Shown here: piece by piece, positions 1-35,411 of the stretch
How positions within the stretch are numbered: the stretch's first letter is position 1
How the letters are laid out: each line of letters begins with the position of its first letter
Source: a virus
Taxonomy: Duplodnaviria; Heunggongvirae; Uroviricota; Caudoviricetes
Length of the DNA stretch: 35,411 nt
Reading direction: 5' to 3' (one strand)
Virus record (IMG/VR): IMGVR_UViG_2654587746_000006
Span: 1 to 35,411 of that record
Made by a program: the position numbers and the translations under genes
The notes under the pieces: generated by a model
Seen by the model: the letters and a program-made list of their open reading frames with translations, nothing else
The model's database searches: none
What the model was told of the DNA's origin: nothing

Positions 1-258
1 ATGCAAACCGTTATTTTTGGTCGTCCGGGTTGCCCTTACTGTGTGCGTGCAAAAGATCTGGCTGAGAAATTGAGCAATGAACACGATGATTTTCAGTATC
101 ACTATGTAGATATTCGTGCGGAAGGGATCACTAAAGAAGATCTACAACAAAAGGCAGGTAAACCCGTAGAAACCGTGCCGCAGATTTTTGTCGATCAGCA
201 ACATATCGGCGGCTATACCGATTTTGCTGCATGGGTGAAAGAAAATCTGGACGCCTGA
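1..258 (+). CDS. grxA: Glutaredoxin 1
   Basis: 85-aa ORF with the CPYC redox motif (GRPGCPYCVRAK) and full-length glutaredoxin fold; sits next to ybjM/ybjL as in the E. coli chromosome. Confidence 0.95.
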   Translation: MQTVIFGRPGCPYCVRAKDLAEKLSNEHDDFQYHYVDIRAEGITKEDLQQKAGKPVETVPQIFVDQQHIGGYTDFAAWVKENLDA

Positions 259-267
259 TCGTCTGAC

Positions 268-300
268 AAGCCCTCGCGTTGAGGGCTTTACTGATTTTTT
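268..300 (+). terminator. Rho-independent terminator after grxA
   Basis: 8-bp stem aagccctc / gagggctt with 5-nt loop, followed by a T-run (ctgatttttt); overlaps the 3' end of convergent ybjM. Confidence 0.55.
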
Positions 301-665
301 CTGTGCTGTGGTTTAAACAAACTACTGATAAATAAGAAACACAGTGCCCCCAGCGCACACCAGAACACCGCACTTAATAACCATGCCAGCTCTTGCCAGA
401 ATGAGCGCGTCGGTGAAAAAAACAGCCGCATAATGAGCATCGAACAGGGTGCCGCCAGCATTGCGCCAAACAGAGGTTTCAGGACTTCTCTACGCTGTGA
501 AAAGAAGCTGGCGACTGCTCCAGGAAGAATGAAAAATAGCAAGCCGATTTCAGGATGCCCGGCAGCCCGAAAAGCGCCTTTCATGTGCGTCGCCAGAAAA
601 AGGCACACCACAATGAAGAGGACAAAACAGCAGATTGCCCCCGCCCAACGTTGTTTATGTTTCAC
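288..665 (-). CDS. ybjM: Inner membrane protein YbjM
   Basis: 125-aa strongly hydrophobic ORF convergent with grxA, in the conserved position between grxA and ybjL. Confidence 0.85.
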   Translation of the reverse strand: MKHKQRWAGAICCFVLFIVVCLFLATHMKGAFRAAGHPEIGLLFFILPGAVASFFSQRREVLKPLFGAMLAAPCSMLIMRLFFSPTRSFWQELAWLLSAVFWCALGALCFLFISSLFKPQHRKNQ

Positions 666-934
666 TCGTTCCTCCTGACACTGCGTCTATCGAACACATT
701 TTTCGCCAGTGTGGCGTTCAGTAAGATAAAGCCGCTTCGCATTCCATGCTAATATAGGCCAACGCAATTCATATAACCGTTGATACCTAATGTGATTACA
801 CTAGTAAAATATATTGTTACTTTACTATCGTTTAGGTGCGCTGAATGAATCTGCGCCCTGAATTCTGGTAAAAAACATTATCGTAAATTACCATTTCTTT
901 CAACAGCTTACTAGTAAACAAGAAGTTAGCCTCC

Positions 935-2620
935 GTGAATATAAACGTCGCCGAATTGTTAAATGGGAATTACATTCTGTTATTATTTGTGGTCCTCGCG
1001 CTTGGGCTATGTCTCGGAAAGTTACGACTTGGTTCGATCCAACTGGGTAATTCCATTGGCGTTTTAGTCGTATCGCTGTTATTAGGCCAACAACATTTCA
1101 GCATTAACACCGATGCGCTTAATCTTGGCTTTATGCTGTTTATTTTCTGCGTCGGGGTCGAAGCCGGACCGAACTTTTTTTCCATTTTTTTTCGCGATGG
1201 GAAAAATTACCTAATGTTAGCACTGGTGATGGTTGGCAGTGCGCTGGTGATCGCCTTAGGGTTAGGTAAGCTGTTTGGCTGGGATATTGGCCTGACGGCC
1301 GGTATGTTAGCAGGCTCTATGACGTCGACACCGGTTCTGGTCGGTGCTGGCGATACACTGCGTCATTCCGGCATGGAAAGCAGGCAGCTCTCACTGGCAC
1401 TGGATAATCTGAGCCTCGGGTATGCCTTAACCTATTTAATCGGTCTGGTGAGTTTGATTGTTGGTGCGCGTTACTTGCCGAAATTGCAGCATCAGGACTT
1501 ACAGACCAGCGCCCAGCAAATCGCCCGCGAACGTGGCCTGGACACTGATGCCAACCGTAAGGTTTATTTACCGGTGATCCGCGCCTATCGCGTCGGCCCG
1601 GAACTGGTGGCCTGGACCGACGGCAAAAATCTGCGTGAACTGGGTATTTATCGACAAACCGGCTGCTACATTGAACGTATTCGACGTAACGGGATTCTGG
1701 CAAATCCAGACGGTGATGCCGTGCTACAAATGGGCGATGAAATAGCGTTGGTAGGCTATCCCGACGCCCATGCCCGACTCGATCCCAGCTTCCGTAACGG
1801 TAAAGAAGTTTTCGATCGTGACCTTCTCGACATGCGTATCGTCACTGAAGAAGTGGTCGTTAAAAACCATAACGCTGTAGGTAAACGTCTCGCACAACTG
1901 AAGTTGACCGATCACGGTTGCTTCCTTAACCGCGTCATTCGTAGCCAGATTGAGATGCCGATAGATGACAACGTCGTGCTTAACAAAGGTGACGTTTTAC
2001 AAGTCAGCGGCGATGCCCGCCGCGTAAAAACCATCGCCGATCGCATCGGCTTTATCTCGATTCACAGCCAGGTCACTGACCTGCTGGCATTCTGCGCCTT
2101 CTTTGTTATTGGGCTGATGATCGGGATGATCACCTTCCAGTTCAGCACATTCAGTTTCGGCATGGGGAACGCTGCCGGGTTGTTATTCGCCGGAATTATG
2201 CTGGGCTTTATGCGTGCTAACCACCCGACCTTCGGTTACATTCCGCAGGGTGCATTAAGCATGGTGAAAGAGTTCGGCTTGATGGTGTTTATGGCAGGCG
2301 TTGGTCTGAGCGCCGGTAGCGGTATTAATAACGGCCTGGGCGCGATTGGCGGTCAGATGTTGATTGCCGGATTGATTGTCAGTCTGGTGCCCGTGGTTAT
2401 CTGTTTCTTGTTCGGTGCTTATGTATTGCGAATGAACCGCGCACTGTTGTTCGGCGCAATGATGGGCGCACGTACCTGCGCGCCGGCAATGGAGATCATC
2501 AGTGATACAGCTCGCAGTAACATCCCGGCGCTGGGCTATGCGGGCACCTATGCAATCGCCAACGTCCTGCTGACGCTGGCAGGGACAATCATCGTCATGG
2601 TATGGCCAGGATTAGGATAA
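935..2620 (+). CDS. ybjL: Putative transporter YbjL (AAE-family membrane domains with central TrkA-C/RCK_C-type region)
   Basis: 561-aa ORF with GTG start; hydrophobic N- and C-terminal halves flanking a soluble central region; recognised as E. coli YbjL. Confidence 0.93.
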
Positions 2621-2732
2621 AACTGAAGTTGCCCTGAAAATGAAATTTTTTTGCACAACCGCAGAACTTTTCCGCAGGGCATCAGTCTTAATTAGTGCCA
2701 CTGCTTTTCTTTGATGTCCCCATTTTGTGGAG

Positions 2733-2776
2733 CCCATCAACCCCGCCATTTCGGTTCAAGGTTGATGGGTTTTTTG
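2733..2776 (+). terminator. Rho-independent terminator downstream of ybjL
   Basis: Perfect 10-bp stem cccatcaacc / ggttgatggg around a 17-nt loop, followed by tttttt. Confidence 0.5.
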
Positions 2777-2855
2777 TTGCCTGAAATTTATGCCTTTTAA
2801 AATCATGATGTTAGAAGCACTGTTTTTTAATGATGGCGACAAATTGGCGGCAGCG

Positions 2856-3074
2856 TCAAAGAGAGAGCGCCACCTGTCCTGATTTCATTGGATGCGGCTG
2901 AACCGGATTTGACTCTTTTGGCGTTGCAATCGAACGAACAAAAGTTTCATGGGTAACAAAAGTATGGCTGCAGTTAATGTTCTGGCACTGGTTGTAACGC
3001 TCTTTGGTCAATGAAGATACCTGAAAACTGCTGCGAGTATGGGCGGCACTTCCACACAGTGGGCAAATCATCAT
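2856..3074 (-). CDS. ogr: Late-gene transcriptional activator, Ogr/186-B family zinc finger
   Basis: ~72-aa product from internal Met (MMICPLCGSAAHTRSS...CQNINCSHTF) with the C-x2-C...C-x4-C zinc-binding pattern of P2 Ogr; located after D as in P2. Confidence 0.85.
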   Translation of the reverse strand: MMICPLCGSAAHTRSSFQVSSLTKERYNQCQNINCSHTFVTHETFVRSIATPKESNPVQPHPMKSGQVALSL

Positions 3075-3164
3075 TTTTCGAGCTCTCCCCATTTTTGCTA
3101 AATTCACAATAATGATACCTCATTATTCCATTTTGAAAACTTAAAAGTTCTCCATTGCGAAGAA

Positions 3165-4265
3165 TCATTCCATTTCGAAATCATCAATCTTCACTTCAAG
3201 CTCCAGACTGGTCGTAAAACCATTATCCGGGCTGACAGTATGCGTCAGGGTGGTAATAGTCCATTCCGCATCATCTATCGGCTGTTTAAAGCCACTGACT
3301 TTCACTGGCATTTCCGTGTAGAGATCTGCCCGCCCTTCCGCCAGTTGTAGCGAGAATGACGCAACACCGCGTTGCAGGCGTTCCCACTGCATTTTCGCTG
3401 CCCGTTCGGCGTTGCTCCGGTTGGCATAAGTGCGATTAAGTACCAGCACGTTTTCATCCGTACCCACCAGGTAATCGCCCTGCTTCGCTTCCGGCTCTTT
3501 CTTCTGCTTTGCGGTCCTGCGCTTACGCTTCACCGTGGTGCTTTCTTTCTTCTCGGGTTCGCGGGTATGCAACCAGCTGGCAATTACGCCCGTATAGGCT
3601 CCGCGATCTGCCAGGGTAAAGCGGTGACTGTCGCCGTCCTTACGTGTGATAGTGATCACCGGCAGAGGTTTACCGCTGGCGCTTTTGCCCTGACCCTGCC
3701 GGATGAATAACAGATTGCCATTTTTCACCGACGCAATAGCACCGTACTGGCGCGCCAGCCGCATCAGAAAACTGCCGTCACTCTCATTAGTCTGGTCTAT
3801 ATGATCCACGGGTTTATCAGACAGGTCTTTACCGAGTGCCATCTTCAGCTTGTGACGCGCGGCTATTTCCTTCACCACTTCCCCGACAGTGGTCTTGTGC
3901 CACGATTTTTCACGGCGGGTATTCAGCGTTTCCCTAAAATCAGCACTTCGCGCCCGGATAGTCAGGCGATCCGGTGCGCCAGTGTGTTCAATCTCGTCCA
4001 CCGTGAATGCCCCTTTCGGGAAAAGCGGCTGCCCTTTCCAGCCCAGCGCCAGCGTAATAACCGCACCACGACGCGGCAGCACGATTTTTCCGTCGGCGTC
4101 GTCCAGTTCCAGATCAAGCTGGTCTGCTTCAAAGCCCCGGTTATCCGTCAGCGTCAGCCCCATCAGGCGGTTGTCCAGCACAGTGGTGATATCCCTGCCT
4201 TCAATACTGATGCTGAATGCCGGAGTTTTGTTGCCTTTGTTAAGCAGTTCAGAGCTGAAATTCAC
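3165..4265 (-). CDS. Tail protein, P2 gpD-like
   Basis: 366-aa ORF in the D position (after U, before ogr); recognised as gpD family; start overlaps U stop. Confidence 0.88.
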   Translation of the reverse strand: MNFSSELLNKGNKTPAFSISIEGRDITTVLDNRLMGLTLTDNRGFEADQLDLELDDADGKIVLPRRGAVITLALGWKGQPLFPKGAFTVDEIEHTGAPDRLTIRARSADFRETLNTRREKSWHKTTVGEVVKEIAARHKLKMALGKDLSDKPVDHIDQTNESDGSFLMRLARQYGAIASVKNGNLLFIRQGQGKSASGKPLPVITITRKDGDSHRFTLADRGAYTGVIASWLHTREPEKKESTTVKRKRRTAKQKKEPEAKQGDYLVGTDENVLVLNRTYANRSNAERAAKMQWERLQRGVASFSLQLAEGRADLYTEMPVKVSGFKQPIDDAEWTITTLTHTVSPDNGFTTSLELEVKIDDFEME

Positions 4266-4747
4266 GACAGCAGCCCTCCCACCGTTTTACTGATATCGCT
4301 TAATGCAGACGTTGCCGTATCCTGCAGATTATTCAGCTGCGCACTGAGATCACCGAACATATCGGACAGGGATTCATCCACCCGTTTGAGCGACAGGGTG
4401 AACTCAATCCGGCGCGGCATACCATCGCGGAAAAACTCCGTTTTAGTCTGATTCAGTCCCTCAATCACATACATGCCATAAATCGTGCCGCTGCCTTCAA
4501 TCAGGGGCCATGCTTTCCCCTGTTCTGCCATCTGCTCCAGTGCCAGCAACGACAGCCTGCCGCCTGTTATCTCCGGCATAAGAACACCAGAAAGCGTCAG
4601 CATGTCGTTGTCCGGTCCCAGAAACTGCGTTGACGGGCGTCGGTTAACCCGGCTGTTAGCCGCATGTCGCCAGCTGCGCTGATACTGCAGCTCCTGATAC
4701 GGCACGGTGCGCAGCATAAACACGTACAATCCCAGCACCATCATCAT
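4262..4747 (-). CDS. Tail protein, P2 gpU-like
   Basis: 161-aa ORF between tape measure and D; stop overlaps D start. Confidence 0.88.
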   Translation of the reverse strand: MMMVLGLYVFMLRTVPYQELQYQRSWRHAANSRVNRRPSTQFLGPDNDMLTLSGVLMPEITGGRLSLLALEQMAEQGKAWPLIEGSGTIYGMYVIEGLNQTKTEFFRDGMPRRIEFTLSLKRVDESLSDMFGDLSAQLNNLQDTATSALSDISKTVGGLLS

Positions 4748-7700
4748 GCGTCGTATCCCCCCTGATCGCTATAGTTACTCCTGGCTTTTGCCTTCAGCCT
4801 GCGTTCACGTTCATCAAGCTGGCGGGCCACCTCCCGCGCAATATCCTGCGCACTTTGTCCTGGCTGCGTCTGAATGATGATCTGCGTCGGTGCTTCAATC
4901 CGGTAAATGGGCGGCACAGTAGCTGCACGACTCACCATCGCTTCACCGCCTTTCGCGGGAAGCGCCAAAGGATGCAACGGTGGAAGCTCTGCTGGCGCGG
5001 CAGCAACACCCATCATTCCGGCGACAACGGCAGCCAGTGCAGCTGTATTTCTCCGGCTGGTCACGTTTGCCGGGCCGTTAACAATTTCCGGCCCGTTTTC
5101 ACCGACGATGCCAAACTGCCCGCGCGGGATATAGCCGCCGCTGTCATACATCCCCGCAAAGCCATATCCCCATGACGGAAAACCACCCGATGGCATCATC
5201 ACTTTACCGTCTGCATTCACCGTCGCAGGTTGCTGACGCGTCACGCTTTCCGGTAGTTTTGCCTTTGCGGCCTCTTTACTGACAATGCCGAGTTTCTCCA
5301 GCAACCAGGAAACACCGGATTTCAGGGAGTCCAGCGGATGCATGACCATATTCAGCCCTTCCGCCAGAGCCTCCCCGAATCGTCGCCCCATTGCCGCTGC
5401 ACTCTGCAGTTCGGCAGAGGTCGACTTAACGGGCGTCAGCAGGTCAGTAAACCAGCCCCACAGCGCCTGCACTTTGTCGCCAATCCACTGGAACACAGGC
5501 TTAAGTGGTTCGAATGCGGCACTGACGGGACCTGCCGCCGCTTTGAATCCTTCCACCACGCCACCAAGAAATGCGGTGATGGGTTGCCAGTATTTCCAGA
5601 TAACCAGCGCCACGCCCGCCAGTGCAGTAACCACAAGACCTATCGGGCTAAGCAGAGCACCTAACAGACCAGATACGGCATACAGGGCAACGCGCAGCAT
5701 CGCCAGCGGGCCGGATGCGAGCACACGCAGCACCGCGCCTGCGGCAGTCAGTCCACCGCGTAGTGCCGCCAGTGGATTCATAAACATCAAGGCAACAGCA
5801 CGTAAACCGGATAAACCGGACCGCAACAGTGCAACAGGCGCAGCTGCCACAGTTTTCAGGGCATTCCCCGTCAGTGATGCCGTGCGGCGCAAAGACAACA
5901 GCGGCGCAGTAAGCAAACCCGCACTGCTCCCCGATGAAGCAAACCCGCGTCGAAGCACTGCCAGTGGCGCGCCTGCCAACCCGGACAACGCGCTGCTGGT
6001 TCGTGTTACTGCATCCGTAACGGAAGGTAACGTTTTGATACCCAGCACAGAGAATCCCAGACGGATCACTGCCAGCGGCCCTAGCACTGCAGCCAACACC
6101 ACCGCTAAGGTGCCGAGGCCCACTGTCACCGCAGCCACAACCGCTGCTACTTTCATCAGTGTGCCCGTCAGTTCCGGGTTAGCTTCCACCCAGCGGCGCA
6201 ACGCCCCCGTGACGCTTTTCACCGTGTACAGAATATCCATCAGCGGCTGGCGCAGCGTTTCGCCCAGGCTGCTGAAGGTGTTCTGCGCTCCGGTTTTGAC
6301 CAGCAACCACTGCGCAGAAAGTGAATCCTTGTTAATGTCGGATTCTTTCTGCATGGAGCCGAGCGCATCATTGCCCGCTGTCAGTTTTAGCTGGCGCTGC
6401 AGTTCCGGCAGGTTGTTTGCCAGTTTCGCCGCGTCATCGCCAAACTCTTTACCAAACAACATGGTCATGGCAGACAGGCGCTTATCCTGCGGAAGCGCAT
6501 TCACCTTCTCCAGTACGCGCTGGATGGTTCCCATCGCATCCTTCGTCATCTGCTTTTCAATCACTTCAGGATTGAGTTTCAGCAGATTCATTCCTTCAAA
6601 GAAACTCTTGCTTTGCATGGTGGCAATGGACAATTCACGCACCATCGCGTTTGCTGCACTGGCTGCAACCTCCGGCGCAGCGCCCAGTGTCAGGAAGGTG
6701 GAACCCAGCGCCGCCGCTTTACGATAATCCAGACGATCAGCCACACCGCCCAGGCGTTGCATGACATCAATGATGTCTGCCCCTTTCGACATGGCGTTAT
6801 CATCCAGATAGTTCAGCGCATCACCGAGCTGTTCAATATTGCGGGTAGGGATTTTGTAGAGCTGGGCGATTTTACCCAGACTTTCTGACAGTTCATCCGC
6901 TGGCAGCTCAAAGGCTGTTGCCGCCTTTGCTGCCGTGCTGGCGAAGGCCAGCAGGTCACGTTTCTGGTCTTCCCAGCTGTCGTCAGGGTTTGCGACGTTC
7001 ATGCGCGCACCACCTTCAACCAGTGCGGCGAAGTCCACCGCACCGTTTTTCATCGGCAACTGTTCGCTGGCAGCCTTGATGGCATCCTGCATTTCGTAAA
7101 AACGCGCAGTGCGGTTGCCATTATCGTCACGCAGACCACTGACCTGCTTTGCCACACCTTTCATGGCATCTTCCATGCTGGTATAGCTTTTTACCGCCGC
7201 CATCACTGGTGCGCCCATTGCCAGCCCTGCCGCCGTGGTGGTGGCTCCGGCACCTGCAATACGATCCCTTACCTCAAGACGCCTGGCGTAAGCCCCCCGG
7301 GCGGCGTGCATTTTTCGCTGTTGCTCCCCGACACGTCGTAACCTCGCTTCCTGCTCAGAAAGCTGCCTGTTATAACGCATCGTTTCACGGGTAATGCGGG
7401 CCGTCGCACTGGCGCCATCATTAGCTGAAATACCAGCACGATAAAGTTCTGCACGCACAAGCGCCGTCTGCTGCTGCAGCTTTTTCTGGCGTTCTTCCAG
7501 GCGCTGAACAGCCAGCCGTTGACGGCCCAGAGCGACAACCTGACGTTGCGAAGGCGGCCCCATCGCTCCCAGTTCCTGACTGAGCAAATTTGCACGCTGG
7601 CGGGCATAGTTCAGCCTGTCGCCTAATTTCTGATTTTCTGCCTGCAGCTTTCGGAAGCTGTCCAGACTGCTCCCGGCCTGATCAAGCTGCTTTATTGCAT

Positions 7701-7821
7701 CGCGGGATTTTTTGACAGCAGCAGCCAGTTCTCTTGAACTGGCCTGCGCAGATCGAAATGGGCGGGTGAGCTTGTCAACCGCATTAAGAATGACCTGCAG
7801 ACGCAGGTTATTGTCACTCAT
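4744..7821 (-). CDS. Tail tape measure protein, P2 gpT-like
   Basis: Over 1000 aa, Ala/Gly/Leu-rich with coiled-coil N-terminal part and hydrophobic central segments; follows E/E'. ATG at 7821 preferred over the GTG at 7833 used by the ORF track. Confidence 0.9.
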   Translation of the reverse strand: MSDNNLRLQVILNAVDKLTRPFRSAQASSRELAAAVKKSRDAIKQLDQAGSSLDSFRKLQAENQKLGDRLNYARQRANLLSQELGAMGPPSQRQVVALGRQRLAVQRLEERQKKLQQQTALVRAELYRAGISANDGASATARITRETMRYNRQLSEQEARLRRVGEQQRKMHAARGAYARRLEVRDRIAGAGATTTAAGLAMGAPVMAAVKSYTSMEDAMKGVAKQVSGLRDDNGNRTARFYEMQDAIKAASEQLPMKNGAVDFAALVEGGARMNVANPDDSWEDQKRDLLAFASTAAKAATAFELPADELSESLGKIAQLYKIPTRNIEQLGDALNYLDDNAMSKGADIIDVMQRLGGVADRLDYRKAAALGSTFLTLGAAPEVAASAANAMVRELSIATMQSKSFFEGMNLLKLNPEVIEKQMTKDAMGTIQRVLEKVNALPQDKRLSAMTMLFGKEFGDDAAKLANNLPELQRQLKLTAGNDALGSMQKESDINKDSLSAQWLLVKTGAQNTFSSLGETLRQPLMDILYTVKSVTGALRRWVEANPELTGTLMKVAAVVAAVTVGLGTLAVVLAAVLGPLAVIRLGFSVLGIKTLPSVTDAVTRTSSALSGLAGAPLAVLRRGFASSGSSAGLLTAPLLSLRRTASLTGNALKTVAAAPVALLRSGLSGLRAVALMFMNPLAALRGGLTAAGAVLRVLASGPLAMLRVALYAVSGLLGALLSPIGLVVTALAGVALVIWKYWQPITAFLGGVVEGFKAAAGPVSAAFEPLKPVFQWIGDKVQALWGWFTDLLTPVKSTSAELQSAAAMGRRFGEALAEGLNMVMHPLDSLKSGVSWLLEKLGIVSKEAAKAKLPESVTRQQPATVNADGKVMMPSGGFPSWGYGFAGMYDSGGYIPRGQFGIVGENGPEIVNGPANVTSRRNTAALAAVVAGMMGVAAAPAELPPLHPLALPAKGGEAMVSRAATVPPIYRIEAPTQIIIQTQPGQSAQDIAREVARQLDERERRLKAKARSNYSDQGGYDA

Positions 7822-8250
7822 GGCTGGCCCCACTTCTCTGAATCGCTTTATACCGCCATTCCAGCACTTCGGTCAGCGGCATAACGTCAGTAACGGATGG
7901 CGGCCAGTGAAAGATGGTGGCGATATCAGCCACCAGATCGTCAACCGTCAGGCTGTCGGTAAACCGGCAAGCACCGACCTCTTCAACAAAAAAGTGACAA
8001 CCTCAACCGACATGGCAGTGAGATCTGCCGGGTCCATCTCTGCAATTTCCTGTGCAGTCAGTGCCGGACTGGAGATGCGGGGGATCACGGTCATCATCGC
8101 GTTCACATCCATATCCATAATGGCCTGCAGGCGTGTGCCGCGCAGCGCACCAGACTGCGGTTTACGCAGCACAATTTCGGTGACTTCTGTTTTACCGCGC
8201 ATGATGGGGGTATCCAGTTGAATGGTCTTTTCAGTCTGCTTATCGCTCAT
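7814..8250 (-). CDS. Tail assembly chaperone E+E' fusion made by programmed -1 frameshift
   Basis: Slippery T TTT TTG (minus strand, ~7993-7987) inside E; my hand translation of the -1 frame stays open for ~51 codons and stops 3 nt past the tape-measure ATG; combined length ~140 aa, close to P2 E+E'. Confidence 0.6.
7948..8250 (-). CDS. Tail assembly chaperone, P2 gpE-like (zero-frame product)
   Basis: 100-aa ORF between tail tube and tape measure; contains the slippery heptamer at its 3' end. Confidence 0.8.
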   Translation of the reverse strand: MSDKQTEKTIQLDTPIMRGKTEVTEIVLRKPQSGALRGTRLQAIMDMDVNAMMTVIPRISSPALTAQEIAEMDPADLTAMSVEVVTFLLKRSVLAGLPTA

Positions 8251-8304
8251 TTTGTTGTCCTGTAAATTGGGTTCTGGCGCGGAATCCCGCGCCGTTCAGA
8301 TACA

Positions 8305-8820
8305 TCAGAGGCCGAGGGCGTTGCGGTGCGCTTCCATCAGGTCCACACCGTTCACAATTTCCACCATGTTGATAAGGTCCACTTCATAAAGCACCTCACC
8401 ATTGATGGTCAGCTTCGCGTAGCTGTTGGTACTGGTCACTTTGGTGGTGTTGCTTTCGCCCGTCTTCCACTCGCCGGAATCCACTTCTTTGTGACGTCCA
8501 CGCACCACAAGCTCCACGGCCTGCACTTCCCCGGTATCGTCACGCTGGATAGAGCCGGTAAAGCGCAACTGGATGCCATCCACCGTGGCTTTGCCCATCT
8601 GCTTAAACAGCAGCAGCTCAGTACCGCCAATGGAAAATTCTGTGTCCAGCGCACTGTCATCAAGCCCCAGATCCACATCCACCGCCCCCGGCATACCGCC
8701 GCCGCGATACTTCTCATATTTGCGGGTGAATTTCGGCAGCGTCAGCGACTCAACGATCCCCTGCCAGTTGTTCCCGTCGTTAAACAAGTTCAGATGTTTT
8801 AATTTGCGTGGTAAAGCCAT
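8305..8820 (-). CDS. Tail tube protein, P2 gpFII-like
   Basis: 171-aa ORF directly downstream of sheath gene. Confidence 0.88.
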   Translation of the reverse strand: MALPRKLKHLNLFNDGNNWQGIVESLTLPKFTRKYEKYRGGGMPGAVDVDLGLDDSALDTEFSIGGTELLLFKQMGKATVDGIQLRFTGSIQRDDTGEVQAVELVVRGRHKEVDSGEWKTGESNTTKVTSTNSYAKLTINGEVLYEVDLINMVEIVNGVDLMEAHRNALGL

Positions 8821-8829
8821 GTTGTCCCC

Positions 8830-10002
8830 TTACGCGCTGACCTGGCTGGCGAAATTCACCAGGTACTGATCGGTGATGCGCTGGCGCAGCATCAGATTTT
8901 CAAGTGGCGGCACTGGCGTGTAGTCGTAGTCGATGGTGAGTTTTCCGGCTTTCAGCGTGTCTTTGTCATTCACCGACTCGTCCAGCCAGCAATCACCACC
9001 AATGAGATAGCCCTGACTGACCAGGCTGCGCATTTTGGCGCGGATACCTTCGATAATGTCGCGGGCCAGCGACGGGTTCAGCGGTTTGTCCACCGCCCAC
9101 ATATGCGCTTCTGCCATCGTGTCCATCAGTACCTGCGCCGTGCGGGTGTAGTTTTCGAAGGCAAAGAGCGGGTCATCACTCAGGCAGCGGGAACCCCAGA
9201 AGCGGAAACCGTCTTTGCGGATAAGCGTGGTGACGTCGTTCTGGTTAAGCAGTCCCGCATCGGTTGCCGGGTCCTGCAGATCCCAGAACACATCAGCAGA
9301 AATTCCGGTGACACCGTTCACGCCCACGTTGGACAGGCTTTTGTGCCATCCGGTCTGCTCGTCAATTTTGGCGCGCAGACCAAGCGCACGCGCGGTGGCA
9401 TAAGCCGTTGCTTCGGCATTCAGCACCGTGTCCCAGCTGATAAAATCCGGCCAGATCAGCATCCCTTCACGCTGGCTGAAGTTTTCGCGGTAGGTAAGCA
9501 CTTCTTCCACTGTTTTGCAGCCATACGCCGACAGGTAAGCAAACCCGCGCAGGCTTTGCGCCACACTCAGCAGCTCAGTCGCTACGGCTTTGTTATCGTG
9601 ACCCGGCACGCCGAGAATGCGCGGTTTAACGCCGAGCTGTGACTGGGCAGATAACAGGGCTTTCATGCCTGTTTTTTTACCTTCAGCAGTCACTGCGCCG
9701 ATGATATTGGTTGTGGTTTCTTCTTCCGTTTCACCCTGCGGCACACGCACAACAACGGTCACGGGTTTTGCCTGGTCAGCGATGGCATCCAGCGAACGGG
9801 CCAGCGTGCCGGACTCACCCGCTTTACCACTGGCAGTCAGCACATCAGTGATCAGCACGGGTTTATTAAGAGGAAACATTTTTGCATCGGCATCATCGCC
9901 CGTGCAGACCATGCCCACGATGGCGGTGCTCACCGTGGTAATGGATCGGGTGCCTTCGTTGACTTCAACAACGCGCACTCCGTGGTGGTAATCCTGAGCC
10001 AT
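8830..10002 (-). CDS. Contractile tail sheath protein, P2 gpFI-like
   Basis: 390-aa ORF, first gene of the FI-FII-E-T-U-D block. Confidence 0.9.
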
Positions 10003-10077
10003 AAGGCAGTCTCTCCGGTTGTAGAGGGGGTCTGCCTATGTTCTGGTTGATACGCGCAGGGTGCACGCGATGGGGTT

Positions 10078-10095
10078 TGTATGGGAAATGGCACA
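10078..10095 (-). promoter_or_regulatory. Ogr/B-type late-promoter activator site (TGT-N12-ACA dyad) upstream of sheath gene
   Basis: Perfect tgt-atgggaaatggc-aca, centre ~84 bp upstream of the sheath ATG. Confidence 0.5.
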
Positions 10096-10325
10096 ACTGA
10101 GATTTATGAAAAGTGATGGTTAGCAGTGCATTTAACTTCGTTGAAAGGCTGGGTTAATATAATTGGAAAAAAAACATACATAAACGAGATTCAATGTCGC
10201 CTTAGTTGTATGACAAAGCACGGTTGCTTGCTATGGAGTTACATTCTGATATTCTAGAGTAATTCCGTGCACATTTATGATAATAACTGGTTATCTTTAA
10301 CATAAAAAAGAAGAGCATTACTTAT

Positions 10326-11459
10326 ATGAATCTACCATTTTCATTTATTTTAGCATTTTTCTGTATAATTGGTGCATTAGTCGCCTTCGGCTTACCGATA
10401 TTTAAATTTTTAGATGATGACATTCAGCAAAATCGTGCTAACGGTCTTGATGGAATGCGTTTTTATCTTGCATCATTCGTAATACTTCATCATATGGATT
10501 GCTCCTATTCATATTTTACAACCGGGGAATGGACCCCAATATCCCAGTGGCTTTTAACTATGGGAAAATATGGTGTAGCATTATTCTTCATGACAACAGC
10601 CTACTTATTTTGGGGGAAAATCAGGAACAAGAAAAATATTGATTGGGTAACCCTATATCAAAAAAGATTCCTTAGAATTGTCCCATTAGCTTTCTTTTGT
10701 TCATTCATGGGTATTTCTATACTTTTCATTTTCACGGAAAAAACCACATTAACTTTAACCACTATATCCAATATACTGTCCTGGTTTGATGGTAGCTTGT
10801 GGGATAATAAACCACCAGTAACGACTTTTCAGACTCCATTCATTGTGTTAGCCGGAGTTACGTGGACATTGAAATGGGAGTGGATGTTTTACTTTTCTCT
10901 TCCATTGCTATTTATTCTCAATAAAAAACCAATGGAACTGACTATTATTCTTTTTGCATTTTCGTTTTATTTATTGCCGTCCTTTACGAATACTGCATAT
11001 CTTTGGTCATATTTTTTTGCGGGGATGCTCTGCAGGGAGTTGAAAGAAAGAATTATCCTGTCCAAGACTAATGCAAATTATATTTTGATAGCTGCCATAC
11101 TGCTAACCTTTCTGTCAGCCCCTACATTATATAGCCCACCGGAGACTGCTTTCCTTGCTATTATTTTCTTTTGCATCATATCTGGAGCCGAACTCTTTGG
11201 CGCACTAACAACCAAAGCAGCCAAAAGATTAGGCGCGATTAGCTACAGTTTGTATCTCACACAGGGATTAGTACTTTTCCCAGTCTATAACTATCTGAAA
11301 TCCGCAAAAATGATGACTACTGGCCCCTTATTACTTTCGATACTTGTTATGACCTTCTTTGGCATTTGCCTGTTATCTACTTTCACTTATCATTTTATAG
11401 AATTACCGTTCATCAAAAAAATAAATAATAAATCATCAGACGGATTGCATAAAATTTAA
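10326..11459 (+). CDS. Acyltransferase family 3 integral membrane protein (O-antigen/LPS O-acetyltransferase-like); prophage cargo
   Basis: 377-aa polytopic membrane ORF with N-terminal signature NGLDGMRFYLASFVILHH (LDGxR...H of acyltransferase_3); visibly AT-rich; opposite strand to flanking tail genes. Confidence 0.85.
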   Translation: MNLPFSFILAFFCIIGALVAFGLPIFKFLDDDIQQNRANGLDGMRFYLASFVILHHMDCSYSYFTTGEWTPISQWLLTMGKYGVALFFMTTAYLFWGKIRNKKNIDWVTLYQKRFLRIVPLAFFCSFMGISILFIFTEKTTLTLTTISNILSWFDGSLWDNKPPVTTFQTPFIVLAGVTWTLKWEWMFYFSLPLLFILNKKPMELTIILFAFSFYLLPSFTNTAYLWSYFFAGMLCRELKERIILSKTNANYILIAAILLTFLSAPTLYSPPETAFLAIIFFCIISGAELFGALTTKAAKRLGAISYSLYLTQGLVLFPVYNYLKSAKMMTTGPLLLSILVMTFFGICLLSTFTYHFIELPFIKKINNKSSDGLHKI

Positions 11460-11674
11460 AAAATATGAATATATGCTTGTCTATATCAACTACTTCCCTC
11501 CGGACGAGTTATGCGAGTTGGCTCGTTGGTTTTTCCCGATACTGATGTCAGGGAGACAATCAGTGCTCAACACCAACGTCCACAAGCATGAGAATGAACA
11601 AATAAGCAGTACTGTCCAGGAAATGCTTGAAGAAACGGGGTTCTGGTTAGTCAGTGAGTAAAATTTTAAATATC

Positions 11675-11706
11675 CGCCACAGTTACGTTTTGATGATGCT
11701 GTGGCG
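11675..11706. terminator. Hairpin between convergent cargo gene and fibre-assembly gene (candidate bidirectional terminator)
   Basis: 8-bp stem cgccacag / ctgtggcg with ~16-nt loop, T-rich flanks on both strands. Confidence 0.4.
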
Positions 11707-11726
11707 AATATTTATTTTCGATAATA

Positions 11727-12323
11727 TCACTCCTCTGGTTTGCCAGGCCATTTGACATCAGGCGCTGTAGAAAAATCAACTGCATAAAGAGCGTCAAGAT
11801 AATCCAGCCATAGATTATATTGCGCCAGTTCGTCGCCTTTCAAACGCCCAATAGCCGCCTTTCCTGGCCACTGCTTACTATTTATAAACGCGTTAGCCCT
11901 GTCGATGCGGGATTGTTTTTCCGCTTCAGCGGCACCAACATTAGCAGCATGTTCTGCAGCGGTATCAGTTACCCATTTTTCACCATCCCACTTATCATAT
12001 GGTGTTGATGGAGCAATTCTGGTGTAGCCATCTCGAATCTGACCAATATAATCAATTGTCGCAGACTTTCCATCAGCGGTTGAATAAACCATCATTCCCC
12101 GATGATCTTCTTCCTGTTTCCAGTCGGTGCCAGTGAACAGAGGGACCTTTCCGGCAACGACCTCGCCCGGGTCAATATCTGTGGAGTTGCCAGGCATACT
12201 CACGCCGATATGGATATATTCATCTGACCAGCCGGTATACTCTCCCGTCACCGCATCATAATAAAAACAGCGAACATCACCCGGCTCTGCCGCCAGTCCG
12301 TCTGCATCGAAGACAGGTTTCAT
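11727..12323 (-). CDS. Tail fibre assembly protein (P2 gpG-like / Tfa)
   Basis: 198-aa ORF immediately downstream of the tail fibre gene, sharing one base between fibre stop and its ATG. Confidence 0.85.
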   Translation of the reverse strand: MKPVFDADGLAAEPGDVRCFYYDAVTGEYTGWSDEYIHIGVSMPGNSTDIDPGEVVAGKVPLFTGTDWKQEEDHRGMMVYSTADGKSATIDYIGQIRDGYTRIAPSTPYDKWDGEKWVTDTAAEHAANVGAAEAEKQSRIDRANAFINSKQWPGKAAIGRLKGDELAQYNLWLDYLDALYAVDFSTAPDVKWPGKPEE

Positions 12324-13867
12324 TACTTGGCCCTCACAAGAAGATTAAACGAGATATTACGTGGGCGGTTTTCTGCCGCCACAGGTACGCCAGCATTTGC
12401 GGCGTTAAAGAAAGCGAACTGAGCTAATGTCGTCGGATTGCCATCAACACCTAAATTTACAATGTTCTGGGCGCCCCCGGCGATGAACGCGCCATCAGCG
12501 ACGGTATTCCCCACCATCGTAATAAACCCCAGACTGCCAGTGATATTTCGGATTGCATCTCCCTGCGGACTGAGCAATGAACGTCCGCTATCGATACCGC
12601 GTCCGTCATCCCACACGCGCAGAAACTCCCCCCGGGCTTCTGTCAGCCTGAGCCCGGGAAAAACCTTAGCCAGTTTCGGATAAGTCGCTGCAGAAAACGT
12701 CGCACCGTTAAATTTCAGAAAAACCATATCTGACCATTCATCCATGACCGTATTTGGCATTGCAGCAGATGGCCAGAAGAACGGGATCCCGACTGGCGGA
12801 GCGCCCGCGCTCAAACCAAGATAGGCGAGCAGACCAGCAACATCCTTTCCACTCAAATTAGTCAGCGTATTGTCCAGCGGTTGTTTACCTGACAGCGCAT
12901 TCAACATTGTCGTGGCAAAGTTCGGGTCATTCCCCAGCGCCGCCGCCAGTTCGTTCAGCGTATCCAGTGCCGCAGGTGCAGAACCCACCATGGCCGCAAT
13001 TGCCGATTTCACAAAAGCCGTGGTGGCAATCTGTGTATTGTTGACAGACTGTGCCGCAGTCGGTGCTGTTGGCGTTCCGGTAAGTGCCGGACTCGACAGT
13101 GGCGCTTTGAGTGCCAGCGCATTGTTAATGGTGGTACTGAATTTCGGGTCATTGTTAATGGCAGCGGCTATTTCTTTCAGCGTATCCAGTGTGGCTGGCG
13201 CACCATTAATCAGGGCCATCAGTGCCGCCTGAACAAACGCGGTGGTCGCAATCTGCGTGGTGTTATTCCCCTCCGCAGGTGTTGGCGCTTTGGGTGTTCC
13301 GGTCAATGTCGGGCTTTCTTTGGGTGCATACTGTGAATGCGGGTCCGGTGCGGCAAGATGTTTTGCCATCTGCTCATCCACGTACACCTTCAGCTCCAGT
13401 GCCTTATCATCCACATACTTGCGGGTTGCCAGCACTACGGCAGGGTCGATTTTCAGGGTGATATTGTCCGTGCTGCTGGTAATCAGCACCATGCGCACGG
13501 TCTGGGTGCGCCCGCTGCCTTCAGCCAGTTGCGGCTTATAGCTTTCCGGGCAGTTGCCCACGGCAATCAATGCCCCGGATTCATCAAACAGGCCCACTTC
13601 ACGAATCCACCAACCGCCCTCGTTTTCAGGGATCACCTGTTCAGCAATAATCTGGCTGCTGTTCTGCGGGTCGATATAGAGCATATTCAGCGCAGCCCGG
13701 CGTTTCTCATTTACCAGTGCAGTCTGCTTTGCGTCCGGCGTCGGCAATGCTCCACCACCATCCCCCACCGCCATATGGGTAATTTTAAGCGGCACACCAA
13801 GTGCAGTGGCGCTGGCAAGTTTCGCCGCACCAATCTCCGTCAGCAGGGTATAAAATTTTGTGCTCAT
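12323..13867 (-). CDS. Tail fibre protein (P2 gpH-like) with internal repeats and C-terminal tail-collar-type domain
   Basis: 514 aa; N-terminus MSTKFYTLLTEIGAAKLA...; two ~60-aa repeats (NNTTQIATTAFV...LDTL.E.AAA..NDP.F.TT); C-terminal GEFLRVWDDGRGIDSGRSLLSPQGDAIRN resembles tail-collar domains. Confidence 0.9.
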   Translation of the reverse strand: MSTKFYTLLTEIGAAKLASATALGVPLKITHMAVGDGGGALPTPDAKQTALVNEKRRAALNMLYIDPQNSSQIIAEQVIPENEGGWWIREVGLFDESGALIAVGNCPESYKPQLAEGSGRTQTVRMVLITSSTDNITLKIDPAVVLATRKYVDDKALELKVYVDEQMAKHLAAPDPHSQYAPKESPTLTGTPKAPTPAEGNNTTQIATTAFVQAALMALINGAPATLDTLKEIAAAINNDPKFSTTINNALALKAPLSSPALTGTPTAPTAAQSVNNTQIATTAFVKSAIAAMVGSAPAALDTLNELAAALGNDPNFATTMLNALSGKQPLDNTLTNLSGKDVAGLLAYLGLSAGAPPVGIPFFWPSAAMPNTVMDEWSDMVFLKFNGATFSAATYPKLAKVFPGLRLTEARGEFLRVWDDGRGIDSGRSLLSPQGDAIRNITGSLGFITMVGNTVADGAFIAGGAQNIVNLGVDGNPTTLAQFAFFNAANAGVPVAAENRPRNISFNLLVRAK

Positions 13868-14469
13868 GGATTCACTCTCACAGTGTCAATAACGTGGACT
13901 GCCCCGCCCTCATGCGCGGTGCCGCCAAAAATAATCGTTTCGTTGATATACGGATAAATCGTGATTTCTTCGCCAAGATAACTGGCGGCCCCCACCCAGT
14001 GCGGGCCACTGGTCTGCAGATTGATGGACATGCCGATCATGTGACGGCTACATGGTTTGGCATCGCTTATCAGCCGCTCAAGTTCCAGATAGGTATCTTC
14101 AGTGATGCCCTGGTCCTGCACGCCGATATCCAGGCGAAACGTGCCTGGTGTTTCTCCGGTCTGCCACCACTCAATAATGCGGATCAGAAAGCCGAACGGC
14201 TCCACCACCCGCCGCACAGCACTGGTGGTTCCTTTGTGCTGATGAATATAAAAAGCATCCTTTACCACCTGGCGCTTGACGCTTTCTGTCCAGTCCTCGT
14301 CCCAGCGATCCACAGAGAATGCCCAGGCGAGATAAGGCAGGAAACTGACCGGACAGGTAGCCGGATCCCACAAGTCACGCAGTGGCACCTGCAGATCAGA
14401 AATCCCGCTGCAGGTTTGTGCCAGTCGGCGCTCCAGTGGTGTTGAACCCGGTGGCAGCAGACTATTCAT
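13864..14469 (-). CDS. Baseplate assembly protein, P2 gpI-like
   Basis: 201-aa ORF between J and H, overlapping stops/starts. Confidence 0.85.
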   Translation of the reverse strand: MNSLLPPGSTPLERRLAQTCSGISDLQVPLRDLWDPATCPVSFLPYLAWAFSVDRWDEDWTESVKRQVVKDAFYIHQHKGTTSAVRRVVEPFGFLIRIIEWWQTGETPGTFRLDIGVQDQGITEDTYLELERLISDAKPCSRHMIGMSINLQTSGPHWVGAASYLGEEITIYPYINETIIFGGTAHEGGAVHVIDTVRVNP

Positions 14470-15370
14470 CCGTTCCCCCGTTGGTCACGCTCCACTGCGT
14501 ACATGATGCCGCCTGCGTTTTGTTCAGGACCACATCCGCCAGCGGAGAAGCCAGTTCCACACGTTGAACACCCTCAACATGCAGCGCGGCAAAAATGGCA
14601 CTACGGCGAATATCCCGACCAAGACGCGTCTGGCTGGCAATGTACTTCTGCAGGCTGGCTTTTGCCGCTGCCATTACCGGCTCTGCTTCCGGTCCCGGAT
14701 AGAGAAAAATGGTGGCTTCCACGCGATACGGGATGATTTCTGCGCTGCGAACCGTAAGACGGTCAGCCACCGGGCGGACGTTCTCACTGTTCAGAGCTTT
14801 TTCCACCACGTCCAGCAGGTCTTTTTCTGCAGTTCCGTCGCCTTCGCGGCTAAGGACAGTCAGCACCACCTCTGCAGGTGCCGGGCTGGTTGCACTGGCA
14901 TCCGCCACCCGACCGTCGGCGCTTCGGGCATGAAATTCATAAGCTGCAGTTGGCCCCGCAACAGAAAGCCCTTCAAAGGCTGCAGGCACACGCAGGCGTA
15001 ACGCTTCATCGCTTTCCATCACAGCTGCAACGGGCGGCACAGCATCATTATCAGCAGGCGTCACCGTCAGGCGTGTCACGTTGTAGTTGGCAGCGAGCTG
15101 GTCAAGATCGCCGCCCATCGCGTAAGCCACCATCACCGCCTGCGCGGCTTCGTTAATGCGCTGGCGCAGAAGCAACTCACGGTAAGCGTTCTCCTGCAAC
15201 AATTTAGTGACGGGTTCAGATTCCAGTTCCAGCGTGCGGATCACGGCTTCCTGCTCATCTTTCGGATGAAGCGCCACAAATTCTGCCTTGCGTTCGGCAA
15301 GCAGCGTCTCAAAGTCCGGCACATCCACAATCTGCGGTGCAGGCAACTGCGAAAGGTCAATCACTGCCAT
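14462..15370 (-). CDS. Baseplate assembly protein, P2 gpJ-like
   Basis: ~302 aa from internal Met (MAVIDLSQLPAPQI...), overlapping the W stop. Confidence 0.85.
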   Translation of the reverse strand: MAVIDLSQLPAPQIVDVPDFETLLAERKAEFVALHPKDEQEAVIRTLELESEPVTKLLQENAYRELLLRQRINEAAQAVMVAYAMGGDLDQLAANYNVTRLTVTPADNDAVPPVAAVMESDEALRLRVPAAFEGLSVAGPTAAYEFHARSADGRVADASATSPAPAEVVLTVLSREGDGTAEKDLLDVVEKALNSENVRPVADRLTVRSAEIIPYRVEATIFLYPGPEAEPVMAAAKASLQKYIASQTRLGRDIRRSAIFAALHVEGVQRVELASPLADVVLNKTQAASCTQWSVTNGGTDE

Positions 15371-15716
15371 TCTCTGCTCCTGTTGATACGGAAAGGGACA
15401 CTGGCACACCGTTATTCCGCCGCCCGGTCAGCTCCACCACCATAGAACCGTCAAAGTTGCTGTTGATGGTGATGGAATCCAGCGTCAGCCGTGGCTCCCA
15501 GCGACTCAGCGCCACATACACTGCCGACATGACCTGCAGGCGTAATGCCGGATTTTGTGGCTGATCTATCAGTGCCGACAGCAGGGAACCATATTCACGA
15601 CGGGCAATGCGGCTACCCTGTGGCGTGATGAGTATGTCTTTAACAGACTGATTGAGGTGCTCAATATCGGTAATGGCCTTGCCCGTTGCGCTGTTCATGC
15701 CGTAATACATCGTCAT
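15357..15716 (-). CDS. Baseplate protein, P2 gpW-like (GPW/gp25 family)
   Basis: 119-aa ORF between V and J. Confidence 0.85.
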   Translation of the reverse strand: MTMYYGMNSATGKAITDIEHLNQSVKDILITPQGSRIARREYGSLLSALIDQPQNPALRLQVMSAVYVALSRWEPRLTLDSITINSNFDGSMVVELTGRRNNGVPVSLSVSTGAENGSD

Positions 15717-16291
15717 ACCGGACCTCCCGATGTGTCGCCGCCAGACTTCACTTTATTGTGCGCGTGGTCATCCACCACGATCTCGTTGGAACTCATCGGG
15801 CCGCCGCCCTGAGTCACACCACCGTTGATCACCACCTCACTGTTAATACGGGTGGTGTCGGCTTCCACGATAAACTCCCCGGTTTTGAAGGTGACGTTAT
15901 CCACCGCCTCGATCACCATGGATTTAATACCCCGAACGTACCAGCGCCCGGTTTCGGGGTCGTACTCAAACCAGCCGCCGTCCGGGTATTCCGTCACGTT
16001 GCCGTCCTCAGACTTGGACGGCGGCGGAAACTGGTTTGAATAGACGGCAGGCAGGGCAAAGGCGGTTTCCAGATTGCCGCCCAGGCTGAATAGCACAACC
16101 TGCTCCCCCACAGACGGTTTCCACCAGGTGCGCGAGTTGCCCGCGCGCAGCGTCAGCCAGTTAATCCAGTTGGTTTCAAGGTCGCCCGTTTTCACCCGGC
16201 AAAGCCAGTTTTTCCTGTCCACTTCGGTGACTACCCCAGTGCGGATCAGGTTGGTGATAAGGCGCATGATTTCGGTTAATTGTGCGTTCAT
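15713..16291 (-). CDS. Baseplate spike protein, P2 gpV-like
   Basis: 192-aa ORF, first gene downstream of a late-promoter dyad. Confidence 0.85.
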   Translation of the reverse strand: MNAQLTEIMRLITNLIRTGVVTEVDRKNWLCRVKTGDLETNWINWLTLRAGNSRTWWKPSVGEQVVLFSLGGNLETAFALPAVYSNQFPPPSKSEDGNVTEYPDGGWFEYDPETGRWYVRGIKSMVIEAVDNVTFKTGEFIVEADTTRINSEVVINGGVTQGGGPMSSNEIVVDDHAHNKVKSGGDTSGGPV

Positions 16292-16337
16292 AGGGAAAGG
16301 TTGCCATCAGGGGAAGAAAGGCGGCAGTGCTGCAACT

Positions 16338-16355
16338 TGTATCAGTGCTGATACA
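16338..16355 (-). promoter_or_regulatory. Ogr/B-type late-promoter activator site (TGT-N12-ACA) between S and V
   Basis: Perfect tgt-atcagtgctgat-aca in the short S-V intergenic gap. Confidence 0.5.
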
Positions 16356-16359
16356 AAGA

Positions 16360-16806
16360 TCACCCCGCCAGCCATTGCAGAATCATGTCGCGGGTCATTG
16401 CCTCAACATCATCATTTACACCCAGCAGGCGGCGCTCTGCGTAACGGACCTCCGGTCCTTTGCGACTGACGCGATCACGCAGGCCGTAATGGTGAACACG
16501 GGCAATACGCTGCACCTTGCCTTCAAACTGTACGCTGGCAGAGTCGGCGCTGGCGGCAGTTTTCAGGTATTTTGTGGTGCGCAGCTTTGCAAACATCTGA
16601 CGTTTGATGCGGCCTTTTTTGCTACGTGCTGTTACCCTGCGCGGTTCATAACTGCTGCCATCTGGATTGCGCTGCATCCTGATATTCTGCTGCTGTGTCC
16701 GGCGCAGTTCCTGCGCCAGCTGGCGCATCATGCGGCTTCTCGTGGCTGGTTCCAGATTCGCCAGCAAGGCACTCAGCCAGTCGTCCACCTTCTGCAGTTC
16801 AGCCAC
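16360..16806 (-). CDS. Tail completion protein, P2 gpS-like
   Basis: 148-aa ORF in conserved R-S order. Confidence 0.85.
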   Translation of the reverse strand: MAELQKVDDWLSALLANLEPATRSRMMRQLAQELRRTQQQNIRMQRNPDGSSYEPRRVTARSKKGRIKRQMFAKLRTTKYLKTAASADSASVQFEGKVQRIARVHHYGLRDRVSRKGPEVRYAERRLLGVNDDVEAMTRDMILQWLAG

Positions 16807-17251
16807 GTTTCACCGTCCACATTTCTTCAGGTTCATCGGGTTCCGCTACCGCTTCAACGTTCGACACACTGCCGTCAGTGCTGACCAGCACACGCTCCGT
16901 CAGTTGCAGGTTAAGGCTGATATCACAGACATCATTGCGCAGAATATCCACCTCAAAGGTGAATAACTTTTCCCGTAACGCCGGGTTATTGATGGCATCG
17001 GGCTGGTTATCCCGCAGCCACAGCAAAACCGGGGCCATCAATAGATTCTGGTCGCCGCTGAAATCCTCAACCACCACGTTCAGGGTGTAACGATACTCCC
17101 ATGACATGGAGCTGGCCCCTGTAGCAACCAGCGAACCGTTATCCACAAACAGATGCAGTTTGTCCGGGTTATTGCGGACATAAGGCACCGCTTTATTGAG
17201 GGCGTGGCGCAGGGATTGTGGTTTGTTCACTGTTTCGCTCCTGACACGCAA
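16799..17251 (-). CDS. Tail completion protein, P2 gpR-like
   Basis: 150-aa ORF upstream of S with overlapping boundary; start uncertain. Confidence 0.8.
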   Translation of the reverse strand: MRVRSETVNKPQSLRHALNKAVPYVRNNPDKLHLFVDNGSLVATGASSMSWEYRYTLNVVVEDFSGDQNLLMAPVLLWLRDNQPDAINNPALREKLFTFEVDILRNDVCDISLNLQLTERVLVSTDGSVSNVEAVAEPDEPEEMWTVKRG

Positions 17252-17483
17252 TAATCATGTCCACTTTATCTGCACAGACCGCCCAGGCGGCTTCCGTTTC
17301 ATCCAGCAATGCGCTCAGATCACCGTTAGTGTGCGGCGCGGCCTGATCCAGCCGACACGGCGTCACTCGCGGACAACCACTGACGGTAAGCTGCACCTCC
17401 GGTGAATGCCGGACGTTTTCGCAGCCGGATAATGTCAGCAGGCAAAGGAGTATCAGCCCAGCGGCGTAAATCCTCGTTCTCAC
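17193..17483 (-). CDS. Outer-membrane lipoprotein spanin (Rz1/LysC-like), alternate frame over the end of lysB
   Basis: Signal peptide plus lipobox LTLSGC; starts inside the i-spanin gene in another frame and runs past its stop; GTG start assumed. Confidence 0.55.
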   Translation of the reverse strand: MRTRIYAAGLILLCLLTLSGCENVRHSPEVQLTVSGCPRVTPCRLDQAAPHTNGDLSALLDETEAAWAVCADKVDMIIACQERNSEQTTIPAPRPQ

Positions 17484-17754
17484 GTTTCAGTTCCTCAATC
17501 CGGTGTTGTCGTTGTCTCAGCAGTGCACTGGTCTGTTCTGCTTCGGCATAGAGCCGCGCCTGCTCCCGGTTGTTAGTTTCAGTCAGAATGGACAGGCTGA
17601 TAAGCTGGTTGTTGCTCTTTGCTAGCGCCTGGCTTTTGCTCTGCAGCTCGTCTGCCTGCGTGCTGATGGTCTGGCTGGCATCAGCCAGCCGCCACGTCTG
17701 CCAGCCCAGCGCCGCCAGTAATAACGCCAGCACACCCAGCAGCAACCGGTTCAT
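17326..17754 (-). CDS. Inner-membrane spanin (Rz/LysB-like)
   Basis: 142 aa, N-terminal TM helix (LLLGVLALLLAALGW) followed by coiled-coil-like charged region. Confidence 0.8.
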   Translation of the reverse strand: MNRLLLGVLALLLAALGWQTWRLADASQTISTQADELQSKSQALAKSNNQLISLSILTETNNREQARLYAEAEQTSALLRQRQHRIEELKRENEDLRRWADTPLPADIIRLRKRPAFTGGAAYRQWLSASDAVSAGSGRAAH

Positions 17755-18128
17755 GCTGCTACCTGTTGCGCCATCTGATTACGGGTGATCCAGAAGGCAA
17801 TAACGGTCAGTAGATAAAAGACCAGGGTAATAGCCCATTCCGTCCAGGCGAGACTTACGACAATCAGCAATCGCATCACCCAGCTGATAAATACGTTTTC
17901 TTTTCGGGTAATTGTCTTAAACAAAGATGCCCTCAACTCCTGCCAGAGCGGGCCATTCTTAATTAACGCAGCCTGTGCTACCGGAATTACCGCCCATGTC
18001 AGCAGACAGGCTACCCAAACGCCGGACGCTGCCAGTACCGGAAAAATCCCCTGCGGATACACCATTGCGGCGATTAACAGCGCCATCCATAACATCAGAA
18101 ACAGCCCGCTGATTAATTTCTTTTTCAT
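17751..18128 (-). CDS. LysA-like lysis-timing membrane protein
   Basis: ~125 aa multi-TM protein from Met MKKKLISG... with GGAG-type RBS, directly after endolysin stop. Confidence 0.7.
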   Translation of the reverse strand: MKKKLISGLFLMLWMALLIAAMVYPQGIFPVLAASGVWVACLLTWAVIPVAQAALIKNGPLWQELRASLFKTITRKENVFISWVMRLLIVVSLAWTEWAITLVFYLLTVIAFWITRNQMAQQVAA

Positions 18129-18129
18129 T

Positions 18130-18642
18130 TCAGTTTGCTCCCTGTAAACACCAGGCCATCTCCCGCGCACGGCGGTTATCCAGCCCCTGATTAAACACAC
18201 CTTTTACATAAACCCAGCGCGGCAACTGTCGGCACGCATCCGCCCAGCGCCGCTGATTGAGTAATTTCACCAGCGTGGAACTGCAGGCATTGCCCGTTCC
18301 CACGTTGAAGGCAAACGACACCACCGAGTCATACACCTTTTGTGGCGGCTGTTGCTTCACACATCTTTCCAGCGCCCGCTCCACACGTAGCACGTTGGAG
18401 ATCAGCCCTTCCGCTGCCTGTCGTTCCGTAATGGTTTTGCCTGGAATGACGCCAGATGTATTACCAATGCCGTCGGTCCAGACACCCGCGCTGCACTGAT
18501 ACGGCTGCAGACGACAGCCTTCGTAATCGGCAATCAGTTTCAGCCCCTCCACGGAGGTGTGAAGCTGCTGAAAACCCGGCAGCGTGGCAGCAATAGCCAG
18601 CACGGCCCCGACAAGGCAGCGTTTAACGATTGATGGATTCAT
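18130..18642 (-). CDS. Endolysin, lysozyme-like with SAR-type N-terminus
   Basis: 170 aa; weakly hydrophobic Ala/Gly-rich N-terminus (VKRCLVGAVLAIAATLPG) then lysozyme-like core (EGCRLQPYQCSAGVWTDGIGNT). Confidence 0.85.
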   Translation of the reverse strand: MNPSIVKRCLVGAVLAIAATLPGFQQLHTSVEGLKLIADYEGCRLQPYQCSAGVWTDGIGNTSGVIPGKTITERQAAEGLISNVLRVERALERCVKQQPPQKVYDSVVSFAFNVGTGNACSSTLVKLLNQRRWADACRQLPRWVYVKGVFNQGLDNRRAREMAWCLQGAN

Positions 18643-18838
18643 AGTCCTCCCGCGAGATCTGCCCGTCGCGCAGAAGCTGGTAGGCTTTGTGTTTGTAGTA
18701 CCAGTTGATAGCCAGCATCAGCACACCAATCATCAGGCCGCCCAGCGTTGAGGCATCCTTGATGGACAAATCGCCCAGCCAGGCCAGCACAACGGCGATG
18801 CAGTACGTGATAAAGGCGCTGATTCGCTCAAGCGTCAT
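18623..18838 (-). CDS. Holin (small two-TM, pinholin-like)
   Basis: 71 aa, two hydrophobic helices and charged C-tail, immediately upstream of endolysin. Confidence 0.75.
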   Translation of the reverse strand: MTLERISAFITYCIAVVLAWLGDLSIKDASTLGGLMIGVLMLAINWYYKHKAYQLLRDGQISREDYESINR

Positions 18839-18841
18839 AAT

Positions 18842-19045
18842 TCAGTCCCATAGCTGGACGGTCTGCACGGTGGTGGTGGTCGGAATGTCCGGCAGCTCCA
18901 CCTGCAGCCCGTGAGGTAAAAAGGGGCCATATTCGGCAAGCCCCGGATTTGCCTTCAGTACCTGCTCCGTGACACCCTGCGTGCGCCCGTAATGACGCCA
19001 GCAAAGCGCGTCCACCGTGTCATACTGATGCGCACGCACTTTCAT
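18842..19045 (-). CDS. Tail protein, P2 gpX-like
   Basis: 67-aa ORF between head-completion gene and lysis cassette. Confidence 0.8.
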   Translation of the reverse strand: MKVRAHQYDTVDALCWRHYGRTQGVTEQVLKANPGLAEYGPFLPHGLQVELPDIPTTTTVQTVQLWD

Positions 19046-19509
19046 CAGATAAGCTCCACTGTGCAGTGCGGCGCATCCTGTACCCGGCTGATGGCCCAGC
19101 GGGCGTCACGCCACAAATCACCGCTGGCTTCTGCCAGTTCCTCGCCTCGCTTCACACCCGATGCCGTGGCGTCATAGTCCTGGTATCGTTCGTTGAGCAT
19201 GGCGCGTGCCCAACAATAAACCGCGTTGAAATAGTGCTGAATGCGCTCACTTTTGTCGTCCAGCTGTTCCGCCGGAACCTCTGCCAGCGAGGCATACCCC
19301 AGCATCTGCTGGCGTCTGCGAAACTCATACAACTCTGCGTTGACCTCCGAAATTGCCGACAGGGCAACCTGCTTTAAACGCGGCTGCGTCACCGTGCCGT
19401 CAGTGCGCATGACACTGCGAAACTCCGACAGGTCCACATCAGGCCAGAACGGCGTATTTCTGATGATTTCCGCCTGTTCCGGTGCCTGTTCTGGCGCAAC
19501 AAACTTCAT
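19045..19509 (-). CDS. Head completion/stabilisation protein, P2 gpL-like
   Basis: ~154 aa from Met MKFVAPEQ... preceded by AGGAG RBS; ORF track extends 21 codons further upstream. Confidence 0.85.
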   Translation of the reverse strand: MKFVAPEQAPEQAEIIRNTPFWPDVDLSEFRSVMRTDGTVTQPRLKQVALSAISEVNAELYEFRRRQQMLGYASLAEVPAEQLDDKSERIQHYFNAVYCWARAMLNERYQDYDATASGVKRGEELAEASGDLWRDARWAISRVQDAPHCTVELI

Positions 19510-19604
19510 GCTGCTTTCTCCTGAAATAGAGGGCGGTGGACGGGGTTTTGATGTGGCAGTGCCTTTCGCCACCCCGTGCCGCCCGTGCGCGGGGGCACGT
19601 TCTG

Positions 19605-20255
19605 TCAGCGGCTGTCATTGCGCAGTCTGCGCTCCAGCTGCTGTTTGTCTTTTTTCACGCCACAGCGGGGATCGAGCTGTAACGCATGGTTGAGATGATT
19701 AAGGGCGGAAGCCGGATTGCTTTCACTCAGGACAGCGCCAATCGCTTTATGCAGACGCGCCCGTGACTGGTCCGGCATATCCAGACCGTCTGTCAGCTCC
19801 AGCGTCTGCAACAACAGATCGGCATCAAAGCCGGTGGCGGCAAGCATTGCGCTCTGCGCGGCGTCTGCCATTTCCTCTGCCAGCACGGTCTGCACGTTGC
19901 GGTTACCCAGCGGCATCACCCAGCTATGACGCAGGGCATGACGCCCGATCTCCAGCGCCCCGGCATAATCTCCGGCATCAATGCGCCACAGCATCACGTA
20001 CATCAGCACGTCATCCTGTTGAGCGCCTCCGGCAGCCAGGACCCCCTCTGCCCAGGCGGCGTACTTCGGTAGCAGCTCCACCTTGATTTCCGCTTTTTTG
20101 ACCGTGGACTGAACGCCCTTGAGACGGCGGCGGTCTTCCGCCAGTTGCAACAGCATCAGGTCATAGCCCGATGCGTGGCGAACACTGCCGCCCTCGCGGG
20201 CGGCCTGTTCAGCCTGAACGCGCAGGCGATGCTGCCGTGCGGGACTCAGGCTCAT
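19605..20255 (-). CDS. Terminase small (endonuclease) subunit, P2 gpM-like
   Basis: 216-aa ORF in the O-N-M-L capsid operon. Confidence 0.85.
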   Translation of the reverse strand: MSLSPARQHRLRVQAEQAAREGGSVRHASGYDLMLLQLAEDRRRLKGVQSTVKKAEIKVELLPKYAAWAEGVLAAGGAQQDDVLMYVMLWRIDAGDYAGALEIGRHALRHSWVMPLGNRNVQTVLAEEMADAAQSAMLAATGFDADLLLQTLELTDGLDMPDQSRARLHKAIGAVLSESNPASALNHLNHALQLDPRCGVKKDKQQLERRLRNDSR

Positions 20256-20258
20256 GGA

Positions 20259-21317
20259 TTACGCTCCGGTTTCGGCTGCGGCGGCGCTGAAATCACCAAT
20301 CTGGATGTTTTCCACCAGTGCGGCGCAGCGGTAGTCCTCAACCACATAGGCTTCATTAACGGATTCAAAGTTTTCAATCCGGTCACGTTTCGGGTTGTCG
20401 ATAACTGAACGGCGGCGGGTGTCTTCCTGCCAGTAGATGGACAAGTTATCCAGACGGGTGATCAGCAGCGCATTCGGCGGGAAGAACGGCGCACGCACGG
20501 CCTGCAGACCGCCCATGCGTTTCTGACTGATAATCATATCGGCTGCCAGTTTTTCACTGTTTTCCTGCTCTTTGTTGACCAGCGGGAAATACTTGTCAGA
20601 CAGCAGTTCACGACCGCAAATCACCACCAGATCGTCATCGTCCTGGTAGACCACGTCGATAAGCTCATTGACCGCATCCATCACCACAGCGTCCAGGTTG
20701 GCATATTCGCCACCTTTCCCGACTTTCACCGCACCCGGTGTGGTTTCACCACCCGTGGTGGTGCTGCCCATGACGTGATCCGGTGCATCCTCACGGATTT
20801 TCTGCAGCCAGCCTTTATTCACATCCTGCAGCAGCGGGTTTTCGCTACGGTTGGAGGTTTTCGCACGCTTCACGCCGTTAAAGCCGATCATGATGCGGTC
20901 CAGTGCCTGACGTTTCACGATGGCGTCACGGATACGCACCTGGAAATCCTGAAACTTCGCCCACAGGTCCAGCTTCGCGTAGGTCAGTACCGTGTCAAAG
21001 TTGGTCTGCTCGCATTTGTATTCCACATCGACCATCAGCGTAGGATCGACAGGTTCACGCTCTTTCGCGGTGGTGTCAGTGGTTCCGGCAATGGTGCTAC
21101 CAACACCCAACCCCAGCAGCTGACCGGACTGCTCAGTCACTGGCGTGACGTTAATCAGCGTCAGGAAAGCGGCGGACTGCTGGATCTGGTCTTCCAGCGT
21201 CTGCTGTACAGACGGCTCCACGGTGAACTTGCTGGACAGTTCTTCAACTGCCACACCGTTCAGACGCGCCAGCTGCTGCAGGTAAGCGTTAAAAGCAAAG
21301 CGGGTATTCTTCTTCAT
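20259..21317 (-). CDS. Major capsid protein, P2 gpN-like
   Basis: 352-aa ORF between scaffold and small terminase. Confidence 0.9.
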   Translation of the reverse strand: MKKNTRFAFNAYLQQLARLNGVAVEELSSKFTVEPSVQQTLEDQIQQSAAFLTLINVTPVTEQSGQLLGLGVGSTIAGTTDTTAKEREPVDPTLMVDVEYKCEQTNFDTVLTYAKLDLWAKFQDFQVRIRDAIVKRQALDRIMIGFNGVKRAKTSNRSENPLLQDVNKGWLQKIREDAPDHVMGSTTTGGETTPGAVKVGKGGEYANLDAVVMDAVNELIDVVYQDDDDLVVICGRELLSDKYFPLVNKEQENSEKLAADMIISQKRMGGLQAVRAPFFPPNALLITRLDNLSIYWQEDTRRRSVIDNPKRDRIENFESVNEAYVVEDYRCAALVENIQIGDFSAAAAETGA

Positions 21318-21333
21318 CAGGTTTTGTGCTCCA

Positions 21334-22167
21334 TCAGCAATTGGTCAGAGTGTCAGCGGGGGCGTTACCGCCTGTTGCACGCTGGCGGTAGTCCTGGCGG
21401 CTGTCTTCATGACTCAGCTTATTCACCAGTTCTTTAAAGGCGGTTTGCTGCTCCTGCAGAGCAGTCTCCAGCTCAGACAGGCGTTCTTCCTGTTCAGCCA
21501 GGGATTTTTCGGTGCGTGTGCTCAGGTTCTGCTGCTCAGTGGCGACCAGCTCCACGGCCTTATGCACATCAGAGAACCGGGCATCGTCTGACTGCTCTTT
21601 TTTGGTGAACAGCGCCGTGACGCGGGCAAACAGGGATGGTTTGTCATCCTGGACTTCTTCCAGTTCGATCACCGTTTCCTCTGCAGCGGTAAAAAGATTG
21701 GCGGGATTCTGCTTGCGGTTTGCCAACGGGTTATGGGCTGCACTGGCGCTGAATGTCAGCATTTCCGTACCCAGACTGGCTGGATCATCAGTGGCAGCCA
21801 GGCCAACCAGGTAGGCTTTGCCCGTATCAGCGAACTTCGGGCTGACTTCCATAGAGGTGAATAATTTCTGGCCTTTTTTCACCAGCTCCACCAGGGACTC
21901 CGTTGGCTCAACGTCGGCATACAGCGCCATCTTGCCTGCCAGCGGGCCTTCCGTGATTTCTTCAGCAAACAGCGCCGTCACCTTGCCGTAGCGGTTAAAG
22001 GTGCTGTCCGGCAGATAAGACTTGATGTGCTCAAGGTTAATCAGCGCGGTATACACTGCGGGGTTGTAGCTGGCTGCCATCTGTTCCAGCCATTCACGCT
22101 GGATTTCGCGTCCGTCGGTGGTGGCACCTTCCACCCCGATGCGAAAACGCTTTGCTTTCACTGTCAT
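21334..22167 (-). CDS. Capsid scaffolding protein, P2 gpO-like
   Basis: 277-aa acidic, helix-rich ORF heading the capsid operon, divergent from terminase. Confidence 0.85.
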   Translation of the reverse strand: MTVKAKRFRIGVEGATTDGREIQREWLEQMAASYNPAVYTALINLEHIKSYLPDSTFNRYGKVTALFAEEITEGPLAGKMALYADVEPTESLVELVKKGQKLFTSMEVSPKFADTGKAYLVGLAATDDPASLGTEMLTFSASAAHNPLANRKQNPANLFTAAEETVIELEEVQDDKPSLFARVTALFTKKEQSDDARFSDVHKAVELVATEQQNLSTRTEKSLAEQEERLSELETALQEQQTAFKELVNKLSHEDSRQDYRQRATGGNAPADTLTNC

Positions 22168-22245
22168 GAGCCGTGCTCCGTTAGAAAAAACTTACTGGAG
22201 CCTTATGGTTGCGGTGATGAGGGCAGTGAAACAATGCGCGGTATT

Positions 22246-22263
22246 TGTACCGACAACCACACA
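22246..22263. promoter_or_regulatory. Ogr/B-type late-promoter activator site (TGT-N12-ACA) in the divergent scaffold/terminase intergenic region
   Basis: Perfect tgt-accgacaaccac-aca; a second imperfect site (gat-N12-aca, ~22216-22233) lies ~30 bp away; which dyad serves which strand is unresolved. Confidence 0.5.
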
Positions 22264-22309
22264 AACCGCAGGCGGGGAAAGCCTTCATTCAAGACTGTAG
22301 GTTTGTGCC

Positions 22310-24076
22310 ATGAACACCACACTGACACCCGCAGATCTCGATCCCCGTCGGCAGGCCATGCTGCTGTACTTTCAGGGATACCGCGTAGCCCGCATTGCTG
22401 AAATGCTGGGCGAGAAAGTTGCAACCGTTCACAGCTGGAAAAAACGCGACAAGTGGGGTGACTATGGGCCGCTGGATCAGATGCAGCTCACCACCGCCGC
22501 ACGCTACTGCCAGCTCATCATGAAGGAGCACAAAGAAGGGAAAGATTTCAAAGAGATTGACCTGCTGGCGCGCCAGTCTGAGCGCCACGCGCGGATCGGC
22601 AAATTTAACAATGGCGGCAACGAAGCCGACTTAAACCCTAACGTCGCCAACCGCAACAAAGGCCCGCGCCGTCAGCCGGAAAAAAATGTCTTCACCGATG
22701 AACAGATTGAGAAGCTGGAAGAAATCTTCCATTCCTCCATGTTCAACTACCAGCGCCACTGGTGGGAAGCCGGAAAAACCAACCGCATCCGCAACCTGCT
22801 GAAGTCACGCCAGATCGGCGCGACCTTTTACTTTGCCCGTGAAGCCCTGATTGACGCCCTGCTTACCGGGCGTAACCAGATTTTCCTTTCCGCCAGTAAG
22901 GCACAGGCCCACGTCTTTAAGCAGTACATCATCGACTTCGCCAAAGAAGTGGAGGTGGAGCTGAAAGGCGATCCGATGGTGCTTCCTAACGGGGCCACGC
23001 TTTACTTCCTCGGCACCAATGCCCGCACGGCCCAGAGTTATCACGGCAACCTGTATCTGGATGAATATTTCTGGATACCGAAATTTCAGGAGCTACGCAA
23101 AGTGGCTTCCGGTATGGCTATTCACAAGAAATGGCGGCAGACCTATTTTTCCACACCATCTAGTCTGACCCACAGTGCTTATCCGTTCTGGTCCGGTGCG
23201 CTGTTCAACCGTGGGCGCAACAAAGCTGACAAGGTGGACATCGACCTGTCCCACAGCAATCTGGCCCCCGGCCTGCTGTGCGCAGACGGGCAATACCGCC
23301 AGATAGTCACCGTGGAAGATGCGGTGCGCGGCGGCTGTAACCTGTTCGACCTCGACCAGTTGCGCATGGAGTACAGCCCGGACGAATACCAGAACCTGCT
23401 GATGTGTGAGTTCGTAGACGATCTCGCGTCCGTGTTCCCGCTCAGCGAGCTGCAGGCGTGCATGGTGGACAGCTGGGAAGTCTGGACCGACTTTCATGCA
23501 CTGGCCCTGCGCCCGTTTGGCTGGCGCGAGGTGTGGATCGGTTATGACCCGGCAAAAGGTACGCAGAACGGCGACAGTGCCGGATGCGTGGTGGTGGCAC
23601 CGCCAGCCGTGCCGGGCGGCAAGTTCCGCATTCTTGAGCGTCACCAGTGGCGCGGGATGGACTTTCGCGCCCAAGCTGACGCCATCAAAAAACTGACCGA
23701 ACAGTACAACGTGACCTATATCGGCATCGACTCAACCGGCGTTGGTCACGGGGTTTATGAGAACGTGAAAGCGTTCTTTCCTGCCGTCCGGGAGTTTGTC
23801 TACAATCCCAATGTTAAAAACGCCCTGGTACTCAAGGCCTACGACATTATCAGCCACCGCCGTCTGGAGTTTGACGCCGGGCACACCGACATTGCGCAGT
23901 CATTCATGGCAATCCGTCGCGCCACCACCGCCAGCGGCAACCGCCCGACCTATGAAGCCAGCCGCAGCGAAGAAGCCAGCCACGCCGATCTGGCCTGGGC
24001 AACGATGCACGCACTGTTTAACGAACCGCTGCAGGGCGAATCCGCCAATACCAGCAATATTGTGGAGATTTTTTGA
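22310..24076 (+). CDS. Terminase large (ATPase) subunit, P2 gpP-like
   Basis: 588-aa ORF divergent from capsid operon and followed by overlapping portal gene. Confidence 0.9.
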   Translation: MNTTLTPADLDPRRQAMLLYFQGYRVARIAEMLGEKVATVHSWKKRDKWGDYGPLDQMQLTTAARYCQLIMKEHKEGKDFKEIDLLARQSERHARIGKFNNGGNEADLNPNVANRNKGPRRQPEKNVFTDEQIEKLEEIFHSSMFNYQRHWWEAGKTNRIRNLLKSRQIGATFYFAREALIDALLTGRNQIFLSASKAQAHVFKQYIIDFAKEVEVELKGDPMVLPNGATLYFLGTNARTAQSYHGNLYLDEYFWIPKFQELRKVASGMAIHKKWRQTYFSTPSSLTHSAYPFWSGALFNRGRNKADKVDIDLSHSNLAPGLLCADGQYRQIVTVEDAVRGGCNLFDLDQLRMEYSPDEYQNLLMCEFVDDLASVFPLSELQACMVDSWEVWTDFHALALRPFGWREVWIGYDPAKGTQNGDSAGCVVVAPPAVPGGKFRILERHQWRGMDFRAQADAIKKLTEQYNVTYIGIDSTGVGHGVYENVKAFFPAVREFVYNPNVKNALVLKAYDIISHRRLEFDAGHTDIAQSFMAIRRATTASGNRPTYEASRSEEASHADLAWATMHALFNEPLQGESANTSNIVEIF

Positions 24077-25107
24077 TGGGAAAGAGTAAGAAAAACCGCG
24101 CTGCGGCGACGAATCAGCTCAAGCATAAAAGCCAGACTTCAGCCGAAGCATTCAGCTTTGGCGATCCCGTTCCTGTTCTGGACCGCCGTGAACTGCTGGA
24201 CTATGTGGAATGCGTACAGATGGACCGCTGGTATGAGCCGCCCGTCAGCTTTGACGGACTGGCACGAACCTTCCGCGCTGCCGTGCATCACAGCTCACCG
24301 ATTGCAGTAAAATGCAACATTCTGACCAGTACCTACATCCCTCACCCGCTGCTCAGCCAGCAGGCTTTTTCACGTTTTGTGCAGGACTATCTGGTATTTG
24401 GTAACGCCTACCTGGAGAAACGCACGAACCGCTTCGGTGAAGTTATCGCCCTTGAGCCTGCTCTGGCAAAATACACCCGACGCGGGTTAGACCTGGATAC
24501 CTACTGGTTTGTGCAATACGGTATGACAACCCAGCCGTATCAGTTCACGAAAGGCAGCATTTTTCATCTGATGGAACCGGACATTAACCAGGAGATCTAC
24601 GGCCTACCCGGCTATCTTTCTGCCATTCCGTCCGCCCTGCTCAATGAGTCCGCCACGCTGTTCCGCCGCAAGTATTACATTAACGGTAGTCATGCAGGCT
24701 TCATCATGTACATGACCGATGCTGCGCAGAACCAGGAGGACGTGAACAACCTCCGCAATGCAATGAAAAGTGCCAAAGGTCCGGGTAACTTCCGCAACCT
24801 GTTTATGTACTCGCCTAACGGCAAAAAGGACGGCCTTCAGATCATCCCTTTGTCAGAAGTTGCGGCGAAGGATGAGTTTCTAAATATCAAGAACGTGAGC
24901 CGGGATGACATGATGGCAGCACATCGCGTTCCGCCACAGATGATGGGGATAATGCCAAATAATGTCGGGGGATTTGGGGATGTGGAAAAGGCTAGTAAAG
25001 TATTCGTAAGAAACGAATTGATATCAATGCAAAAACGGATCAAGGAGATTAATGTCTGGTTAGGTACAGATATTATCGCATTTACAGAATATAACTTAGA
25101 TATGTAA
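24073..25107 (+). CDS. Portal protein, P2 gpQ-like
   Basis: 344-aa ORF overlapping terminase stop (ATGA); last ~50 codons look AT-rich by eye. Confidence 0.9.
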   Translation: MMGKSKKNRAAATNQLKHKSQTSAEAFSFGDPVPVLDRRELLDYVECVQMDRWYEPPVSFDGLARTFRAAVHHSSPIAVKCNILTSTYIPHPLLSQQAFSRFVQDYLVFGNAYLEKRTNRFGEVIALEPALAKYTRRGLDLDTYWFVQYGMTTQPYQFTKGSIFHLMEPDINQEIYGLPGYLSAIPSALLNESATLFRRKYYINGSHAGFIMYMTDAAQNQEDVNNLRNAMKSAKGPGNFRNLFMYSPNGKKDGLQIIPLSEVAAKDEFLNIKNVSRDDMMAAHRVPPQMMGIMPNNVGGFGDVEKASKVFVRNELISMQKRIKEINVWLGTDIIAFTEYNLDM

Positions 25108-25123
25108 TCGTCCCACAATACAA

Positions 25124-25145
25124 GGCAAAGAGCATACTCTTTGCC
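25124..25145. terminator. Bidirectional hairpin terminator between convergent portal and RT genes
   Basis: Perfect 9-bp stem ggcaaagag / ctctttgcc with 4-nt loop, between portal stop (25107) and RT stop (25157). Confidence 0.6.
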
Positions 25146-25156
25146 TGTGATTACAG

Positions 25157-26914
25157 TTATACTTTGCACCTCTTTGAATAATCTGCAATAATTTCCTCAA
25201 TACCATCAAAAATAACTTTAAACTTTTCAAAACTAATTGTTTTACAATTTGCCTTTATAACCTTTGTTGAAAACACATGCTTACCATATTCTGTTTTTGT
25301 ATCCGTATCATTAGATTTATTAAATGTCTTTCCATCAAGCACCGTTGATAGTACCGTGCTATCAAATAAATCCTCCATACAAGACTCTTTCCCTCCAGGA
25401 AGCAATGGTGTTAATAACAAATAGAGATTGTCAAATATGTGGGTATACCTTGCCTTACGAATAGTATCAACATCATTTGGACAATTTTTTACTTTATCCT
25501 TTAAGTGATTTAATAAATCTTTAGGGCCTGAGTCATTATCAAGAAGCATAATAACAGGGTGCTTTGGTTTAAATTTCTCGAACCTCTTTTTTTGTTCTTG
25601 GTATCTTAATATAAATCTTTTGAAGTCTGTAGCACCGCCAGAAATGTCAAGAAAATAGCTTGTTTTTTCAGTTGCTTTAAAAAAATTAACACGATACTCA
25701 TTTTTAGAGCTATCATCAGAAGAATTAAACAATAAAGGATATGAATTCGCCAATGACTTCAAAGCACACTTTAAATATACACGGTCTGTTTTACCCTCAG
25801 TGAGTATTGTTGGCATTTCCATTCCATGAAAATTTTTATAGTATAGAAAATAACTGTAGGCTTTTTCTCTCGAATTCAATTTTGCAGTGTAGTTTAATCC
25901 ATGATTTACACTTTGGTACTTTTCCAACTGTCTTGCGTTCTTTAGTTTTAAATTATTATATTTATCTATTGAGTCAATAAATCCAAAACGGCCTTCTAAT
26001 TTAGCACATGTACCTTTTTCAATCTTTCCTGATTCAGTAACAATAACAAAAGAACCATCTTTATAAAGAGAATGAGCCATGGCACGCGTTACTTTTGCAT
26101 ATTCTTTGCCAACATTCACTTTTTTATTAACAGTCAACCCAGTAACATCTTGTCGTGATGTTTTATAACAAACCCTTGTCTTTTTATCATTTATTTTAAA
26201 GCCAGCCTTTATAATCTCTTTAATTAAAGTTGGACTTAGGGTTACAGACTCTCCGCCAACATCAGCAATCTCTTTTGGAAATGTTTTTTTATTAGTTGAA
26301 AATGTAAGATCATCAGCATACCGTGAATAATTGCATCCGTATTTCTTTGCTAACTTTGATAATCTTATATCAAGAATTCCACTGATTAAGTTACTTATAA
26401 TTGGAGAGCATGGGCTTCCTTGAGGAAGTCCATTCTGAAAACATGCAATTTGTGCGATCGTTGTAGCAACAGTATTATTTAATCTAAAATCTCTGTTTGA
26501 TAAGAAAAAACCTCTAACACGTCCAAAATTAAAACTATCAAAATAATCCTCAAGGTCTATATTTAGTAGTAGCGTTTTACCTCTATGCCGTTCAGCATTC
26601 GTAATAATTGACTTTTCTTTTTCAAACCCATGAGATAAAACTGGATTAATATTATATTTTTTATAAATTTCCGCACGACATAAATATAAAACATCAGCTA
26701 ATCTACGTTGAATATCTTTGAGCTTAGTGGTAGGTGCTGATATGACTCTCGGCGCTCCGTTTTTTTTAGGGATAGTAAATTGTGTATACTGCGTTTCAGC
26801 TTTTAAACGATAAATAACATCCGTAAGAAAAGCAGTTTTAAGATTCAAGATACTAGCCAAATCTTGCCTGTTAGCAGCGTTTTGTAAACGTTCTAAAATT
26901 GATAGGGGTGCCAT
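25157..26914 (-). CDS. ret: Retron-type reverse transcriptase with C-terminal TOPRIM-like domain
   Basis: 585 aa; RT motifs NAERH (NAxxH), LLNIDLEDYFDS, QGSPCSP, YADD, VTG; C-terminal ~220 aa with TOPRIM-like Glu (ILTEGKTD) and DxD (LLDNDSG); AT-rich; preceded by msr/msd-like region. Confidence 0.9.
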   Translation of the reverse strand: MAPLSILERLQNAANRQDLASILNLKTAFLTDVIYRLKAETQYTQFTIPKKNGAPRVISAPTTKLKDIQRRLADVLYLCRAEIYKKYNINPVLSHGFEKEKSIITNAERHRGKTLLLNIDLEDYFDSFNFGRVRGFFLSNRDFRLNNTVATTIAQIACFQNGLPQGSPCSPIISNLISGILDIRLSKLAKKYGCNYSRYADDLTFSTNKKTFPKEIADVGGESVTLSPTLIKEIIKAGFKINDKKTRVCYKTSRQDVTGLTVNKKVNVGKEYAKVTRAMAHSLYKDGSFVIVTESGKIEKGTCAKLEGRFGFIDSIDKYNNLKLKNARQLEKYQSVNHGLNYTAKLNSREKAYSYFLYYKNFHGMEMPTILTEGKTDRVYLKCALKSLANSYPLLFNSSDDSSKNEYRVNFFKATEKTSYFLDISGGATDFKRFILRYQEQKKRFEKFKPKHPVIMLLDNDSGPKDLLNHLKDKVKNCPNDVDTIRKARYTHIFDNLYLLLTPLLPGGKESCMEDLFDSTVLSTVLDGKTFNKSNDTDTKTEYGKHVFSTKVIKANCKTISFEKFKVIFDGIEEIIADYSKRCKV

Positions 26915-26949
26915 ATCTAAAAATCAACCTTGATTATCAGTTAGGGTAG

Positions 26950-26962
26950 GCACATGTAGGCA
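26950..26962. repeat. Retron inverted repeat a2 (gcacatgtaggca on + strand)
   Basis: Perfect reverse complement of 27068-27080. Confidence 0.7.
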
Positions 26963-27067
26963 CTCTTACGCAAAGCATAGGACAGCCCAAGAATGGCTAC
27001 AAGGATGTCAGAAGGCGAATCCATCTAACATTTAGATCACTGATTGCGATACCACAACCAACAAATC

Positions 27068-27080
27068 TGCCTACATGTGC
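27068..27080. repeat. Retron inverted repeat a1 (tgcctacatgtgc on + strand)
   Basis: Perfect reverse complement of 26950-26962. Confidence 0.7.
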
Positions 27081-27159
27081 ATGCTTAAGCTACCATGATC
27101 ATTTAAGAATGTGAAGAACCGTTAACAGTTTTGAAAGAGCCAGATCATAGCATTGCGCG

Positions 27160-27190
27160 CGCTCGTATCCCCGCCACGCCTGCCCGCTTT
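27160..27190 (-). other. Candidate cos (cohesive-end) site of the P2/186-like phage
   Basis: Minus strand reads GGCGTGGCGGGGA..., resembling my recollection of P2/186 cohesive ends (GGCGAGGCGGGGAAAGCAC type); oriented toward the portal gene. Confidence 0.45.
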
Positions 27191-27225
27191 ATGTAGTGGT
27201 TTTCATGCACCTGCATGATCTACAC

Positions 27226-27250
27226 AAAAGCCCGCCAGTTCTGGCAGGCC
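27226..27250 (-). terminator. Candidate terminator of the SOS-controlled operon
   Basis: Imperfect GC-rich hairpin gcccgccag..ctggcaggc followed on the minus strand by tttt. Confidence 0.4.
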
Positions 27251-27383
27251 TTAGCAAAAACGATCCTCAAACGATCATGCGATCTCATGCGGCATAGACA
27301 TGCACCACAGAGCTAACGCCTCGCACAGCTCGTTGTTCAACCTTGCTGACGCCAGAAGCAAGTTCAGACGCCAGCAACGTTTC

Positions 27384-27617
27384 TTAATGCAGCCAGCTGT
27401 CGTCTTCCCACACCTTCTGCATAATTTTCATCACTTGCTTCCTTTCTTCGTCCAGTTGCAGTCCGGTCAGTTCCACACCGTTAGAGCTACCTTTGCGGAT
27501 ACGAATTACCGTTTTGGGATACAGGGGGCGCAGATTACGGTAAAGCTCGGATTCAAGGGCGTCTAGGGTAGACTGGCTAATCTTCTGCTCTTTATCGATC
27601 ATTATTTCAATGCGCAT
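27384..27617 (-). CDS. dinI: DinI-like protein (DNA-damage-inducible protein I family)
   Basis: ~78 aa from Met MRIEIMIDKEQ... with GAGGTG RBS; resembles E. coli DinI (MRIEV... WE..D.W); ORF track extends 24 codons upstream. Confidence 0.8.
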   Translation of the reverse strand: MRIEIMIDKEQKISQSTLDALESELYRNLRPLYPKTVIRIRKGSSNGVELTGLQLDEERKQVMKIMQKVWEDDSWLH

Positions 27618-27627
27618 AAAAGTCACC

Positions 27628-27816
27628 TCAACTGATGACATCCATTGAGCGGTTGTATTCGTGGGTTCTGATTTTTGCCATGAGTTCATCTGTTAGTTCA
27701 GAAACCCACTGTAAAGCCAGCCCCTTCTCTTCATCACTACACTCACTAGCCGCTACAAGCTTAAGAAAAAAATCAATGCGCTGGAGCTTCAAAGACTCCA
27801 AAAAATAGTCCTGCAT
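27628..27816 (-). CDS. Small hypothetical protein, first gene of LexA-box operon (possible Tum-like antirepressor module)
   Basis: 62 aa from Met MQDYFLESLK... with AGGAGG RBS 4 nt upstream; directly downstream of SOS box; overlaps dinI-like start by ~11 nt. Confidence 0.5.
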   Translation of the reverse strand: MQDYFLESLKLQRIDFFLKLVAASECSDEEKGLALQWVSELTDELMAKIRTHEYNRSMDVIS

Positions 27817-27857
27817 CTTTCCTCCTATGACACCACAAGAAATACTGTATACATAAC

Positions 27858-27877
27858 CACTGTTTATAATTACAGTA
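27858..27877 (-). promoter_or_regulatory. LexA (SOS) box overlapping a sigma70-like promoter
   Basis: CTGT-ttataatt-ACAG (27860-27875) fits CTGT-N8-ACAG; minus strand shows TTTACA - 17 nt - TACTGT -35/-10 candidates overlapping the box. Confidence 0.6.
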
Positions 27878-27969
27878 TATAATAATCTTACTGATGTAAA
27901 ACGTTTTTTTACGTTCATCAGCCTGATATGCCTGGTATTATTAAGAGCACGGATTGTTAACCCGCGTGA

Positions 27970-30384
27970 TTAATACAGGTTCCGCCACTTATCATCTTCC
28001 TGCAAACGCTGGTTCCGATAGAAGATACGCAGGCCTGCTCCTGACGGAATACTGCCACCGCGAAGGAGCAAATCGACCTCTTTCTCGCTGCCATCAAATC
28101 CTCTGGACTTCAGTTCATAGACGAGTTGCTGACGCTGATACTCTGTAATTCGCTGTTTGTAGTCTTTACGCCGTTTCGGTTTAACCAGGCGTAATCTTGC
28201 TGCCAGTTCCCGGCGCTCTTTTTTGCTCATACTGTGCAGGTAATCGTGCAACTCCTTGTCATCCATGCGGGTGATATCCGTTCTGGTATCCCCATCAGCT
28301 GATTTGTCTTTCCCTTGTTGGTTCAAATTTTCAGCAAGGGGACAGTTATTGCCACGAGTCCAAGGGGCGCAAGCGCCCTGGTCGGCTGCCGCCTCCTGAA
28401 CGTCAACGGCCTTACGAACCATTTTCCACTTCACTGCATGAGTGCAGATCTTGCCCTCTGCAATGGGTGACCAGATGCCATAAATACGAATACCGTGATC
28501 ACCATAGGCGGTCGGCTCTTCGTTGATTTCATAAGCGGTTCTGATCAAGTGATATTTGCGGGGAACCAACACGCCGCCCTGCTTCATAATGTAGGTGGCA
28601 AAACAGCCAGCATCAGCAGCAGCCAGAATGGCATCAAGACGCGGATCATCCAGTACCGGCGCACCTGCTTTTTTGTCACCCTGCTGCCTTGCCGCCTGAC
28701 CAGCCAGCAATCGCAGTTCACGGTAAGCCTGACGCCCCGGAATGCCAAAGAAGCGGAATTGCTGAACACGATGCAGAGACGCCCAGGCATTAACGTATTC
28801 AGCGTTATCACGCAGGGATTTACCCGTTTCCTTGCTGATCTCGCCAGCCAGACCACGCCCGTCAATGTTCTTACTGATGTATTTCGCGATGTAGCTTGTC
28901 GGCGTTCCTTTGCGCGGGTTAATCAGCTCAGACTTAAAGCGTGGCCCCGTGTTATTGCCCAGTTCCTCGCGGTCTTCACGGATGGCAAACTTACGCAGTA
29001 ATGCAGTGATGGCGCGGCGGTCTTTTTTACGTATGAAGCACATGAGATGCCAGTGCACAGTACCGTCATGATGCGGCTCAGCCACCCGCACGCCATACCA
29101 CCGCAATCCGGCTTTGTGCATCGCCTTACGAAATGCAGCAAACATGCCGACCAGATAATCACTGCTTTGTCTTACCGTCGCATTTGTCCAGGTCGGGTTT
29201 GGTCTGCCGTTATTGAGCGTGGAATGGAAACGTGACGGACAGGTGATGGTGTAGAAAACGGCGCAGTCACCGCGCATTTCCGCGATAAGCTCCAGACCTT
29301 TAACGCAGGCCATCATCTCATTGCGGCGATGTGCCGGGTTGCTGCTGCTGGCGTTTACCACATCTTCCATATCCAGCGTGTCTCCGTCTTCGTTCACCAG
29401 TTCATGAGAACGGAAAAACTCCAGCGACTTGCGGCGCTGCTCACGTTTATGCGTCACTGCTTCATAGCTGACATAGGGAGATGCTTTTTTGCTGACCAGA
29501 CAGACAGCACGCAACTGCTCTTCCCGCCATTCGCAACGCATCTTCCACAATTTTCGATACCACCAGTCGGCGCAAAGCATACGTGCCAGCGAACCCGGTA
29601 TGAGTTCATAGGGCACAGGTTTGCGGCGGTTTCTTTTCCGACGAAGTTTCTCAAACGCAGGCGGGATAACATCCAGACGCAGGGTTTCCGCAGCCACCTT
29701 TTCCCATGTCTTGCGGATTTCTTCTGGCTTAACGTCATCGGTGGCGTACAAATCACCACAAGCGGCCTCAAGACACATGCTCATATGCGCTGCTACCAGG
29801 GTGGACAGGCGTTTCACCTGATCCTGGCTCATTTCAGGCAGGATCAGCAGCCCCTCCAGCCCTTGATGGCTTGCCATAAAACGGAAAGAAACAGATAGCT
29901 GACTGTCACGTACACAATCCAGTCGCTCCAGACATGGCTTAATCGTCTCACGCAAATAGCGGGAATAAGCCTTTGGCCTGCCCAGGCTGCTGAAGTATTC
30001 GATACGTTGCATCAGCGGCTTGCTGATATGAGAAGGCTGGGCGCTGACATCTGCCAGAATGACCATGTCCGGGTTAAAACGCTGCTGCTCATGCGCCAGC
30101 TTTGCCCGGCTAATGAGCTTATCCTGCTCCATTTCGCGCTGGACAGGATCACGGGATTCATTAAAGAAATAACGCTCCCAGACCTGCTCACTCAGTGCCT
30201 CGCGGCGCAGTTGTTCCTGCTCGTTATCGGCAGCGTACAGAGTGATCAGGTTTGAAAGTGCAGACTCCGGCGCAACTTCCGCCGGATCCAGATAAGGGTT
30301 AATGGCCTTTTTCGGGCCGTTCCATGAAAATGCTGCGGCAGCCTCGTTAAAGCCGCTAGAGTTGCTCATATCGTCATGACTCAT
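27970..30384 (-). CDS. Replication initiation protein, P2 gpA-like rolling-circle nickase
   Basis: 804-aa ORF with HUH-type and tyrosine motifs (TVHWHLMCF; [10 protein letters not shown]); last gene of the early operon. Confidence 0.88.
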
Positions 30385-31238
30385 ACACGCACCTCGTACA
30401 CAGCAGAACTATCCACGCCACGCGAAGGATCAAATCCCATCCAGCAGCGCGACCCGGAAACAGCAATGATTTCTGTTGCAGATTTACTCTCGCCAGCTGA
30501 CACGCCGATGCTGCGTTTTGCCTTGATGTAGTGGTGAGTGAAATTGCGATACAGCGAACGGATCAGGGATGTGTCACTGTTAGAAACAATGACCGGATGA
30601 CCTTCTGATGATCGATATTCAAGAACGGATGCCAGGTGATACTGGTCATCTTCAGTGAAGCCGTCAGTGTGATAACCGGAAAACGTGCCGTCATACGGCG
30701 GATCGCAATACACCACATCCCCCGCCTTCAACATCGCCAGCGTTTCATCAAAGCTGGCGCAGATAAACGTTGCTCGCTGGGCCTTTTCTGCAAATGCGTG
30801 AATTTCTTTTTCAGGGAAATACGGATTTTTATAATTACCGTAGGGAATGTTGAAATGCCCGCTCTTGTTATAGCGACATAAACCACGGTAACCGTGACGA
30901 TTGAGATACAGGAAATATACCGCTTTCATGAAATCAGTAATTTCAGTTGAGTAATTAAACTCCTGCCTTATGTTGTAATAAGCTAGGTCACTGTTTGCTT
31001 CCTCAAACAAAGTTCTGGTCCGCGATATAAACGCCTCGCAATCAGCGGCAATCTTTTTATAGAGGTTGATTAAATCAGGATTAATATCCGCAACCAGATA
31101 GCTGGGGTAATCCGTCTCCATCATCACAGCACAGGAACCCGCGAAAGGTTCAACCAGTCGCGGGCCAGCAGGTAGGTATTTTTTCAGTTCGGACATAATT
31201 GCGGTTTTATTTCCCGCCCATTTCAGGATGGTGCTCAT
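30381..31238 (-). CDS. dam: DNA adenine methyltransferase (Dam-like, orphan)
   Basis: ~285 aa from Met [11 protein letters not shown]...; motif [11 protein letters not shown] and motif IV DPPY; stop overlaps A start; no adjacent restriction endonuclease gene. Confidence 0.88.
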
Positions 31239-31462
31239 ACAGCACCTCCGTTGTAATGTTTGCCTTTCAGCTCTGCGATTTCCTGACAGGTAATGCAAAG
31301 CTGCACTCCAGGAATGGCACGGCGGCGTGCTGGCGGAATTGGTGCTTCACATTCAATGCAAAGCACGCGAGACACGCCCGGTGTTTTGGCACGGGCAGCA
31401 CGGATATGGCGCTGGCGTTCTTCTTCAACGCGCTGCTGTACGAGATCCATTGCATCAGCCAT
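31235..31462 (-). CDS. DksA/TraR-family C4 zinc-finger protein
   Basis: 75 aa with CIECEAPIPPARRRAIPGVQLCITCQ; start overlaps upstream stop (TAATG). Confidence 0.8.
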   Translation of the reverse strand: MADAMDLVQQRVEEERQRHIRAARAKTPGVSRVLCIECEAPIPPARRRAIPGVQLCITCQEIAELKGKHYNGGAV

Positions 31463-31695
31463 TAGTGGATCTCCTGCGCTTCGTTCTGGATTGCTTCAGC
31501 GGTCACACGCAGCAGTTCTGCTGCTTCGACGTGGTTTAGCTGGCGGGATGTGATATGACACGCCAGGCTATCAAGGCGGGCAGCCATTGCCTCAGCCCTT
31601 GCCCGACGTTCTTCAAGTCGGGCCTCTGTCAGTAAAAGATTAAGACCTGCATCATCCGGTCCGGTTTTAGTCGTGAGGGTTTCAATATTACGCAT
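31462..31695 (-). CDS. Hypothetical early-operon protein
   Basis: ~77 aa from ATG (MRNIETLTTK...) with AGGAG RBS; translationally coupled to downstream gene. Confidence 0.6.
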   Translation of the reverse strand: MRNIETLTTKTGPDDAGLNLLLTEARLEERRARAEAMAARLDSLACHITSRQLNHVEAAELLRVTAEAIQNEAQEIH

Positions 31696-31762
31696 AATCA
31701 ATTCTCCTGAATTTAGATAAAGGGATGCCCGGCGGGTTTACGCCATGAATTTTATTTATTGG

Positions 31763-32104
31763 TTAATTCGGCATGGTTAGCCGTCTGGGAAATAAGCTCA
31801 CCACTGCACGAAAATGATTCATTGCTTTAATCAACTCCCGCTTTTCGTCAGTGGTCAGCTCATTAATGCTGATGCTATGACGTTCAGCTGGAATTTTTGC
31901 CATAAAGAATATGGCAGCCAGTGCTCGTTTATTTTGTTCGTTATTGATATCCCGTGGATCACGCATATCTTTAATAAACCGCTCAAGCTCTGACTCAATA
32001 TTCAGGCCAAATACTTTCGCCCTTAACTCCGCAATGTGATTAAGTCCATTCAGGCGTTCACCGGGGCTTAATGGAACAGTCGCCGCAGCGCCATTAATTG
32101 CCAT
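31763..32104 (-). CDS. Hypothetical early-operon protein
   Basis: 113-aa ORF with GGGGA RBS; no recognisable motif. Confidence 0.55.
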   Translation of the reverse strand: MAINGAAATVPLSPGERLNGLNHIAELRAKVFGLNIESELERFIKDMRDPRDINNEQNKRALAAIFFMAKIPAERHSISINELTTDEKRELIKAMNHFRAVVSLFPRRLTMPN

Positions 32105-32126
32105 AATTCATATCCCCAAAACGCAA

Positions 32127-32351
32127 CTATCGTTCTTTGTTCTTACGGTAACGTTCAAGAGGAGATACATTTTTTCGTATCGTTTCTTTAACCTGCTCTC
32201 CCCGTAAAAACGTCCCATCCCTTAGCGTGAAAAAGTAACTGCCATCGCCCGACAACGACGGATAACAACAGAGCAAATCATCTTCAGGTACTGAATAACT
32301 CTCCCCTCTGTAACGAAACTGATAAACCACTTCACTTTCCGCTGCATACAT
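32127..32351 (-). CDS. Hypothetical early-operon protein
   Basis: 74-aa ORF with GGAG RBS ~9 nt upstream; overlaps the end of an upstream ORF in another frame. Confidence 0.5.
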   Translation of the reverse strand: MYAAESEVVYQFRYRGESYSVPEDDLLCCYPSLSGDGSYFFTLRDGTFLRGEQVKETIRKNVSPLERYRKNKER

Positions 32352-32518
32352 TTTGACTTTCTCCGTTTCCTCGTGGTCAATTCAGACAGCAATTCATCTT
32401 GTGAATGACATGGATGCCAGCGTTTACCATCCTCACCCATGATCCAGCCGTGACCGTAGTGCATTGCCGGGCTTTGTTTTACCAGCAGCGATGCAAATGA
32501 TGGTTCTTTCGTCAGCAT
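32222..32518 (-). CDS. Hypothetical ORF overlapping the 74-aa gene (status uncertain)
   Basis: 98 aa from Met MLTKEP... with GAGGTG RBS 8 nt after cII stop; C-terminal third is Cys/Arg-rich and overlaps the next gene. Confidence 0.3.
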   Translation of the reverse strand: MLTKEPSFASLLVKQSPAMHYGHGWIMGEDGKRWHPCHSQDELLSELTTRKRRKSKCMQRKVKWFISFVTEGRVIQYLKMICSVVIRRCRAMAVTFSR

Positions 32519-32525
32519 AAGCACC

Positions 32526-33035
32526 TCACAGCAAACCGAATGAAGCACCGAGGCCAGTCACGGTATCAACTGCACTCGCCATCGCAGGATTAGCCTGTAA
32601 ACGGGCCTGCAATGAAACAGCAGCCAACGCCATCAGTCGTGTAACAGAGTTAATGCTGCTGATCGCATCACGACGGCCTGCACTGGTTTTTACATCGCCA
32701 GATACCGCACCTGCAGCAACACGCCCGATCTCTGCGGTTGCACTCATGACGTAATGTGGCAGTTTCTCTTTTGCCACCTCATTAATCGGTACACATGGCA
32801 GACAATGAATCTGTGCCAGAAAACCATCTACCAGCGTTGAATCTTCAGTCAGATCGGTAAGCAGCCAGATTTCTGGTGCGGTTAATAAATGAGGTTGAGC
32901 TGGGTTCAGCTTGTTCCGCAGAATCTGCACATTCATGCCAGCACGTTCTGCCAGTTGCACCAGGTTGTGGCGCAATGCGAATGCACGACAGGCTTCATCA
33001 AAATGTGGATGTTTGGAAACTTGGTAATCAAACAT
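32526..33035 (-). CDS. cII: CII-type lysogeny establishment regulator (186 CII / CP76 family)
   Basis: 169 aa from ATG ([19 protein letters not shown]...); matches my recollection of 186 CII in length and N-terminus. Confidence 0.8.
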
Positions 33036-33067
33036 GGTCAATGCCTCTGATGTATCTCAGAATCGAA

Positions 33068-33289
33068 CTAATTAAGGTTTAGATTGCATTCTGAAAGCGC
33101 ATCAACGGTCATTGCTGCTATGTTGATCATCACTTTTTCGCGTTTTTTATCTTTGCGCAGACGGTGACGGATAAGGCGTCCATCAGCCAACATGTCATTG
33201 ATGGTATCGATGGATAGCCCTGTCAGCTCGCTATAGCGTTCAATAGTCACATGAGGCGTGGTAAGAGTGATTGAAATGTTAGGTCTCAT
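33068..33289 (-). CDS. apl: Apl/Cox-like excisionase and lytic-promoter regulator
   Basis: 73-aa basic HTH-like ORF, first gene of the lytic operon, divergent from cI. Confidence 0.65.
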
Positions 33290-33414
33290 GATGCAACATT
33301 CCTCGTTTAATGATGATTAATCAGGACGAATACGGATCGTTTGTATTTTGTGAACACCATAAACATACGATCGCGCAGTGAAATCGTCAAGATAAAAGTT
33401 CACTTGGAGTGACC

Positions 33415-33984
33415 ATGAATTTGGAGAAAGGCGGACGAGGCGCTATAGAGCGCATGGTAGAAGCTTATGGATTCAAGACTCGACAGGCGTTGTGCGATCA
33501 TTTAGGAATCTCTAAAAGTACACTCGCCACACGCTACATGCGTGACTCATTCCCAGCAGAATGGGTAATCCAGTGCGCCCTTGAAACAGGCACCTCGCTT
33601 AATTGGCTCACAACCGGGCATGGTTCAAAGCAAACTTCAGGTAATACAAATACTATGGAAGTTGCTAAATATGTATTATCTGATGGGGCCTTGTGTGAAG
33701 ACGGTTTTTATATTTTCGATAGAGAATTTCTACCGTCGGCATTCAAGAATCTTTTTGTAATCACAGATAATAATTCTGAATTTATTTGTGATAAGGAATT
33801 TGATGATATACGTGATGGTAAATGGGTAATAAGTATTGATGGCGAAATAACGATCCGTGACATTACTCGTTTACCCGGTGGAAGAATCTTCGTCGAGGGT
33901 GGAAACAGAGCCTTCGAATGCAAGATAGAAGACATTGAAATAATTGGTAAAATTATAAGTTTAACAGTCAAGTATGTTAAATAG
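33415..33984 (+). CDS. cI: Immunity repressor CI (186 type, no S24 peptidase domain)
   Basis: ~189 aa from ATG (MNLEKGGRGAIERMVEAYGF...ALETG..LNWLTTGHG); no Ser-Lys autoprotease motif seen; divergent from apl-like gene. Confidence 0.85.
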   Translation: MNLEKGGRGAIERMVEAYGFKTRQALCDHLGISKSTLATRYMRDSFPAEWVIQCALETGTSLNWLTTGHGSKQTSGNTNTMEVAKYVLSDGALCEDGFYIFDREFLPSAFKNLFVITDNNSEFICDKEFDDIRDGKWVISIDGEITIRDITRLPGGRIFVEGGNRAFECKIEDIEIIGKIISLTVKYVK

Positions 33985-33999
33985 TACCGGGAGGAAATT

Positions 34000-34191
34000 A
34001 TGCTTGGTAAGGTATTTTTTGTGGTTTTGTCATGTTCTTTGTTATTAAACCCACTAGCTACCTATGCTAGAAATTATCCCTGCTCAGGGAAAAAGGGAGG
34101 TGTTTCTCACTGTACCTCTGATGGCAAATTCGTTTGCAATGATGGAACTATTAGTAAATCCAAAAAAATCTGTACTAAAAACTCACGATAA
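34000..34191 (+). CDS. Small secreted Cys-rich protein (cargo between cI and int)
   Basis: 63 aa with GGGAGG RBS; signal peptide [23 protein letters not shown] then ~40-aa mature part with 4 Cys; AT-rich. Confidence 0.55.
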
Positions 34192-34379
34192 CTTTTGCTT
34201 TTATATCTGCGCCTAAAATAAAAATGAGCCACAGGTTAACCGCAAAAGTTACATGCTCACATAGCAAAAAGAATAGCCTACTTCATTATGGCTTCAGTGA
34301 GATGTATGGTCGCAGGATTTCATACATTGACACTGGTTATACATACAGTAAAAATGCTCTCTATTGGAGGGCATTTTTT

Positions 34380-35411
34380 ATGGCTGTACGAAAACTCACC
34401 ACAGGAAAATGGCTTTGCGAATGTTACCCCGCCGGACGTAGTGGGCGTCGTGTGCGTAAACAATTCGCCACCAAAGGCGAAGCACTGGCTTTTGAGCGTC
34501 ACACGATGGAAGAAACCGAAGCAAAGCCCTGGCTGGGTGAATCAGTGGATCGTCGAACACTGAAAGACGTGGTTGAGCTATGGTTCAAACTACATGGTAA
34601 ATCACTGACTGCTGGGCAGCATGTCTATGACAAATTGCTGCTGATGGTTGACGCTCTGGGCAATCCCCTTGCAACTGATCTCACATCTAAAATGTTTGCC
34701 CACTATCGAGATAAACGCCTGACAGGTGAGATCTACTTCAGCGAGAAATGGAAGAAAGGAGCAAGCCCGGTCACCATTAACCTGGAGCAAAGCTATCTAA
34801 GTAGTGTTTTTAGCGAACTATCCCGCCTGGGCGAATGGTCGTATCCGAACCCACTGGAGAACATGCGAAAATTCACCATCGCAGAAAAAGAGATGGCATG
34901 GCTTACCCATGAGCAGATTGTTGAATTGCTGGCTGATTGCAAACGTCAGGACCCAATTCTGGCACTGGTAGTTAAGATATGCTTAAGCACAGGCGCACGT
35001 TGGCGTGAAGCCGTAAATCTTACCCGCTCACAGGTGACCAAATACCGAATTACCTTTGTAAGAACGAAGGGGAAGAAAAACAGAAGCATCCCTATCAGTA
35101 AAGAGCTTTACGAAGAGATCATGGCGCTTGATGGGTTCAATTTCTTTACAGACTGCTATTTTCAATTTTTATCCGTGATGGAAAAAACGTCTATCGTGCT
35201 CCCTCGCGGTCAACTGACACACGTTCTGCGCCATACGTTTGCGGCGCACTTCATGATGTCGGGTGGAAATATCCTGGCCTTACAAAAAATTCTCGGGCAT
35301 CACGATATAAAAATGACTATGCGTTACGCACATCTGGCACCGGATCACCTGGAAACTGCATTACGGTTTAATCCGCTGGCAACACTACCAACATCAATAG
35401 CAAGTTTTTGA
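34380..35411 (+). CDS. int: Tyrosine integrase (P2/186 family)
   Basis: ~343 aa from Met MAVRKLTTGKWLCECYP... with GGAGG RBS; catalytic signatures TGARWREA, HVLRHTFAAH, MRYAHLAPDH; stop codon is the last 3 bases of the window. Confidence 0.9.
   Translation: MAVRKLTTGKWLCECYPAGRSGRRVRKQFATKGEALAFERHTMEETEAKPWLGESVDRRTLKDVVELWFKLHGKSLTAGQHVYDKLLLMVDALGNPLATDLTSKMFAHYRDKRLTGEIYFSEKWKKGASPVTINLEQSYLSSVFSELSRLGEWSYPNPLENMRKFTIAEKEMAWLTHEQIVELLADCKRQDPILALVVKICLSTGARWREAVNLTRSQVTKYRITFVRTKGKKNRSIPISKELYEEIMALDGFNFFTDCYFQFLSVMEKTSIVLPRGQLTHVLRHTFAAHFMMSGGNILALQKILGHHDIKMTMRYAHLAPDHLETALRFNPLATLPTSIASF

Follow-up and report, generated by a model that had tools for sequence, protein, structure and literature searches.

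In Shigella, Salmonella, Pseudomonas and E. coli O157, acetylation of the O-antigen by phage-encoded enzymes is a classical way in which serotypes are converted and phages are excluded. In the phiV10 record, oac is annotated as a gene whose product 'acetylates the host O-antigen; functions in superinfection immunity'. For OacB of phage Sf101, alanine substitution at any of seven residues abolishes function, and an N-out/C-in topology with a long periplasmic loop after TM3 has been predicted (PMC8952252); OacC is near-identical to OacB. Another kind of cargo is known from P2, whose record places fun(Z) in the slot between the genes FI and G, divergent from FI, and annotates Fun(Z) as blocking T5 growth when cloned. 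In P2-like phages, fun(Z) marks a hotspot of defence genes (PMC9519451; bioRxiv 10.1101/2024.10.15.618418). Here we analysed a window of 35,411 nucleotides from a virus of the Caudoviricetes (the whole of IMG/VR record IMGVR_UViG_2654587746_000006), in which this slot encodes an acyltransferase-3 (AT3) membrane protein. We conclude that this is, most likely, a surface-converting prophage gene of an ordinary kind that had not been described before.

The acyltransferase gene (10326..11459, + strand) encodes 377 residues and runs opposite to both of its neighbours, the tail sheath gene FI (8830..10002, − strand; sheath Pfam domains) and the gene for the 198-residue fibre-assembly protein G (11727..12323, − strand; Caudo_TAP, E 2.5e-27). 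A first-pass annotation had noticed this orientation, the high AT content and the correspondence to the variable Z/fun site of P2, and all three observations hold. Thus, the GC content is 0.357 in the gene and 0.325 in the presumed promoter region 5' of it (10098..10325, + strand), versus 0.568 in FI and 0.549 in the N-terminal part of the tail fibre gene H. As with fun(Z) of P2, the gene occupies the G–FI slot, diverges from the late promoter pF and would represent non-essential lysogenic-conversion cargo. The likeness does not extend to sequence, as BLASTP against 420 Fun(Z) residues returned no significant match.

The interval proposed initially, 10003-11726, covers the whole space between FI and G, but its first 95 bases belong to the P2 backbone rather than to the cargo. 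This stretch 5' of FI (10003..10097, − strand), the place of pF, is 96–100% identical in 58 further E. coli genomes, and a TGT-N12-ACA dyad at 10079-10096 coincides in position with the activator-binding site of P2, which that phage's record places 70–97 bp upstream of FI. The variable module breaks from the backbone at 10097/10098 on the left and at about 12811/12812, within gene H, on the right. The exchanged block (10098..12811) is therefore larger than first thought, and includes the acyltransferase gene, a 62-codon DinI-like open reading frame (ORF), G and the distal tip of the tail fibre H (12323..12811, − strand; residues about 353–514), which forms the right-hand end of the swapped module. 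The FI–G site is empty (134 bp) in the prophages of S88, E7-1N7 and MEI005, with flanks that are 94–96% identical, and the prophage backbone also occurs in CFT073, S88 and other strains without the acyltransferase module. Together with the deviant GC content (0.36), the empty sites bear out the moron character ascribed to the gene. The same prophage carries a retron in its other hotspot.

The assignment to the AT3 family, made at first from an LDGMR...H signature, was confirmed by an HMM search. PF01757 (Acyl_transf_3) matches with an E value of 2.1e-26 and 93.2 bits against a cut-off of 31, the match over residues 40–350 taking in profile positions 3–324 of 326, and the signature is present with Arg45 and His56. 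The PHROG profile 'O-acetyltransferase' also matches (E 2e-43). The Acyl_transf_3 domain is the only Pfam domain; there is no SGNH domain, and the chain ends about eight residues past the last helix. Eleven helices are predicted, namely an extra N-terminal helix followed by a 10-helix core, in keeping with the polytopic membrane protein described before, and the topology is predicted to be N-out/C-in, TM3 being followed by a long loop in the periplasm, as in the model for OacB. The AlphaFold model (pLDDT 94.6) matches HGSNAT and GWT1, so the protein is predicted to have the fold of the TmAT (10-helix transmembrane acyl-transferase) superfamily. A phmmer search of PDB sequences with the acyltransferase gave no match, nor did megablast when the region was compared with 50,697 phage records.

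The closest characterised relative is OacB of Sf101, with 31% identity over 372 columns (E 2e-44, 95% coverage), an identity that is too low for the acceptor to be read from the sequence. Both proteins are stand-alone AT3 enzymes of similar length (390 residues in OacB, 377 here) with the extra N-terminal helix before the 10-helix core; they have in common the motifs DGxR..HH, FFxxT/S-G/A-Y/F-LF and (S/K)RxxR; and both are encoded by prophages, convergent with the gene of a receptor-binding protein. Six of the seven residues at which mutation inactivates OacB are conserved (Arg45, His56, Trp69, Phe95, Arg114 and Arg117), and these six are invariant across an 81-member family alignment. Among them, Arg45, His56, Arg114 and Arg117 align with Arg47, His58, Arg116 and Arg119 of OacB; thus, both the TM1 Arg/His pair and the cytoplasmic RxxR motif, which are needed for the activity of Oac and OacB, are kept. 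The exception is Ser146, which is essential in OacB and sits in its long periplasmic loop; the loop diverges in the present protein and Leu142 takes its place. The settings also differ, in that Sf101 is a P22-like phage with oacB in an int–tailspike slot and a host bearing the S. flexneri tetrasaccharide, whereas the present gene belongs to the cargo of the fun(Z) hotspot in a P2-like myovirus with an O26 host.

Other AT3 proteins are more distant. Oac of Sf6 and Oac of phiV10 belong to the same Pfam family and are likewise encoded by convergent genes just 3' of a tailspike or fibre gene; however, Sf6 Oac (333 aa) shares only 24% identity over 185 residues (E 1e-4), phiV10 Oac (338 aa) gives no significant match, and neither has the extra N-terminal helix. 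The AT3 protein of the CFT073-type P2-like prophage (WP_000817508.1) is found in the very same slot and orientation, in the same Pfam family (E 2.7e-40) and with a G allele and an H tip of its own. It is, however, only 27% identical over 88 N-terminal residues, has 343 residues and also lacks the extra helix; its gene is present in nine genomes, none of which carries the module described here. The O-antigen or peptidoglycan acetyltransferases OafA, OafB/GtrC family II and OatA have the same AT3 membrane domain in fusion with an SGNH domain, which is absent here; for such AT3-SGNH enzymes a mechanism with an acetyl-CoA pore has been proposed (PMC12423673).

The genomic settings of closer relatives are informative. 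At least five types of prophage have relatives with 45–61% identity that adjoin tailspike or tail-fibre genes. One of them (P0013, 59%) adjoins a P22-type tailspike gene, in the slot of Sf6 oac and Sf101 oacB, and another (P0012, 61%) is flanked by the lysis genes on one side and a beta-helix tailspike gene on the other, in the slot of phiV10 oac; the slots of known O-antigen acetyltransferases are thus filled by 59–61% relatives in P22-like and phiV10-like E. coli prophages. A look at complete genomes for the serogroup association of P0013, an E. coli protein, yielded none that carries it in full. Four more (P0007, P0004, P0038 and P0033) adjoin fibre genes in other prophage types, and P0032 is near a tailspike gene and a Wzy-like EpsG gene. 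A distant relative (P0075, 33%) is found within a Wzx/Wzy polysaccharide cluster, beside gnd and rml.

Among 5426 complete E. coli genomes, the module is carried by five, and all five are genotypically O26, as judged from the O26 wzx/wzy cluster, although O26 accounts for only 109 of the 5426, a number that itself reflects heavy sequencing of this serogroup. The restriction to O26 has a P value of 3e-9 if the five carriers are taken as independent and of 4e-4 if two lineages are counted; the five represent two or three independent lineages only. The carrier prophages occupy two integration sites, ybjL/rybB and ssrA. As a caveat, one of the carriers, 7_33_46A, has an O26 wzx whose annotation records a frameshift.

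The G allele is confined to the same five genomes as the acyltransferase gene. In H, residues 1–352 are 95% identical to those of CFT073 H, whereas the tip is unique. It shares 47–55% identity with the side-tail-fibre tips of mEp043, mEp213 and HK97; a kinship with known O26 phage tips was considered and rejected, the tip resembling generic lambdoid side-tail-fibre tips instead. Several of the records for these three phages name K-12, a strain without O-antigen, as the host. Modification of the phage's own receptor by the enzyme is therefore an unsupported idea. We also discarded the notion that relatives of the acyltransferase travel with related fibre tips, since G matches solely in its generic C-terminal TAP domain.

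The claim that the gene has its own promoter-like region is weakened by closer inspection. On the + strand upstream of the gene, no sigma-70 match at 9/12 or better was found, and the best relaxed matches reach 8/12; a purine-rich AAGAAGAG is present 10–17 nt 5' of the ATG. The claim of a hairpin at the 3' end fared better in substance than in position. A genuine hairpin with 16-nt arms and A/T runs at its flanks, detected as inverted repeat I2 and by folding, lies at 11667..11714, with folding energies of −20.5 kcal/mol (z −4.1) on the + strand and −21.9 kcal/mol (z −7.2) on the − strand; it sits 208 nt past the stop codon of the acyltransferase gene, however, beyond the 62-codon ORF. Located between the + strand cargo unit and the convergent G, it may plausibly serve as a bidirectional terminator. 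A second, terminator-like hairpin from a consensus scan (11503-11527) was discounted, as its folding is no stronger than that of shuffled sequences (z −0.6). The intervening ORF (11473..11661, + strand, GC 0.455) matches phrog_36550 over its full length (E 2.4e-41) and shows 98% conservation in the carriers DEC9B and FDN-24. Towards the C-terminus, its last 30 residues resemble DinI: residues 29–59 match Pfam DinI weakly (E 0.043), and residues 31–62 give tblastn matches to phage genes annotated as DinI or 'virulence protein'. From these matches, the ORF is probably a degenerate dinI-family gene. An Rfam scan of the region revealed no RNA element.

Taken together, we believe that the gene is probably a lysogenic-conversion moron whose product acetylates the O26 O-antigen in the periplasm, with a consequent change of the cell surface and of adsorption. 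Surface-polysaccharide acetylation had been put forward at the outset as a route to lysogenic conversion or superinfection exclusion, and it remains the best-supported reading because OacB is the nearest characterised enzyme, relatives fill O-antigen-conversion slots, P0075 belongs to a Wzx/Wzy cluster, and carriage is restricted to O26. We infer the acetyl donor, the O26 acceptor, expression in the lysogen and phage exclusion. Thus, an acyl group, most likely acetyl, would be taken from cytoplasmic acetyl-CoA and would pass a 10-helix pore bearing the Arg45/His56 and Arg114-x-x-Arg117 motifs, to be transferred, in the periplasm, to a hydroxyl group on a sugar of the host O-antigen made by the Wzx/Wzy pathway. 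In the known carriers, the acceptor would be the O26 repeat, either as the Und-PP-linked unit or as the growing polymer; its sugars are given as Rha-FucNAc-GlcNAc in PMC7685785. The altered lysogen surface would then block or change the adsorption of O-antigen-dependent phages, and the O epitope would change as well. The gene would have arrived in the fun(Z) hotspot in one exchangeable block with the fibre tip and its chaperone.

The most serious competitor, to which we give a minor but real share of the probability, is that the enzyme acts on another envelope glycan, such as enterobacterial common antigen (ECA), the LPS core, colanic acid or another capsule, osmoregulated periplasmic glucans or peptidoglycan; even so, it would still be a surface-modifying moron. 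AT3 proteins do have many glycan targets, and WecH and OpgC of K-12 are of the same Pfam family. With the same queries, however, WecH is marginal (BLASTP E 0.03 over 67 residues; family profile 1.9e-12) and OpgC has no match, against 2e-44 and 2e-107, respectively, for OacB; the NCBIfam scan gave zero matches, hence no equivalog, and the SGNH domain of the peptidoglycan enzyme OatA is absent. The Klebsiella-type cps/O locus around P0075 could specify a capsule rather than an O-antigen, and the H tip resembles fibres of K-12-infecting phages that use core or outer membrane protein receptors; the close relatives, on the other hand, adjoin beta-helix tailspikes of the O-antigen type. The O26 O-polysaccharide structure of Manca et al. 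(1996; cited in PMC7685785) reportedly contains no O-acetyl group, which would speak for a different acceptor, while an acceptor common to all E. coli would leave the O26 restriction unexplained. The strains used for the published structure may simply be without the prophage.

That the gene was dragged in as a passenger by fibre-tip recombination, is silent or decaying and has no effect in the lysogen is rather improbable. Foreign DNA rich in A and T is frequently silenced in E. coli. In line with decay are the want of a clear promoter, the probable dinI remnant next to the gene, the degraded state of the FDN-24 prophage itself and the DEC9B allele, in which an A-run close to the 3' end carries a +1 frameshift. 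Yet this frameshift swaps the last 12 cytoplasmic residues only, and the DEC9B and window alleles, though diverged, differ by nine synonymous versus five non-synonymous codons. Furthermore, an open frame of 377 codons would arise by chance at the local base composition with P of about 7e-12, the family-invariant core residues and the core residues critical in OacB are all kept, and the gene is retained in two lineages at two att sites. A role in intracellular or abortive anti-phage defence, with no part in surface glycans, appears very improbable. The hotspot and the retron would fit such a role; nevertheless, no PADLOC model matches here at E 0.01 or better, Fun(Z) is dissimilar, the AT3 enzyme is complete and retains its catalytic motifs, and the relatives accompany receptor-binding genes, not defence islands.

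Having favoured acetylation of the O26 O-antigen, we would consider a bolder version possible, although we hold its chances to be somewhat below even: the block 10098-12811 may be an exchangeable, O26-specific cassette of P2-like phages for host range plus surface conversion, whose AT3 enzyme generates a chemically undescribed, O-acetylated O26. The linkage to the fibre tip indicates that the unit of exchange at the fun(Z) hotspot can take in the receptor-binding end of H. Our literature searches retrieved no OacB-like enzyme described for the fun(Z) hotspot in P2-like prophages of E. coli, no acyltransferase cargo in work on P2 hotspots and no O26-linked O-acetyltransferase.

Among STEC serogroups other than O157, O26 is the commonest. 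If the cassette reading is true, O26 serology and susceptibility to O26-targeting phages would be altered in some strains of O26, a major STEC/EPEC serogroup. An acetylated O26 variant, if it exists, would bear on O-antigen diagnostics and glycoconjugate vaccines, as well as on the choice of therapeutic and biocontrol phages. It would also bear on why P2 hotspots hold surface-modifying cargo beside intracellular defence cargo.

The window is a complete P2-like prophage adjoining ybjL and the sRNA gene rybB (2700-2778, + strand; Rfam RF00110, 105 bits). The latter lies after ybjL and directly before the ogr-side prophage end, with the attachment site probably located at its 3' end or a little beyond. 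The tail sheath gene FI (8830..10002, - strand), which matches the expected Pfam sheath families, and the tail-fibre assembly gene G (11727..12323, - strand; Pfam Caudo_TAP) are separated by 1724 bp. On the opposite strand, the interval contains a single long ORF (10326..11459, +); its 377-aa product aligns to virtually all of the Pfam Acyl_transf_3 profile (PF01757, E 2e-26), in agreement with the acyltransferase-3 gene and the orientation proposed in the first-pass annotation. Given the local base composition, stop codons should occur about every 15 codons, and a 377-aa open frame would arise by chance with P ~7e-12. The AT-richness claimed for the gene is borne out as well, GC being 0.357 in the gene and 0.325 upstream of it, as opposed to 0.55-0.57 in the flanking tail genes. 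So is its placement at the Z/fun site, as the P2 record has fun(Z) in the same FI-G slot, divergent from FI.

In three related E. coli P2-like prophages (S88, E7-1N7 and MEI005), the FI-G spacing is only 134 bp, meaning that the site is empty. Pairwise BLAST places the left break of the inserted segment exactly at 10097/10098 and the right break at ~12811/12812, within gene H near codon 352; residues 1-352 of H are 95% identical to CFT073 H, and the H tip and G differ. Thus, the exchangeable module comprises the acyltransferase, a 62-aa ORF, a hairpin, G and the distal tip of H. Just before the left break is a TGT-N12-ACA dyad (10079-10096), 77-94 bp upstream of FI, the place equivalent to the P2 pF activator-binding site (70-97 bp upstream of FI in the P2 record). 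The conserved backbone ends one base past this dyad, which puts the cargo junction right against the control site of the late promoter. The 62-aa ORF (11473..11661, +) matches phrog_36550 over its full length and resembles the C-terminus of DinI in its C-terminal half (last 30 residues); it is probably a degenerate or shortened member of the dinI family that came along with the acyltransferase. The weak hairpin and T-run within this ORF (11503-11527) were rejected as a terminator, folding no better than shuffled sequence. The hairpin at 11667-11714 is real (dG about -21 kcal/mol, z -4 to -7), but it stands behind the 62-aa ORF and not, as first described, at the 3' end of the acyltransferase gene. 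The promoter ascribed to the gene is not evident: a consensus scan upstream found no + strand promoter scoring at least 9/12, the best candidates reaching 8/12.

Among phage proteins, the closest is OacB (O-acyltransferase B) from Sf101, a serotype-converting Shigella phage; the two align over 372 columns with 31% identity (E 2e-44) and have their length class and the extra N-terminal helix in common. Replacing any of seven residues (R47, H58, W71, F98, R116, R119 and S146) abolishes OacB function (Rajput and Verma, PMC8952252). By alignment, the window protein retains six of them, as R45, H56, W69, F95, R114 and R117, and all six are invariant across the 81 sequences of the family alignment. 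The exception is S146, situated in a long, variable periplasmic loop that we infer to be a natural candidate for acceptor specificity. A confident AlphaFold2 model from the family alignment (pLDDT 94.6, pTM 0.92) shows an N-terminal helix and a ten-helix core. The Lys/Arg distribution in the loops is consistent with an N-out/C-in topology, with the long loop 137-178 predicted to be periplasmic, as was likewise predicted for OacB (PMC8952252). The protein has no SGNH domain, shows weak or no similarity to Sf6 Oac, WecH, OpgC and phiV10 Oac, and is matched by no NCBIfam or PADLOC model.

A large protein search returned a compact family, with proteins 98% and 83% identical, many at 55-61% in E. 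coli and Enterobacter, and then more distant ones. The genomic setting was examined for ten relatives. One from E. coli (P0013, 59%), found where a P22-like prophage ends, is convergent with a P22-type tailspike gene combining Head_binding with a beta-helix; Sf6 and Sf101 carry oac and oacB, respectively, in this slot. Another (P0012, E. coli, 61%) is flanked by a lysis cassette and a beta-helix tailspike of 740 aa, the position that oac takes in phiV10; the phiV10 record describes oac as acetylating the O157 antigen and giving superinfection immunity. Relatives from Enterobacter kobei (P0007) and a metagenomic contig (P0004) abut fibre-assembly or fibre genes in two further phage types, and one from a read-archive assembly (P0038) abuts an 842-aa gene, beyond which come a Collar-domain fibre gene and baseplate genes. 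Two from E. cloacae (P0033 and P0032) are at prophage ends close to tail fibre or tailspike genes, one setting also holding a Wzy-like EpsG gene. One (P0029) is an orphan adjoining the trp operon, at a site that a prophage occupies in other strains; another (P0051) adjoins a Wzx-type flippase gene; and a distant relative from Klebsiella aerogenes (P0075, 33%) is within a Wzx/Wzy polysaccharide cluster, adjoining gnd and rml genes. The family is thus mobile cargo that has repeatedly landed beside receptor-binding genes, including in both classical O-antigen-conversion slots. At an Enterobacter cloacae prophage end (locus L029, 5001-11140), a 56%-identical relative accompanies umuDC, a beta-helix tailspike and a Wzy-like EpsG gene; the set is similar to the module with which Pseudomonas phage D3 converts serotype, made up of a polymerase and an acetylase.

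Among 5426 complete E. coli genomes, the module is carried by five: FDN-24 and FDN-9 (chicken, 4.8 Mb, prophage adjoining ybjL) and DEC9B, F2_407_2_2 and 7_33_46A (human and bovine, 5.4-5.75 Mb), the DEC9B prophage adjoining ssrA. By megablast, exactly the same five contain the G/H-tip segment. The O26 O-antigen cluster is present in each of them, including wzx and wzy of the O26 family, fnlA/wbjC/wecB and rfbBDAC; DEC9B is O26:H11 ST29 (PMC5592225). O26 wzy is present in 109 of the 5426 genomes, giving an association with P 3e-9 when the five carriers are taken as independent, or P 4e-4 counting only two lineages. The prophage backbone is not restricted to O26, near-identical flanks occurring in CFT073, S88 and others with different cargo or none. 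The acyltransferase falls into two allele groups differing by 1.7% of DNA (9 synonymous and 5 non-synonymous codons), and the DEC9B allele has a +1 frameshift altering only the last cytoplasmic residues. In 7_33_46A, the O26 wzx flippase gene (locus L027, 5776-7037) is annotated as frameshifted; if this is real, the strain may make little O-antigen. In the FDN-24 prophage copy (locus L001, 9663-15565), which is degraded and rearranged, a frameshift interrupts the tube gene, tail genes E to D have been lost, and a truncated H is joined to capsid genes; even so, its acyltransferase, 62-aa ORF and G are all intact (99.8% identity). Beside sbcB, the same strain retains part of a P22-like prophage (locus L025, 1-13730), with gtrA truncated and a tailspike present; this is a second, decayed O-antigen-modification locus.

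We propose that the window protein most likely O-acetylates the host O-antigen in the periplasm, here the O26 repeat; its acyl donor, acceptor sugar, expression in the lysogen and phenotype are what we infer. As is known for Oac, OacB and phiV10 Oac, the O epitope would change and O-antigen-dependent phages would adsorb less. Several points count against O-antigen acetylation. The gene has no evident promoter upstream; that it is a silent passenger is improbable in our judgment. The published O26 structure is, to our knowledge, without an O-acetyl group, and the linked fibre tip shares 47-55% identity with side-tail-fibre tips from lambdoid phages, a number of which have K-12 as their recorded host. 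K-12 makes no O-antigen. Modification of the phage's own receptor by the enzyme is therefore not claimed here. Another glycan as acceptor is unlikely, if worth keeping in mind, given the O26 cluster in every carrier.

Among P2-like phages, the fun(Z) locus is well known as a hotspot of diversity and defence (PMC9519451; bioRxiv 10.1101/2024.10.15.618418); a defence function away from the surface is, for this gene, very improbable. Rousset et al. (PMC9122126) studied the other P2 hotspot. In the window, that old/tin place, between portal and replication genes, holds a second AT-rich cargo (GC 0.31-0.34), which encodes a retron-type reverse transcriptase of 585 aa that includes a Toprim domain (25157-26914, - strand; PADLOC RT-Toprim_I-C, E 3.5e-223); its msr/msd RNA was not located, Rfam giving nothing at 25157-26914.

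The window gene is not alone in its placement. The FI-G slot seems to collect acyltransferase-3 genes repeatedly: CFT073-type prophages, in nine complete genomes, have there a 343-aa member (locus L014, 4214-5245; PF01757 E 2.7e-40) that overlaps the 3' end of its own G allele and is unrelated to the window protein, with only 27% identity over 88 aa. P2-like phage ev239 has yet another, adjoining int. The window gene probably belongs to the well-known phage-encoded acyltransferase-3 O-antigen acetyltransferases; the fun(Z) placement of such genes has not been discussed before, an acyltransferase at this hotspot being mentioned neither in PMC9519451, bioRxiv 10.1101/2024.10.15.618418 and PMC9122126 nor in the further literature searched. 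What is new is the clean, unreported association of the acyltransferase with serogroup O26 and a particular fibre tip, which makes a directly testable prediction: an O-acetylated O26 variant.

What the first reader, a model, noticed from the sequence alone, without database searches (positions are those of the whole stretch)
25157..27085. Retron (msr/msd + RT-TOPRIM fusion) inserted between cos and the portal gene of a P2/186-like prophage
Seen in sequence: a 585-aa minus-strand ORF carries the retron RT hallmarks (NAERH, YADD, VTG) and is preceded by a ~131-nt non-coding region bounded by a perfect 13-bp inverted repeat. The gene is AT-rich relative to the flanking phage genes. It sits in the slot where P2 carries old/tin, a known variable anti-phage cargo position. 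Established knowledge (recollection, not a search): E. coli retrons Ec67 and Ec86 were reported to replace DNA between cos and the late terminator of 186-related prophages; Ec67 RT is ~586 aa, maps near 19 min (where grxA/ybjL lie) and has a Dam methylase nearby. This may therefore be the described Ec67 / Retron-Eco2 element or a close relative rather than a new system.
Basis: partly seen in the sequence, partly recalled or inferred. Interest (0 to 1): 0.85.

Follow-up and report, generated by a model that had tools for sequence, protein, structure and literature searches.

The report
Ec67-family retron in 186-like prophage
This is an intact anti-phage retron of the already described Ec67 (Eco2) family, a reverse transcriptase fused to a nuclease plus its small RNA, sitting in the known cargo slot next to the packaging site of a 186-like E. 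coli prophage; it is a divergent relative of Ec67, not Ec67 itself, and is otherwise ordinary.

Summary
The 585-aa minus-strand ORF (25157-26914) has NAERH, YADD and VTG. A perfect 13-bp inverted repeat bounds a 131-nt non-coding stretch just upstream, and the cassette is 32-34% GC against about 54% in the flanks.

The protein passes NCBI's curated Ec67-family model (722.7 bits, cut-off 450) and PADLOC RT-Toprim_I-C. It is 57% identical to the solved Eco2/Ec67 structure, with the RT and TOPRIM catalytic residues conserved.

The RNA aligns with the Ec67 msr-msd, and the branching G lies in the same CAGA context. Both helices covary across 29 type I-C loci.

The cassette starts a few bases past cos and ends at the portal gene of a 186-like prophage between rybB/ybjL and rcdA. 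Canonical Ec67 uses the same cos-side breakpoint in another E. coli genome.

It is a distinct allele predicted to make a different, roughly 66-nt msDNA. P2's old/tin lie on the other side of cos within the same hotspot.

The likely mechanism is inferred from Eco2: an msDNA-caged trimer is released by phage nucleases and then cleaves tRNA.

The exact protein is already catalogued (WP_023145585.1). Interest is low.

The parts
25157..26914 (-). RT-TOPRIM fusion gene (585 aa plus stop), retron Ec67 family, type I-C
   Evidence: ORF. NCBIfam NF038237 retron_Ec67_fus scores 722.7 bits against a cut-off of 450. PADLOC RT-Toprim_I-C scores 740.6 bits. PDB Eco2 chains 9lm3/9i2f match at E = 5e-217 over residues 4-579. 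The exact sequence equals WP_023145585.1, seen on 510 contigs.
26129..26773 (-). Reverse-transcriptase core (aa 48-262), with NAERH (aa 106-110), YADD (199-202) and VTG (257-259)
   Evidence: Pfam RVT_1 at 5e-27 over aa 48-262. Motif positions. F46, K66 and R70, which contact the RNA in Eco2 (PMC12405507), are invariant in the 3-allele alignment.
25160..25819 (-). C-terminal TOPRIM nuclease region (aa ~366-585); catalytic E373, D377 (motif IV, EGxxD) and D459, D461 (motif V, DxD)
   Evidence: These residues map one-to-one onto Eco2 E374/D378/D460/D462, which are required for RNA cleavage (PMC12916289). The EGxxD and DxD signatures define type I-C1/I-C3 (PMC7736814).
26950..27080 (-). Retron non-coding RNA gene (a1-msr-msd-a2), 131 nt
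   Evidence: It aligns with the Ec67 ncRNA read from E. coli E7-1N7 (L088) and with two other alleles. MFE is -54 kcal/mol, z = -6.2. Covariation was found in 29 loci.
27068..27080 (-). a1 arm of the inverted repeat (GCACATGTAGGCA)
   Evidence: All 11 counted pairs of the a1/a2 helix show compensatory changes across 29 loci.
26950..26962 (-). a2 arm of the inverted repeat (TGCCTACATGTGC)
27067..27067 (-). Predicted branching (priming) guanosine, in the context CAGA
   Evidence: It is homologous to Eco2 rG15 by alignment. A-G-A is invariant in 29 type I-C loci. CAGA is the reported Ec67 context (PMC6868368). The 2'-5' branch itself has not been shown.
27039..27062 (-). msr stem-loop (GUUGGUUGUGGUAUCGCAAUCAGU)
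   Evidence: It corresponds to the Eco2 RNA stem-loop rG20-rU42 (PMC12405507). Six of seven pairs show compensatory changes, and this helix was not used to select the loci.
26964..27029 (-). Predicted msd template (66 nt); predicted msDNA 5'-TCTTACGCAAAGCATAGGACAGCCCAAGAATGGCTACAAGGATGTCAGAAGGCGAATCCATCTAAC-3'
   Evidence: The ends are placed by homology with Eco2, where dT1 is templated just 5' of a2 and synthesis stops at rG52. This is inferred, not measured.
27087..27115 (-). Candidate promoter of the ncRNA/RT transcript: TTCACA, 17 nt, (TGg)TAGCTT, ending 6 nt before a1
   Evidence: Read directly from the sequence. It is weak evidence: the consensus scan did not report it, because the -10 hexamer matches only 3 of 6.
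25123..25146 (.). 10-bp hairpin between the convergent RT (stop codon 25157-25159) and portal (stop 25107) genes; a terminator candidate
27162..27180 (-). cos-like cohesive-end site (GGCGTGGCGGGGATACGAG); the cassette boundary follows at about 27155
   Evidence: Phage 186 cos occupies positions 1-19. 186 homology runs from R30560 to L26, equal to window 27245-27155, then is lost until inside the portal gene. Three retron alleles diverge immediately after ...ACGAGCGCGCGC.
24073..25107 (+). Portal gene (P2 Q / 186 W homologue), the left flank of the cassette
   Evidence: Pfam Phage_portal. It is annotated as a portal protein in near-identical prophages.

Best explanation
This is an intact type I-C (most likely I-C1) retron of the Ec67/Retron-Eco2 family, carried as anti-phage cargo in the cos-proximal hotspot of a 186-like prophage.

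Shown here: a single transcription unit on the minus strand holds a 131-nt ncRNA (a1-msr-msd-a2) followed by one gene for an RT fused to a TOPRIM nuclease. All catalytic residues are intact, and the RNA helices are evolutionarily constrained.

Inferred by homology to Eco2:
- The RT primes on the 2'-OH of the G at 27067.
- It copies the msd template into a roughly 66-nt msDNA that stays branched to the msr RNA.
- RT-TOPRIM and msDNA assemble, probably as a 3:3 trimer, so that the msDNA cages the TOPRIM active sites.
- A phage DNA endonuclease (DenB or A1-type in T-even and T5-like phages) nicks and destroys the msDNA.
- The freed TOPRIM then cuts tRNA acceptor stems and other RNAs, which stops translation and blocks phage spread.

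This would protect the lysogen, and with it the prophage.
For: Family membership rests on several independent scores.
- NCBIfam retron_Ec67_fus scores 722.7 bits against a cut-off of 450, covering model positions 1-572 of 572.
- PADLOC RT-Toprim_I-C scores 740.6 bits.
- Solved Eco2 structures match at E = 5e-217, with 57% identity over 577 columns.
- YADD and the TOPRIM residues E373/D377/D459/D461 are conserved, as are F46/K66/R70.

The ncRNA is homologous to the Ec67 ncRNA. The a1+msr part is 43/51 identical, with the same CAGA branch context and the same GAGUGCC motif before a2.

Structural constraint was measured in 29 type I-C loci from many phyla. Of the cells, 97.1% are paired, against 72.4% in shuffles and 32-43% in slid controls. 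Seventeen of 18 pairs carry compensatory changes.

Geometry is also shared. In 31 of 45 distant RT-TOPRIM loci the longest upstream inverted repeat is a perfect repeat of 9-14 bp lying at the same position, about -190/-130 to -50/-3 from the RT start.

The element looks maintained. It is 99-99.9% conserved in 14 complete E. coli genomes, always between cos and portal.

The mechanism comes from Eco2 papers PMC12916289 and PMC12405507.
Against: Nothing about this allele has been measured. There is no msDNA, no phage challenge, and no known trigger.

The only protein-protein contact of the Eco2 trimer (residues 325-347) is poorly conserved here, at 7 of 23 positions with a one-residue gap. The 3:3 assembly is therefore an extrapolation.

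The central msd differs from Ec67 (45 identities in 72 aligned columns). The predicted msDNA has no significantly stable fold on its own (z = 0.17), although the same is true of Ec67 msDNA (z = 0.05).

No consensus promoter was detected upstream of a1. Rfam holds no model that recognises the RNA.

Support for the a1/a2 helix is partly circular, because loci were chosen for having such a repeat. Support for the msr helix is not.
Confidence: 0.88

Rival explanations
1. It is the originally described retron Ec67 (Retron-Eco2) itself, meaning the same element that Hsu et al. and Dodd & Egan described.
For: It has the same chromosomal neighbourhood (grxA-ybjM-ybjL-rybB on one side, rcdA on the other), a Dam methylase in the prophage, and the same cos-side breakpoint. 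The protein lengths are 585 and 586 aa.
Against: The protein is only 57% identical to the Eco2 PDB chain. The msd template matches in 45 of 72 aligned columns, and the predicted msDNA is 66 nt with a different sequence. A 99.8%-identical canonical Ec67 with the canonical ncRNA exists in E. coli E7-1N7 and is clearly a different allele.
Confidence: 0.02
2. It is a decayed or silent remnant. The retron is carried passively by the prophage and no longer makes msDNA or defends.
For: No promoter passes the consensus scan. This allele is rare, present in 14 of 5426 complete E. coli genomes. There are no experimental data.
Against: The reading frame is full length and covers the whole family model. 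Every catalytic residue is intact. The inverted repeat is perfect and the ncRNA is identical in PS3Tanimalfeces2. The exact protein occurs on 510 contigs and its 90%-identity cluster includes Salmonella proteins, which argues for maintenance and spread.
Confidence: 0.07
3. The RT belongs to another class of bacterial retroelement or defence RT (group II intron maturase, DGR, or DRT/Abi). On this view the inverted repeat is only a terminator or regulatory palindrome.
For: Weak sub-threshold similarity to group II intron RT (56.2 bits) and Drt2 (40.7 bits). This is expected for any RT.
Against: Both scores are far below their curated cut-offs of 300 and 390, while the retron model is far above its own. 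No group II intron RNA was found in the window by Rfam. No template/variable repeat pair exists: the only direct repeat is 27 nt at 74% identity, inside the ORF. The retron-specific NAXXH and VTG motifs are present. The arms of the repeat are 105 nt apart and enclose conserved msr/msd motifs.
Confidence: 0.01
4. It is a functional retron, but the TOPRIM domain acts mainly as the RNase H-like enzyme that trims the msd RNA template during msDNA maturation, not as the defence effector.
For: This was the historical speculation for Ec67, given the RNase-H-like fold (summarised in PMC12916289).
Against: For Eco2 the TOPRIM was shown not to take part in msDNA biogenesis and to be the RNA- and tRNA-cleaving effector (PMC12916289). 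The same catalytic residues are present here. This has not been tested for this allele.
Confidence: 0.02

Closest known systems
Retron-Eco2 (Ec67), type I-C1; structures 9I2F/9I2G/9S1F and 9LM3
   Same: It has the same single-gene architecture, with the ncRNA directly upstream of an RT-TOPRIM fusion of 585 versus 586 aa. It shares the RT motifs and TOPRIM catalytic residues, the msr design (CAGA branch G, AUUU linker, stem-loop, 9-nt linker) and the GAGUGCC motif before a2. It sits at the same cos-to-portal position with the same cos-side breakpoint in a 186-like prophage.
   Different: Protein identity is 57%. The trimer-contact loop is 7/23 identical with one deletion. The msr stem-loop is 24 nt rather than 23. 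The centre of the msd is unrelated, giving a predicted 66-nt msDNA of different sequence. The last ~30 codons of the adjoining portal gene also differ. Triggers and targets are untested.
Other Ec67-family alleles in E. coli: the GF4-3 allele (same prophage slot) and the ST131-type allele next to dhaR
   Same: All are annotated as retron Ec67 family. GF4-3 sits between cos and portal with the same breakpoint. The dhaR-island allele has an msr stem-loop identical to the window's.
   Different: They are 55% and 54% identical to the window protein. The dhaR allele is not in a P2/186-like prophage and lies beside an 'ABC-three component system'. About 10% of complete E. coli genomes (547 of 5426) carry some allele, but only 14 carry this one.
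Retron-Eco1 (Ec86), type II-A
   Same: The literature reports that it occupies the same cos-to-terminator site of 186-related prophages (PMC6868368). The RT is homologous (E = 6e-33).
   Different: It has a separate N-glycosidase effector and forms a filamentous complex, with no TOPRIM fusion (PMC12916289).
P2 old/tin and the P2-like cos-proximal defence hotspot (Rousset et al. 2022)
   Same: It is variable anti-phage cargo between gpA and gpQ next to cos, and retrons are listed among that cargo (PMC9122126).
   Different: old and tin lie on the gpA side of cos (P2 30684-33380, cosR 33575-33593), whereas this retron lies on the portal side. In the window the gpA-side sub-slot is empty.
Retron types XI (RT-protease) and XII (RT-TIR)
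   Same: The RT domains are closely related, with PADLOC scores of 325-341 bits over the RT part.
   Different: The fused effector domain is different. NCBIfam Retron_TIR scores 290 bits, below its cut-off of 600.

Membership tests
Retrons (general) | RT carrying the retron-type motifs NAXXH, YADD and VTG | tested here: met
   NAERH at aa 106, YADD at 199, VTG at 257. The motifs are named as conserved retron features in PMC12405507.
Retrons (general) | A non-coding RNA gene adjacent to the RT, closed by complementary a1/a2 arms | tested here: met
   A 13-bp perfect repeat lies 36-166 nt upstream of the ATG; 0 of 1000 shuffles reach 13 bp. The helix covaries at 11 of 11 pairs, although the loci were pre-selected for having a repeat.
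Retrons (general) | A conserved priming guanosine at the inner end of a1 | tested here: met
   The G at 27067 lies in CAGA, the Ec67 context. AGA is invariant in 29 loci. It aligns to Eco2 rG15.
Retrons (general) | Production of branched multicopy single-stranded DNA (msDNA) | not testable with these tools
   This needs nucleic-acid extraction from a lysogen or clone.
Retron type I-C / Ec67 family (RT-TOPRIM fusion) | The full-length protein passes the curated family model | tested here: met
   NF038237 scores 722.7 bits against a cut-off of 450, covering model positions 1-572 of 572. PADLOC RT-Toprim_I-C scores 740.6 bits.
Retron type I-C / Ec67 family (RT-TOPRIM fusion) | C-terminal TOPRIM with motif IV EGxxD and motif V DxD (I-C1/I-C3; I-C2 has DxE) | tested here: met
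   TEGKTD at aa 372-377 and DND at 459-461. Definitions from PMC7736814.
Retron type I-C / Ec67 family (RT-TOPRIM fusion) | [quoted passage not shown] | tested here: met
   Only the RT-TOPRIM ORF lies between cos and the portal gene.
Retron type I-C / Ec67 family (RT-TOPRIM fusion) | The type I-C ncRNA design (branch AGA, msr stem-loop, GAGU before a2) | tested here: met
   The 29-locus alignment has invariant AGA and GAGT, and the msr stem covaries.
Retron type I-C / Ec67 family (RT-TOPRIM fusion) | Sub-type assignment (I-C1 versus I-C3) by RT phylogeny | not tested
   No tree was built. I-C1 is assumed from the 57% identity to Eco2, the I-C1 prototype.
Retron type I-C / Ec67 family (RT-TOPRIM fusion) | msDNA-caged 3:3 complex; activation by phage nuclease (DenB/A1); tRNA/RNA cleavage; phage defence | not testable with these tools
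   Known only for Eco2. The trimer loop is divergent here.
Retron-Eco2 (Ec67) sensu stricto | Near-identity of the RT-TOPRIM protein and of the 67-nt msd to the described element | tested here: not met
   57% protein identity. The msd matches in 45 of 72 aligned columns and is predicted to be 66 nt. Canonical Ec67 was found elsewhere (L088) at 99.8% identity.
Cargo of the P2/186 cos-proximal hotspot | Located between gpA and the portal gene, adjacent to cos, replacing the short cos-tW spacer of 186 | tested here: met
   In 186, cos is at 1-19, tW at 164-187 and portal at 196-1218. The window keeps 186 homology through cos to 27155, then carries 2 kb of 33% GC DNA up to the portal gene.
Group II intron RT / DGR RT | Passes the group II maturase model with an intron RNA present, or has template/variable repeats | tested here: not met
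   TIGR04416 scores 56.2 bits against a cut-off of 300. Rfam finds no intron RNA. No TR/VR-type repeat is present.

The most novel reading that the evidence does not exclude
The Ec67-family alleles that alternate at this one prophage slot (this one, GF4-3 and canonical Ec67, 55-70% identical to each other) may be functionally distinct, mutually orthogonal sensors. Their divergent msd centres and trimer-contact loops could give each allele a different set of phage nuclease triggers and prevent mixed assemblies. On this reading the slot would behave as a diversifying 'immune allele' locus, swapped as a cassette that even carries its own portal C-terminus.
Probability: 0.2. Interest if true: 0.4.

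Novelty: already known. Interest (0 to 1): 0.15.

Why it matters
It matters little beyond correct annotation. The family, its prophage location, its structure, its trigger and its effector chemistry are all published, and the exact protein is already named in RefSeq.

The modest value is that this is a natural, divergent allele with nearly the same msr but a different msd and a different trimer loop. That makes it a convenient comparison partner for Eco2 in three kinds of study: what sets trigger specificity, whether RT and ncRNA cross-recognise between alleles, and msd engineering.

It also illustrates cassette exchange at a fixed breakpoint next to cos.

Tried and rejected
- Rfam, at gathering thresholds over the whole window and at permissive thresholds on 26800-27400, found no retron RNA family. 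The only hits were RybB elsewhere and a chance snoRNA match at E = 9.2. Rfam therefore cannot confirm or deny the ncRNA.
- The consensus promoter scan found nothing upstream of a1. The promoter I list was read by eye and is weak.
- Folding the predicted msDNA as DNA gave no significant structure for this allele or for Ec67. I therefore could not test for a hairpin or a three-way junction.
- Full-text searches for the msr sequence and for WP_023145585 returned nothing. The supplement of Mestre et al. is not held. I therefore could not establish whether this allele has been listed or tested by name.
- The phage collection holds no record with this retron; only the cos-flanking ~150 bp match.
- Rejected readings: Ec67 itself, group II intron or DGR RT, and a pseudogene (see the rival explanations).
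- No structure prediction was run, because a 57%-identical solved structure exists.
Full report
**Observation.** The minus-strand ORF 25157-26914 exists and encodes 585 aa. It carries NAERH (aa 106-110), YADD (199-202) and VTG (257-259).

Just upstream, a perfect 13-bp inverted repeat (27068-27080 and 26950-26962) encloses 105 nt, so the span is 131 nt. It ends 36 nt before the start codon. None of 1000 shuffles of the 360-nt upstream region reached 13 bp; the longest was 11. The 131-nt RNA folds at -54 kcal/mol, with z = -6.2.

The ORF is 32% GC, and the whole interval from the portal stop to cos is 33.5%. The terminase and portal genes are 54% and gpA is 53%.

**The protein.**
- Pfam sees only RVT_1, at aa 48-262.
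- PADLOC's best models are the four RT-Toprim_I-C profiles, up to 740.6 bits over the full length.
- NCBI's curated model retron_Ec67_fus scores 722.7 bits against a cut-off of 450, covering model positions 1-572 of 572. Group II intron maturase (56 bits against 300), Drt2 (41 against 390) and RT-TIR (290 against 600) all fail their cut-offs.
- The best solved structures are Retron Ec67/Eco2 chains 9LM3 and 9I2F/9I2G/9S1F, at E = 5e-217 over residues 4-579. Identity is 57%.
- The Eco2 TOPRIM catalytic residues E374/D378/D460/D462 correspond to E373/D377/D459/D461 here. YADD, F46, K66 and R70 are also conserved.
- The TOPRIM motifs EGxxD and DxD fit subtype I-C1 or I-C3, not I-C2.

**The RNA.** Canonical Ec67 was located in E. 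coli E7-1N7 (L088). Its RT-TOPRIM is 99.8% identical to the PDB chain, and its upstream DNA carries the Ec67 msr-msd. The numbering of that RNA matches the published structure: rG15, AUUU 16-19, stem-loop 20-42, linker 43-51, rG52, a 67-nt msd ending in CTGCC.

The window RNA aligns to it end to end. The features, in order, are:
- a1;
- a G in the context CAGA (window 27067);
- AUUU;
- a 24-nt stem-loop (27062-27039);
- a 9-nt linker;
- a 66-nt msd template (27029-26964);
- GAGUGCC running into a2.

The a1+msr part is 43/51 identical to Ec67. The msd matches in only 45 of 72 aligned columns, conserved at both ends and unrelated in the middle. The predicted product is therefore a roughly 66-nt msDNA of new sequence. 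This is inferred, not measured.

**Test in homologous loci.** A pattern scan of one genome per species returned 80 loci encoding RT-TOPRIM relatives from many phyla.

In 31 of the 45 full-length loci, the longest upstream inverted repeat is a perfect repeat of 9-14 bp at the same geometry as in the window, about -190/-130 to -50/-3 from the RT start. The arm sequences differ between loci.

An alignment of 29 such RNAs shows invariant AGA at the branch point and invariant GAGT before a2. RNAalifold recovers the a1/a2 helix and the msr stem-loop. On that structure:
- 97.1% of cells are paired, against 72.4% in shuffles and 32-43% when partners are slid;
- 17 of 18 pairs have double-sided changes;
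- the covariation score is 0.82, against 0.31 in shuffles, with 0 of 500 shuffles as high.

One caveat applies. Loci were chosen for having a terminal repeat, so the a1/a2 result is partly circular. The msr stem (6 of 7 pairs compensatory) is an independent result.

**Context.** The window runs grxA-ybjM-ybjL-rybB, then a complete-looking P2/186-type prophage, ending in its integrase. The evidence is the RybB hit at 2700-2778 and the annotations of near-identical prophages.

Phage 186 has cos at 1-19, terminator tW at 164-187 and portal gene W at 196-1218. The window keeps 186 homology across cos (186 30560 through L26, equal to window 27245-27155). Homology is then lost until inside the portal gene. 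About 2 kb of AT-rich retron DNA thus stands where 186 has about 170 bp.

This matches the published statement that Ec86 and Ec67 replace the same ~180 bp between cos and the terminator of a packaging gene (PMC6868368, citing Dodd & Egan 1996).

Three different alleles (window, GF4-3 and canonical Ec67) diverge at exactly the same point after ...GGGGATACGAGCGCGCGC. A D12-class Dam methylase lies at 30381-31298.

P2's old and tin lie on the gpA side of cos. The retron is therefore in the same gpA-gpQ hotspot defined by Rousset et al. (PMC9122126), but on the opposite side of cos.

**Distribution.** The exact protein is WP_023145585.1, named 'retron Ec67 family RNA-directed DNA polymerase/endonuclease'. 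It is seen on 510 contigs, and its 90%-identity cluster also includes proteins from Salmonella.

Fourteen of 5426 complete E. coli genomes carry this allele at 99% identity or more over the RT gene, always between cos and portal. In total 547 genomes (10%) carry some Ec67-family allele. Alleles are 49-70% identical to each other.

**Mechanism.** What is shown here is an intact transcription unit with a constrained RNA and an enzyme with two intact active sites. The steps below are inferred from Eco2 (PMC12916289, PMC12405507):
1. The RT primes on the 2'-OH of the branch G and copies the msd.
2. Three RT-TOPRIM/msDNA units form a trimer in which the msDNA cages the TOPRIM.
3. The phage nuclease DenB (A1 is also implicated) cuts the msDNA.
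4. The freed TOPRIM nicks tRNA acceptor stems and other RNAs, which shuts down translation.

The weak points for this allele are the divergent trimer-contact loop (7/23 identical), the different msd, and the lack of any experiment.

**Verdict.** The element is a member of a well-characterised family in a well-described location, and it is already catalogued. It is a distinct allele, not Ec67 itself. Interest is low.

Noticed in passing
window 24972-25107 (3' end of the portal gene): Prophages with different Ec67-family alleles are 85-100% identical through most of the portal gene. Identity then falls to 73-77%, 55% and about 35% over the last ~130 nt, and GC drops to 33-40%. Each retron allele thus seems to come with its own ~30 C-terminal portal codons, so the swapped cassette appears to reach into the portal gene rather than stopping at a terminator.
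   Followed up: partly
window 27181-27383; L001 22506-25405; L003 22573-24228; L002 4560-4985: The gpA side of cos holds no cargo gene in the window. Prophages with the same retron allele carry SIR2 plus an ATP-binding protein, or a restriction endonuclease plus an ASCH protein, at that position. The GF4-3 prophage, with a different allele, carries a 141-aa hypothetical there. The two sub-slots flanking cos therefore assort independently.
   Followed up: partly
window 10326-11459 (+): A 377-aa Acyl_transf_3 acyltransferase (Pfam 2.1e-26, no PADLOC hit) lies on the opposite strand between the tail-sheath and tail-fibre-assembly genes. From memory, this is the second variable cargo position of P2-like phages (Z/fun). 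It may be a surface-polysaccharide-modifying lysogenic-conversion gene.
   Followed up: partly
window 2700-2778 (+): The RybB sRNA gene (Rfam 105 bits) lies at the prophage/chromosome junction next to ybjL, so the phage probably integrates at or beside the 3' end of rybB. The other junction lies beyond the window, so the att core was not determined.
   Followed up: no
window 30381-31298 (-): A D12-class N6-adenine (Dam-like) orphan methyltransferase lies immediately upstream of the replication gene A. This matches the 'Dam methylase' historically reported with the Ec67 element.
   Followed up: partly
L087 3052-3311 and 3312-5069 (E. coli 4/0; widespread, including ST131 genomes): A third Ec67-family allele, 54% identical to the window protein, lies outside any P2-like prophage, between dhaR and an 'ABC-three component system'. 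Its msr stem-loop is identical to the window's although the proteins are only 54% identical.
   Followed up: partly
L013, L016, L018, L021, L027, L035, L036, L044, L045, L047, L056 (upstream of the RT): About a third of the distant RT-TOPRIM loci (Streptococcus, some Campylobacter, Acinetobacter and others) showed no perfect inverted repeat at the expected position. Their ncRNAs may have imperfect arms or a different layout.
   Followed up: no
window 27628-27918 (-) and 27384-27689 (-): A DinI-like protein (Pfam 1.3e-22), at the position of 186 tum, is preceded by an overlapping 96-aa ORF with no family hit. Relatives annotate a 62-aa hypothetical there.
   Followed up: no

What the first reader, a model, noticed from the sequence alone, without database searches (positions are those of the whole stretch)
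26950..27080. Structured non-coding RNA (msr/msd) flanked by perfect 13-bp inverted repeats a1/a2
Seen in sequence: tgcctacatgtgc (27068-27080) is the exact reverse complement of gcacatgtaggca (26950-26962), bracketing ~105 nt with no plausible ORF, directly 5' of the RT start (26914) on the minus strand. The minus-strand transcript would begin ...GCACATGTAGGCAGATTTGTTGGTTGTGG..., which resembles my memory of a known E. coli retron msr 5' region (recollection only). The spacing between the repeats is compatible with a short msDNA plus msdRNA. A candidate promoter (TTCACA - 17 nt - TAGCTT, minus strand ~27085-27120) lies just upstream.
Basis: partly seen in the sequence, partly recalled or inferred. 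Interest (0 to 1): 0.75.

Follow-up and report, generated by a model that had tools for sequence, protein, structure and literature searches.

The report
Ec67-family retron RNA gene in prophage
The flagged stretch is the small non-coding RNA gene of a bacterial retron, an anti-phage immune element closely related to the well-studied E. coli retron Ec67/Eco2; it sits in a P2-like prophage and is a new but ordinary member of a known family.

Summary
On the minus strand, 27081-26950 is a 132-nt retron ncRNA (msr-msd). It lies 35 nt upstream of a 585-aa RT-Toprim gene (25157-26914).

- **Family:** the RT is a type I-C retron RT, 57% identical to Ec67/Eco2. The ncRNA aligns end to end with the 132-nt Ec67 ncRNA.
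- **Independent model:** a covariance model built from 46 relatives, with the window left out, finds one hit in the window, exactly here (97.9 bits, E 8e-33). It also hits upstream of the RT in 81 of 82 other RT-Toprim loci.
- **Covariation:** 12 of 13 a1/a2 pairs and 7 of 9 msr-hairpin pairs show compensatory changes.
- **Mapped by homology:** branching G at 27067, template 27029-26964, predicted msDNA 66 nt.
- **Context:** the retron occupies the gpA-portal defence hotspot of a P2-like prophage next to rybB.

This exact variant is in 14 of 5,426 complete E. coli genomes. Its RT is already annotated "retron Ec67 family"; the ncRNA is never annotated. msDNA production and defence activity are inferred, not shown. 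Verdict: new member of a known kind, low to moderate interest.

The parts
27110..27115 (-). Candidate -35 hexamer TTCACA
   Evidence: Read from the sequence. It starts at -48 relative to the branching G. TTG starts at -49 to -47 in 44 of 81 distinct family loci, with the mode at -48. The window has TTC rather than TTG.
27087..27095 (-). Candidate extended -10 element TGgTAGCTT
   Evidence: Read from the sequence. TGnTAnnnT starts at -29 to -27 relative to the branching G in 44 of 81 loci (mode -28, which is the window's position). TAnnnT starts at -26 to -24 in 65 of 81 loci. The generic promoter scan did not flag it, because the -10 hexamer matches only 3 of 6. A start about 6 nt downstream fits RNA nt 1 at 27081.
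26950..27081 (-). Retron ncRNA (msr-msd), 132 nt; RNA nucleotide n lies at coordinate 27082-n
   Evidence: Global alignment with the 132-nt Ec67 ncRNA. The covariance model R1, built without the window, gives one hit at 26942-27088(-), 97.9 bits, E 8.3e-33. nhmmer with this sequence hits upstream of the RT in more than 50 of 80 distant loci. RNA fold -54.8 kcal/mol, z -4.72.
27068..27080 (-). a1 arm (RNA nt 2-14), GCACAUGUAGGCA
   Evidence: Perfect 13-bp complement of a2. In the 46-sequence MAFFT alignment, 12 of 13 pairs show changes on both sides and 95.5% of cells are paired, against 31-38% when the partner column is slid.
27067..27067 (-). Predicted branching guanosine (RNA G15), whose 2'-OH would prime DNA synthesis
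   Evidence: It aligns with Ec67 G15 (G15 is the priming nucleotide according to PMC12916289 and PMC12405507). The column is G in 82 of 82 aligned family members, within the invariant A-G-A..U-U context. The position is inferred by homology.
27039..27062 (-). msr stem-loop (RNA nt 20-43): 10-bp stem with a 4-nt loop GUAU
   Evidence: It is the counterpart of the Eco2 RNA stem-loop G20-U42 seen by cryo-EM (PMC12405507). 7 of 9 tested pairs have compensatory changes and 89.4% of cells are paired. The window has one extra loop base and G24-U39 in place of Ec67's G-C.
27029..27032 (-). Termination motif A50-A51-U52-G53; G53 is the predicted last templated base
   Evidence: It aligns with Ec67 A49-A50-U51-G52. 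In Eco2, U51 is flipped out and G52 pairs with the last DNA base dC67 (PMC12916289; PMC12405507). A (nt 50) is invariant, and G and U (nt 53, 54) are conserved in at least 90% of sequences.
26964..27029 (-). msd template (RNA nt 53-118); predicted 66-nt msDNA 5'-TCTTACGCAAAGCATAGGACAGCCCAAGAATGGCTACAAGGATGTCAGAAGGCGAATCCATCTAAC-3'
   Evidence: Derived by homology. The same rule reproduces the 67-nt Ec67 msDNA, which agrees, apart from OCR noise, with the RT-DNA listed for Eco2 in the supplement of PMC10849725. Both ends are conserved (GCGUAAGA at the start of the template, UCGCC near its end); the centre is variable.
26963..26963 (-). Unpaired G119 between the template and a2, opposite the branching G; not copied
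   Evidence: It aligns with Ec67 G119. It lies in the conserved GAGUGCC block, within which A119, G121, A122 and T124 of the 141-nt extract are invariant.
26950..26962 (-). a2 arm (RNA nt 120-132), UGCCUACAUGUGC
25157..26914 (-). Retron RT-Toprim fusion gene (585 aa), type I-C
   Evidence: Pfam RVT_1, E 5e-27. PADLOC RT-Toprim_I-C, E 2.7e-223. PDB Retron Ec67, E 5e-217. 57% identical to P0011, which is the Ec67 protein. Motifs YADD at 199, EGKTD at 373 and DND at 459. Eco2 RNA-contact residues F46, R56, K66, R70, K245, R247, S253 and H281 are conserved; T249 is C here.

Best explanation
Window 27081-26950 (minus strand) is the msr-msd non-coding RNA gene of a type I-C retron of the Ec67/Eco2 family. 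The retron is carried as cargo in the cos-proximal (gpA-to-portal) hotspot of a P2-like prophage.

**Proposed working, step by step**
1. An extended -10 promoter (27115-27087) starts a transcript at about 27081 that runs through the ncRNA into the RT-Toprim gene. This is inferred from position and family conservation.
2. The 13-bp a1/a2 duplex closes the RNA and places G15 (27067) at its end, next to a conserved 10-bp msr stem-loop. The sequence and covariation show this.
3. The RT uses the 2'-OH of G15 to prime DNA synthesis. It copies from A118 (26964) back to G53 (27029) and stops at the conserved AAU|G motif, giving a 66-nt DNA joined 2'-5' to about 60 nt of RNA. This is inferred by homology with Ec67, where these steps are experimentally established.
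4. As shown for Eco2, three RT-Toprim:msDNA units would form a trimer in which the msDNA cages the Toprim nuclease. Phage nucleases such as DenB or A1 degrade the msDNA. The freed Toprim nicks tRNA acceptor stems, and translation stops, aborting the infection. This step is inferred entirely from the Eco2 literature.
For: **Sequence and structure**
- Perfect 13-bp a1/a2 repeat.
- RNA fold z-score -4.72.

**Homology with Ec67**
- The downstream ORF is RT-Toprim I-C and matches the solved Ec67 protein.
- P0011 matches the PDB Ec67 chain over its full length (1323.8 bits), so it is taken as the Ec67 protein, and it is 57% identical to the window RT.
- The Ec67 ncRNA from L085 is also 132 nt and aligns throughout. 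Aligned identity is 32/38 in the msr (nt 15-51) and 41/65 in the msd.

**Family-wide conservation**
- nhmmer with the window RNA finds homologues directly upstream of the RT in more than 50 distant loci.
- In the MAFFT alignment, a1/a2 has 12 of 13 compensatory pairs and the msr hairpin 7 of 9. Overall 87% of cells are paired, against 31-38% in slid controls.
- The covariance model built without the window gives a single window hit of 97.9 bits, E 8e-33, and hits upstream of the RT in 81 of 82 other RT-Toprim loci.
- The branching-G column is G in 82 of 82 members.
- The promoter lies at the modal family position.

**Protein**
- The catalytic motifs and 11 of 12 checked Eco2 residues (RNA/DNA contacts plus catalytic residues) are conserved.

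**Context and literature**
- The retron occupies the same prophage slot as Ec67, which is a known defence hotspot (PMC9122126).
- The mechanism comes from PMC12916289 and PMC12405507.
Against: - No experiment here shows a transcript, msDNA or defence activity.
- No Rfam family matches, even at E of 10 or less.
- The -10 hexamer is weak (3 of 6) and the generic promoter scan missed it.
- The msd core differs from Ec67 by substitutions and indels (41/65). The predicted msDNA has no significant fold of its own (z 0.17), so whether it supports the Eco2-type three-way junction and trimer is unknown.
- One Eco2 RNA-contact residue differs (T249 to C).
- The second small hairpin seen in most family members is absent here and in Ec67.
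Confidence: 0.92

Rival explanations
1. A decayed or silent retron relic: the RNA gene and the RT are recognisable but no longer make msDNA or defend the cell.
For: The -10 hexamer is weak. The variant is rare, in 14 of 5,426 genomes. The msd core has diverged from Ec67. Contact residue T249 is C.
Against: The ORF is intact at 585 aa with YADD, EGKTD and DND present. All family-invariant RNA positions and both helices are kept, and the window scores 97.9 bits, higher than Ec67 itself (92.8) with the same model. The copies in 14 genomes are 99.5-99.9% identical. The promoter layout matches the family mode.
Confidence: 0.05
2. An ordinary structured 5' leader, attenuator or terminator of the RT mRNA, or a cassette-boundary inverted repeat, that does not serve as a template for reverse transcription.
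For: The terminator scan flags a weak hairpin with a T-rich tail inside the region (27000-26982). The retron cassette is exchanged as a module between P2-like prophages.
Against: The flagged hairpin lies in the variable msd core and is not conserved. The cassette boundaries are at about 25053 and 27154, outside the repeats. The RNA is homologous, base for base, at the priming G, the template start and the termination motif, to an RNA for which reverse transcription has been shown structurally.
Confidence: 0.02
3. A chance inverted repeat with no function.
For: 8% of simulated windows contain a perfect 13-nt inverted repeat with arms 150 nt or less apart.
Against: Compensatory changes keep the helix in 46 divergent sequences. 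An independent covariance model gives E 8e-33. The position relative to the RT is conserved in 81 of 82 loci.
Confidence: 0.01

Closest known systems
Retron Ec67 / Retron-Eco2 (type I-C1), E. coli; cryo-EM structures 9I2F/9I2G/9S1F and 9LM3
   Same: - Layout: promoter, 132-nt ncRNA, then a single RT-Toprim gene.
- ncRNA features: 13-bp a1/a2, branching G15 in AGAUUU, a 10-bp msr stem-loop, the AAU|G stop motif, and G119 before a2.
- Protein motifs: YADD, EGKTD and DxD.
- Same slot (DinI-like gene to portal gene) in a P2-like prophage that also encodes a Dam methylase.
- Sources.
   Different: - The RT is only 57% identical.
- The msr loop has 4 nt instead of 3, and G24-U39 replaces a G-C pair.
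- The msd core has only 41 of 65 aligned positions identical, with three indels.
- The predicted msDNA is 66 nt, not 67.
- T249 is C.
- The Ec67 locus has a DUF8087 gene upstream that the window lacks.
- No experimental data exist for this variant in the sources searched.
Ec67-family retron common in E. coli ST131 and related strains (L002, next to dhaR)
   Same: The RT is annotated 'retron Ec67 family'. The ncRNA is 74-80% identical to the window's and shares the extended hairpin at the msr/msd junction.
   Different: It is chromosomal, not in a P2-like prophage, and is followed by ABC-three-component genes. Related ncRNAs at 77-80% identity occur in about 510 genomes, against 14 for the window variant.
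Retron Ec86 / Eco1 (type II-A)
   Same: The general retron logic: a1/a2, a branching G at the end of a1, an unpaired G before a2, and 2'-5' priming (the Ec86 RNA details are from my own knowledge). The RT domain is related (E 6e-33).
   Different: It has a separate effector protein, a long hairpin msDNA, an extra msr stem-loop, and forms filaments rather than a trimer (PMC12916289; PMC12405507).

Membership tests
Retron ncRNA (msr-msd), type I-C / Ec67 family | Inverted repeats a1/a2 that close the RNA | tested here: met
   13 bp, perfect. 12 of 13 pairs have compensatory changes across 46 sequences, and 95.5% of cells are paired.
Retron ncRNA (msr-msd), type I-C / Ec67 family | Branching G directly 3' of a1 in a conserved context, with an unpaired G before a2 | tested here: met
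   G at 27067 aligns with Ec67 G15. The column is G in 82 of 82 members. The AGA..UU and GAGUGCC blocks are conserved.
Retron ncRNA (msr-msd), type I-C / Ec67 family | msr stem-loop bound by the RT (Eco2 G20-U42) | tested here: met
   10-bp stem at nt 20-43. 7 of 9 tested pairs are compensatory. The Eco2 counterpart is described in PMC12405507.
Retron ncRNA (msr-msd), type I-C / Ec67 family | Matches a family covariance model built without this sequence | tested here: met
   Model R1: 97.9 bits, E 8.3e-33, the only hit in 35.4 kb on either strand.
Retron ncRNA (msr-msd), type I-C / Ec67 family | Lies immediately upstream of the retron RT, on the same strand | tested here: met
   35 nt before the ATG at 26914. 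The arrangement is the same in 81 of 82 other loci.
Retron ncRNA (msr-msd), type I-C / Ec67 family | Second small hairpin (consensus GUCC-GAAA-GGAU) after the msr stem-loop | tested here: not met
   Two of its four pairs are non-standard in the window. The helix is weakly supported family-wide (76% paired) and is also absent from Ec67, so it does not define the Ec67 subgroup.
Retron ncRNA (msr-msd), type I-C / Ec67 family | Matches a curated Rfam retron RNA family | tested here: not met
   No Rfam 15 family matches at the gathering score or at E of 10 or less in 26600-27500. This means no curated model matches this RNA type; it is not evidence against the assignment.
Retron ncRNA (msr-msd), type I-C / Ec67 family | Production of 2'-5' branched RNA-linked msDNA | not testable with these tools
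   Needs nucleic-acid extraction and gels or sequencing.
Type I-C1 retron RT-Toprim protein (Eco2-like) | Retron RT domain with the YADD active site | tested here: met
   RVT_1, E 5e-27. YADD at 199-202.
Type I-C1 retron RT-Toprim protein (Eco2-like) | C-terminal Toprim domain with motif IV EGxxD and motif V DxD (DxE would indicate I-C2) | tested here: met
   EGKTD at 373 and DND at 459. The definitions are from PMC7736814. PADLOC RT-Toprim_I-C, E 2.7e-223. C1 versus C3 was not resolved.
Type I-C1 retron RT-Toprim protein (Eco2-like) | Residues that contact the msr RNA or the RNA-DNA duplex in Eco2 | tested here: met
   F46, R56, K66, R70, Y199, D201, D202, K245, R247, S253 and H281 are conserved; T249 is C (residue list from PMC12405507).
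Type I-C1 retron RT-Toprim protein (Eco2-like) | Trimer caged by msDNA; tRNA cleavage on msDNA loss; phage defence | not testable with these tools
   Known only for Eco2 (PMC12916289).
P2-like prophage cos-proximal defence hotspot | Cargo lies between replication gene gpA and portal gene gpQ | tested here: met
   gpA-like ORF at 27970-30384(-), DinI-like gene at 27384-27689(-), retron, then portal at 24073-25107(+). The hotspot is defined in PMC9122126.

The most novel reading that the evidence does not exclude
The conserved ends and variable centre of the msd template suggest that the central part of the msDNA is the sensor surface that evolves. This variant's 66-nt msDNA has a core only about 60% like Eco2's, with indels, and a different short inverted repeat (AGCC...GGCT). 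It might not build the Eco2-type three-way junction, or it might respond to a different set of phage nucleases. Retron cassettes swapped in P2 prophages would then differ in trigger range.
Probability: 0.15. Interest if true: 0.45.

Novelty: new member of a known kind. Interest (0 to 1): 0.25.

Why it matters
It gives exact coordinates (branching G, template, stop site, promoter) for an unannotated retron RNA that genome pipelines skip. RefSeq names the RT in all 14 genomes that carry this variant but never the RNA, and roughly 510 further E. coli genomes carry related unannotated ncRNAs. A natural Eco2 relative with 57% RT identity, a conserved RNA scaffold and a divergent msDNA core could help test which parts of the msDNA set trimer assembly and trigger specificity. 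It could also serve as an alternative chassis for retron-based DNA production. It does not change the current understanding of retrons.

Tried and rejected
- **Rfam:** scans of the whole window and of the local region at E of 10 or less gave no retron family hit; the only real match was RybB elsewhere.
- **Generic promoter/terminator scan:** it missed the promoter and flagged only a weak hairpin inside the msd core. I rejected that hairpin as a terminator because it is not conserved.
- **Literature search by sequence string:** no paper found.
- **Viral contigs with the single RT protein:** only two near-identical loci.
- **INPHARED phage records:** no match.
- **P0003 and P0014 as the Ec67 protein:** rejected on PDB scores of 694.6 and 962.2 bits. 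P0011 scores 1323.8 bits over its full length and is taken as Ec67.
- **First hairpin-2 register:** copied from the window, it was wrong (56% paired). The corrected register reaches only 76% and is absent from the Ec67 subgroup.
- **DNA folding of the predicted msDNAs:** no significant structure for either the window or Ec67, so a classical long msDNA hairpin is not supported. This agrees with the Eco2 cryo-EM report.
- **Supplements of PMC7736814:** not held as text, so I could not check whether this RT is in that catalogue. The census supplement lists Eco2 but not this variant.

Full report
**1. Observation**

The + strand reads GCACATGTAGGCA at 26950-26962 and its exact reverse complement at 27068-27080, with 105 nt between them (pair I4). 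It is the only perfect 13-nt inverted repeat with arms 150 nt or less apart in the window. First-order Markov simulations give 0.12 such repeats per window, and 8% of simulated windows have at least one. The repeat alone is therefore only mildly unusual.

The interval holds no ORF longer than 27 aa. It ends 35 nt before the ATG (26914) of a 585-aa minus-strand ORF. The minus-strand RNA from 27085 to 26945 folds to -54.8 kcal/mol, with z = -4.72 against dinucleotide shuffles.

**2. The gene downstream**

- The ORF 25157-26914(-) has an RVT_1 domain.
- It matches the PADLOC RT-Toprim_I-C models over their full length (E 2.7e-223).
- It matches the solved "Retron Ec67 protein" chains 9LM3 and 9I2F (E 5e-217).
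- In the 5.8-billion-protein search its own 90% cluster has 886 members, named "retron Ec67 family RNA-directed DNA polymerase/endonuclease". The next relatives are 64% identical or less.
- P0011 matches the PDB Ec67 chain over 1-586 with 1323.8 bits, consistent with identity, and I take it as the Ec67 protein. It is 57% identical to the window protein.
- The window protein keeps YADD (199-202) and the Toprim motifs EGKTD (373-377) and DND (459-461). These are the I-C1/I-C3 signature defined by Mestre et al. (PMC7736814).
- It also keeps Eco2 residues F46, R56, K66, R70, K245, R247, S253 and H281, which contact the RNA or the RNA-DNA duplex. Only T249 differs, being C here (residue list from PMC12405507).

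**3. The RNA compared with Ec67**

A contig that encodes P0011 (L085) carries the Ec67 ncRNA at 2832-2963, 37 nt upstream of the RT. It is 132 nt long, the same length as the window RNA counted from 27081 to 26950. The two align end to end.

| Segment (Ec67 numbering) | Identical / aligned |
|---|---|
| a1 | 11/14 |
| msr nt 15-51 | 32/38 |
| msd nt 59-118 | 41/65, with three indels |
| G119 plus a2 | 11/14 |

Nucleotides 8-29 are identical, including AGGCA-G-AUUUGUUGGUUGUG.

Published work on Eco2 states the following (PMC12916289; PMC12405507):
- Synthesis is primed at the 2'-OH of G15.
- There is a single msr stem-loop, G20-U42.
- The last pair made is G52:dC67, with U51 flipped out and A49/A50 stacked.

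Carrying these over (RNA nucleotide n lies at coordinate 27082-n) gives this map for the window:

| Feature | RNA position | Window coordinates |
|---|---|---|
| Branching G | G15 | 27067 |
| msr stem-loop | nt 20-43 | 27062-27039 |
| Stop motif A-A-U-G | nt 50-53 | 27032-27029 |
| Template | nt 53-118 | 27029-26964 |
| Uncopied G | G119 | 26963 |
| a2 | nt 120-132 | 26962-26950 |

All subsequences were checked. The window stem-loop has one extra loop base and a G-U pair where Ec67 has G-C.

The predicted msDNA is 66 nt: TCTTACGCAAAGCATAGGACAGCCCAAGAATGGCTACAAGGATGTCAGAAGGCGAATCCATCTAAC. The same rule regenerates the 67-nt Ec67 msDNA. That sequence agrees with the RT-DNA printed for Eco2 in the retron census supplement, apart from OCR noise (PMC10849725).

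Neither predicted msDNA has a significant fold of its own as DNA (z 0.17 and 0.05). This fits the cryo-EM report that the Eco2 msDNA does not form the once-proposed hairpin.

**4. Comparative test**

A scan of species-representative genomes with an alignment of 28 RT-Toprim proteins returned 80 loci, 40-57% identical to the window RT.

- *Sequence search:* nhmmer with the single window RNA found a homologous stretch directly upstream of the RT in more than 50 of them.
- *Alignment:* a MAFFT alignment of 46 sequences, not fitted to any structure, shows invariant A-G-A, U-U, and blocks within the conserved GCGNAAGAGUGCC stretch.
- *Pair counts*:

| Helix | Pairs with changes on both sides | Cells paired |
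|---|---|---|
| a1/a2 | 12 of 13 | 95.5% |
| msr hairpin | 7 of 9 | 89.4% |
| Whole structure | - | 87.4% |

  Slid controls give 31-38% paired, and 0 of 500 shuffles reach the observed covariation score.
- *Covariance model:* I built model R1 from 46 relatives including Ec67, but without the window or its near-identical copies. It gives exactly one hit in the window, 26942-27088 on the minus strand, at 97.9 bits and E 8.3e-33. It also gives a hit at the same place upstream of the RT in 81 of the 82 other RT-Toprim loci searched. The branching-G column is G in all 82 forward-strand matches.
- *Second hairpin:* a small hairpin seen in most family members (GUCC-GAAA-GGAU) is only weakly supported (76% paired). 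It is missing in the window, in Ec67 and in their closest relatives. Those have instead a hairpin across the msr/msd junction.

**5. Promoter**

The preceding TG makes it an extended -10. The generic scan did not report it, because the -10 hexamer matches only 3 of 6.

I anchored 81 distinct family loci on the branching G:
- TGnTAnnnT starts at -29 to -27 in 44 loci. The mode is -28, the window's position.
- TAnnnT starts at -26 to -24 in 65 loci.
- TTG starts at -49 to -47 in 44 loci. The mode is -48, where the window has TTC.

A start about 6 nt after the -10 hexamer coincides with RNA nt 1, placed 14 nt before G15 as in the Ec67 numbering. The promoter is therefore well supported by position, though not shown by experiment.

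**6. Surroundings**

| Feature | Coordinates | Source |
|---|---|---|
| ybjL-like permease | 935-2620 | |
| RybB sRNA | 2700-2778 | |
| P2-like prophage, tail gene D to integrase | 3165-4265 to 34224-35411 | |
| Portal gene | 24073-25107(+) | |
| Retron (RT plus ncRNA) | 25157-27081(-) | this report |
| DinI-like gene | 27384-27689(-) | |
| gpA replication gene | 27970-30384(-) | |

- The retron lies in the cos-proximal hotspot of P2-like phages, which is known to carry defence systems including retrons (PMC9122126). Ec67 occupies the same slot.
- Against the Ec67 prophage, the segment that differs is about 25053-27154, so ncRNA, promoter and RT travel as one cassette.
- Other genomes with this same retron carry extra cargo at the 27305-27374 junction: a SIR2 gene plus an ATPase gene in L086, and a HEPN gene in L001. 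The window has none.

**7. Distribution and prior knowledge**

- The 1,974-nt RT plus ncRNA segment occurs at 99.5-99.9% identity in 14 of 5,426 complete E. coli genomes.
- The RT is always annotated "retron Ec67 family", and the ncRNA never is.
- About 510 further genomes match only the ncRNA part, at 77-80% identity. One example is the ST131-type retron next to dhaR.
- No GenBank phage record matches.
- I found no paper or held supplement that contains this variant's RNA.

**8. Mechanism**

The best-supported reading is an Eco2-type single-protein retron. The ncRNA is reverse-transcribed from G15 into a 66-nt msDNA. The msDNA assembles three RT-Toprim subunits and cages the Toprim nuclease. 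Phage nucleases such as DenB or A1 degrade the msDNA, and the freed Toprim nicks tRNA acceptor stems, which halts translation (PMC12916289).

- *Shown here:* homology, conserved structure, intact motifs, and context.
- *Inferred:* transcription start, msDNA ends, trimer formation, triggers, and tRNA cleavage.

**9. Verdict**

The finding is real and correctly interpreted. It is an uncharacterised but ordinary member of the Ec67/Eco2 (type I-C) retron family. Interest is low to moderate. The one open angle is whether the divergent msDNA core changes assembly or trigger range.

Noticed in passing
window 2700-2778 (+): A full-length RybB sRNA (Rfam RF00110, 105.3 bits) lies just outside the prophage end, after a ybjL-like permease gene (935-2620). 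The P2-like prophage is therefore inserted next to rybB. In a related genome the other flank is rcdA/ybjJ.
   Followed up: partly
window 10326-11459 (+): A 377-aa Acyl_transf_3 (membrane acyltransferase) gene sits on the opposite strand among the tail genes, between the tail sheath and tail-fibre assembly genes. Within 10003-13407 the window does not match the related prophage L086. It looks like a second cargo slot (Z/fun-like, from my own knowledge of P2), possibly a surface-modifying moron. It has no PADLOC hit.
   Followed up: partly
window 27305-27374; L086 16492-19828; L001 3843-5896; L085 1846-2619: This roughly 70-bp junction upstream of the retron is where sister prophages carry different extra cargo: a SIR2 gene plus an ATP-binding protein gene, a LA2681-family HEPN gene, or a DUF8087 gene. 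The window has nothing there. The retron is therefore one module in a composite hotspot.
   Followed up: partly
window 30381-31298 (-): The prophage encodes a D12-class DNA adenine methylase next to gpA. From memory, the original Ec67 element was also reported to encode a Dam methylase. Any link with the retron was not examined.
   Followed up: no
window 26946-26952 and 26956-26962 (minus strand: TGCCTAC twice): The first 7 nt of a2 are repeated directly after a2. This gives an alternative 10-nt, 90% pairing (pair I11) that would bury the branching G in a helix. Ec67 lacks the repeat, so it is probably incidental.
   Followed up: no
L002 5001-5143 and about 510 other E. coli genomes: An ncRNA 74-80% identical to the window's lies unannotated upstream of another Ec67-family RT. 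In ST131 it is next to dhaR and is followed by ABC-three-component system genes rather than sitting in a P2 prophage.
   Followed up: partly
81 family loci, -49 to -20 relative to the branching G: Type I-C retron ncRNAs from many phyla share an extended -10 promoter (TTG, about 17 nt, TGnTAnnnT) at a fixed distance from the branching G, although the surrounding sequence is not conserved.
   Followed up: yes
window 27339-27381: A 19-nt, 79% complementary inverted repeat with a 5-nt loop lies just downstream of the DinI-like gene, at the edge of the hotspot junction. It may be that gene's terminator (pair I2).
   Followed up: no

Follow-up and report, generated by a model that had tools for sequence, protein, structure and literature searches.

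Phages P2, P4 and 186 have cohesive ends of 19 nt, and a 55-bp core is shared by the P2 and P4 sites (Ziermann and Calendar 1990, as cited in PMC5694545 and PMC9594776). According to the papers that summarize the work of Dodd and Egan (1996, Virology 219:115), the Ec67 and Ec86 retrons are both found in a 186-related prophage (PMC6868368, PMC5694545, PMC7826664), and the position between cosL and gpQ is regarded as a hotspot of foreign genes in P2-like phages (PMC5694545). The accessible part of Rousset et al. (2022; PMC9122126) describes a cos-proximal defence hotspot lying between gpA and gpQ of P2-like phages, with 1,650 arrangements, retrons included. As to the retrons of type I-C, their mechanism has been worked out for Eco2, and they are often encoded by prophages (PMC12916289).

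The window analyzed here, i.e. the whole stretch of 35,411 nucleotides, is classified on the basis of its sequence as a P2-family prophage of the 186/Fels-2 type. Over its full length it is matched most closely by 14 E. coli chromosomes (97.5–99.5% identity), and E. coli is the most likely host. On one side of the region of interest lie the genes for the major capsid protein (20259–21317, minus strand), the scaffold protein (21334–22167, minus), the terminase large subunit (22310–24076, plus) and the portal protein of 344 aa (24073–25107, plus); on the other side are those for the gpA replication protein (27970–30384, minus), a Dam-type methylase (30381–31298, minus), a 186-type CI repressor (33409–33984, plus) and an integrase (34224–35411, plus). 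The gene order bears out the proposal, made in a first-pass annotation, that a retron sits between cos and the portal gene. We regard it as very probable that positions 27151–27305 are the cos site of this 186/Fels-2-type P2-family prophage, that the hairpin found there is most likely a terminator, and that the DNA from about 24990 to 27150 is a replaceable cargo module.

The first-pass annotation had likened the core of a minus-strand stretch to P2/186 cohesive ends; this stretch, CGGGCAGGCGTGGCGGGGATACGAGCG, is the exact reading of 27186→27160. Alignment puts this core in exact register with the mapped ends of both phages: by BLAST, window position 27181 is matched to the final base of 186 (30624), and 27162–27180 to P2 cosR. 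The cohesive-end sequence predicted from this register, and from identity to Salmonella phage SEN8, is the 19-mer GGCGTGGCGGGGATACGAG (27180→27162, minus strand), to be compared with the annotated ends GGCGTGGCGGGGAAAGCAT of 186 and GGCGAGGCGGGGAAAGCAC of P2. In the P2 family the 19-mer is of the type GGCG(A/T)GGCGGGGAAAGCA(C/T). The window is identical to 186 in the first 13 of the 19 nt and differs in the last six, which read TACGAG here, AAGCAT in 186 and PSP3, and AAGCAC in P2 and P4. The start of the 19-mer, GGCG(A/T)GGCGGGGA, and the trailing (C/T)GCGCGC are common to the window and to the cos sites of P2, P4 and 186. When the window, 186, P2, P4 and SEN8 are aligned without gaps, all five share the succession ..TGCAT(T/G)AAAACC..AAGCGGGC(A/G), followed by the 19-mer and by (C/T)GCGCGC, beyond which similarity among them is absent. 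Within the 35.4-kb window the core GGCGWGGCGGGGA has a single match with zero mismatches; the other four matches have two mismatches each, and shuffled sequences give on average 1.74 matches at two or fewer mismatches.

The TACGAG variant has a counterpart in SEN8, a Felsduovirus, which carries the identical 19-mer at positions 1–19 of its record, annotated as 'putative cos site', and whose record terminates at the base equivalent to window position 27181. Among public contigs and phage records, SEN8 was the only one seen to end exactly at the 19-mer; none of the IMG/VR contigs containing it, whose termini served as a proxy for physical ends, stops at the site, and no experimental mapping of ends of the TACGAG variant was found in the accessible literature; the SEN8 feature is only 'putative'. 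PSP3 was also considered as a carrier of this variant and rejected, its cos being the same as that of 186.

The 19-mer is preceded, on the minus strand, by a conserved right arm of about 125 bp (27181–27305), delimited both by conservation among 116 unique relatives and by the five-phage alignment. It contains four YGCAT repeats (27300–27304, 27287–27291, 27277–27281 and 27205–27209, minus strand), along with one inverted copy (27212–27216). In P2 and 186, TGCAT occurs at −124 (−123 in P2), −111, −101 and −29 from the 19-mer; at −124, −111, −101 and −29 the window reads TGCAT, CGCAT, CGCAT and TGCAT, respectively. The succession AAAACC…AAGCGGGC of the P2, P4 and 186 right arms is likewise present, while the window differs from them in having additional GATC sites and in the two repeats that read CGCAT. 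Towards the portal gene the site extends for about 7–11 bp and no more: this remnant of the left arm, CGCGCGC(AATG), spans 27151–27161 (minus strand), and conservation ends there, at the cos-side junction of the cassette. The four position-conserved YGCAT repeats and the core common to P2, P4 and 186 are thus all contained in an island of about 155 bp, 27151–27305. The island lies between the portal gene (Q/W, read towards cos) and the accessory genes of the right end, an order also found in 186 and P2. Homology, position and architecture together support the view that this is a bona fide P2-family cos site. The terminase of this phage would recognize the right arm of about 125 bp through its position-conserved YGCAT repeats, and staggered nicks flanking GGCGTGGCGGGGATACGAG would produce 19-nt 5' cohesive ends.

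The transcription unit that reads towards cos from the right (27384–27875, minus strand) consists of a LexA box, an ORF of 62 aa and a DinI-like gene, in the same order as in annotated relatives. The box, CTGTTTATAATTACAG (27860–27875), is a perfect CTGT-N8-ACAG placed between the gpA stop codon and the 62-aa ORF (27816→27628, minus); the DinI-like gene (27617→27384, minus) matches Pfam DinI with E = 6.6e-23. Since a perfect LexA box and a DinI-like gene occur together, the name 'SOS operon' seems a reasonable one. In the NC_001317 annotation, the SOS operon of 186, near the right end of the genome, is composed of p95 with its LexA site, tum, orf97 and the terminators t95a/t95b; its p95–tum part resembles the arrangement in the window, being a LexA-boxed, DinI-like operon read towards cos, with a hairpin before the cohesive end.

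In the window, this hairpin has the form GCCUGCCAG-AA-CUGGCGGGC followed by UUUU (27226–27252, minus strand), and is a probable intrinsic terminator of the DinI-like operon. The GC-rich stem occupies 27249→27230 and the UUUU 27229→27226. The minus strand folds with a dG of −20.3 kcal/mol (z −3.55), against −10.9 kcal/mol (z −1.46) for the plus strand. The U-tract, UUUUGUGU, includes only four consecutive U, and a scan for consensus terminators did not list the hairpin at 27226–27252. The same scan gave a plus-strand site at 27184–27199, which is weak, overlaps the conserved AAGCGGGC core and is regarded as due to chance. A hairpin with TTTT had been noticed at this place in the first-pass annotation; it is indeed present, downstream of the LexA-boxed operon and on the same strand, 134 nt past the stop codon of the DinI-like gene. 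The further suggestion that this terminator marks an edge of the insertion did not hold, as the hairpin sits within the cos island, beyond the 19-mer as seen from the cassette, in the right arm.

The stem is well maintained in the relatives: its positions are paired in 90% of cases over 80 unique variants, compared with 28–54% when the 3' partner is slid along the alignment. The consensus stem of the relatives, GCCCGCCAG/CTGGCGGGC, is perfect, and that of the window contains one G·U pair. Covariation is sparse, with few compensatory changes and mostly simple conservation. The loop varies (AA, TT, GA and others); of the 80 variants, 63 have TTTT as the tail and 10 have TTTC.

These features can be read in two ways. 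The hairpin most likely terminates the LexA-controlled operon, but it could serve packaging instead of, or besides, termination, because the hairpins of 186 and P4 occupy the same position without a U-run. In its stronger form the second reading takes the hairpin as mainly a structural element of cos, involved in recognition by terminase or by a host factor, or in bending, with an incidental T-run. We judge this unlikely, though it has points in its favor: the hairpin lies inside the packaging island, between the distal and the proximal YGCAT repeats; in 186 and P4, a GC hairpin without a U-run stands equally far from the 19-mer, the window hairpin aligning with this second hairpin of 186, while the annotated t95b lies further upstream (161–188 bp from the cos cut, against 46–70 bp for the window hairpin); and changes in the stem are mostly absent rather than compensatory. 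Against it, TTTT or TTTC is kept in 73 of the 80 variants while the loop varies freely, and the strand of the incoming operon is the only one that folds strongly. Moreover, the cos site of P2 is functional and lacks the hairpin and U-run that the window has, and P2 is alone in the set in having a neighboring gene, old, transcribed away from cos. Terminator function is favored because the one phage without the hairpin is the one whose neighbor does not read into the site. As a terminator, the hairpin would stop SOS-driven transcription from crossing cos into the retron; retron and SOS operon are on the same strand, so that any read-through would be sense transcription of the retron.

The conservation of the island across relatives bears on whether the site is still in use. 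The 19-mer GGCGTGGCGGGGATACGAG is found, exact, in at least 120 IMG/VR contigs. Column by column, the 116 unique relatives are highly conserved between 27305 and 27155, with a collapse on either flank; in the alignment of relatives conservation is lost 7–11 nt past the 19-mer. Since the island is conserved while DNA only a few bases away is unrelated, selection on the cos site is indicated. An inactive relic in a defective prophage, its similarity to P2 and 186 reflecting ancestry only, would account for the six positions at which the 19-mer differs from the mapped ends, for the absence of physical ends from the data and for the frameshifted or truncated portal genes of some E. coli relatives at this locus. 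It is, however, quite improbable that the site is such a relic: in more than 100 distinct relatives the 19-mer and CGCGCGC are invariant, and the right arm strongly conserved, beside unrelated DNA; the window has intact ORFs for terminase, portal, capsid, scaffold, tail, gpA, CI and integrase; and sequenced Felsduovirus phages have the same island.

On the portal side of this presumably working site, the length of the DNA is highly variable. The 19-mer and the portal stop codon are 138–3528 bp apart in 86 relatives that carry this 19-mer, and 2054 bp apart in the window. Nine relatives have empty sites, with a spacer of 138–161 bp, a size similar to the annotated gaps of P2 (167 bp) and 186 (176 bp); in these relatives the portal gene is followed by its canonical terminator, GCGCCCCGGCAGCATTCTGCGGGGCGC + TTCTTTTTT. 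All cargo types diverge directly past the 19-mer and CGCGCGC, and the window shares four more bases, AATG, with some empty relatives: for these reasons the cos-side junction is placed at 27151–27155, where the likeness to P2, P4 and 186 stops.

The occupants of this slot are diverse. Authentic Ec67, with an RT 100% identical to the PDB Eco2 chain, is found in one locus (L054) beside the identical 19-mer and CGCGCGC, and an Ec67 relative, 86% identical, in another (L124). Other retrons are of type II-A with an NDT effector, Ec86-like (L026 and L048), of type I-A with ATPase and HNH (L060 and L034) and of type IX (L087). Non-retron cargo, in annotated E. coli and Salmonella relatives, includes TIR, DprA, AIPR, HIRAN, RES, STAS-like, SecB and HNH genes. 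The cassette-replacement model put forward in the first-pass annotation is borne out by this comparison, as retron-free relatives differ from the window in what they carry between cos and portal.

In the window, the slot is taken by a retron whose RT–Toprim fusion protein of 585 aa (25157–26914, minus strand) belongs to type I-C, Ec67 family. It matches the PADLOC model RT-Toprim_I-C with E = 2.7e-223 (residues 5–583) and the PDB entry 'Retron Ec67 protein' with E = 5e-217 (residues 4–579). The amino-acid identity to Ec67 is only 57%, compared with 100% for the RT of L054. Identity of the retron with Ec67 itself was therefore rejected, and it is classified as a further, distinct member of the Ec67 type I-C family. 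The ncRNA, msr–msd (26950–27080, minus, fold z −4.1), is bounded by a perfect 13-nt inverted repeat (a1, 27080→27068; a2, 26962→26950). It has the features of a type I-C ncRNA, namely its location upstream of the RT, the a1/a2 repeats and the GGCAGAUUU priming-G CAGA context, described for Ec67 in PMC6868368. The msr resembles that of authentic Ec67, GGCAGAUUU directly following a1 in both, while the msd differs. No curated retron-ncRNA or cos-RNA family was matched when 24900–27900 was searched against Rfam at E ≤ 1.

The distance between cos and a1, estimated at about 80 bp in the first-pass annotation, is 81 bp when measured from the 19-mer. Between the cos core and a1 lies a leader (27081–27150, minus strand) which is specific to the cassette: it is not conserved in non-retron relatives, and is identical only in the one locus with the same retron (L119). 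The retron promoter is presumably located within 27081–27150; a consensus promoter scan from cos to a1 found no site that scored 9 or more out of 12.

At the other end, the retron converges on the portal gene, and the two are separated by a 49-bp gap, from the portal stop (25107) to the RT stop (25157), that contains a hairpin of 10 pairs (25123–25146). The retron (minus) strand gives this hairpin a better T-rich tail than the portal strand does, and it is on the minus strand that the consensus terminator scan lists it. The hairpin is carried by the cassette: the one found past the portal stop differs with each cargo type, and all of them are unlike the terminator of the empty sites. The first-pass annotation had the cassette run exactly from cos to the portal hairpin. 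The cos side of this statement stands and the hairpin exists, but the exchanged DNA runs on into the portal gene.

Several observations locate this second boundary, within a zone comprising the last 30–35 or so codons of the portal gene (24990–25107, plus strand), which travel with the cargo. GC content drops from 0.51 to 0.32 at about 24990. Compared with a relative (L096) that is 99.3% identical over portal codons 200–300, identity breaks at about 24957–24999, and is about 70% from there to the stop codon. The last 28 or so codons differ with each cargo, and a conserved motif of the portal protein, FGDVEKASxVFVRNEL, flanks the module edge. From codon 317 to the stop, pairs of loci with the same cargo are 96% identical, even where the bodies of their portal genes are only 87–92% identical; the window and the locus with the same retron (L119), for instance, are 90% identical in the body and 100% in the tail. 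Conversely, pairs with different cargo are 57.5% identical in the tail, and 59% even when their bodies exceed 97%. Because the identity of the portal tail follows the cargo and not the portal body, the exchanged module is taken to extend from about 24990 to about 27150, the break on the portal side being located, by alignment, near 24960–25000.

In the window, the proposed module would comprise a promoter/leader, the type I-C retron (msr–msd and RT-Toprim), its own convergent hairpin and its own portal C-terminus. Such modules could be swapped among related phages by homologous recombination in the cos island on one side and in the portal codons up to about 316 on the other. We consider it somewhat more probable than otherwise that the cos island is a fixed anchor for recombination, placed between two cargo slots, and that every cargo swap rewrites the C-terminus of the portal protein, with a crossover at about codons 296–316. 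If so, the portal tail would be either freely replaceable or co-adapted with the DNA next to cos. That the retron, as a 'potential transposable element' in the sense of an early idea, inserted itself beside cos by RT-mediated transposition, rather than being recombined in as part of a cassette, is highly improbable. In favor of it, the DNA is foreign, low in GC and sharp-edged, and several different retrons occur at this one site. Against it, many cargos other than retrons use this slot, and the junction falls at the edge of the cos core in all cases; a diverged but homologous portal 3' end is part of what is swapped and co-varies with the cargo, as homologous exchange would predict; and the cargo replaces the spacer of about 140–160 bp instead of being added to it.

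A retron cassette bounded by cos is already known, and its recognition in the first-pass annotation is a correct rediscovery. As in the Ec67/Ec86 prophage, known to us from the summaries that cite its description, the retron is transcribed away from cos and towards the portal gene, with which it is convergent; with respect to that account, the lineage of the window differs in that the ancestral portal terminator is not retained, the cassettes bringing their own hairpin and tail. The present analysis extends the 1996 observation on Ec67 and Ec86 to over 100 relatives and to retrons of four or more types, and locates in this prophage the cos site, the boundaries of the retron cassette and the predicted cohesive ends. 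The junctions at 27151–27155 and about 24990 delimit DNA that may be swapped without touching the packaging signal, which may be useful in the engineering of P2-type phages or cosmids and in the automated delimitation of defence cargo. The least documented points are the portal tail borne by the cassette and the layout of two slots around cos, and both are modest additions. No statement on a cassette-borne portal tail, or on rewriting of the portal C-terminus, was found in the accessible literature, in which Dodd and Egan (1996) is represented by citing summaries.

The second slot lies between the stop codon of the DinI-like gene and the cos island (27306–27383) and is empty in the window. The variable content beside cos, often made up of defence genes or retrons, is a trait that the window shares with the hotspots of P2-like phages and P4-like satellites outlined in the accessible part of Rousset et al. 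(2022); there, gpA–gpQ is treated as one hotspot, whereas by our alignments the island of about 155 bp separates two cargo slots, the one on the portal side occupied and the one on the DinI side empty. Of 81 loci, 24, the window among them, have 202–204 bp between the DinI-like stop codon and cos; in others the interval reaches 3208 bp. In 186, the corresponding accessory slot, between the DinI-like gene and cos, is filled by orf97. It is also filled in four E. coli and Salmonella relatives (L006, L008, L009 and L010), in three of which annotated genes are found there, encoding a DUF2971 protein, a hypothetical protein and a HEPN protein.

The portal-side slot, the replaceable interval between the cos core and the portal gene, accommodates retrons of several kinds in related prophages. 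Adjoining an identical predicted cohesive-end 19-mer and the CGCGCGC that follows it, authentic Ec67 was found along with retrons of types II-A (Ec86-like, composed of NDT and RT genes), I-A (RT, ATPase and HNH) and IX, all of them transcribed in the direction away from cos. Authentic Ec67 occupies this slot at L054, L082 and L095, and further retron loci in the same position are L124, L026/L048, L060/L034 and L087. Compared with the Ec67 of L054, the msr half of the window's retron ncRNA (26950-27080) is closely similar, CATGTAGGCAGATTTGTTGGTTGTG..ATCGCAA.CAGTG, while its msd half is unlike that of Ec67 and identity between the reverse transcriptases is only 57%.

On the opposite side of the slot, the last ~28-35 codons of the portal gene (24990-25107) are GC-poor. 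Within the set formed by loci L011-L130 and the window, this tail co-varies with the cos-adjacent cargo, and not with the remaining portal gene, its identity being 96% in pairs sharing the same cargo versus 57.5% in pairs with different cargo. A second variable slot (27306-27383) lies between the cos island and the DinI-like gene, at the position taken by orf97, an accessory gene, in phage 186. It is empty in the window and holds up to about 3 kb in relatives, where its content includes DUF2971 and HEPN genes. Upstream of the DinI-like gene and a 62-aa ORF, a LexA box is found at 27860-27875 (CTGTTTATAATTACAG, a perfect palindrome), the only zero-mismatch instance of CTGT-N8-ACAG in the whole window.

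Within the cos region, YGCAT repeats (27205-27304) are located at -124, -111, -101 and -29 relative to the cohesive end, and an inverted copy is present at -36; these positions are common to the window, P2, 186, P4 and SEN8, and the repeats are candidate terminase recognition elements. Nowhere else in the window are GATC sites clustered as densely as in this region (27132-27290), where a stretch of 150 bp contains 5 of them. Two of these, located at -96 and -85 relative to the 19-mer, are conserved in over 90% of 100 unique relatives, whereas P2 and 186 lack them. Among the prophage's own genes is one for a Dam-type methylase (30381-31298), and the P1 pac site is under methylation-dependent control; by analogy, one may speculate that cos is controlled by methylation as well.

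Elsewhere in the prophage, an Acyl_transf_3 family gene (10326-11459, plus strand), flanked by the tail sheath (8830-10002) and tail-fibre assembly (11727-12323) genes, looks like another cargo position, and is possibly a lysogenic-conversion gene, coding for instance for an O-antigen acyltransferase. Both flanking tail genes lie on the opposite strand. A host-type, YbjL-like permease gene (935-2620, plus strand), featuring an Asp-Al_Ex and two TrkA_C domains, adjoins the gpD end of the prophage, and the left prophage/chromosome junction should therefore fall at about 2620-3165. The original Ec67 element was reportedly mapped near 19 min, the location of ybjL.

Follow-up and report, generated by a model that had tools for sequence, protein, structure and literature searches.

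A predicted LexA-repressed tumA–tumB operon in a Fels-2-type, 186-like prophage

The 35,411-nucleotide stretch of DNA analysed here (the window) very probably contains the SOS operon of a Fels-2-type, 186-like (Peduoviridae) prophage, in which a LexA-repressed promoter would drive two small genes, tumA and tumB. The order on the minus strand is the replication gene A, a −35/−10 pair, a LexA box, a 62-aa ORF (ORF1, tumA) and a 77-aa DinI-family ORF (ORF2, tumB). The module is not new. It is the already described LexA-controlled tumA–tumB operon of Fels-2/PSP3-type P2-like prophages, and the finding adds nothing beyond the published work on 186, PSP3, Fels-2 and E. coli HS. Its main value lies in annotation, in that a 62-aa gene that RefSeq and most phage records call a ‘hypothetical protein’ (one label is ‘levan regulatory protein’) can be recognized as the probable induction switch of a widespread E. 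coli prophage type, and recognizing tumA predicts which P2-like prophages are SOS-inducible.

The features of the region are collected in Table 1. Both ORFs described in an earlier note on this DNA, a 62-aa ORF with an AGGAGG ribosome-binding site and a DinI-like ORF with a GAGGTG site, are present on the minus strand, and the end of gene A lies ~70 nt from the −35 hexamer of the tum promoter. The same note had the two ORFs overlapping by ~11 nt. This overlap is absent: the tumA stop codon and the ATG of tumB that is supported by a ribosome-binding site are separated by a 10-nt gap, the two reading frames differ by +1, and only a mechanical upstream extension of tumB reaches into tumA. The tumB frame is open for 24 codons 5′ of its ATG and the extension starts at an ATG at 27689, a stretch that was set aside as evidence of a fusion, being short enough to occur by chance. 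Since the tumA stop codon lies inside the tumB Shine-Dalgarno sequence, tumB is probably translationally coupled to tumA. A programmed frameshift giving a 186-like fusion was considered and dropped, as it would need a +1 shift and no convincing slippery site was found by eye. A generic scan made three terminator-like calls, two of them downstream in the retron region and the third a hairpin at the tumA/tumB junction (27639..27622), which is unlikely to be a terminator because tumA and tumB are conserved together as a pair with an invariant spacer. An Rfam search of positions 26500–28100 gave no match. The stem-loop right after tumB (z-score of a 101-nt stretch, only −1.6) lies at the border between the conserved module and a variable cargo slot.

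Table 1. Features of the predicted tum operon and of the immunity repressor gene in the window.
Feature	Position	Strand	Evidence
Replication gene A, P2/186-type	30384..27970	minus	Pfam Phage_GPA 1.8e-127
−35 hexamer TTTACA, tum promoter	27900..27895	minus	direct reading; invariant in 60 distinct upstream sequences of the class
−10 hexamer TACTGT, also left arm of LexA box 1	27877..27872	minus	same hexamer as the −10 of 186 p95
LexA box 1, TACTGTAATTATAAACAGTG, predicted	27877..27858	minus	0/200 shuffles as good; arms conserved among relatives
LexA box 2, CAGTGGTTATGTATACAGTA, predicted, weaker, 5-nt overlap with box 1	27862..27843	minus	LexA-site score; similarity to colicin operators
tumA Shine-Dalgarno AGGAGG, ATG 4 nt later	27826..27821	minus	invariant in the class
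tumA, 62 aa, antirepressor homologue (stop codon included)	27816..27628	minus	phrog_698 3.6e-38; Fels-2 STM2728 / E. coli HS ‘tum’ type
tumB Shine-Dalgarno GAGGTG, overlapping the tumA TGA (27630..27628)	27629..27624	minus	direct reading
tumB, 77-aa DinI-family protein (stop codon included)	27617..27384	minus	Pfam DinI 6.6e-23
Conserved stem-loop right after tumB, no U-run	27343..27377	minus	fold: stem ~11 bp
cI, 186-type immunity repressor, predicted TumA target	33409..33984	plus	Phage_CI_repr and Phage_CI_C matches

The tum promoter reads TTTACA-17-TACTGT and its −10 hexamer overlaps LexA box 1, in agreement with the promoter-like element on the minus strand that had been noticed earlier. 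Promoter p95 of phage 186 is annotated as TTCACA-18-TACTGT with a LexA box beginning at the −10 hexamer. The window promoter has the same architecture, and its −35 is placed relative to the LexA box as is the annotated −35 of p95. The tum promoter was not called by a generic promoter scan because its −10 matches TATAAT at only three of six positions.

The pattern CTGT-N8-ACAG at 27860–27875 is the sole exact match in the window. A match to so loose a pattern is not significant alone, with 0.58 expected per window and at least one found in 44 of 100 shuffles. All 20-mers were scored with a symmetrized heterology-index matrix built from 23 E. coli LexA sites, which gives approximate index values. 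The 20-mer TACTGTAATTATAAACAGTG has a heterology index of ~5.8, which is inside the range of the training sites (2.3–11.8), and a site of this quality did not occur in any of 200 dinucleotide-shuffled versions of the 35-kb window, so that the near-consensus SOS box of the earlier note is upheld. Comparative conservation is stronger evidence than the shuffle test. In a set of 242 related IMG/VR loci with complete upstream sequence, representing three diverged TumA classes, CTGT-N8-ACAG precedes the small gene in 239, the arms do not vary and most substitutions fall in the spacer. Box 1 of the window has one spacer substitution relative to the commonest variant of its class. A palindrome, a good full-length score, an overlap with the promoter and conserved arms around a variable spacer are all found here, as predicted for a LexA operator.

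A second LexA box, CAGTGGTTATGTATACAGTA, overlaps the first and was missed in the earlier reading. Only two LexA-like 20-mers of the window score better than box 2, and class members share the arms of box 2 while differing at its centre. Over the 46–47 nt that take in both boxes, identity to the DNA preceding the colicin N and colicin R genes is 83–85%, and boxes 1 and 2 are predicted to make up a double SOS operator of the colicin type. In colicin genes two LexA dimers bind such an operator cooperatively, which results in tight repression (PMC2994835).

BLASTP gave no alignment of ORF1 with either 186 Tum or PSP3 TumA, so the homology of ORF1 to Tum is shown by profiles, which come from low-diversity alignments. 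ORF1 matches phrog_698 (3.6e-38), phrog_8554 (2.4e-8) and phrog_1993 (2e-3), while the N-terminal 70 residues of 186 Tum match the same three families in the order phrog_1993 (2e-23), phrog_8554 (3e-12) and phrog_698 (6.7e-6). Residues 7–44 of the Tum N-terminal half fall on positions 7–44 of the phrog_698 profile and are hence in the same register, and PSP3 TumA is itself a member of phrog_1993. Pairwise links lead from the window TumA to an ESSI2-type protein (51% identity, 1.5e-18), from the latter to the N-terminal half of 186 Tum (29% over 35 residues, 2.4e-6) and from there to PSP3 TumA (38% over 29 residues, 4.9e-6), a transitive chain that holds in one register. Profile–profile comparison by hhalign of the window class plus ESSI sequences with the 186 class gave a P value of 1.1e-5; with the very shallow class alignments the probabilities were weak until the ESSI2-type sequences were added. 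By these profile comparisons, ORF1 and the N-terminal half of 186 Tum are remote homologues. The shared core consists of a Cys followed seven residues on by [LI]-A-L, and an AlphaFold2 model of TumA is a helical hairpin (helices 2–23 and 28–61, pLDDT 90) with the core Cys in the turn. ORF1 belongs to no family in Pfam or PADLOC and no sequence-related PDB chain was found. The closest named relative is STM2728 of Fels-2, to which the window TumA is 98.4% identical. The earlier suggestion that the 62-aa product is antirepressor-like is therefore supported by a family, phrog_698, shared with the Tum N-terminal half, and the alignment to Tum that had been called for succeeds by profile for ORF1. 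Homology to the Tum N-terminal half, a location in a LexA-box unit directly after gene A and a 186-type CI in the same prophage together identify the window gene as a predicted member of the Tum/TumA group.

For ORF2 the relationship is direct. The tumB product matches Pfam DinI (PF06183) with 81.3 bits (6.6e-23) against a cut-off of 24.2 over profile positions 1–63 of 63, its residues 1–75 align full length with E. coli DinI (1GHH), and it is 41% identical to residues 71–145 of 186 Tum (E 3e-24) and 78% identical to PSP3 TumB. TumB is, by these alignments, a full-length DinI-family protein, in line with the DinI-like ORF of the earlier note. Its most likely role is to bind RecA filaments and so to adjust how strong the SOS signal is or how long it lasts.

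The window CI gives hits to Phage_CI_repr (2.8e-33) and Phage_CI_C (2.7e-27). Its identity to 186 CI is 33%, and the solved structure of that repressor, 2FJR, is matched at 2.6e-31. Against Peptidase_S24 it scores 16.3 bits, below the 23.3-bit cut-off and at profile positions 56–116 only (the C-terminal half), and its sequence contains no GDSM-type serine motif, which agrees with the earlier observation that this repressor lacks S24 autoprotease motifs. From its sequence, CI would thus be of the 186 type and not of the lambda-type, self-cleaving (S24) kind, and with S24 below threshold and no serine motif in CI, induction is expected to proceed via an antirepressor.

When the CI N-domains are grouped by single linkage (≥60% identity), the clusters coincide with the three TumA classes for 207 of 209 loci. 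In the class of the window, cII and gene A are 89–100% and 89–98% identical to the window copies, respectively. Pairwise identity among loci of this class is 52–100% (median 72%) for the CI N-domain and 23–100% (median 35%, at least 7 clusters) for the CI C-domain, and Apl has no detectable homologue in 23 of 67 loci. The shuffling of the CI C-domain and of Apl, which flank the CI N-domain, with the N-domain staying one family, is consistent with TumA recognizing the DNA-binding domain. The N-terminal DNA-binding domain of CI may accordingly be viewed as a candidate TumA target, on a correlation that is confounded by shared ancestry. Near-invariant TumA in the company of diverse CIs means either that TumA acts on many CI variants or that in certain prophages the two are mismatched and induction fails.

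The three classes differ in how the two parts of Tum are arranged. The window-class (Fels-2) scan returned only loci with 100% identical TumB, and within that set the genes are split in 82 of 82 loci, with the same two-gene layout and a tumB that has its own ribosome-binding site. A spacer of exactly 10 nt was present in every one of the 81 loci examined, and no TumA of the class carried more than 2 substitutions over its 62 residues. The other two classes came from separate scans that used PSP3 TumA or the N-terminal half of 186 Tum as query. Fifty-one PSP3-class loci are split and the remaining 30 of 81 have TumA alone and no DinI gene, each with at least 500 nt of downstream sequence; ESSI-2-type phages likewise keep the LexA box and TumA and have no DinI gene. 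The existence of these TumA-only loci indicates that TumA is the indispensable part. In the 186 class the gene is fused in 79 of 81 loci, is broken in one and lacks a detectable DinI domain in one. Since all window-class loci share one layout, the split represents a stable two-gene operon and not a recent frameshift, so that of the two origins raised by the earlier note, a natural split or a frameshift of one ancestral gene, the former is retained and the latter is not. Phage 186 keeps a Shine-Dalgarno sequence and a GTG start at the DinI boundary, which fits the possibility that 186 Tum is a fusion of two once-separate genes, the alternative being a fission here. The module is found in 1125 of 5426 complete E. 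coli genomes (about a fifth), where the small gene is a ‘hypothetical protein’, and phages of Klebsiella, Salmonella and Yersinia have this layout too. Antirepressor–repressor recognition could be mapped on this natural variation, in which Tum occurs split, fused or as TumA alone and the CI alleles are mosaic.

We propose that in the uninduced lysogen LexA would occupy the overlapping double operator identified in the sequence, covering the −10 hexamer and the start region so that the operon would be silent. Upon DNA damage, activated RecA would lead to self-cleavage of LexA and the operon would be transcribed, as indicated by the genetics of the E. coli HS homologue. TumA would then bind the non-cleavable 186-type CI and stop it from binding its operators, a role suggested by homology to 186 Tum and PSP3 TumA and by the HS deletion phenotype, and with CI off its operators the early lytic promoter would fire. 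TumB, judging by its family membership, would act on RecA filaments as a modulator and not as the switch.

In the P2-like prophage of E. coli HS, ‘tum’ was deleted in frame by fusing its start and stop codons (PMC11195241, the Phollow preprint), and this deletion and lexA(Ind−) each abolished induction by mitomycin C (PMC11195241). The HS tum junction primers, GTGGTGTCATAGGAGGAAAGATG and TGAGGTGACTTTTATGCGCATTG, each have a single exact match in the window, at 27836..27814 and 27630..27608, and the matches fall precisely on the start and stop of the 62-aa ORF. Furthermore, the Fels-2 record links STM2728 to EcHS_A0919 of E. coli HS. Dependence of induction on tumA and LexA is genetically demonstrated for the HS homologue and by near-identity would apply to the window. 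The induction and deletion experiment suggested in the earlier note has effectively been published for this near-identical module. The antirepressor route that it had envisaged, as in the 186 tum operon, is supported by gene position, promoter layout and the HS deletion result.

Three other readings of the region have to be weighed. In one, the two ORFs are the remains of a recently frameshifted 186-like fused tum, hence a decaying pseudogene, and the prophage is no longer SOS-inducible. The +1 difference between the frames is what such an event would leave, 62 and 77 aa plus a linker come close to the 146 aa of 186 Tum, the tumB frame is open upstream of its ATG, and one 186-class locus (L238) does have a broken fused gene. 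However, an open stretch of 24 codons arises at random about one time in three, and a fresh lesion would not be expected in 82 of 82 class loci with an invariant 10-nt spacer and a tumB that has its own Shine-Dalgarno sequence and ATG. Purifying selection is obvious, with TumB identical in 80 loci (in a scan that returned only such loci) and TumA having no more than 2 changes, the layout recurs across 1125 complete E. coli genomes as well as phages of Klebsiella, Salmonella and Yersinia, and the HS prophage with the same layout is inducible and needs the small ORF. We consider a decaying pseudogene extremely unlikely.

A slightly more credible proposal, though still a quite improbable one, is that TumB, or TumA and TumB jointly, is the true inducer, for example by way of RecA, and that the 62-aa ORF is an accessory or leader peptide. 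Both parts are one polypeptide in 186, the 186 record annotates shorter DinI-like products that ‘modulate SOS induction’, and the HS deletion might have lowered the coupled translation of tumB. That deletion left the TGAGGTG Shine-Dalgarno sequence and the tumB ATG in place, however, and 30 of 81 PSP3-class loci as well as the ESSI-2-type phages keep the LexA box and TumA without a DinI gene. The PSP3 gene annotated for UV induction is tumA, and non-polar dinI deletions in the Gifsy prophages are without effect on induction (PMC3121763). It could also be argued that the SOS-box match is fortuitous and non-functional and that the genes are controlled by CI or by read-through from the replication genes and not by LexA, given that the loose pattern is expected 0.58 times per window, that the −10 is weak and that gene A ends only ~70 nt upstream. 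Against this, the full 20-mer beats 200 of 200 shuffles, its arms are invariant and its spacer variable across three diverged classes, a second box is adjacent and the whole operator resembles those of colicin genes. In addition, induction of the HS homologue is blocked by lexA(Ind−) and p95 of 186 is annotated as SOS-dependent. A chance match without function is thus exceedingly hard to credit, and a LexA-repressed operon with TumA as antirepressor is the reading that we favour.

The best LexA-like site in the window lies elsewhere. It is CACTGGTTATACATACAGTA at 34331–34350, in the spacer of a TTGACA-17-AAAAAT promoter-like element located 52 nt upstream of the int start codon. A box at the same distance, with conserved arms and a variable spacer, is present in 36–40 of 64 class relatives and absent from all 136 loci that belong to the 186 or the PSP3 class. 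Fels-2 has no int-proximal box because its int directly follows cI. It is conceivable, though we hold it to be doubtful, that in a subset of Fels-2-type prophages LexA acts at two points, with the double operator on tumAB giving very tight, late induction and a single operator lying in the promoter of int itself, and that TumA recognizes the CI N-domain so that one TumA serves many immunity variants. The literature searched contains no description of a tumAB double operator, of a LexA operator at int or of recognition of the CI N-domain by TumA.

What follows tumB is hypervariable: 78 loci have 38 types of cargo in this slot, and homology among class members stops 0–80 nt past the tumB stop codon. 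In the window the slot is occupied by a type I-C RT-Toprim retron of the Ec67 type.

Among known systems Fels-2 is closest to the window. It has the same gene order of A, the 62-aa ORF (STM2728) and the DinI-like gene (STM2726.1), and differs in its CI allele and in its downstream cargo, which is a 243-aa hypothetical protein instead of the retron. The tum gene of both Fels-2 and PSP3 is described as split in two by a stop codon (PMC3121763; the primary source for Fels-2 is Bunny et al. 2002, as cited there). PSP3 shares with the window the two-gene split, the LexA box and the position after gene A. Its record describes tumA as ‘similar to 5′ end 186 tum; UV induction of prophage’ and tumB as ‘similar to dinI and 3′ end of 186 tum’, and the upstream gene is stated to carry antirepressor activity on the strength of a personal communication cited in PMC3121763. 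However, PSP3 TumA belongs to another sequence class (phrog_1993 versus phrog_698), its CI N-domain is of a different family, its intergenic gap is 3 nt versus 10 nt in the window, and its only LexA box lies ~40 nt from the start codon.

Phage 186 also resembles the window in having a LexA-repressed promoter after gene A in which TACTGT is both the −10 hexamer and an arm of the box, a non-cleavable CI of the 186 type, and a Tum protein with an N-terminal half homologous to TumA and a DinI-like C-terminal half. 186 Tum has been said to look like an antirepressor fused to DinI (Lemire et al., PMC3121763), and is reported to bind CI and prevent its binding to operators (Shearwin 1998, as cited in PMC3121763). 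In contrast to the window, 186 encodes one fused 146-aa polypeptide with internal starts, including the GTG at the DinI boundary, and its operon continues with orf97 where the window has retron cargo. The dinI-gfoA/gftA operons of the Gifsy prophages are LexA-controlled and combine a small antirepressor, directed at a non-cleavable repressor, with a DinI homologue that is dispensable for induction, non-polar dinI deletions having had no effect (PMC3121763). The Gifsy phages are lambdoid, and the order of the two genes is reversed, with dinI first.

Both 186 and PSP3 have a single LexA box, which aligns with box 2 of the window. The colicin N and colicin R operators, like that of the window, consist of two overlapping boxes in which box 2 has a degenerate GTG in place of CTG, whereas the sequence 5′ of the boxes and the spacing to the −35 hexamer differ. 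The gene placed downstream of this double operator also differs, being a toxin in the colicins and a predicted antirepressor in the window.

The strongest LexA-like sequence in the window does not lie in front of the tum operon, the LexA-controlled pair of genes for the antirepressor homologue TumA and the DinI-family protein TumB, but ahead of the integrase gene (Table). The 17-nt spacer of the int promoter-like sequence TTGACA...AAAAAT contains this 20-mer, CACTGGTTATACATACAGTA, at a distance of 52 nt from the int start codon. In 36–40 of 64 relatives belonging to the TumA class of the window, a box is present at this distance from int, its arms conserved and its spacer variable; the 136 loci examined from the 186 and PSP3 classes have no such box. 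The promoter-like sequence may be an int promoter under SOS control, of which no description was found in the literature searched. Unlike the window, Fels-2 has no box at int, because its int gene directly follows cI. Fels-2 also lacks a gene at the position of the 63-aa ORF of the window, the predicted product of which has a signal-peptide-like N-terminus and several cysteines.

The immunity region (33409-33984, + strand, in the window, and the CI repressor genes of the related IMG/VR loci L004-L083) is a mosaic island within a conserved backbone. Among loci with near-identical TumA, cII and the replication gene A are 89–100% identical to the window copies, pairwise identity of the CI C-domains falls to as low as 23% and that of the DNA-binding N-domain is never below 52%, and the CI proteins vary in length between roughly 190 and 300 aa. 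No homologue of the window's Apl was detectable in 23 of 67 loci.

The composition of the tum operon itself varies. The LexA box and TumA are kept and the DinI-like gene is absent in 30 of 81 PSP3-class loci, and the same arrangement is found in Cronobacter phage ESSI-2 and Escherichia phage ESSI2_ev015. The loci behind this observation are L130-L138 and others of the PSP3 class, together with L246 and L247; in L134, the DinI-like gene is reduced to a truncated remnant. Downstream of tumB is a hypervariable slot, with 38 unrelated cargo types (1.5 kb each) in 78 loci that have identical TumB. Homology among the loci ends 0–80 nt past the tumB stop codon, in the vicinity of a conserved stem-loop. 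In the window, the slot adjoining tumB is occupied by a retron, a cargo unique among the 78 loci compared. This RT-Toprim type I-C retron, which we take to be of the Ec67/Eco2 type, contains a perfect inverted repeat that probably flanks msr-msd on both sides, and an Rfam search of 26500-28100 gave no match. As originally described, the Ec67 element codes for a reverse transcriptase (RT) plus a Dam methylase.

Table. Positions of the features discussed, in window coordinates
Feature	Position	Strand	Details
Retron region	25157-27080	-	RT and inverted repeat
Retron RT, 585 aa	25157..26914	-	PADLOC RT-Toprim type I-C, 2.7e-223
Perfect 13-nt inverted repeat	26950-26962 and 27068-27080		in retron region
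Downstream flank of tumB (cargo slot)	27300-27383	-	sequence 3' of tumB; compared with L004-L083
Conserved stem-loop	27343-27377	-	no U-run; homology stops at or just beyond it
tum operator	27843-27877	-	double overlapping SOS box; feature of the window's TumA class
Dam-type methylase	30381..31298		
63-aa ORF	34000-34191	+	between cI and int
int promoter-like region	34328-34383	+	TTGACA...AAAAAT, 17-nt spacer
LexA-like 20-mer	34331-34350	+	top LexA-like score of entire window
int start codon	34380	+	RBS GGAGGG

The tum operator of the window class has a double box, whereas 186 and PSP3 have only a single one. The upstream regions of colicin N and colicin R are 83–85% identical to this operator over 46–47 nt. 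Since the likeness includes non-contact bases, the sequences suggest either a common origin or strong convergence of the tum and colicin operators.

Follow-up and report, generated by a model that had tools for sequence, protein, structure and literature searches.

Why should a prophage carry a DNA adenine methyltransferase gene directly in front of its replication gene A when its usual hosts (E. coli, Salmonella and Klebsiella) are Dam-positive? The question is raised by a locus in a DNA stretch of 35,411 nucleotides, which is referred to below as the window. The window holds a Fels-2-like prophage of the Peduoviridae with 186-type immunity, whose insertion adjoins rybB/ybjL and which has an Ec67-family retron on board. 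Among complete E. coli genomes no exact match to the window was found, the best one showing 97% identity over 90%, and a search of the literature revealed no defined role for this methylase in P2-family phages.

As outlined in Table 1, the gene (dam) lies on the minus strand. Its open reading frame (ORF) runs from the ATG at 31238..31236 to the TGA at 30383..30381 and encodes 285 aa, so that the ORF of about 285 aa given in the initial annotation is real; the same 858-base gene is annotated by RefSeq in relatives. The protein matches Pfam PF02086 over profile positions 1-253 of 253 (E = 2e-75, 254 bits versus a cut-off of 22) and TIGR00571 with 320 bits (cut-off 114.85), and the best PADLOC model is 'orphan methyltransferase' (365 bits). 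Sequence searches against solved structures returned E. coli Dam in several entries including 2g1p and 4gol (4e-73 for 2g1p), DpnM (4e-34) and T4 Dam (4e-17), and since the sequence matches solved Dam structures the Dam fold can be regarded as settled. Alignment to E. coli Dam and T4 Dam had been proposed as a check; the former is 46% identical in a global, full-length alignment. Family membership is thus supported by computation, and profiles, alignment and PADLOC together strongly support the proposed orphan Dam-like adenine methyltransferase. The score for the housekeeping Dam equivalog NF008152 (285.6 bits) falls below the cut-off of 441, and judged by its sequence the protein is a phage paralogue distinct from the host housekeeping dam.

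The motifs, likewise supported by computation, required one correction. DPPY (residues 179-182) and the ten-letter motif I stretch (residues 29-38) were found as described, whereas the literal FxGxG was not: the third glycine is replaced by cysteine, giving FxGxC (FAGSC). In an alignment of six Dam proteins the phenylalanine and the central glycine of motif I are invariant and the third position is G, C or A; the literal FxGxG is not universal in the Dam family, and its third position varies in other aligned phage Dams, too. DPPY is invariant across the six proteins, and the loss of catalytic motifs on careful alignment, which had been named as grounds for rejecting the identification, was not seen. 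The DPPY codons of the window gene themselves contain a GATC. Comparison with copies from E. coli, Salmonella and Klebsiella gave dN/dS values of 0.13-0.20; the protein sequence is under purifying selection.

Table 1 Coordinates of the dam locus and the early operon in the window.
Feature	Position	Strand	Evidence
Candidate early lytic promoter pR	33362..33390	minus	promoter scan; alignment with mapped 186 pR
apl-like gene	33068..33289	minus	gene order as in 186, Fels-2, RE2010
cII gene	32526..33041	minus	PF06892; gene order as in 186, Fels-2, RE2010
TraR/DksA-type C4 zinc-finger gene, immediately before dam	31235..31462	minus	PF01258 3e-11; phrog_54
ATGA overlap, zinc-finger ORF stop / dam start	31235..31238	minus	sequence
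dam, 285-aa Dam-family (D12 class) N6-adenine DNA methyltransferase gene	30381..31238 including stop codon	minus	PF02086, TIGR00571, E. coli Dam match
Motif I (AdoMet binding), F32-A-G34-S-C36	31131..31145	minus	aligns with E. coli Dam F35-V-G37-A-G39
Motif IV, catalytic DPPY, residues 179-182	30693..30704	minus	aligns with E. coli Dam 181-184
ATGA overlap, dam stop / gene A start	30381..30384	minus	sequence
Gene A, rolling-circle replication initiator, 804 aa	27970..30384	minus	PF05840 1.8e-127

The position of dam in the early operon is supported by computation as well. The apl-like gene and cII open this operon and dam and A close it; membership is indicated by the strand, by the gene order apl-cII-...-A, by the location downstream of a pR aligned to the mapped 186 pR and by the divergence from cI. 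Because dam is located in this operon downstream of a pR-like promoter, it is probably expressed early. When the origins annotated in P2 and 186 are aligned to the window, the origin nick is predicted near 28361, within gene A; the GATC sites of this neighborhood (28447-28644) are not part of the nick motif conserved with P2 and 186.

On this basis we consider it likely that the gene is an active orphan Dam specific for GATC, made from pR in lytic growth only, coupled to A and topping up the methylation of progeny DNA. The ORF would encode an S-adenosylmethionine-dependent N6-adenine methyltransferase without a cognate restriction enzyme. As penultimate gene of apl-cII-...-zf-dam-A (zf, the zinc-finger gene) it would be transcribed solely from the CI-repressed pR, and ribosomes would be passed on via the ATGA stop/start overlaps at both of its ends, so that with this hand-over and the shared operon methylase and replication initiator would appear together. 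Its most likely job would be to supplement the methylation of GATC when the Dam of the host, being scarce, cannot keep pace with rolling-circle replication. The DNA of the progeny could then be packaged in fully methylated form, would resist enzymes cutting unmethylated GATC and would be unmethylated or hemimethylated only briefly, these being the forms recognised by MutH and SeqA. As the specificity would be redundant with that of Dam-positive hosts, any benefit must be quantitative.

The promoter that presumably drives dam provides the only fresh lead of this analysis, namely a conserved GATC. The pR candidate consists of a -35 element TTGACG (33385..33390), a 17-nt spacer and a -10 element TATGTT (33362..33367); no other promoter-like site was found on the minus strand from 26800 to 33500, and the promoter pattern, when checked on 186, recovers exactly the annotated pR. 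The spacer contains a GATC (33369..33372), which a single base separates from the -10 element. For comparison, 146 loci were collapsed to 34 promoter families, 16 of them dam-carrying and 18 dam-less. GATC at -17..-14 is present in 10 of the 16 dam-carrying families versus none of the 18 dam-less ones (Fisher p = 6e-5, uncorrected for common descent of switch and replication module). GATC is the commonest 4-mer at this position; the other spacer bases and the flanking inverted repeats vary between families. Furthermore, the site is present in the Fels-2 pR, and the record of 186 places CI operators over the pR stretch.

These observations would fit a methylase that mainly regulates its own phage: methylation of the GATC by host or phage Dam would alter CI binding or the use of pR by RNA polymerase, and Dam made from pR would keep new copies methylated, locking or timing the lytic decision. 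We regard this as unlikely to be the main role, notwithstanding that it can coexist with the topping up of progeny methylation. Six dam-carrying families do not have the site, and loci that lost dam retain the GATC (L102, L106, L109, L111, L113 and L114). Five dam-less families show another register, with GATC abutting the -10 element, so that host Dam could serve equally, and the GATC of pR may simply belong to a conserved CI half-site. SopEphi, the sole relative with reported Dam-dependent excision (PMC7380047), has GATT at this place and was for that reason discarded as evidence that Dam controls pR. Literature reports of unmethylated GATC in Fels-2 were not found. A wider version appears similarly doubtful to us: phage Dam and a pR GATC in the CI operator region might form a self-methylating circuit in which the methylation state of pR tunes repression or promoter strength and Dam made from pR quickly remethylates replicated copies. 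Such a circuit would commit the Fels-2-like lysis-lysogeny switch epigenetically or set its timing, with the slot before A acting as a cassette site for DNA-modification genes tied to the translation of the replication initiator.

The assignment of GATC as target relies on the residues which we take to be the base readers of E. coli Dam (K9, L122, R124 and P134), the intercalating Y119 and also Y138, together with R95, N126, N132 and K139 as presumed further base or phosphate contacts; this contact list reportedly stems from the 2006 structure paper on E. coli Dam. All of these residues are conserved in the window protein along with D54 and DPPY, the equivalents of K9, L122, R124, P134, Y119 and Y138 being K6, L120, R122, P132, Y117 and Y136. 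Changes are found at N120 (to R) and R137 (to N) and in a 5-residue deletion after DPPY. Together with the score of 286 bits under the equivalog cut-off of 441 they could point to an adenine methylase that recognises another target than GATC or a broader set of targets, and that would thus guard against a larger number of restriction systems than the Dam of the host. However, N120 and R137 are presumably contacts to the orphan thymine and to a phosphate rather than base readers, the base readers and the intercalating tyrosine are all kept, and the full-length identity to E. coli Dam amounts to 46%, which makes a deviating specificity very unlikely. A 2015 methylome study (PMC4659465) can be cited in favor of it, as it describes a prophage D12 Dam homologue in EC958, which may or may not share the lineage of the window dam and whose close homologues had no determined recognition site. 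This homologue, M.EcoMIV, was reported to be poorly transcribed in the lysogen; it was sought in three regions, one of them a P2-like prophage, and no dam gene was found in any. Activity as a GATC-specific enzyme remains the reading that we prefer.

The initial annotation had stated that the dam stop overlaps the start of A, and this proved accurate: the minus strand at the junction reads GTATGAGT, in which the TGA of dam and the ATG of A (30384..30382) share ATGA. The Shine-Dalgarno sequence of A (GAGG, 30392..30395) lies inside dam, and no notable local RNA structure was predicted at this junction (z = -0.5). At the other end, the Shine-Dalgarno sequence of dam (GGAGG, 31245..31249, minus strand) is paired in a predicted hairpin that presents the dam AUG in its loop (RNA fold of 31190..31310, z = -4.06). 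According to the GenBank record of phage 186, translating the ORF in the slot before A to its end appears to be needed for the translation of A, and in analogy we infer that dam is translationally coupled to A. Overlap and 186 note together would even allow an inactive protein, its ORF being retained solely as a leader whose translation brings ribosomes to A. Such a leader is exceedingly improbable, given that the dN/dS values indicate selection on the protein sequence and that the catalytic and cofactor motifs are intact; moreover, gene A does not need dam, because dam-less relatives place the zinc-finger gene directly before A.

The absence of a restriction partner, claimed for the neighborhood of the gene, was borne out over a wider range. 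No restriction endonuclease was found among the scanned ORFs of the early region, the retron slot, the tail end and the host flank of the window, which belong to phage structural, regulatory or replication families or are the retron reverse transcriptase (RT), an acyltransferase or host genes. The head/lysis/baseplate block (about 14.5-22 kb) was judged via the RefSeq annotation of a 97%-identical relative, in which only phage structural and lysis genes are annotated. The neighbors of dam are the zinc-finger gene and A, which is not the arrangement of a Type II restriction-modification (R-M) system. The window contains 126 GATC sites, and their observed/expected ratio of 0.75 does not stand out among the 4-base palindromes, so neither avoidance nor enrichment of GATC is observed in it and its composition bears no signature of restriction pressure.

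The retron deserves separate consideration. The abstract of the 1990 report on the Ec67 element is said to describe an ORF of 285 residues with about 44% identity to Dam, which fits the 285 aa and 46% of the window ORF. The RT of the window belongs to the Ec67 family (NF038237, 723 bits), and the records of Fels-2 and SopEphi, which have the same gene order, label the homologue 'similar to retron EC67 DNA adenine methylase'. The title of that report (Hsu, Inouye and Inouye 1990, PNAS 87:9454) names RT and Dam methylase functions, and the carrier of the Ec67 methylase is described as a 186-related prophage of about 34 kb (Hsu et al. 1990; Dodd and Egan 1996, Virology 219:115). The statement that a Dam methylase had been reported within the Ec67 retron-containing element is therefore correct, and the first description of the methylase dates from 1990. 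Both elements combine a Dam homologue and an Ec67-type retron in a 186-related prophage and may or may not be the same element.

The comparative data separate the two genes. An identical dam in another strain adjoins RelA/SpoT and ParA cargo without a retron, and dam is present in 1,232 genomes, compared with about 10 that match most of the retron segment. As judged from these sequences, dam belongs to the prophage backbone and not to the retron. An Rfam scan of the window returned RybB only, the retron ncRNA giving no match at the gathering threshold. As a component of the retron (Eco2, type I-C) dam was rejected; it shows no co-variation with RT or ncRNA and is found beside unrelated cargo. 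A distance of 3.5 kb between RT and dam, one relative whose cargo slot contains a gene labelled 'restriction endonuclease', and the triggering of another retron, Sen2, by Dam overproduction via GATC in its msDNA are outweighed by the missing nuclease partner in the scanned ORFs and in the relative's annotation, by the unrelated cargo and by the genome counts, and further by the predicted msd template (roughly 26963..27029), which contains no GATC by hand reading, and by Eco2/Ec67 being reportedly triggered by phage nucleases in a paper that makes no mention of Dam or GATC (PMC12916289). A dam acting as the modification half of an R-M system or as a functional part of the Ec67-type retron thus appears already contradicted by the comparative data and can be dismissed almost entirely.

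The gene is widespread, being annotated in 1,239 of 5,426 complete E. coli genomes (about a quarter), and the same dam occurs in Fels-2, SopEphi, RE2010 and Klebsiella phages; in every record listed its two neighbors are again the zinc-finger gene and A. It is absent from relatives with the same replication module (L102, L106, L111 and L113), in which the zinc-finger gene runs straight into A, and is therefore dispensable. We take dam to be accessory and non-essential, its place between the DksA-like zinc-finger gene and A being a variable slot.

The gene call itself adds nothing, as the gene has been known since 1990 and is named by standard pipelines. In the discussion of Ec67-type elements the methylase should be kept apart from the retron, and the GATC of pR together with the variable modification-gene slot before A offers a cheap, testable idea why a methylase duplicating the specificity of the host is so frequent in these phages.

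Compared with known systems, the dams of Fels-2 (STM2730), SopEphi (orf8), RE2010 and Klebsiella Kapieceevirus prophages are closest: they are 858-base genes with the neighbors and overlapping annotated ends of the window gene, those of RE2010 and Klebsiella ST11phi8.4 share 93-95% protein identity with it, and all are one gene lineage. These relatives differ by a few percent divergence and by other cargo and immunity alleles. In 186 and P2 the same slot between zinc-finger gene and A is occupied by orf84 (PAPS-reductase-like) and orf83 (DUF5405), respectively, which are non-essential and end overlapping the A start like the window dam, but whose proteins are unrelated to Dam; 186 and P2 carry no Dam. 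T4 Dam and P1 Dam, the latter cited as GATC-specific, belong to the same superfamily and are likewise phage-borne orphan enzymes for GATC, yet they are distant in sequence and reside in lytic or plasmid-prophage genomes and other gene contexts. With E. coli Dam, finally, the window protein shares the alpha-class D12 fold order, DPPY, the cofactor residues and the presumed GATC contacts, while it differs in its FAGSC motif I and a different 25-residue C-terminal tail and is encoded in a CI-repressed lytic operon instead of the host dam operon.

The dam gene of the window codes for an orphan Dam methylase that is already known from Fels-2-like prophages and annotated there as a matter of routine; the finding of the initial annotation is correct and ordinary. 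PF02086 (D12 class N6-adenine methyltransferase, Pfam) matches the protein end to end (2e-75), NCBIfam TIGR00571 (Dam family, cut-off 115 bits) scores it at 320 bits, PHROG 56 is matched as well, and the best-scoring PADLOC model is 'orphan methyltransferase', all in accordance with the proposed Dam-like orphan enzyme of about 285 aa. Solved-structure matches comprise E. coli Dam (4e-73), DpnM (4e-34) and T4 Dam (4e-17); the alignment to E. coli and T4 Dam suggested as a check favoured the assignment, with 46% global identity to the E. coli enzyme and DPPY kept. In E. coli Dam K9, L122, R124 and P134 read the GATC bases, Y119 intercalates and R95, N126, N132 and K139 contact phosphates; all of these residues, together with D54, are kept in the aligned window protein. 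The two proteins differ by N120 to R, R137 to N, a five-residue deletion after DPPY and the C-terminal tail. Furthermore, the housekeeping Dam equivalog scores the window protein at 286 bits, under its cut-off of 441 bits, which marks it as a phage paralogue.

The motifs first reported were DPPY and FxGxG. DPPY and the ten-letter motif I peptide quoted for the latter are both present, but motif I reads F-A-G-S-C, a cysteine standing in place of the last glycine of FxGxG; across E. coli Dam and five Peduoviridae Dams this last residue varies, and the F and the central G are the same in all. Compared pairwise with the copies in another E. coli, in Salmonella phage RE2010 and in a Klebsiella prophage, dam gave dN/dS values of 0.13-0.20, and judging from these ratios selection acts on the Dam protein, beyond mere maintenance of the reading frame.

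A mechanical ORF listing extends the frame to 305 aa from an alternative TTG start, and the 858-base gene is the RefSeq choice in identical and near-identical copies. As the initial annotation had stated, the dam stop overlaps the start of A, the replication initiator gene: ATGA is common to the dam TGA and the A ATG, and at the level of sequence this connection with A is genuine. In analogy, an ATGA overlap joins the end of the TraR/DksA-type zinc-finger ORF to the dam start, where a hairpin over the Shine-Dalgarno sequence is predicted (fold z = -4.06 for 121 nt, RNA folding). At the dam/A junction no unusual structure was seen by the same method. At 46.7%, the G+C content of dam is lower than that of the window (51.0%) or of A (53.0%), which would fit a cassette that came from another source. 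The 90%-identity protein cluster holding the window Dam also lists 804-aa replication endonucleases, one of them the cluster representative; this mixture could be a clustering artefact or go back to gene calls in which Dam and A were fused over the shared ATGA.

Features of the window considered in the analysis, in window coordinates
Feature	Position	Strand	Remarks
dam	30381..31238	-	285 codons, ATG with GGAGG ahead, TGA end (sequence reading)
A	27970..30384	-	predicted nick near 28361
zinc-finger gene	31235..31462	-	
predicted hairpin at dam start	31230..31255	-	GGAGG paired with codons 4-5, AUG in loop
candidate pR	33362..33390	-	
pR GATC	33369..33372	-	one base upstream of the -10 of pR
pR spacer positions 7-11	33374..33378	-	
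minus-strand genes, right to left		-	apl-like, cII, small unnamed ORF, DUF5347, DUF2732, zinc-finger gene, dam, A, small ORF, DinI/Tum-like
cI, int		+	
further genes			retron RT, portal, terminase, then head, lysis, tail genes
RT-Toprim fusion, Ec67 family	25157..26914	-	585 aa; NF038237 723 bits; PADLOC RT-Toprim_I-C
candidate retron ncRNA	about 26950..27080	-	inverted repeats a1 (about 27068..27080) and a2 (about 26950..26962), hand reading
GATC-rich segment	27035..27281		247 bases
Acyl_transf_3 acyltransferase gene	10326..11459	+	opposite strand, between tail sheath and tail fibre assembly genes
63-aa ORF	34000..34191	+	between cI and int, signal-peptide-like N-terminus
left host flank	1..3100		ybjM, ybjL-type transporter, RybB sRNA (2700..2778)
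right end	34224..35411		window ends at the integrase stop

The window represents a prophage of the P2 family whose immunity is of the 186 type. Its gene A shares 97% identity with the Fels-2-type A found in RE2010 and Klebsiella phages and only 35% with 186 A, and the P2/186 origin motif is kept within it. Two strains that have the window's integrase continue on the right into rcdA-ybjJ. The initial annotation had found no restriction endonuclease gene nearby, and indeed none occurs among the early-region, retron-slot, tail-end and host-flank ORFs scanned directly, nor in the annotation of a 97%-identical relative, from which absence in the head/lysis/baseplate block (about 14.5-22 kb) was taken. 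One relative carries an annotated 'restriction endonuclease' and an ASCH-domain gene in the retron-side cargo slot, away from dam; both are absent from the window. The Acyl_transf_3 gene looks like lysogenic-conversion cargo, and relatives have invertase and alternative fibre genes at its position. The 63-aa ORF matches NCBIfam NF007463 (PRK10040-type hypothetical protein) with 115 bits.

The gene is widespread. Megablast found it in 1,239 of 5,426 complete E. coli genomes, and every match listed is annotated 'DNA adenine methylase' and neighboured by a 'TraR/DksA family transcriptional regulator' and a 'replication endonuclease'. The gene is also present in 56 phage records, chiefly of Klebsiella and Salmonella Peduoviridae, Dam homologues overall in 1,181 phage records (tblastn), and the identical protein, named DNA adenine methylase, on 329 contigs. 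The Dam methylase that the initial annotation named for the Ec67 element is borne out by the title of Hsu, Inouye and Inouye 1990, on RT and Dam methylase functions, by the records of Fels-2 STM2730 and SopEphi orf8 (similar to 'retron EC67 DNA adenine methylase') and by a later paper, in which that element is summed up as 34 kb long and including a Dam ORF; the same paper cites Dodd and Egan 1996 for retron Ec67 lying within a 186-related prophage.

In the window the retron fills the cargo slot, flanked by the portal and DinI-like genes. The candidate ncRNA lies upstream of the RT, and two other strains have the 330 bases there without any difference. Its predicted msd presumably differs from the canonical Ec67 msd, and hand reading found no GATC in the msd template. 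The methylase lies outside the retron unit, and their association is historical and positional, not functional: a 100%-identical dam occurs in a prophage with RelA/SpoT-domain and ParA genes as cargo instead, at least 80% of the retron segment was matched in about 10 genomes versus 1,232 for dam, Eco2 is reported to respond to phage nucleases (PMC12916289), and triggering by Dam is known for a different retron, Sen2, via GATC in its msDNA. The segment around the cargo boundary holds seven GATC, about 0.9 being expected; three of them crowd into 20 bases shortly before a terminator-like hairpin at this boundary, which was recognised by eye and not listed by a consensus scan, and two of these three are kept in relatives with different cargo.

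Expression of dam would proceed from pR and by coupling to its neighbours. From 26800 to 33500 the promoter scan gave a single sigma-70-like site on the minus strand, the candidate pR, which aligns position by position with the experimentally mapped 186 pR. In 186, CI represses pR, and the early lytic operon is transcribed from it as far as A (186 record). A ribosome completing the zinc-finger ORF would then open the hairpin over the dam Shine-Dalgarno sequence.

In order to survey pR, 80 viral loci and 80 from species-representative genomes were gathered with the cII profile; the promoter pattern recovers exactly the annotated 186 pR, and 146 loci gave 76 unique promoter cores in 34 families, called dam-carrying if a Dam homologue lies between cII and A. 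GATC, the commonest 4-mer at -17..-14, stands there in 10 of 16 dam-carrying families versus 0 of 18 dam-less ones (Fisher p = 6e-5, kinship ignored). Six dam-carrying families are without it at that site, five dam-less families have GATC in the neighbouring register, abutting the -10, and several loci that lost dam still have the pR GATC. Fels-2 has it and SopEphi reads GATT. The remaining spacer and the flanking inverted repeats (putative CI operators) vary among families. This distribution suggests that methylation of GATC may affect pR or its operator in phages of this group; the conserved early-promoter GATC is a new lead and the only element that might repay work. Among 35 loci of the window's immunity type, spacer positions 7-11 are multi-allelic with up to four alleles per position, the adjoining GATCG and the -10 hexamer are invariant, and other intergenic positions show scattered, mostly biallelic sites only.

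Since the usual hosts are Dam-positive, the specificity of the phage enzyme is probably nothing new to them. Host Dam has been described as limiting for higher-copy DNA. Read most economically, the phage gene would supply additional capacity for methylating GATC, arriving together with the replication initiator. Rolling-circle products could thereby be fully methylated ahead of packaging, which would protect against enzymes cutting unmethylated GATC and spare the phage the effects that MutH and SeqA have on DNA in the unmethylated or hemimethylated state. Composition is uninformative on this role, GATC standing at 0.75 of expectation in the window, similar to other palindromes.

Evidently, dam belongs to a set of accessory cassettes that can replace one another and lead into the A start; several of these are DNA-modification enzymes. 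Among the relatives gathered with the cII profile the slot from the DksA-like zinc-finger gene to A is variable: it is empty or holds Dam, Dam with a C5 cytosine methyltransferase, Dam with a PAPS-reductase-like protein, the latter alone, a 276-aa protein without family, or DUF5405 (example loci L096, L098, L109, L114, L019, L140; L004; L008). In dam-less relatives the zinc-finger gene can directly precede A, which is consequently independent of dam itself. P2 differs in having a DUF5405 ORF where the window has dam. In 186 three non-essential ORFs fill the slot, the last of them PAPS-reductase-like and overlapping A with its end, and according to the 186 record translation of A appears to need translation to the end of that ORF.

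Follow-up and report, generated by a model that had tools for sequence, protein, structure and literature searches.

A conserved YdcA-family gene between cI and int of a P2/186-like prophage encodes a predicted periplasmic mini-protein

Between the immunity repressor gene and the integrase gene of a P2/186-like prophage lies a 63-aa ORF (34000..34191, + strand) which, judged by its conservation, is a genuine coding gene and more than a chance reading frame. Positions given here are those of the window, by which we mean the whole 35,411-nucleotide stretch of viral DNA that was analyzed. The ORF encodes a full-length member of the YdcA family, with a predicted signal peptide and a short, cationic mature domain that bears four cysteines. 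The gene is a catalogued and annotated member of that family, and its sequence is not new. Our analysis brings together the repressor-linked placement of the gene, its link to Dis2, a subunit of a T4SS, and the occurrence of its relatives in T6SS clusters and in secreted nucleases. We tentatively read the gene as cargo of the lysogenic operon whose product may dock close to the outer membrane.

Coding region and translation signals

A first-pass annotation, made from the sequence of the window, had placed a 63-aa ORF at 34000..34191 on the + strand, and we recovered the same coordinates and the same translation. The cI gene ends with the stop codon TAG at 33982-33984, which leaves a gap of 15 nt before the ATG of the ydcA-like gene; the ATG thus begins at the 16th nucleotide, in agreement with the claim that the ORF starts 16 nt past the cI stop. 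The strong GGGAGG ribosome binding site described for the ORF is also present, as a Shine-Dalgarno sequence read off at 33989-33994 (+), 5 nt 5' of the ATG. The ORF had been called AT-rich, and the GC content is indeed 0.35-0.37 across 33600-34400, compared with 0.45-0.52 in the flanks. This low-GC zone includes the C-terminal half of cI, however, and because that half is equally AT-rich, the low-GC block corresponds to the cI-ORF module and not to the ORF alone.

Conservation and selection

A second E. coli allele of the ORF, from APEC O78, is 93% identical to that of the window at the nucleotide level. The two differ at 13 nucleotides. Of the codon changes, 11 are synonymous and 2 replace the amino acid, both conservatively (A20T and R24K), and no amino-acid change falls in the 36-aa core. 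For the same pair of alleles, dN/dS is 0.044 for the ORF, comparable to the value of 0.086 for the neighboring cI gene. When the ORF was compared with the copies in Yersinia prophages, 13-17 of the 15-18 differences in an 81-nt core were at third codon positions; dS is saturated in this comparison and dN is 0.03. By these measures of substitution, the ORF is under strong purifying selection.

The alignments show a freely variable signal peptide followed by a nearly invariant mature domain. Invariant or near-invariant residues in alignments of 35, 24 and 149 sequences are the four cysteines, K32, G33/34, F44, G49, S52 and S54. The core motif can be written as PCS-x2-KGG-x3-C ... F-[VI]-C-x-[DN]-G-x2-S-x-S-[KR]-x2-C, and all of its positions are present in the window protein.

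Membership and spread of the YdcA family

The first-pass annotation implied that the protein was an orphan, which proved not to be the case. It is a full-length, above-threshold match to the NCBIfam model NF007463 (PRK10040.1-2, 'YdcA family protein'), scoring 114.6 bits against a cut-off of 93, with residues 5-63 aligned to profile positions 1-58 of 58. It also matches PHROG 6000 (E 3.1e-34), and PF27300 is among the precomputed domains of the window protein and its relatives. RefSeq already holds the identical protein, WP_001513672.1, under the name 'YdcA family protein'; in a RefSeq prophage next to rcdA/ybjJ, the gene for this protein lies between ORFs annotated as 'phage repressor protein CI' and 'phage integrase'. 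The profile search for small families that had been suggested for the ORF gave a confident match, to YdcA. This bears on the refuting case named in the first-pass annotation, a match of that kind to a housekeeping small protein; the YdcA family, however, has no known function. No YdcA member has a demonstrated molecular function, and our literature search found no paper that describes the family.

Two sister models, NF007462 and NF007464, gave weaker matches that were below threshold. The first of these, which we take to be the model of the E. coli K-12 YdcA type, covers 57 positions and scored the window protein at 68.5 against a cut-off of 118. On these profile scores, the window protein belongs to a subfamily paralogous to the NF007462 type.

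The gene is common in E. coli, and strain HS (NC_009800) is one natural lysogen. The block cI-ORF-int was found in 730 of 5,426 complete genomes of this species, and the segment encoding the mature part, which falls into two allele groups, in 648 complete genomes (~12%). An exhaustive profile search (E<=1e-3) recovered 461 clusters at 50% identity, most of them of proteins of 55-130 aa. Other labels for the protein were considered and rejected. In a copy of Pfam that predates PF27300 the sole hit was PF22906 (E 0.076), which is sub-threshold and spurious; the UniRef name 'Conjugal transfer protein', attached to the identical protein, has no support in the cI-int context; and the 'ydcA' of the gonococcal genetic island is apparently a positional name, for which homology is not established.

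Predicted signal peptide and mature domain

Residues 1-23 (34000..34068, +) form a predicted Sec-type signal peptide. Manual analysis of the n, h and c regions identified an n-region MLGK, an h-region with a mean Kyte-Doolittle value of 2.86, and a c-region NPLATYA in which T at -3 and A at -1 satisfy the -3/-1 rule. A small-x-A site occupies the same alignment column in all homologues, though the signal-peptide sequence itself varies. The earlier proposal of a signal peptide ending in TYA agrees both with this layout and with the aligned site in the homologues.

The predicted mature part, residues 24-63, is encoded together with the stop codon by 34069..34191 (+) and constitutes the YdcA-family domain recognized by NF007463, PHROG 6000 and PF27300. 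As the first-pass annotation had it, this part is about 40 residues long and contains four cysteines: we count 40 aa (4.29 kDa, pI 9.7, charge +6.8), with cysteines at 28, 38, 46 and 58. A fifth cysteine, C12, lies inside the signal peptide and is unconserved. The cationic character is kept throughout the family, with a mean charge of +3.1 over 131 domains versus +6.8 in the window protein. AlphaFold2, run with an alignment of 35 sequences, predicted a small beta-hairpin domain with a pLDDT of ~90 for residues 31-60.

The cI-int interval

The cI gene of the window (33415..33984, +, with the start assigned by PGAP) encodes an immunity repressor of the 186 type (Pfam Phage_CI_repr, 2.8e-33; Phage_CI_C, 2.7e-27) that is 33% identical to 186 CI and 32% identical to HP2 CI. 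Divergent from it is an Apl/Cox-like gene (33068..33289, -), taken from the ORF list, whose presumed function derives from its position only. A putative pR/pL switch region, from which the lysogenic transcript would start, occupies 33290-33414. In the identical prophage in RefSeq the layout is cII - hypothetical - cI, and the layout of 186 is analogous. Downstream of the ORF, int (34380..35411, +, start also per PGAP) encodes a tyrosine integrase of the P2/186 type (Pfam Int_N, 3e-32; Phage_integrase, 6.8e-22) that is 55% identical to 186 Int.

It had been claimed that the ORF has no counterpart between these genes in 186 or P2, and both comparisons bear this out. The cI and int genes abut in 186, while in P2 the C and int genes are separated by 115 nt that contain no gene. 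Klebsiella phage 4LV2017 is the closest sequenced phage, with structural genes ~95% identical to those of the window. Its cI-int slot holds a gene for an unrelated 349-aa hypothetical protein (1851-2900), which argues that the repressor-int interval is a variable cargo site. Homology of the window to the Klebsiella-phage int module begins at ~34320, and the cI-ydcA mosaic module ends on the right with a non-coding spacer (34192..34326, +). A megablast search of ~50,700 phage records found none with the cI-ydcA module, and only the int module was matched. Taken on sequence composition and these alignments, cI and the ORF are one exchangeable low-GC module.

A scan for + strand intrinsic terminators between cI, the ORF and int found none. 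The annotated lysogenic operon of 186 is pL-cI-int-orf69, and by analogy with it co-transcription of the ORF with cI is plausible, given the 15-nt gap and the lack of a + strand terminator. The mini-protein is probably expressed in the lysogen. Immediately downstream, a hairpin with a 10-bp stem, UAACUUUUGC...GCAAAAGUUA, extends over 34191-34253 (+) from the last base of the ORF stop codon; it has no U-tract and its folding energy corresponds to a z score of -2.7. No RNA family was identified by Rfam in 33200-34500. On the opposite strand, a near-consensus sigma-70 promoter-like site, TTAACA-17-TATAAT (33980-33952, -; 11/12 matches), lies at the 3' end of cI and is directed antisense into that gene. 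This site may be a chance product of AT-rich DNA.

Just 5' of int, a promoter scan identified the promoter-like site TTGACA-17-AAAAAT (34327-34355, +). Overlapping it is a LexA-box-like element of the form CTG-N10-CAG, cACTGGTTATACATACAGTa, at 34331-34350. The LexA-box-like pattern occurs 5 times in the window versus 0.06 matches expected by chance. We infer LexA binding from the sequence of these sites, and the arrangement suggests that int could be expressed in an SOS-inducible manner independently of the cI transcript, unlike in 186. A LexA-box-like element, tACTGTTTTTATATACAGTa, is conserved at the equivalent place in Yersinia prophages. Elsewhere in the window, two adjacent LexA-box-like sites (27844-27876) lie upstream of a small minus-strand gene that starts at ~27829 and has the RBS GGAGGA; the LexA-controlled promoter of the 186 tum (p95) antirepressor resembles this arrangement. 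The window also carries, at 25157..26914 (-), a gene for a 585-aa retron reverse transcriptase-Toprim fusion (PADLOC RT-Toprim type I-C, E 3.5e-223). The gene occupies the known P2 cargo hotspot, with a portal-like gene on one side and a replication gene on the other.

Genomic contexts of homologues

We surveyed the contexts of YdcA-like genes at 80 loci, taking one genome per species. At 14 of the 80, the YdcA-like gene lies directly downstream of a prophage repressor gene, on the same strand. The repressor is of the 186 CI type in Escherichia, Yersinia (3 loci), Buttiauxella, Haemophilus and one mis-binned MAG, and of the S24/HTH_3 type in Thorsellia, Iodobacter, Comamonas (3 loci), Hydrogenophilales and Aquabacterium. 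Several of the loci with an S24/HTH_3 repressor have P2 gpD nearby. That YdcA genes occur behind two unrelated families of repressors points to selection for expression during lysogeny.

A further 19 of the 80 loci, in enterobacterial species, lie inside T6SS clusters with TssE/F/G/J and ImpA_N-VasL. The YdcA-family proteins encoded in these clusters are longer and can bear a VasL-type periplasmic domain. Within the clusters, the YdcA-family gene is often followed by one for a membrane/coiled-coil protein with a T5orf172/MUG113 domain. The other 47 loci have heterogeneous neighbors, and no neighbor common to them was found. Similarly, the proteins encoded downstream of the YdcA-like gene in HP2, two small plasmids and a Moraxella phage have no Pfam family in common. 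This lack of a conserved partner gene suggests that the protein stands alone and is not part of a two-gene system.

Protein-level searches identified homologues in phages of Moraxella, Acinetobacter, Pseudomonas and Haemophilus. The homologue in Haemophilus phage HP2 (and S2) carries no annotation. It comes right after cI, whose stop codon its ATG overlaps, and in HP2 it is followed by orf1(S), which has a tRNA_anti-like domain, and then by int. In the Moraxella and Acinetobacter phages homologues are found within tail modules. Two Moraxellaceae plasmids, from Acinetobacter pittii (3.9 kb, typed mobilisable) and Psychrobacter (5.4 kb, typed non-mobilisable), carry a YdcA-like gene beside mob/TraD, and in both the YdcA-like gene is followed by one for an uncharacterised protein of 243-319 aa.

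Some family members have additional domains, which among 149 representatives are mostly Endonuclease_NS (3), SNase (1) and PLDc_2 (1); in others the YdcA domain itself is repeated in tandem. The YdcA domain is found as the N-terminal module, after the signal peptide, of three unrelated families of secreted nucleases. A contig of 3,057 bp assigned to a 'Bacillota bacterium' MAG (JAEWTL010000113.1) has an E. coli-type cI-ydcA-int arrangement and encodes a YdcA-like protein 98% identical to that of the window. The contig probably comes from an enterobacterium, through mis-binning or contamination.

Similarity to Dis2

A sequence profile search of the PDB gave as its top hit chain AN of 7MUC/7MUD, which is Dis2 (Lpg0823), with an E value of 3.7e-5. 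Dis2 was also the top PDB hit of Foldseek (probability 0.93, 38% identity over 39 columns, E 0.14). A comparison with hhalign gave an E value of 8e-5. When the signal peptide is left out, the similarity to Dis2 is marginal (E 0.18). A fragment of a Legionella Dis2 orthologue contains PF27300. As far as profile and predicted-structure comparisons can tell, Dis2 is the only credible PDB neighbor of the window protein and its only structurally characterised relative. A Foldseek search against the viral structures of BFVD returned nothing below E 1. Matches to plant proteinase inhibitors and to LDL-receptor repeats were rejected as non-significant; they reflect cysteine spacing.

Dis2 is a disulfide-pinned subunit of the Legionella Dot/Icm T4SS, located near the outer membrane (PMC8486379). 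It shares with the window protein the motif C-x-K-x-GG-x3-C ... VCN(D/N)G-x-x-S. It is exported by a signal peptide, stabilized by disulfides, periplasmic and close to the outer membrane, and the same features are predicted for the window protein. There are also clear differences. Dis2 has two tandem lobes and five disulfides and lacks the basic SKSKK tail, whereas in the window protein there is a single lobe, with four cysteines. Moreover, Dis2 is a stoichiometric part of its T4SS, present in 13 copies, whereas no T4SS genes were found in the window, a P2/186-like prophage.

Possible function of the mini-protein

We propose, at a likelihood that falls a little short of even, that the ydcA-like gene is cargo of the lysogenic operon and that its product is a small envelope-docking module which acts next to the outer membrane in lysogenic conversion or an exclusion-type function. 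The gene would be transcribed together with cI in lysogens. Its product would be exported by the Sec pathway, cleaved after A23 (TYA) and oxidized to form two disulfides, yielding a periplasmic peptide of 4.3 kDa and a charge of about +7; no dedicated partner gene would be required. The peptide would then bind an anionic component or a protein complex beside the outer membrane, as Dis2 does in the Dot/Icm cap, and this docking would alter the passage of envelope-crossing machines or of incoming DNA through the envelope of the lysogen. A binding role in the periplasm is suggested because the relatives of the protein are a T4SS cap subunit, proteins of T6SS clusters and N-terminal appendages of exported nucleases. 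Exclusion, envelope signaling and a toxin or inhibitor were the roles put forward in the first-pass annotation; our findings speak for a site of action in the envelope and hardly for a toxin. A protective or exclusion role is one that we infer. PADLOC (E<=0.01) assigned no family to the ORF, to the cargo protein of 4LV2017 or to HP2 orf1(S). A bolder formulation, which we think improbable, is that the YdcA/Dis2 domain is a hitherto unrecognised module of the periplasm, which captures incoming DNA or else docks onto or blocks machines that deliver DNA or protein across the envelope (contractile phage tails, T4SS, T6SS). The mini-protein would then be a one-gene factor for exclusion of superinfection or of DNA entry, repeatedly placed behind repressors by P2-like prophages of several proteobacterial classes.

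Another reading, likewise on the unlikely side, is that the cationic, Lys/Ser/Gly-rich domain binds DNA in the periplasm or at the cell surface. Made from the prophage, it would hinder the entry of DNA from phages, plasmids or transformation; in the fusion proteins, it would tether nucleases to their substrate. The commonest extra domains of the family, seen among the 149 representatives, do belong to three unrelated families of secreted nucleases. The gene downstream at T6SS loci often encodes T5orf172/MUG113, which is nuclease-like, and the next gene in HP2 has a tRNA_anti-like domain, which is an OB fold. The invariant lysine of KGG, the SKSKK motif and the net charge of +6.8 would also suit DNA binding, and family members are often found in genera with natural competence (Haemophilus, Neisseria, Moraxella and Acinetobacter). 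Nuclease fusions, however, make up just 5 of the 149 representatives, and a module for retention at the envelope explains them equally well. Furthermore, the T6SS context has no obvious link to DNA, the domain has no similarity to known DNA-binding folds, and Dis2 resides in an outer-membrane protein complex with no described contact to DNA (PMC8486379). The gene could instead serve the fitness of the host and not phage defense, as a moron that confers tolerance of envelope, acid or organic-acid stress in the manner of chromosomal ydcA. Deletion of ydcA in E. coli W causes sensitivity to 300 mM 3-hydroxypropionate, and ydcA is up-regulated at pH 5 under YdcI (cited in PMC7642389). In addition, much of the family is encoded on chromosomes, away from mobile elements. 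The deletion phenotype, however, comes from a single study, in which it was suppressed by deletion of yieP (PMC7642389). The window protein is also below the NF007462 cut-off and belongs to a different NCBIfam equivalog, and the repeated capture of such genes behind repressors, on small mobilisable plasmids and in tail modules indicates a role in mobile elements. We consider a host-fitness function about as unlikely as the binding of nucleic acids.

The remaining alternatives have less in their favor. The protein might be secreted as a toxin, an antimicrobial peptide or an inhibitor of enzymes, for example a defensin-like cationic peptide or an inhibitor of a protease or lysozyme, and a mature product that is small, cationic and disulfide-rich would be consistent with this. 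Two further observations would accord with it: plant proteinase inhibitors of the potato-II type are weak matches in profile searches (E 0.09-6), and YdcA-like genes are present on very small plasmids beside a membrane protein, as in bacteriocin-immunity pairs. The inhibitor matches are nevertheless non-significant and driven by cysteine spacing, a Sec signal in a Gram-negative cell leads to the periplasm only, and there is no conserved immunity or export partner. Moreover, Dis2 uses the domain as a structural module, and in enzymes it is appended at the N-terminus. We regard a toxin or inhibitor as very unlikely. Least credible of all, to the point of being nearly negligible, is that the protein is a lipoprotein lipidated at Cys12, or that the ORF is untranslated. 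The sequence VVLSC does resemble a lipobox at -4 to +1, and the UniRef entry of one Yersinia homologue is named 'Lipoprotein'. We rejected lipidation, however, as VVLSC ends at residue 12, too near the N-terminus and after Lys4, and most homologues lack Cys12 and have an A-x-A-type site at residues 21-23. Against an untranslated ORF stand the dN/dS of 0.044 and the conservation seen in different genera.

About one complete E. coli genome in eight carries the gene, which is also found in P2-like prophages belonging to several genera. An anonymous 'hypothetical protein' becomes with this analysis a defined and cheap experimental target, consisting of one gene and a 40-residue peptide. Should the peptide turn out to be a factor for exclusion or an adaptor in the envelope, a role would be suggested for Dis2 and for chromosomal ydcA as well; if not, it would be one more small conserved cargo gene of prophages.

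Comparison with known systems

The window protein resembles other members of the YdcA family in size and in its organization, a signal peptide followed by one 36-aa domain of the form PCSG-KGG-C...FVC-DG-S-S-K-C with four cysteines. It differs in that the window copy is prophage-borne and lies in the cI operon. Closest in arrangement are the genes of HP2/S2 and of the P2-like (Peduoviridae) prophages of Yersinia, Buttiauxella and betaproteobacteria, which belong to the same family and occupy the same strand and the same post-repressor slot, although identities do not exceed 50-70%. The HP2 gene begins within the cI stop codon, and another cargo gene, orf1(S), comes before int; the betaproteobacterial copies follow an S24/HTH_3 repressor and not a 186-type CI.

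Cargo genes that are linked to the repressor and expressed in the lysogen include lambda rexAB and 186 orf69, and superinfection exclusion by periplasmic or envelope proteins is exemplified by P1 Sim, T4 Sp, T5 Llp and phi80 Cor. Although these proteins have no similarity in sequence or fold to the window protein, the ydcA-like gene would resemble them as a non-essential gene in the repressor transcript, made in the lysogen, whose product is predicted to be located in the envelope.
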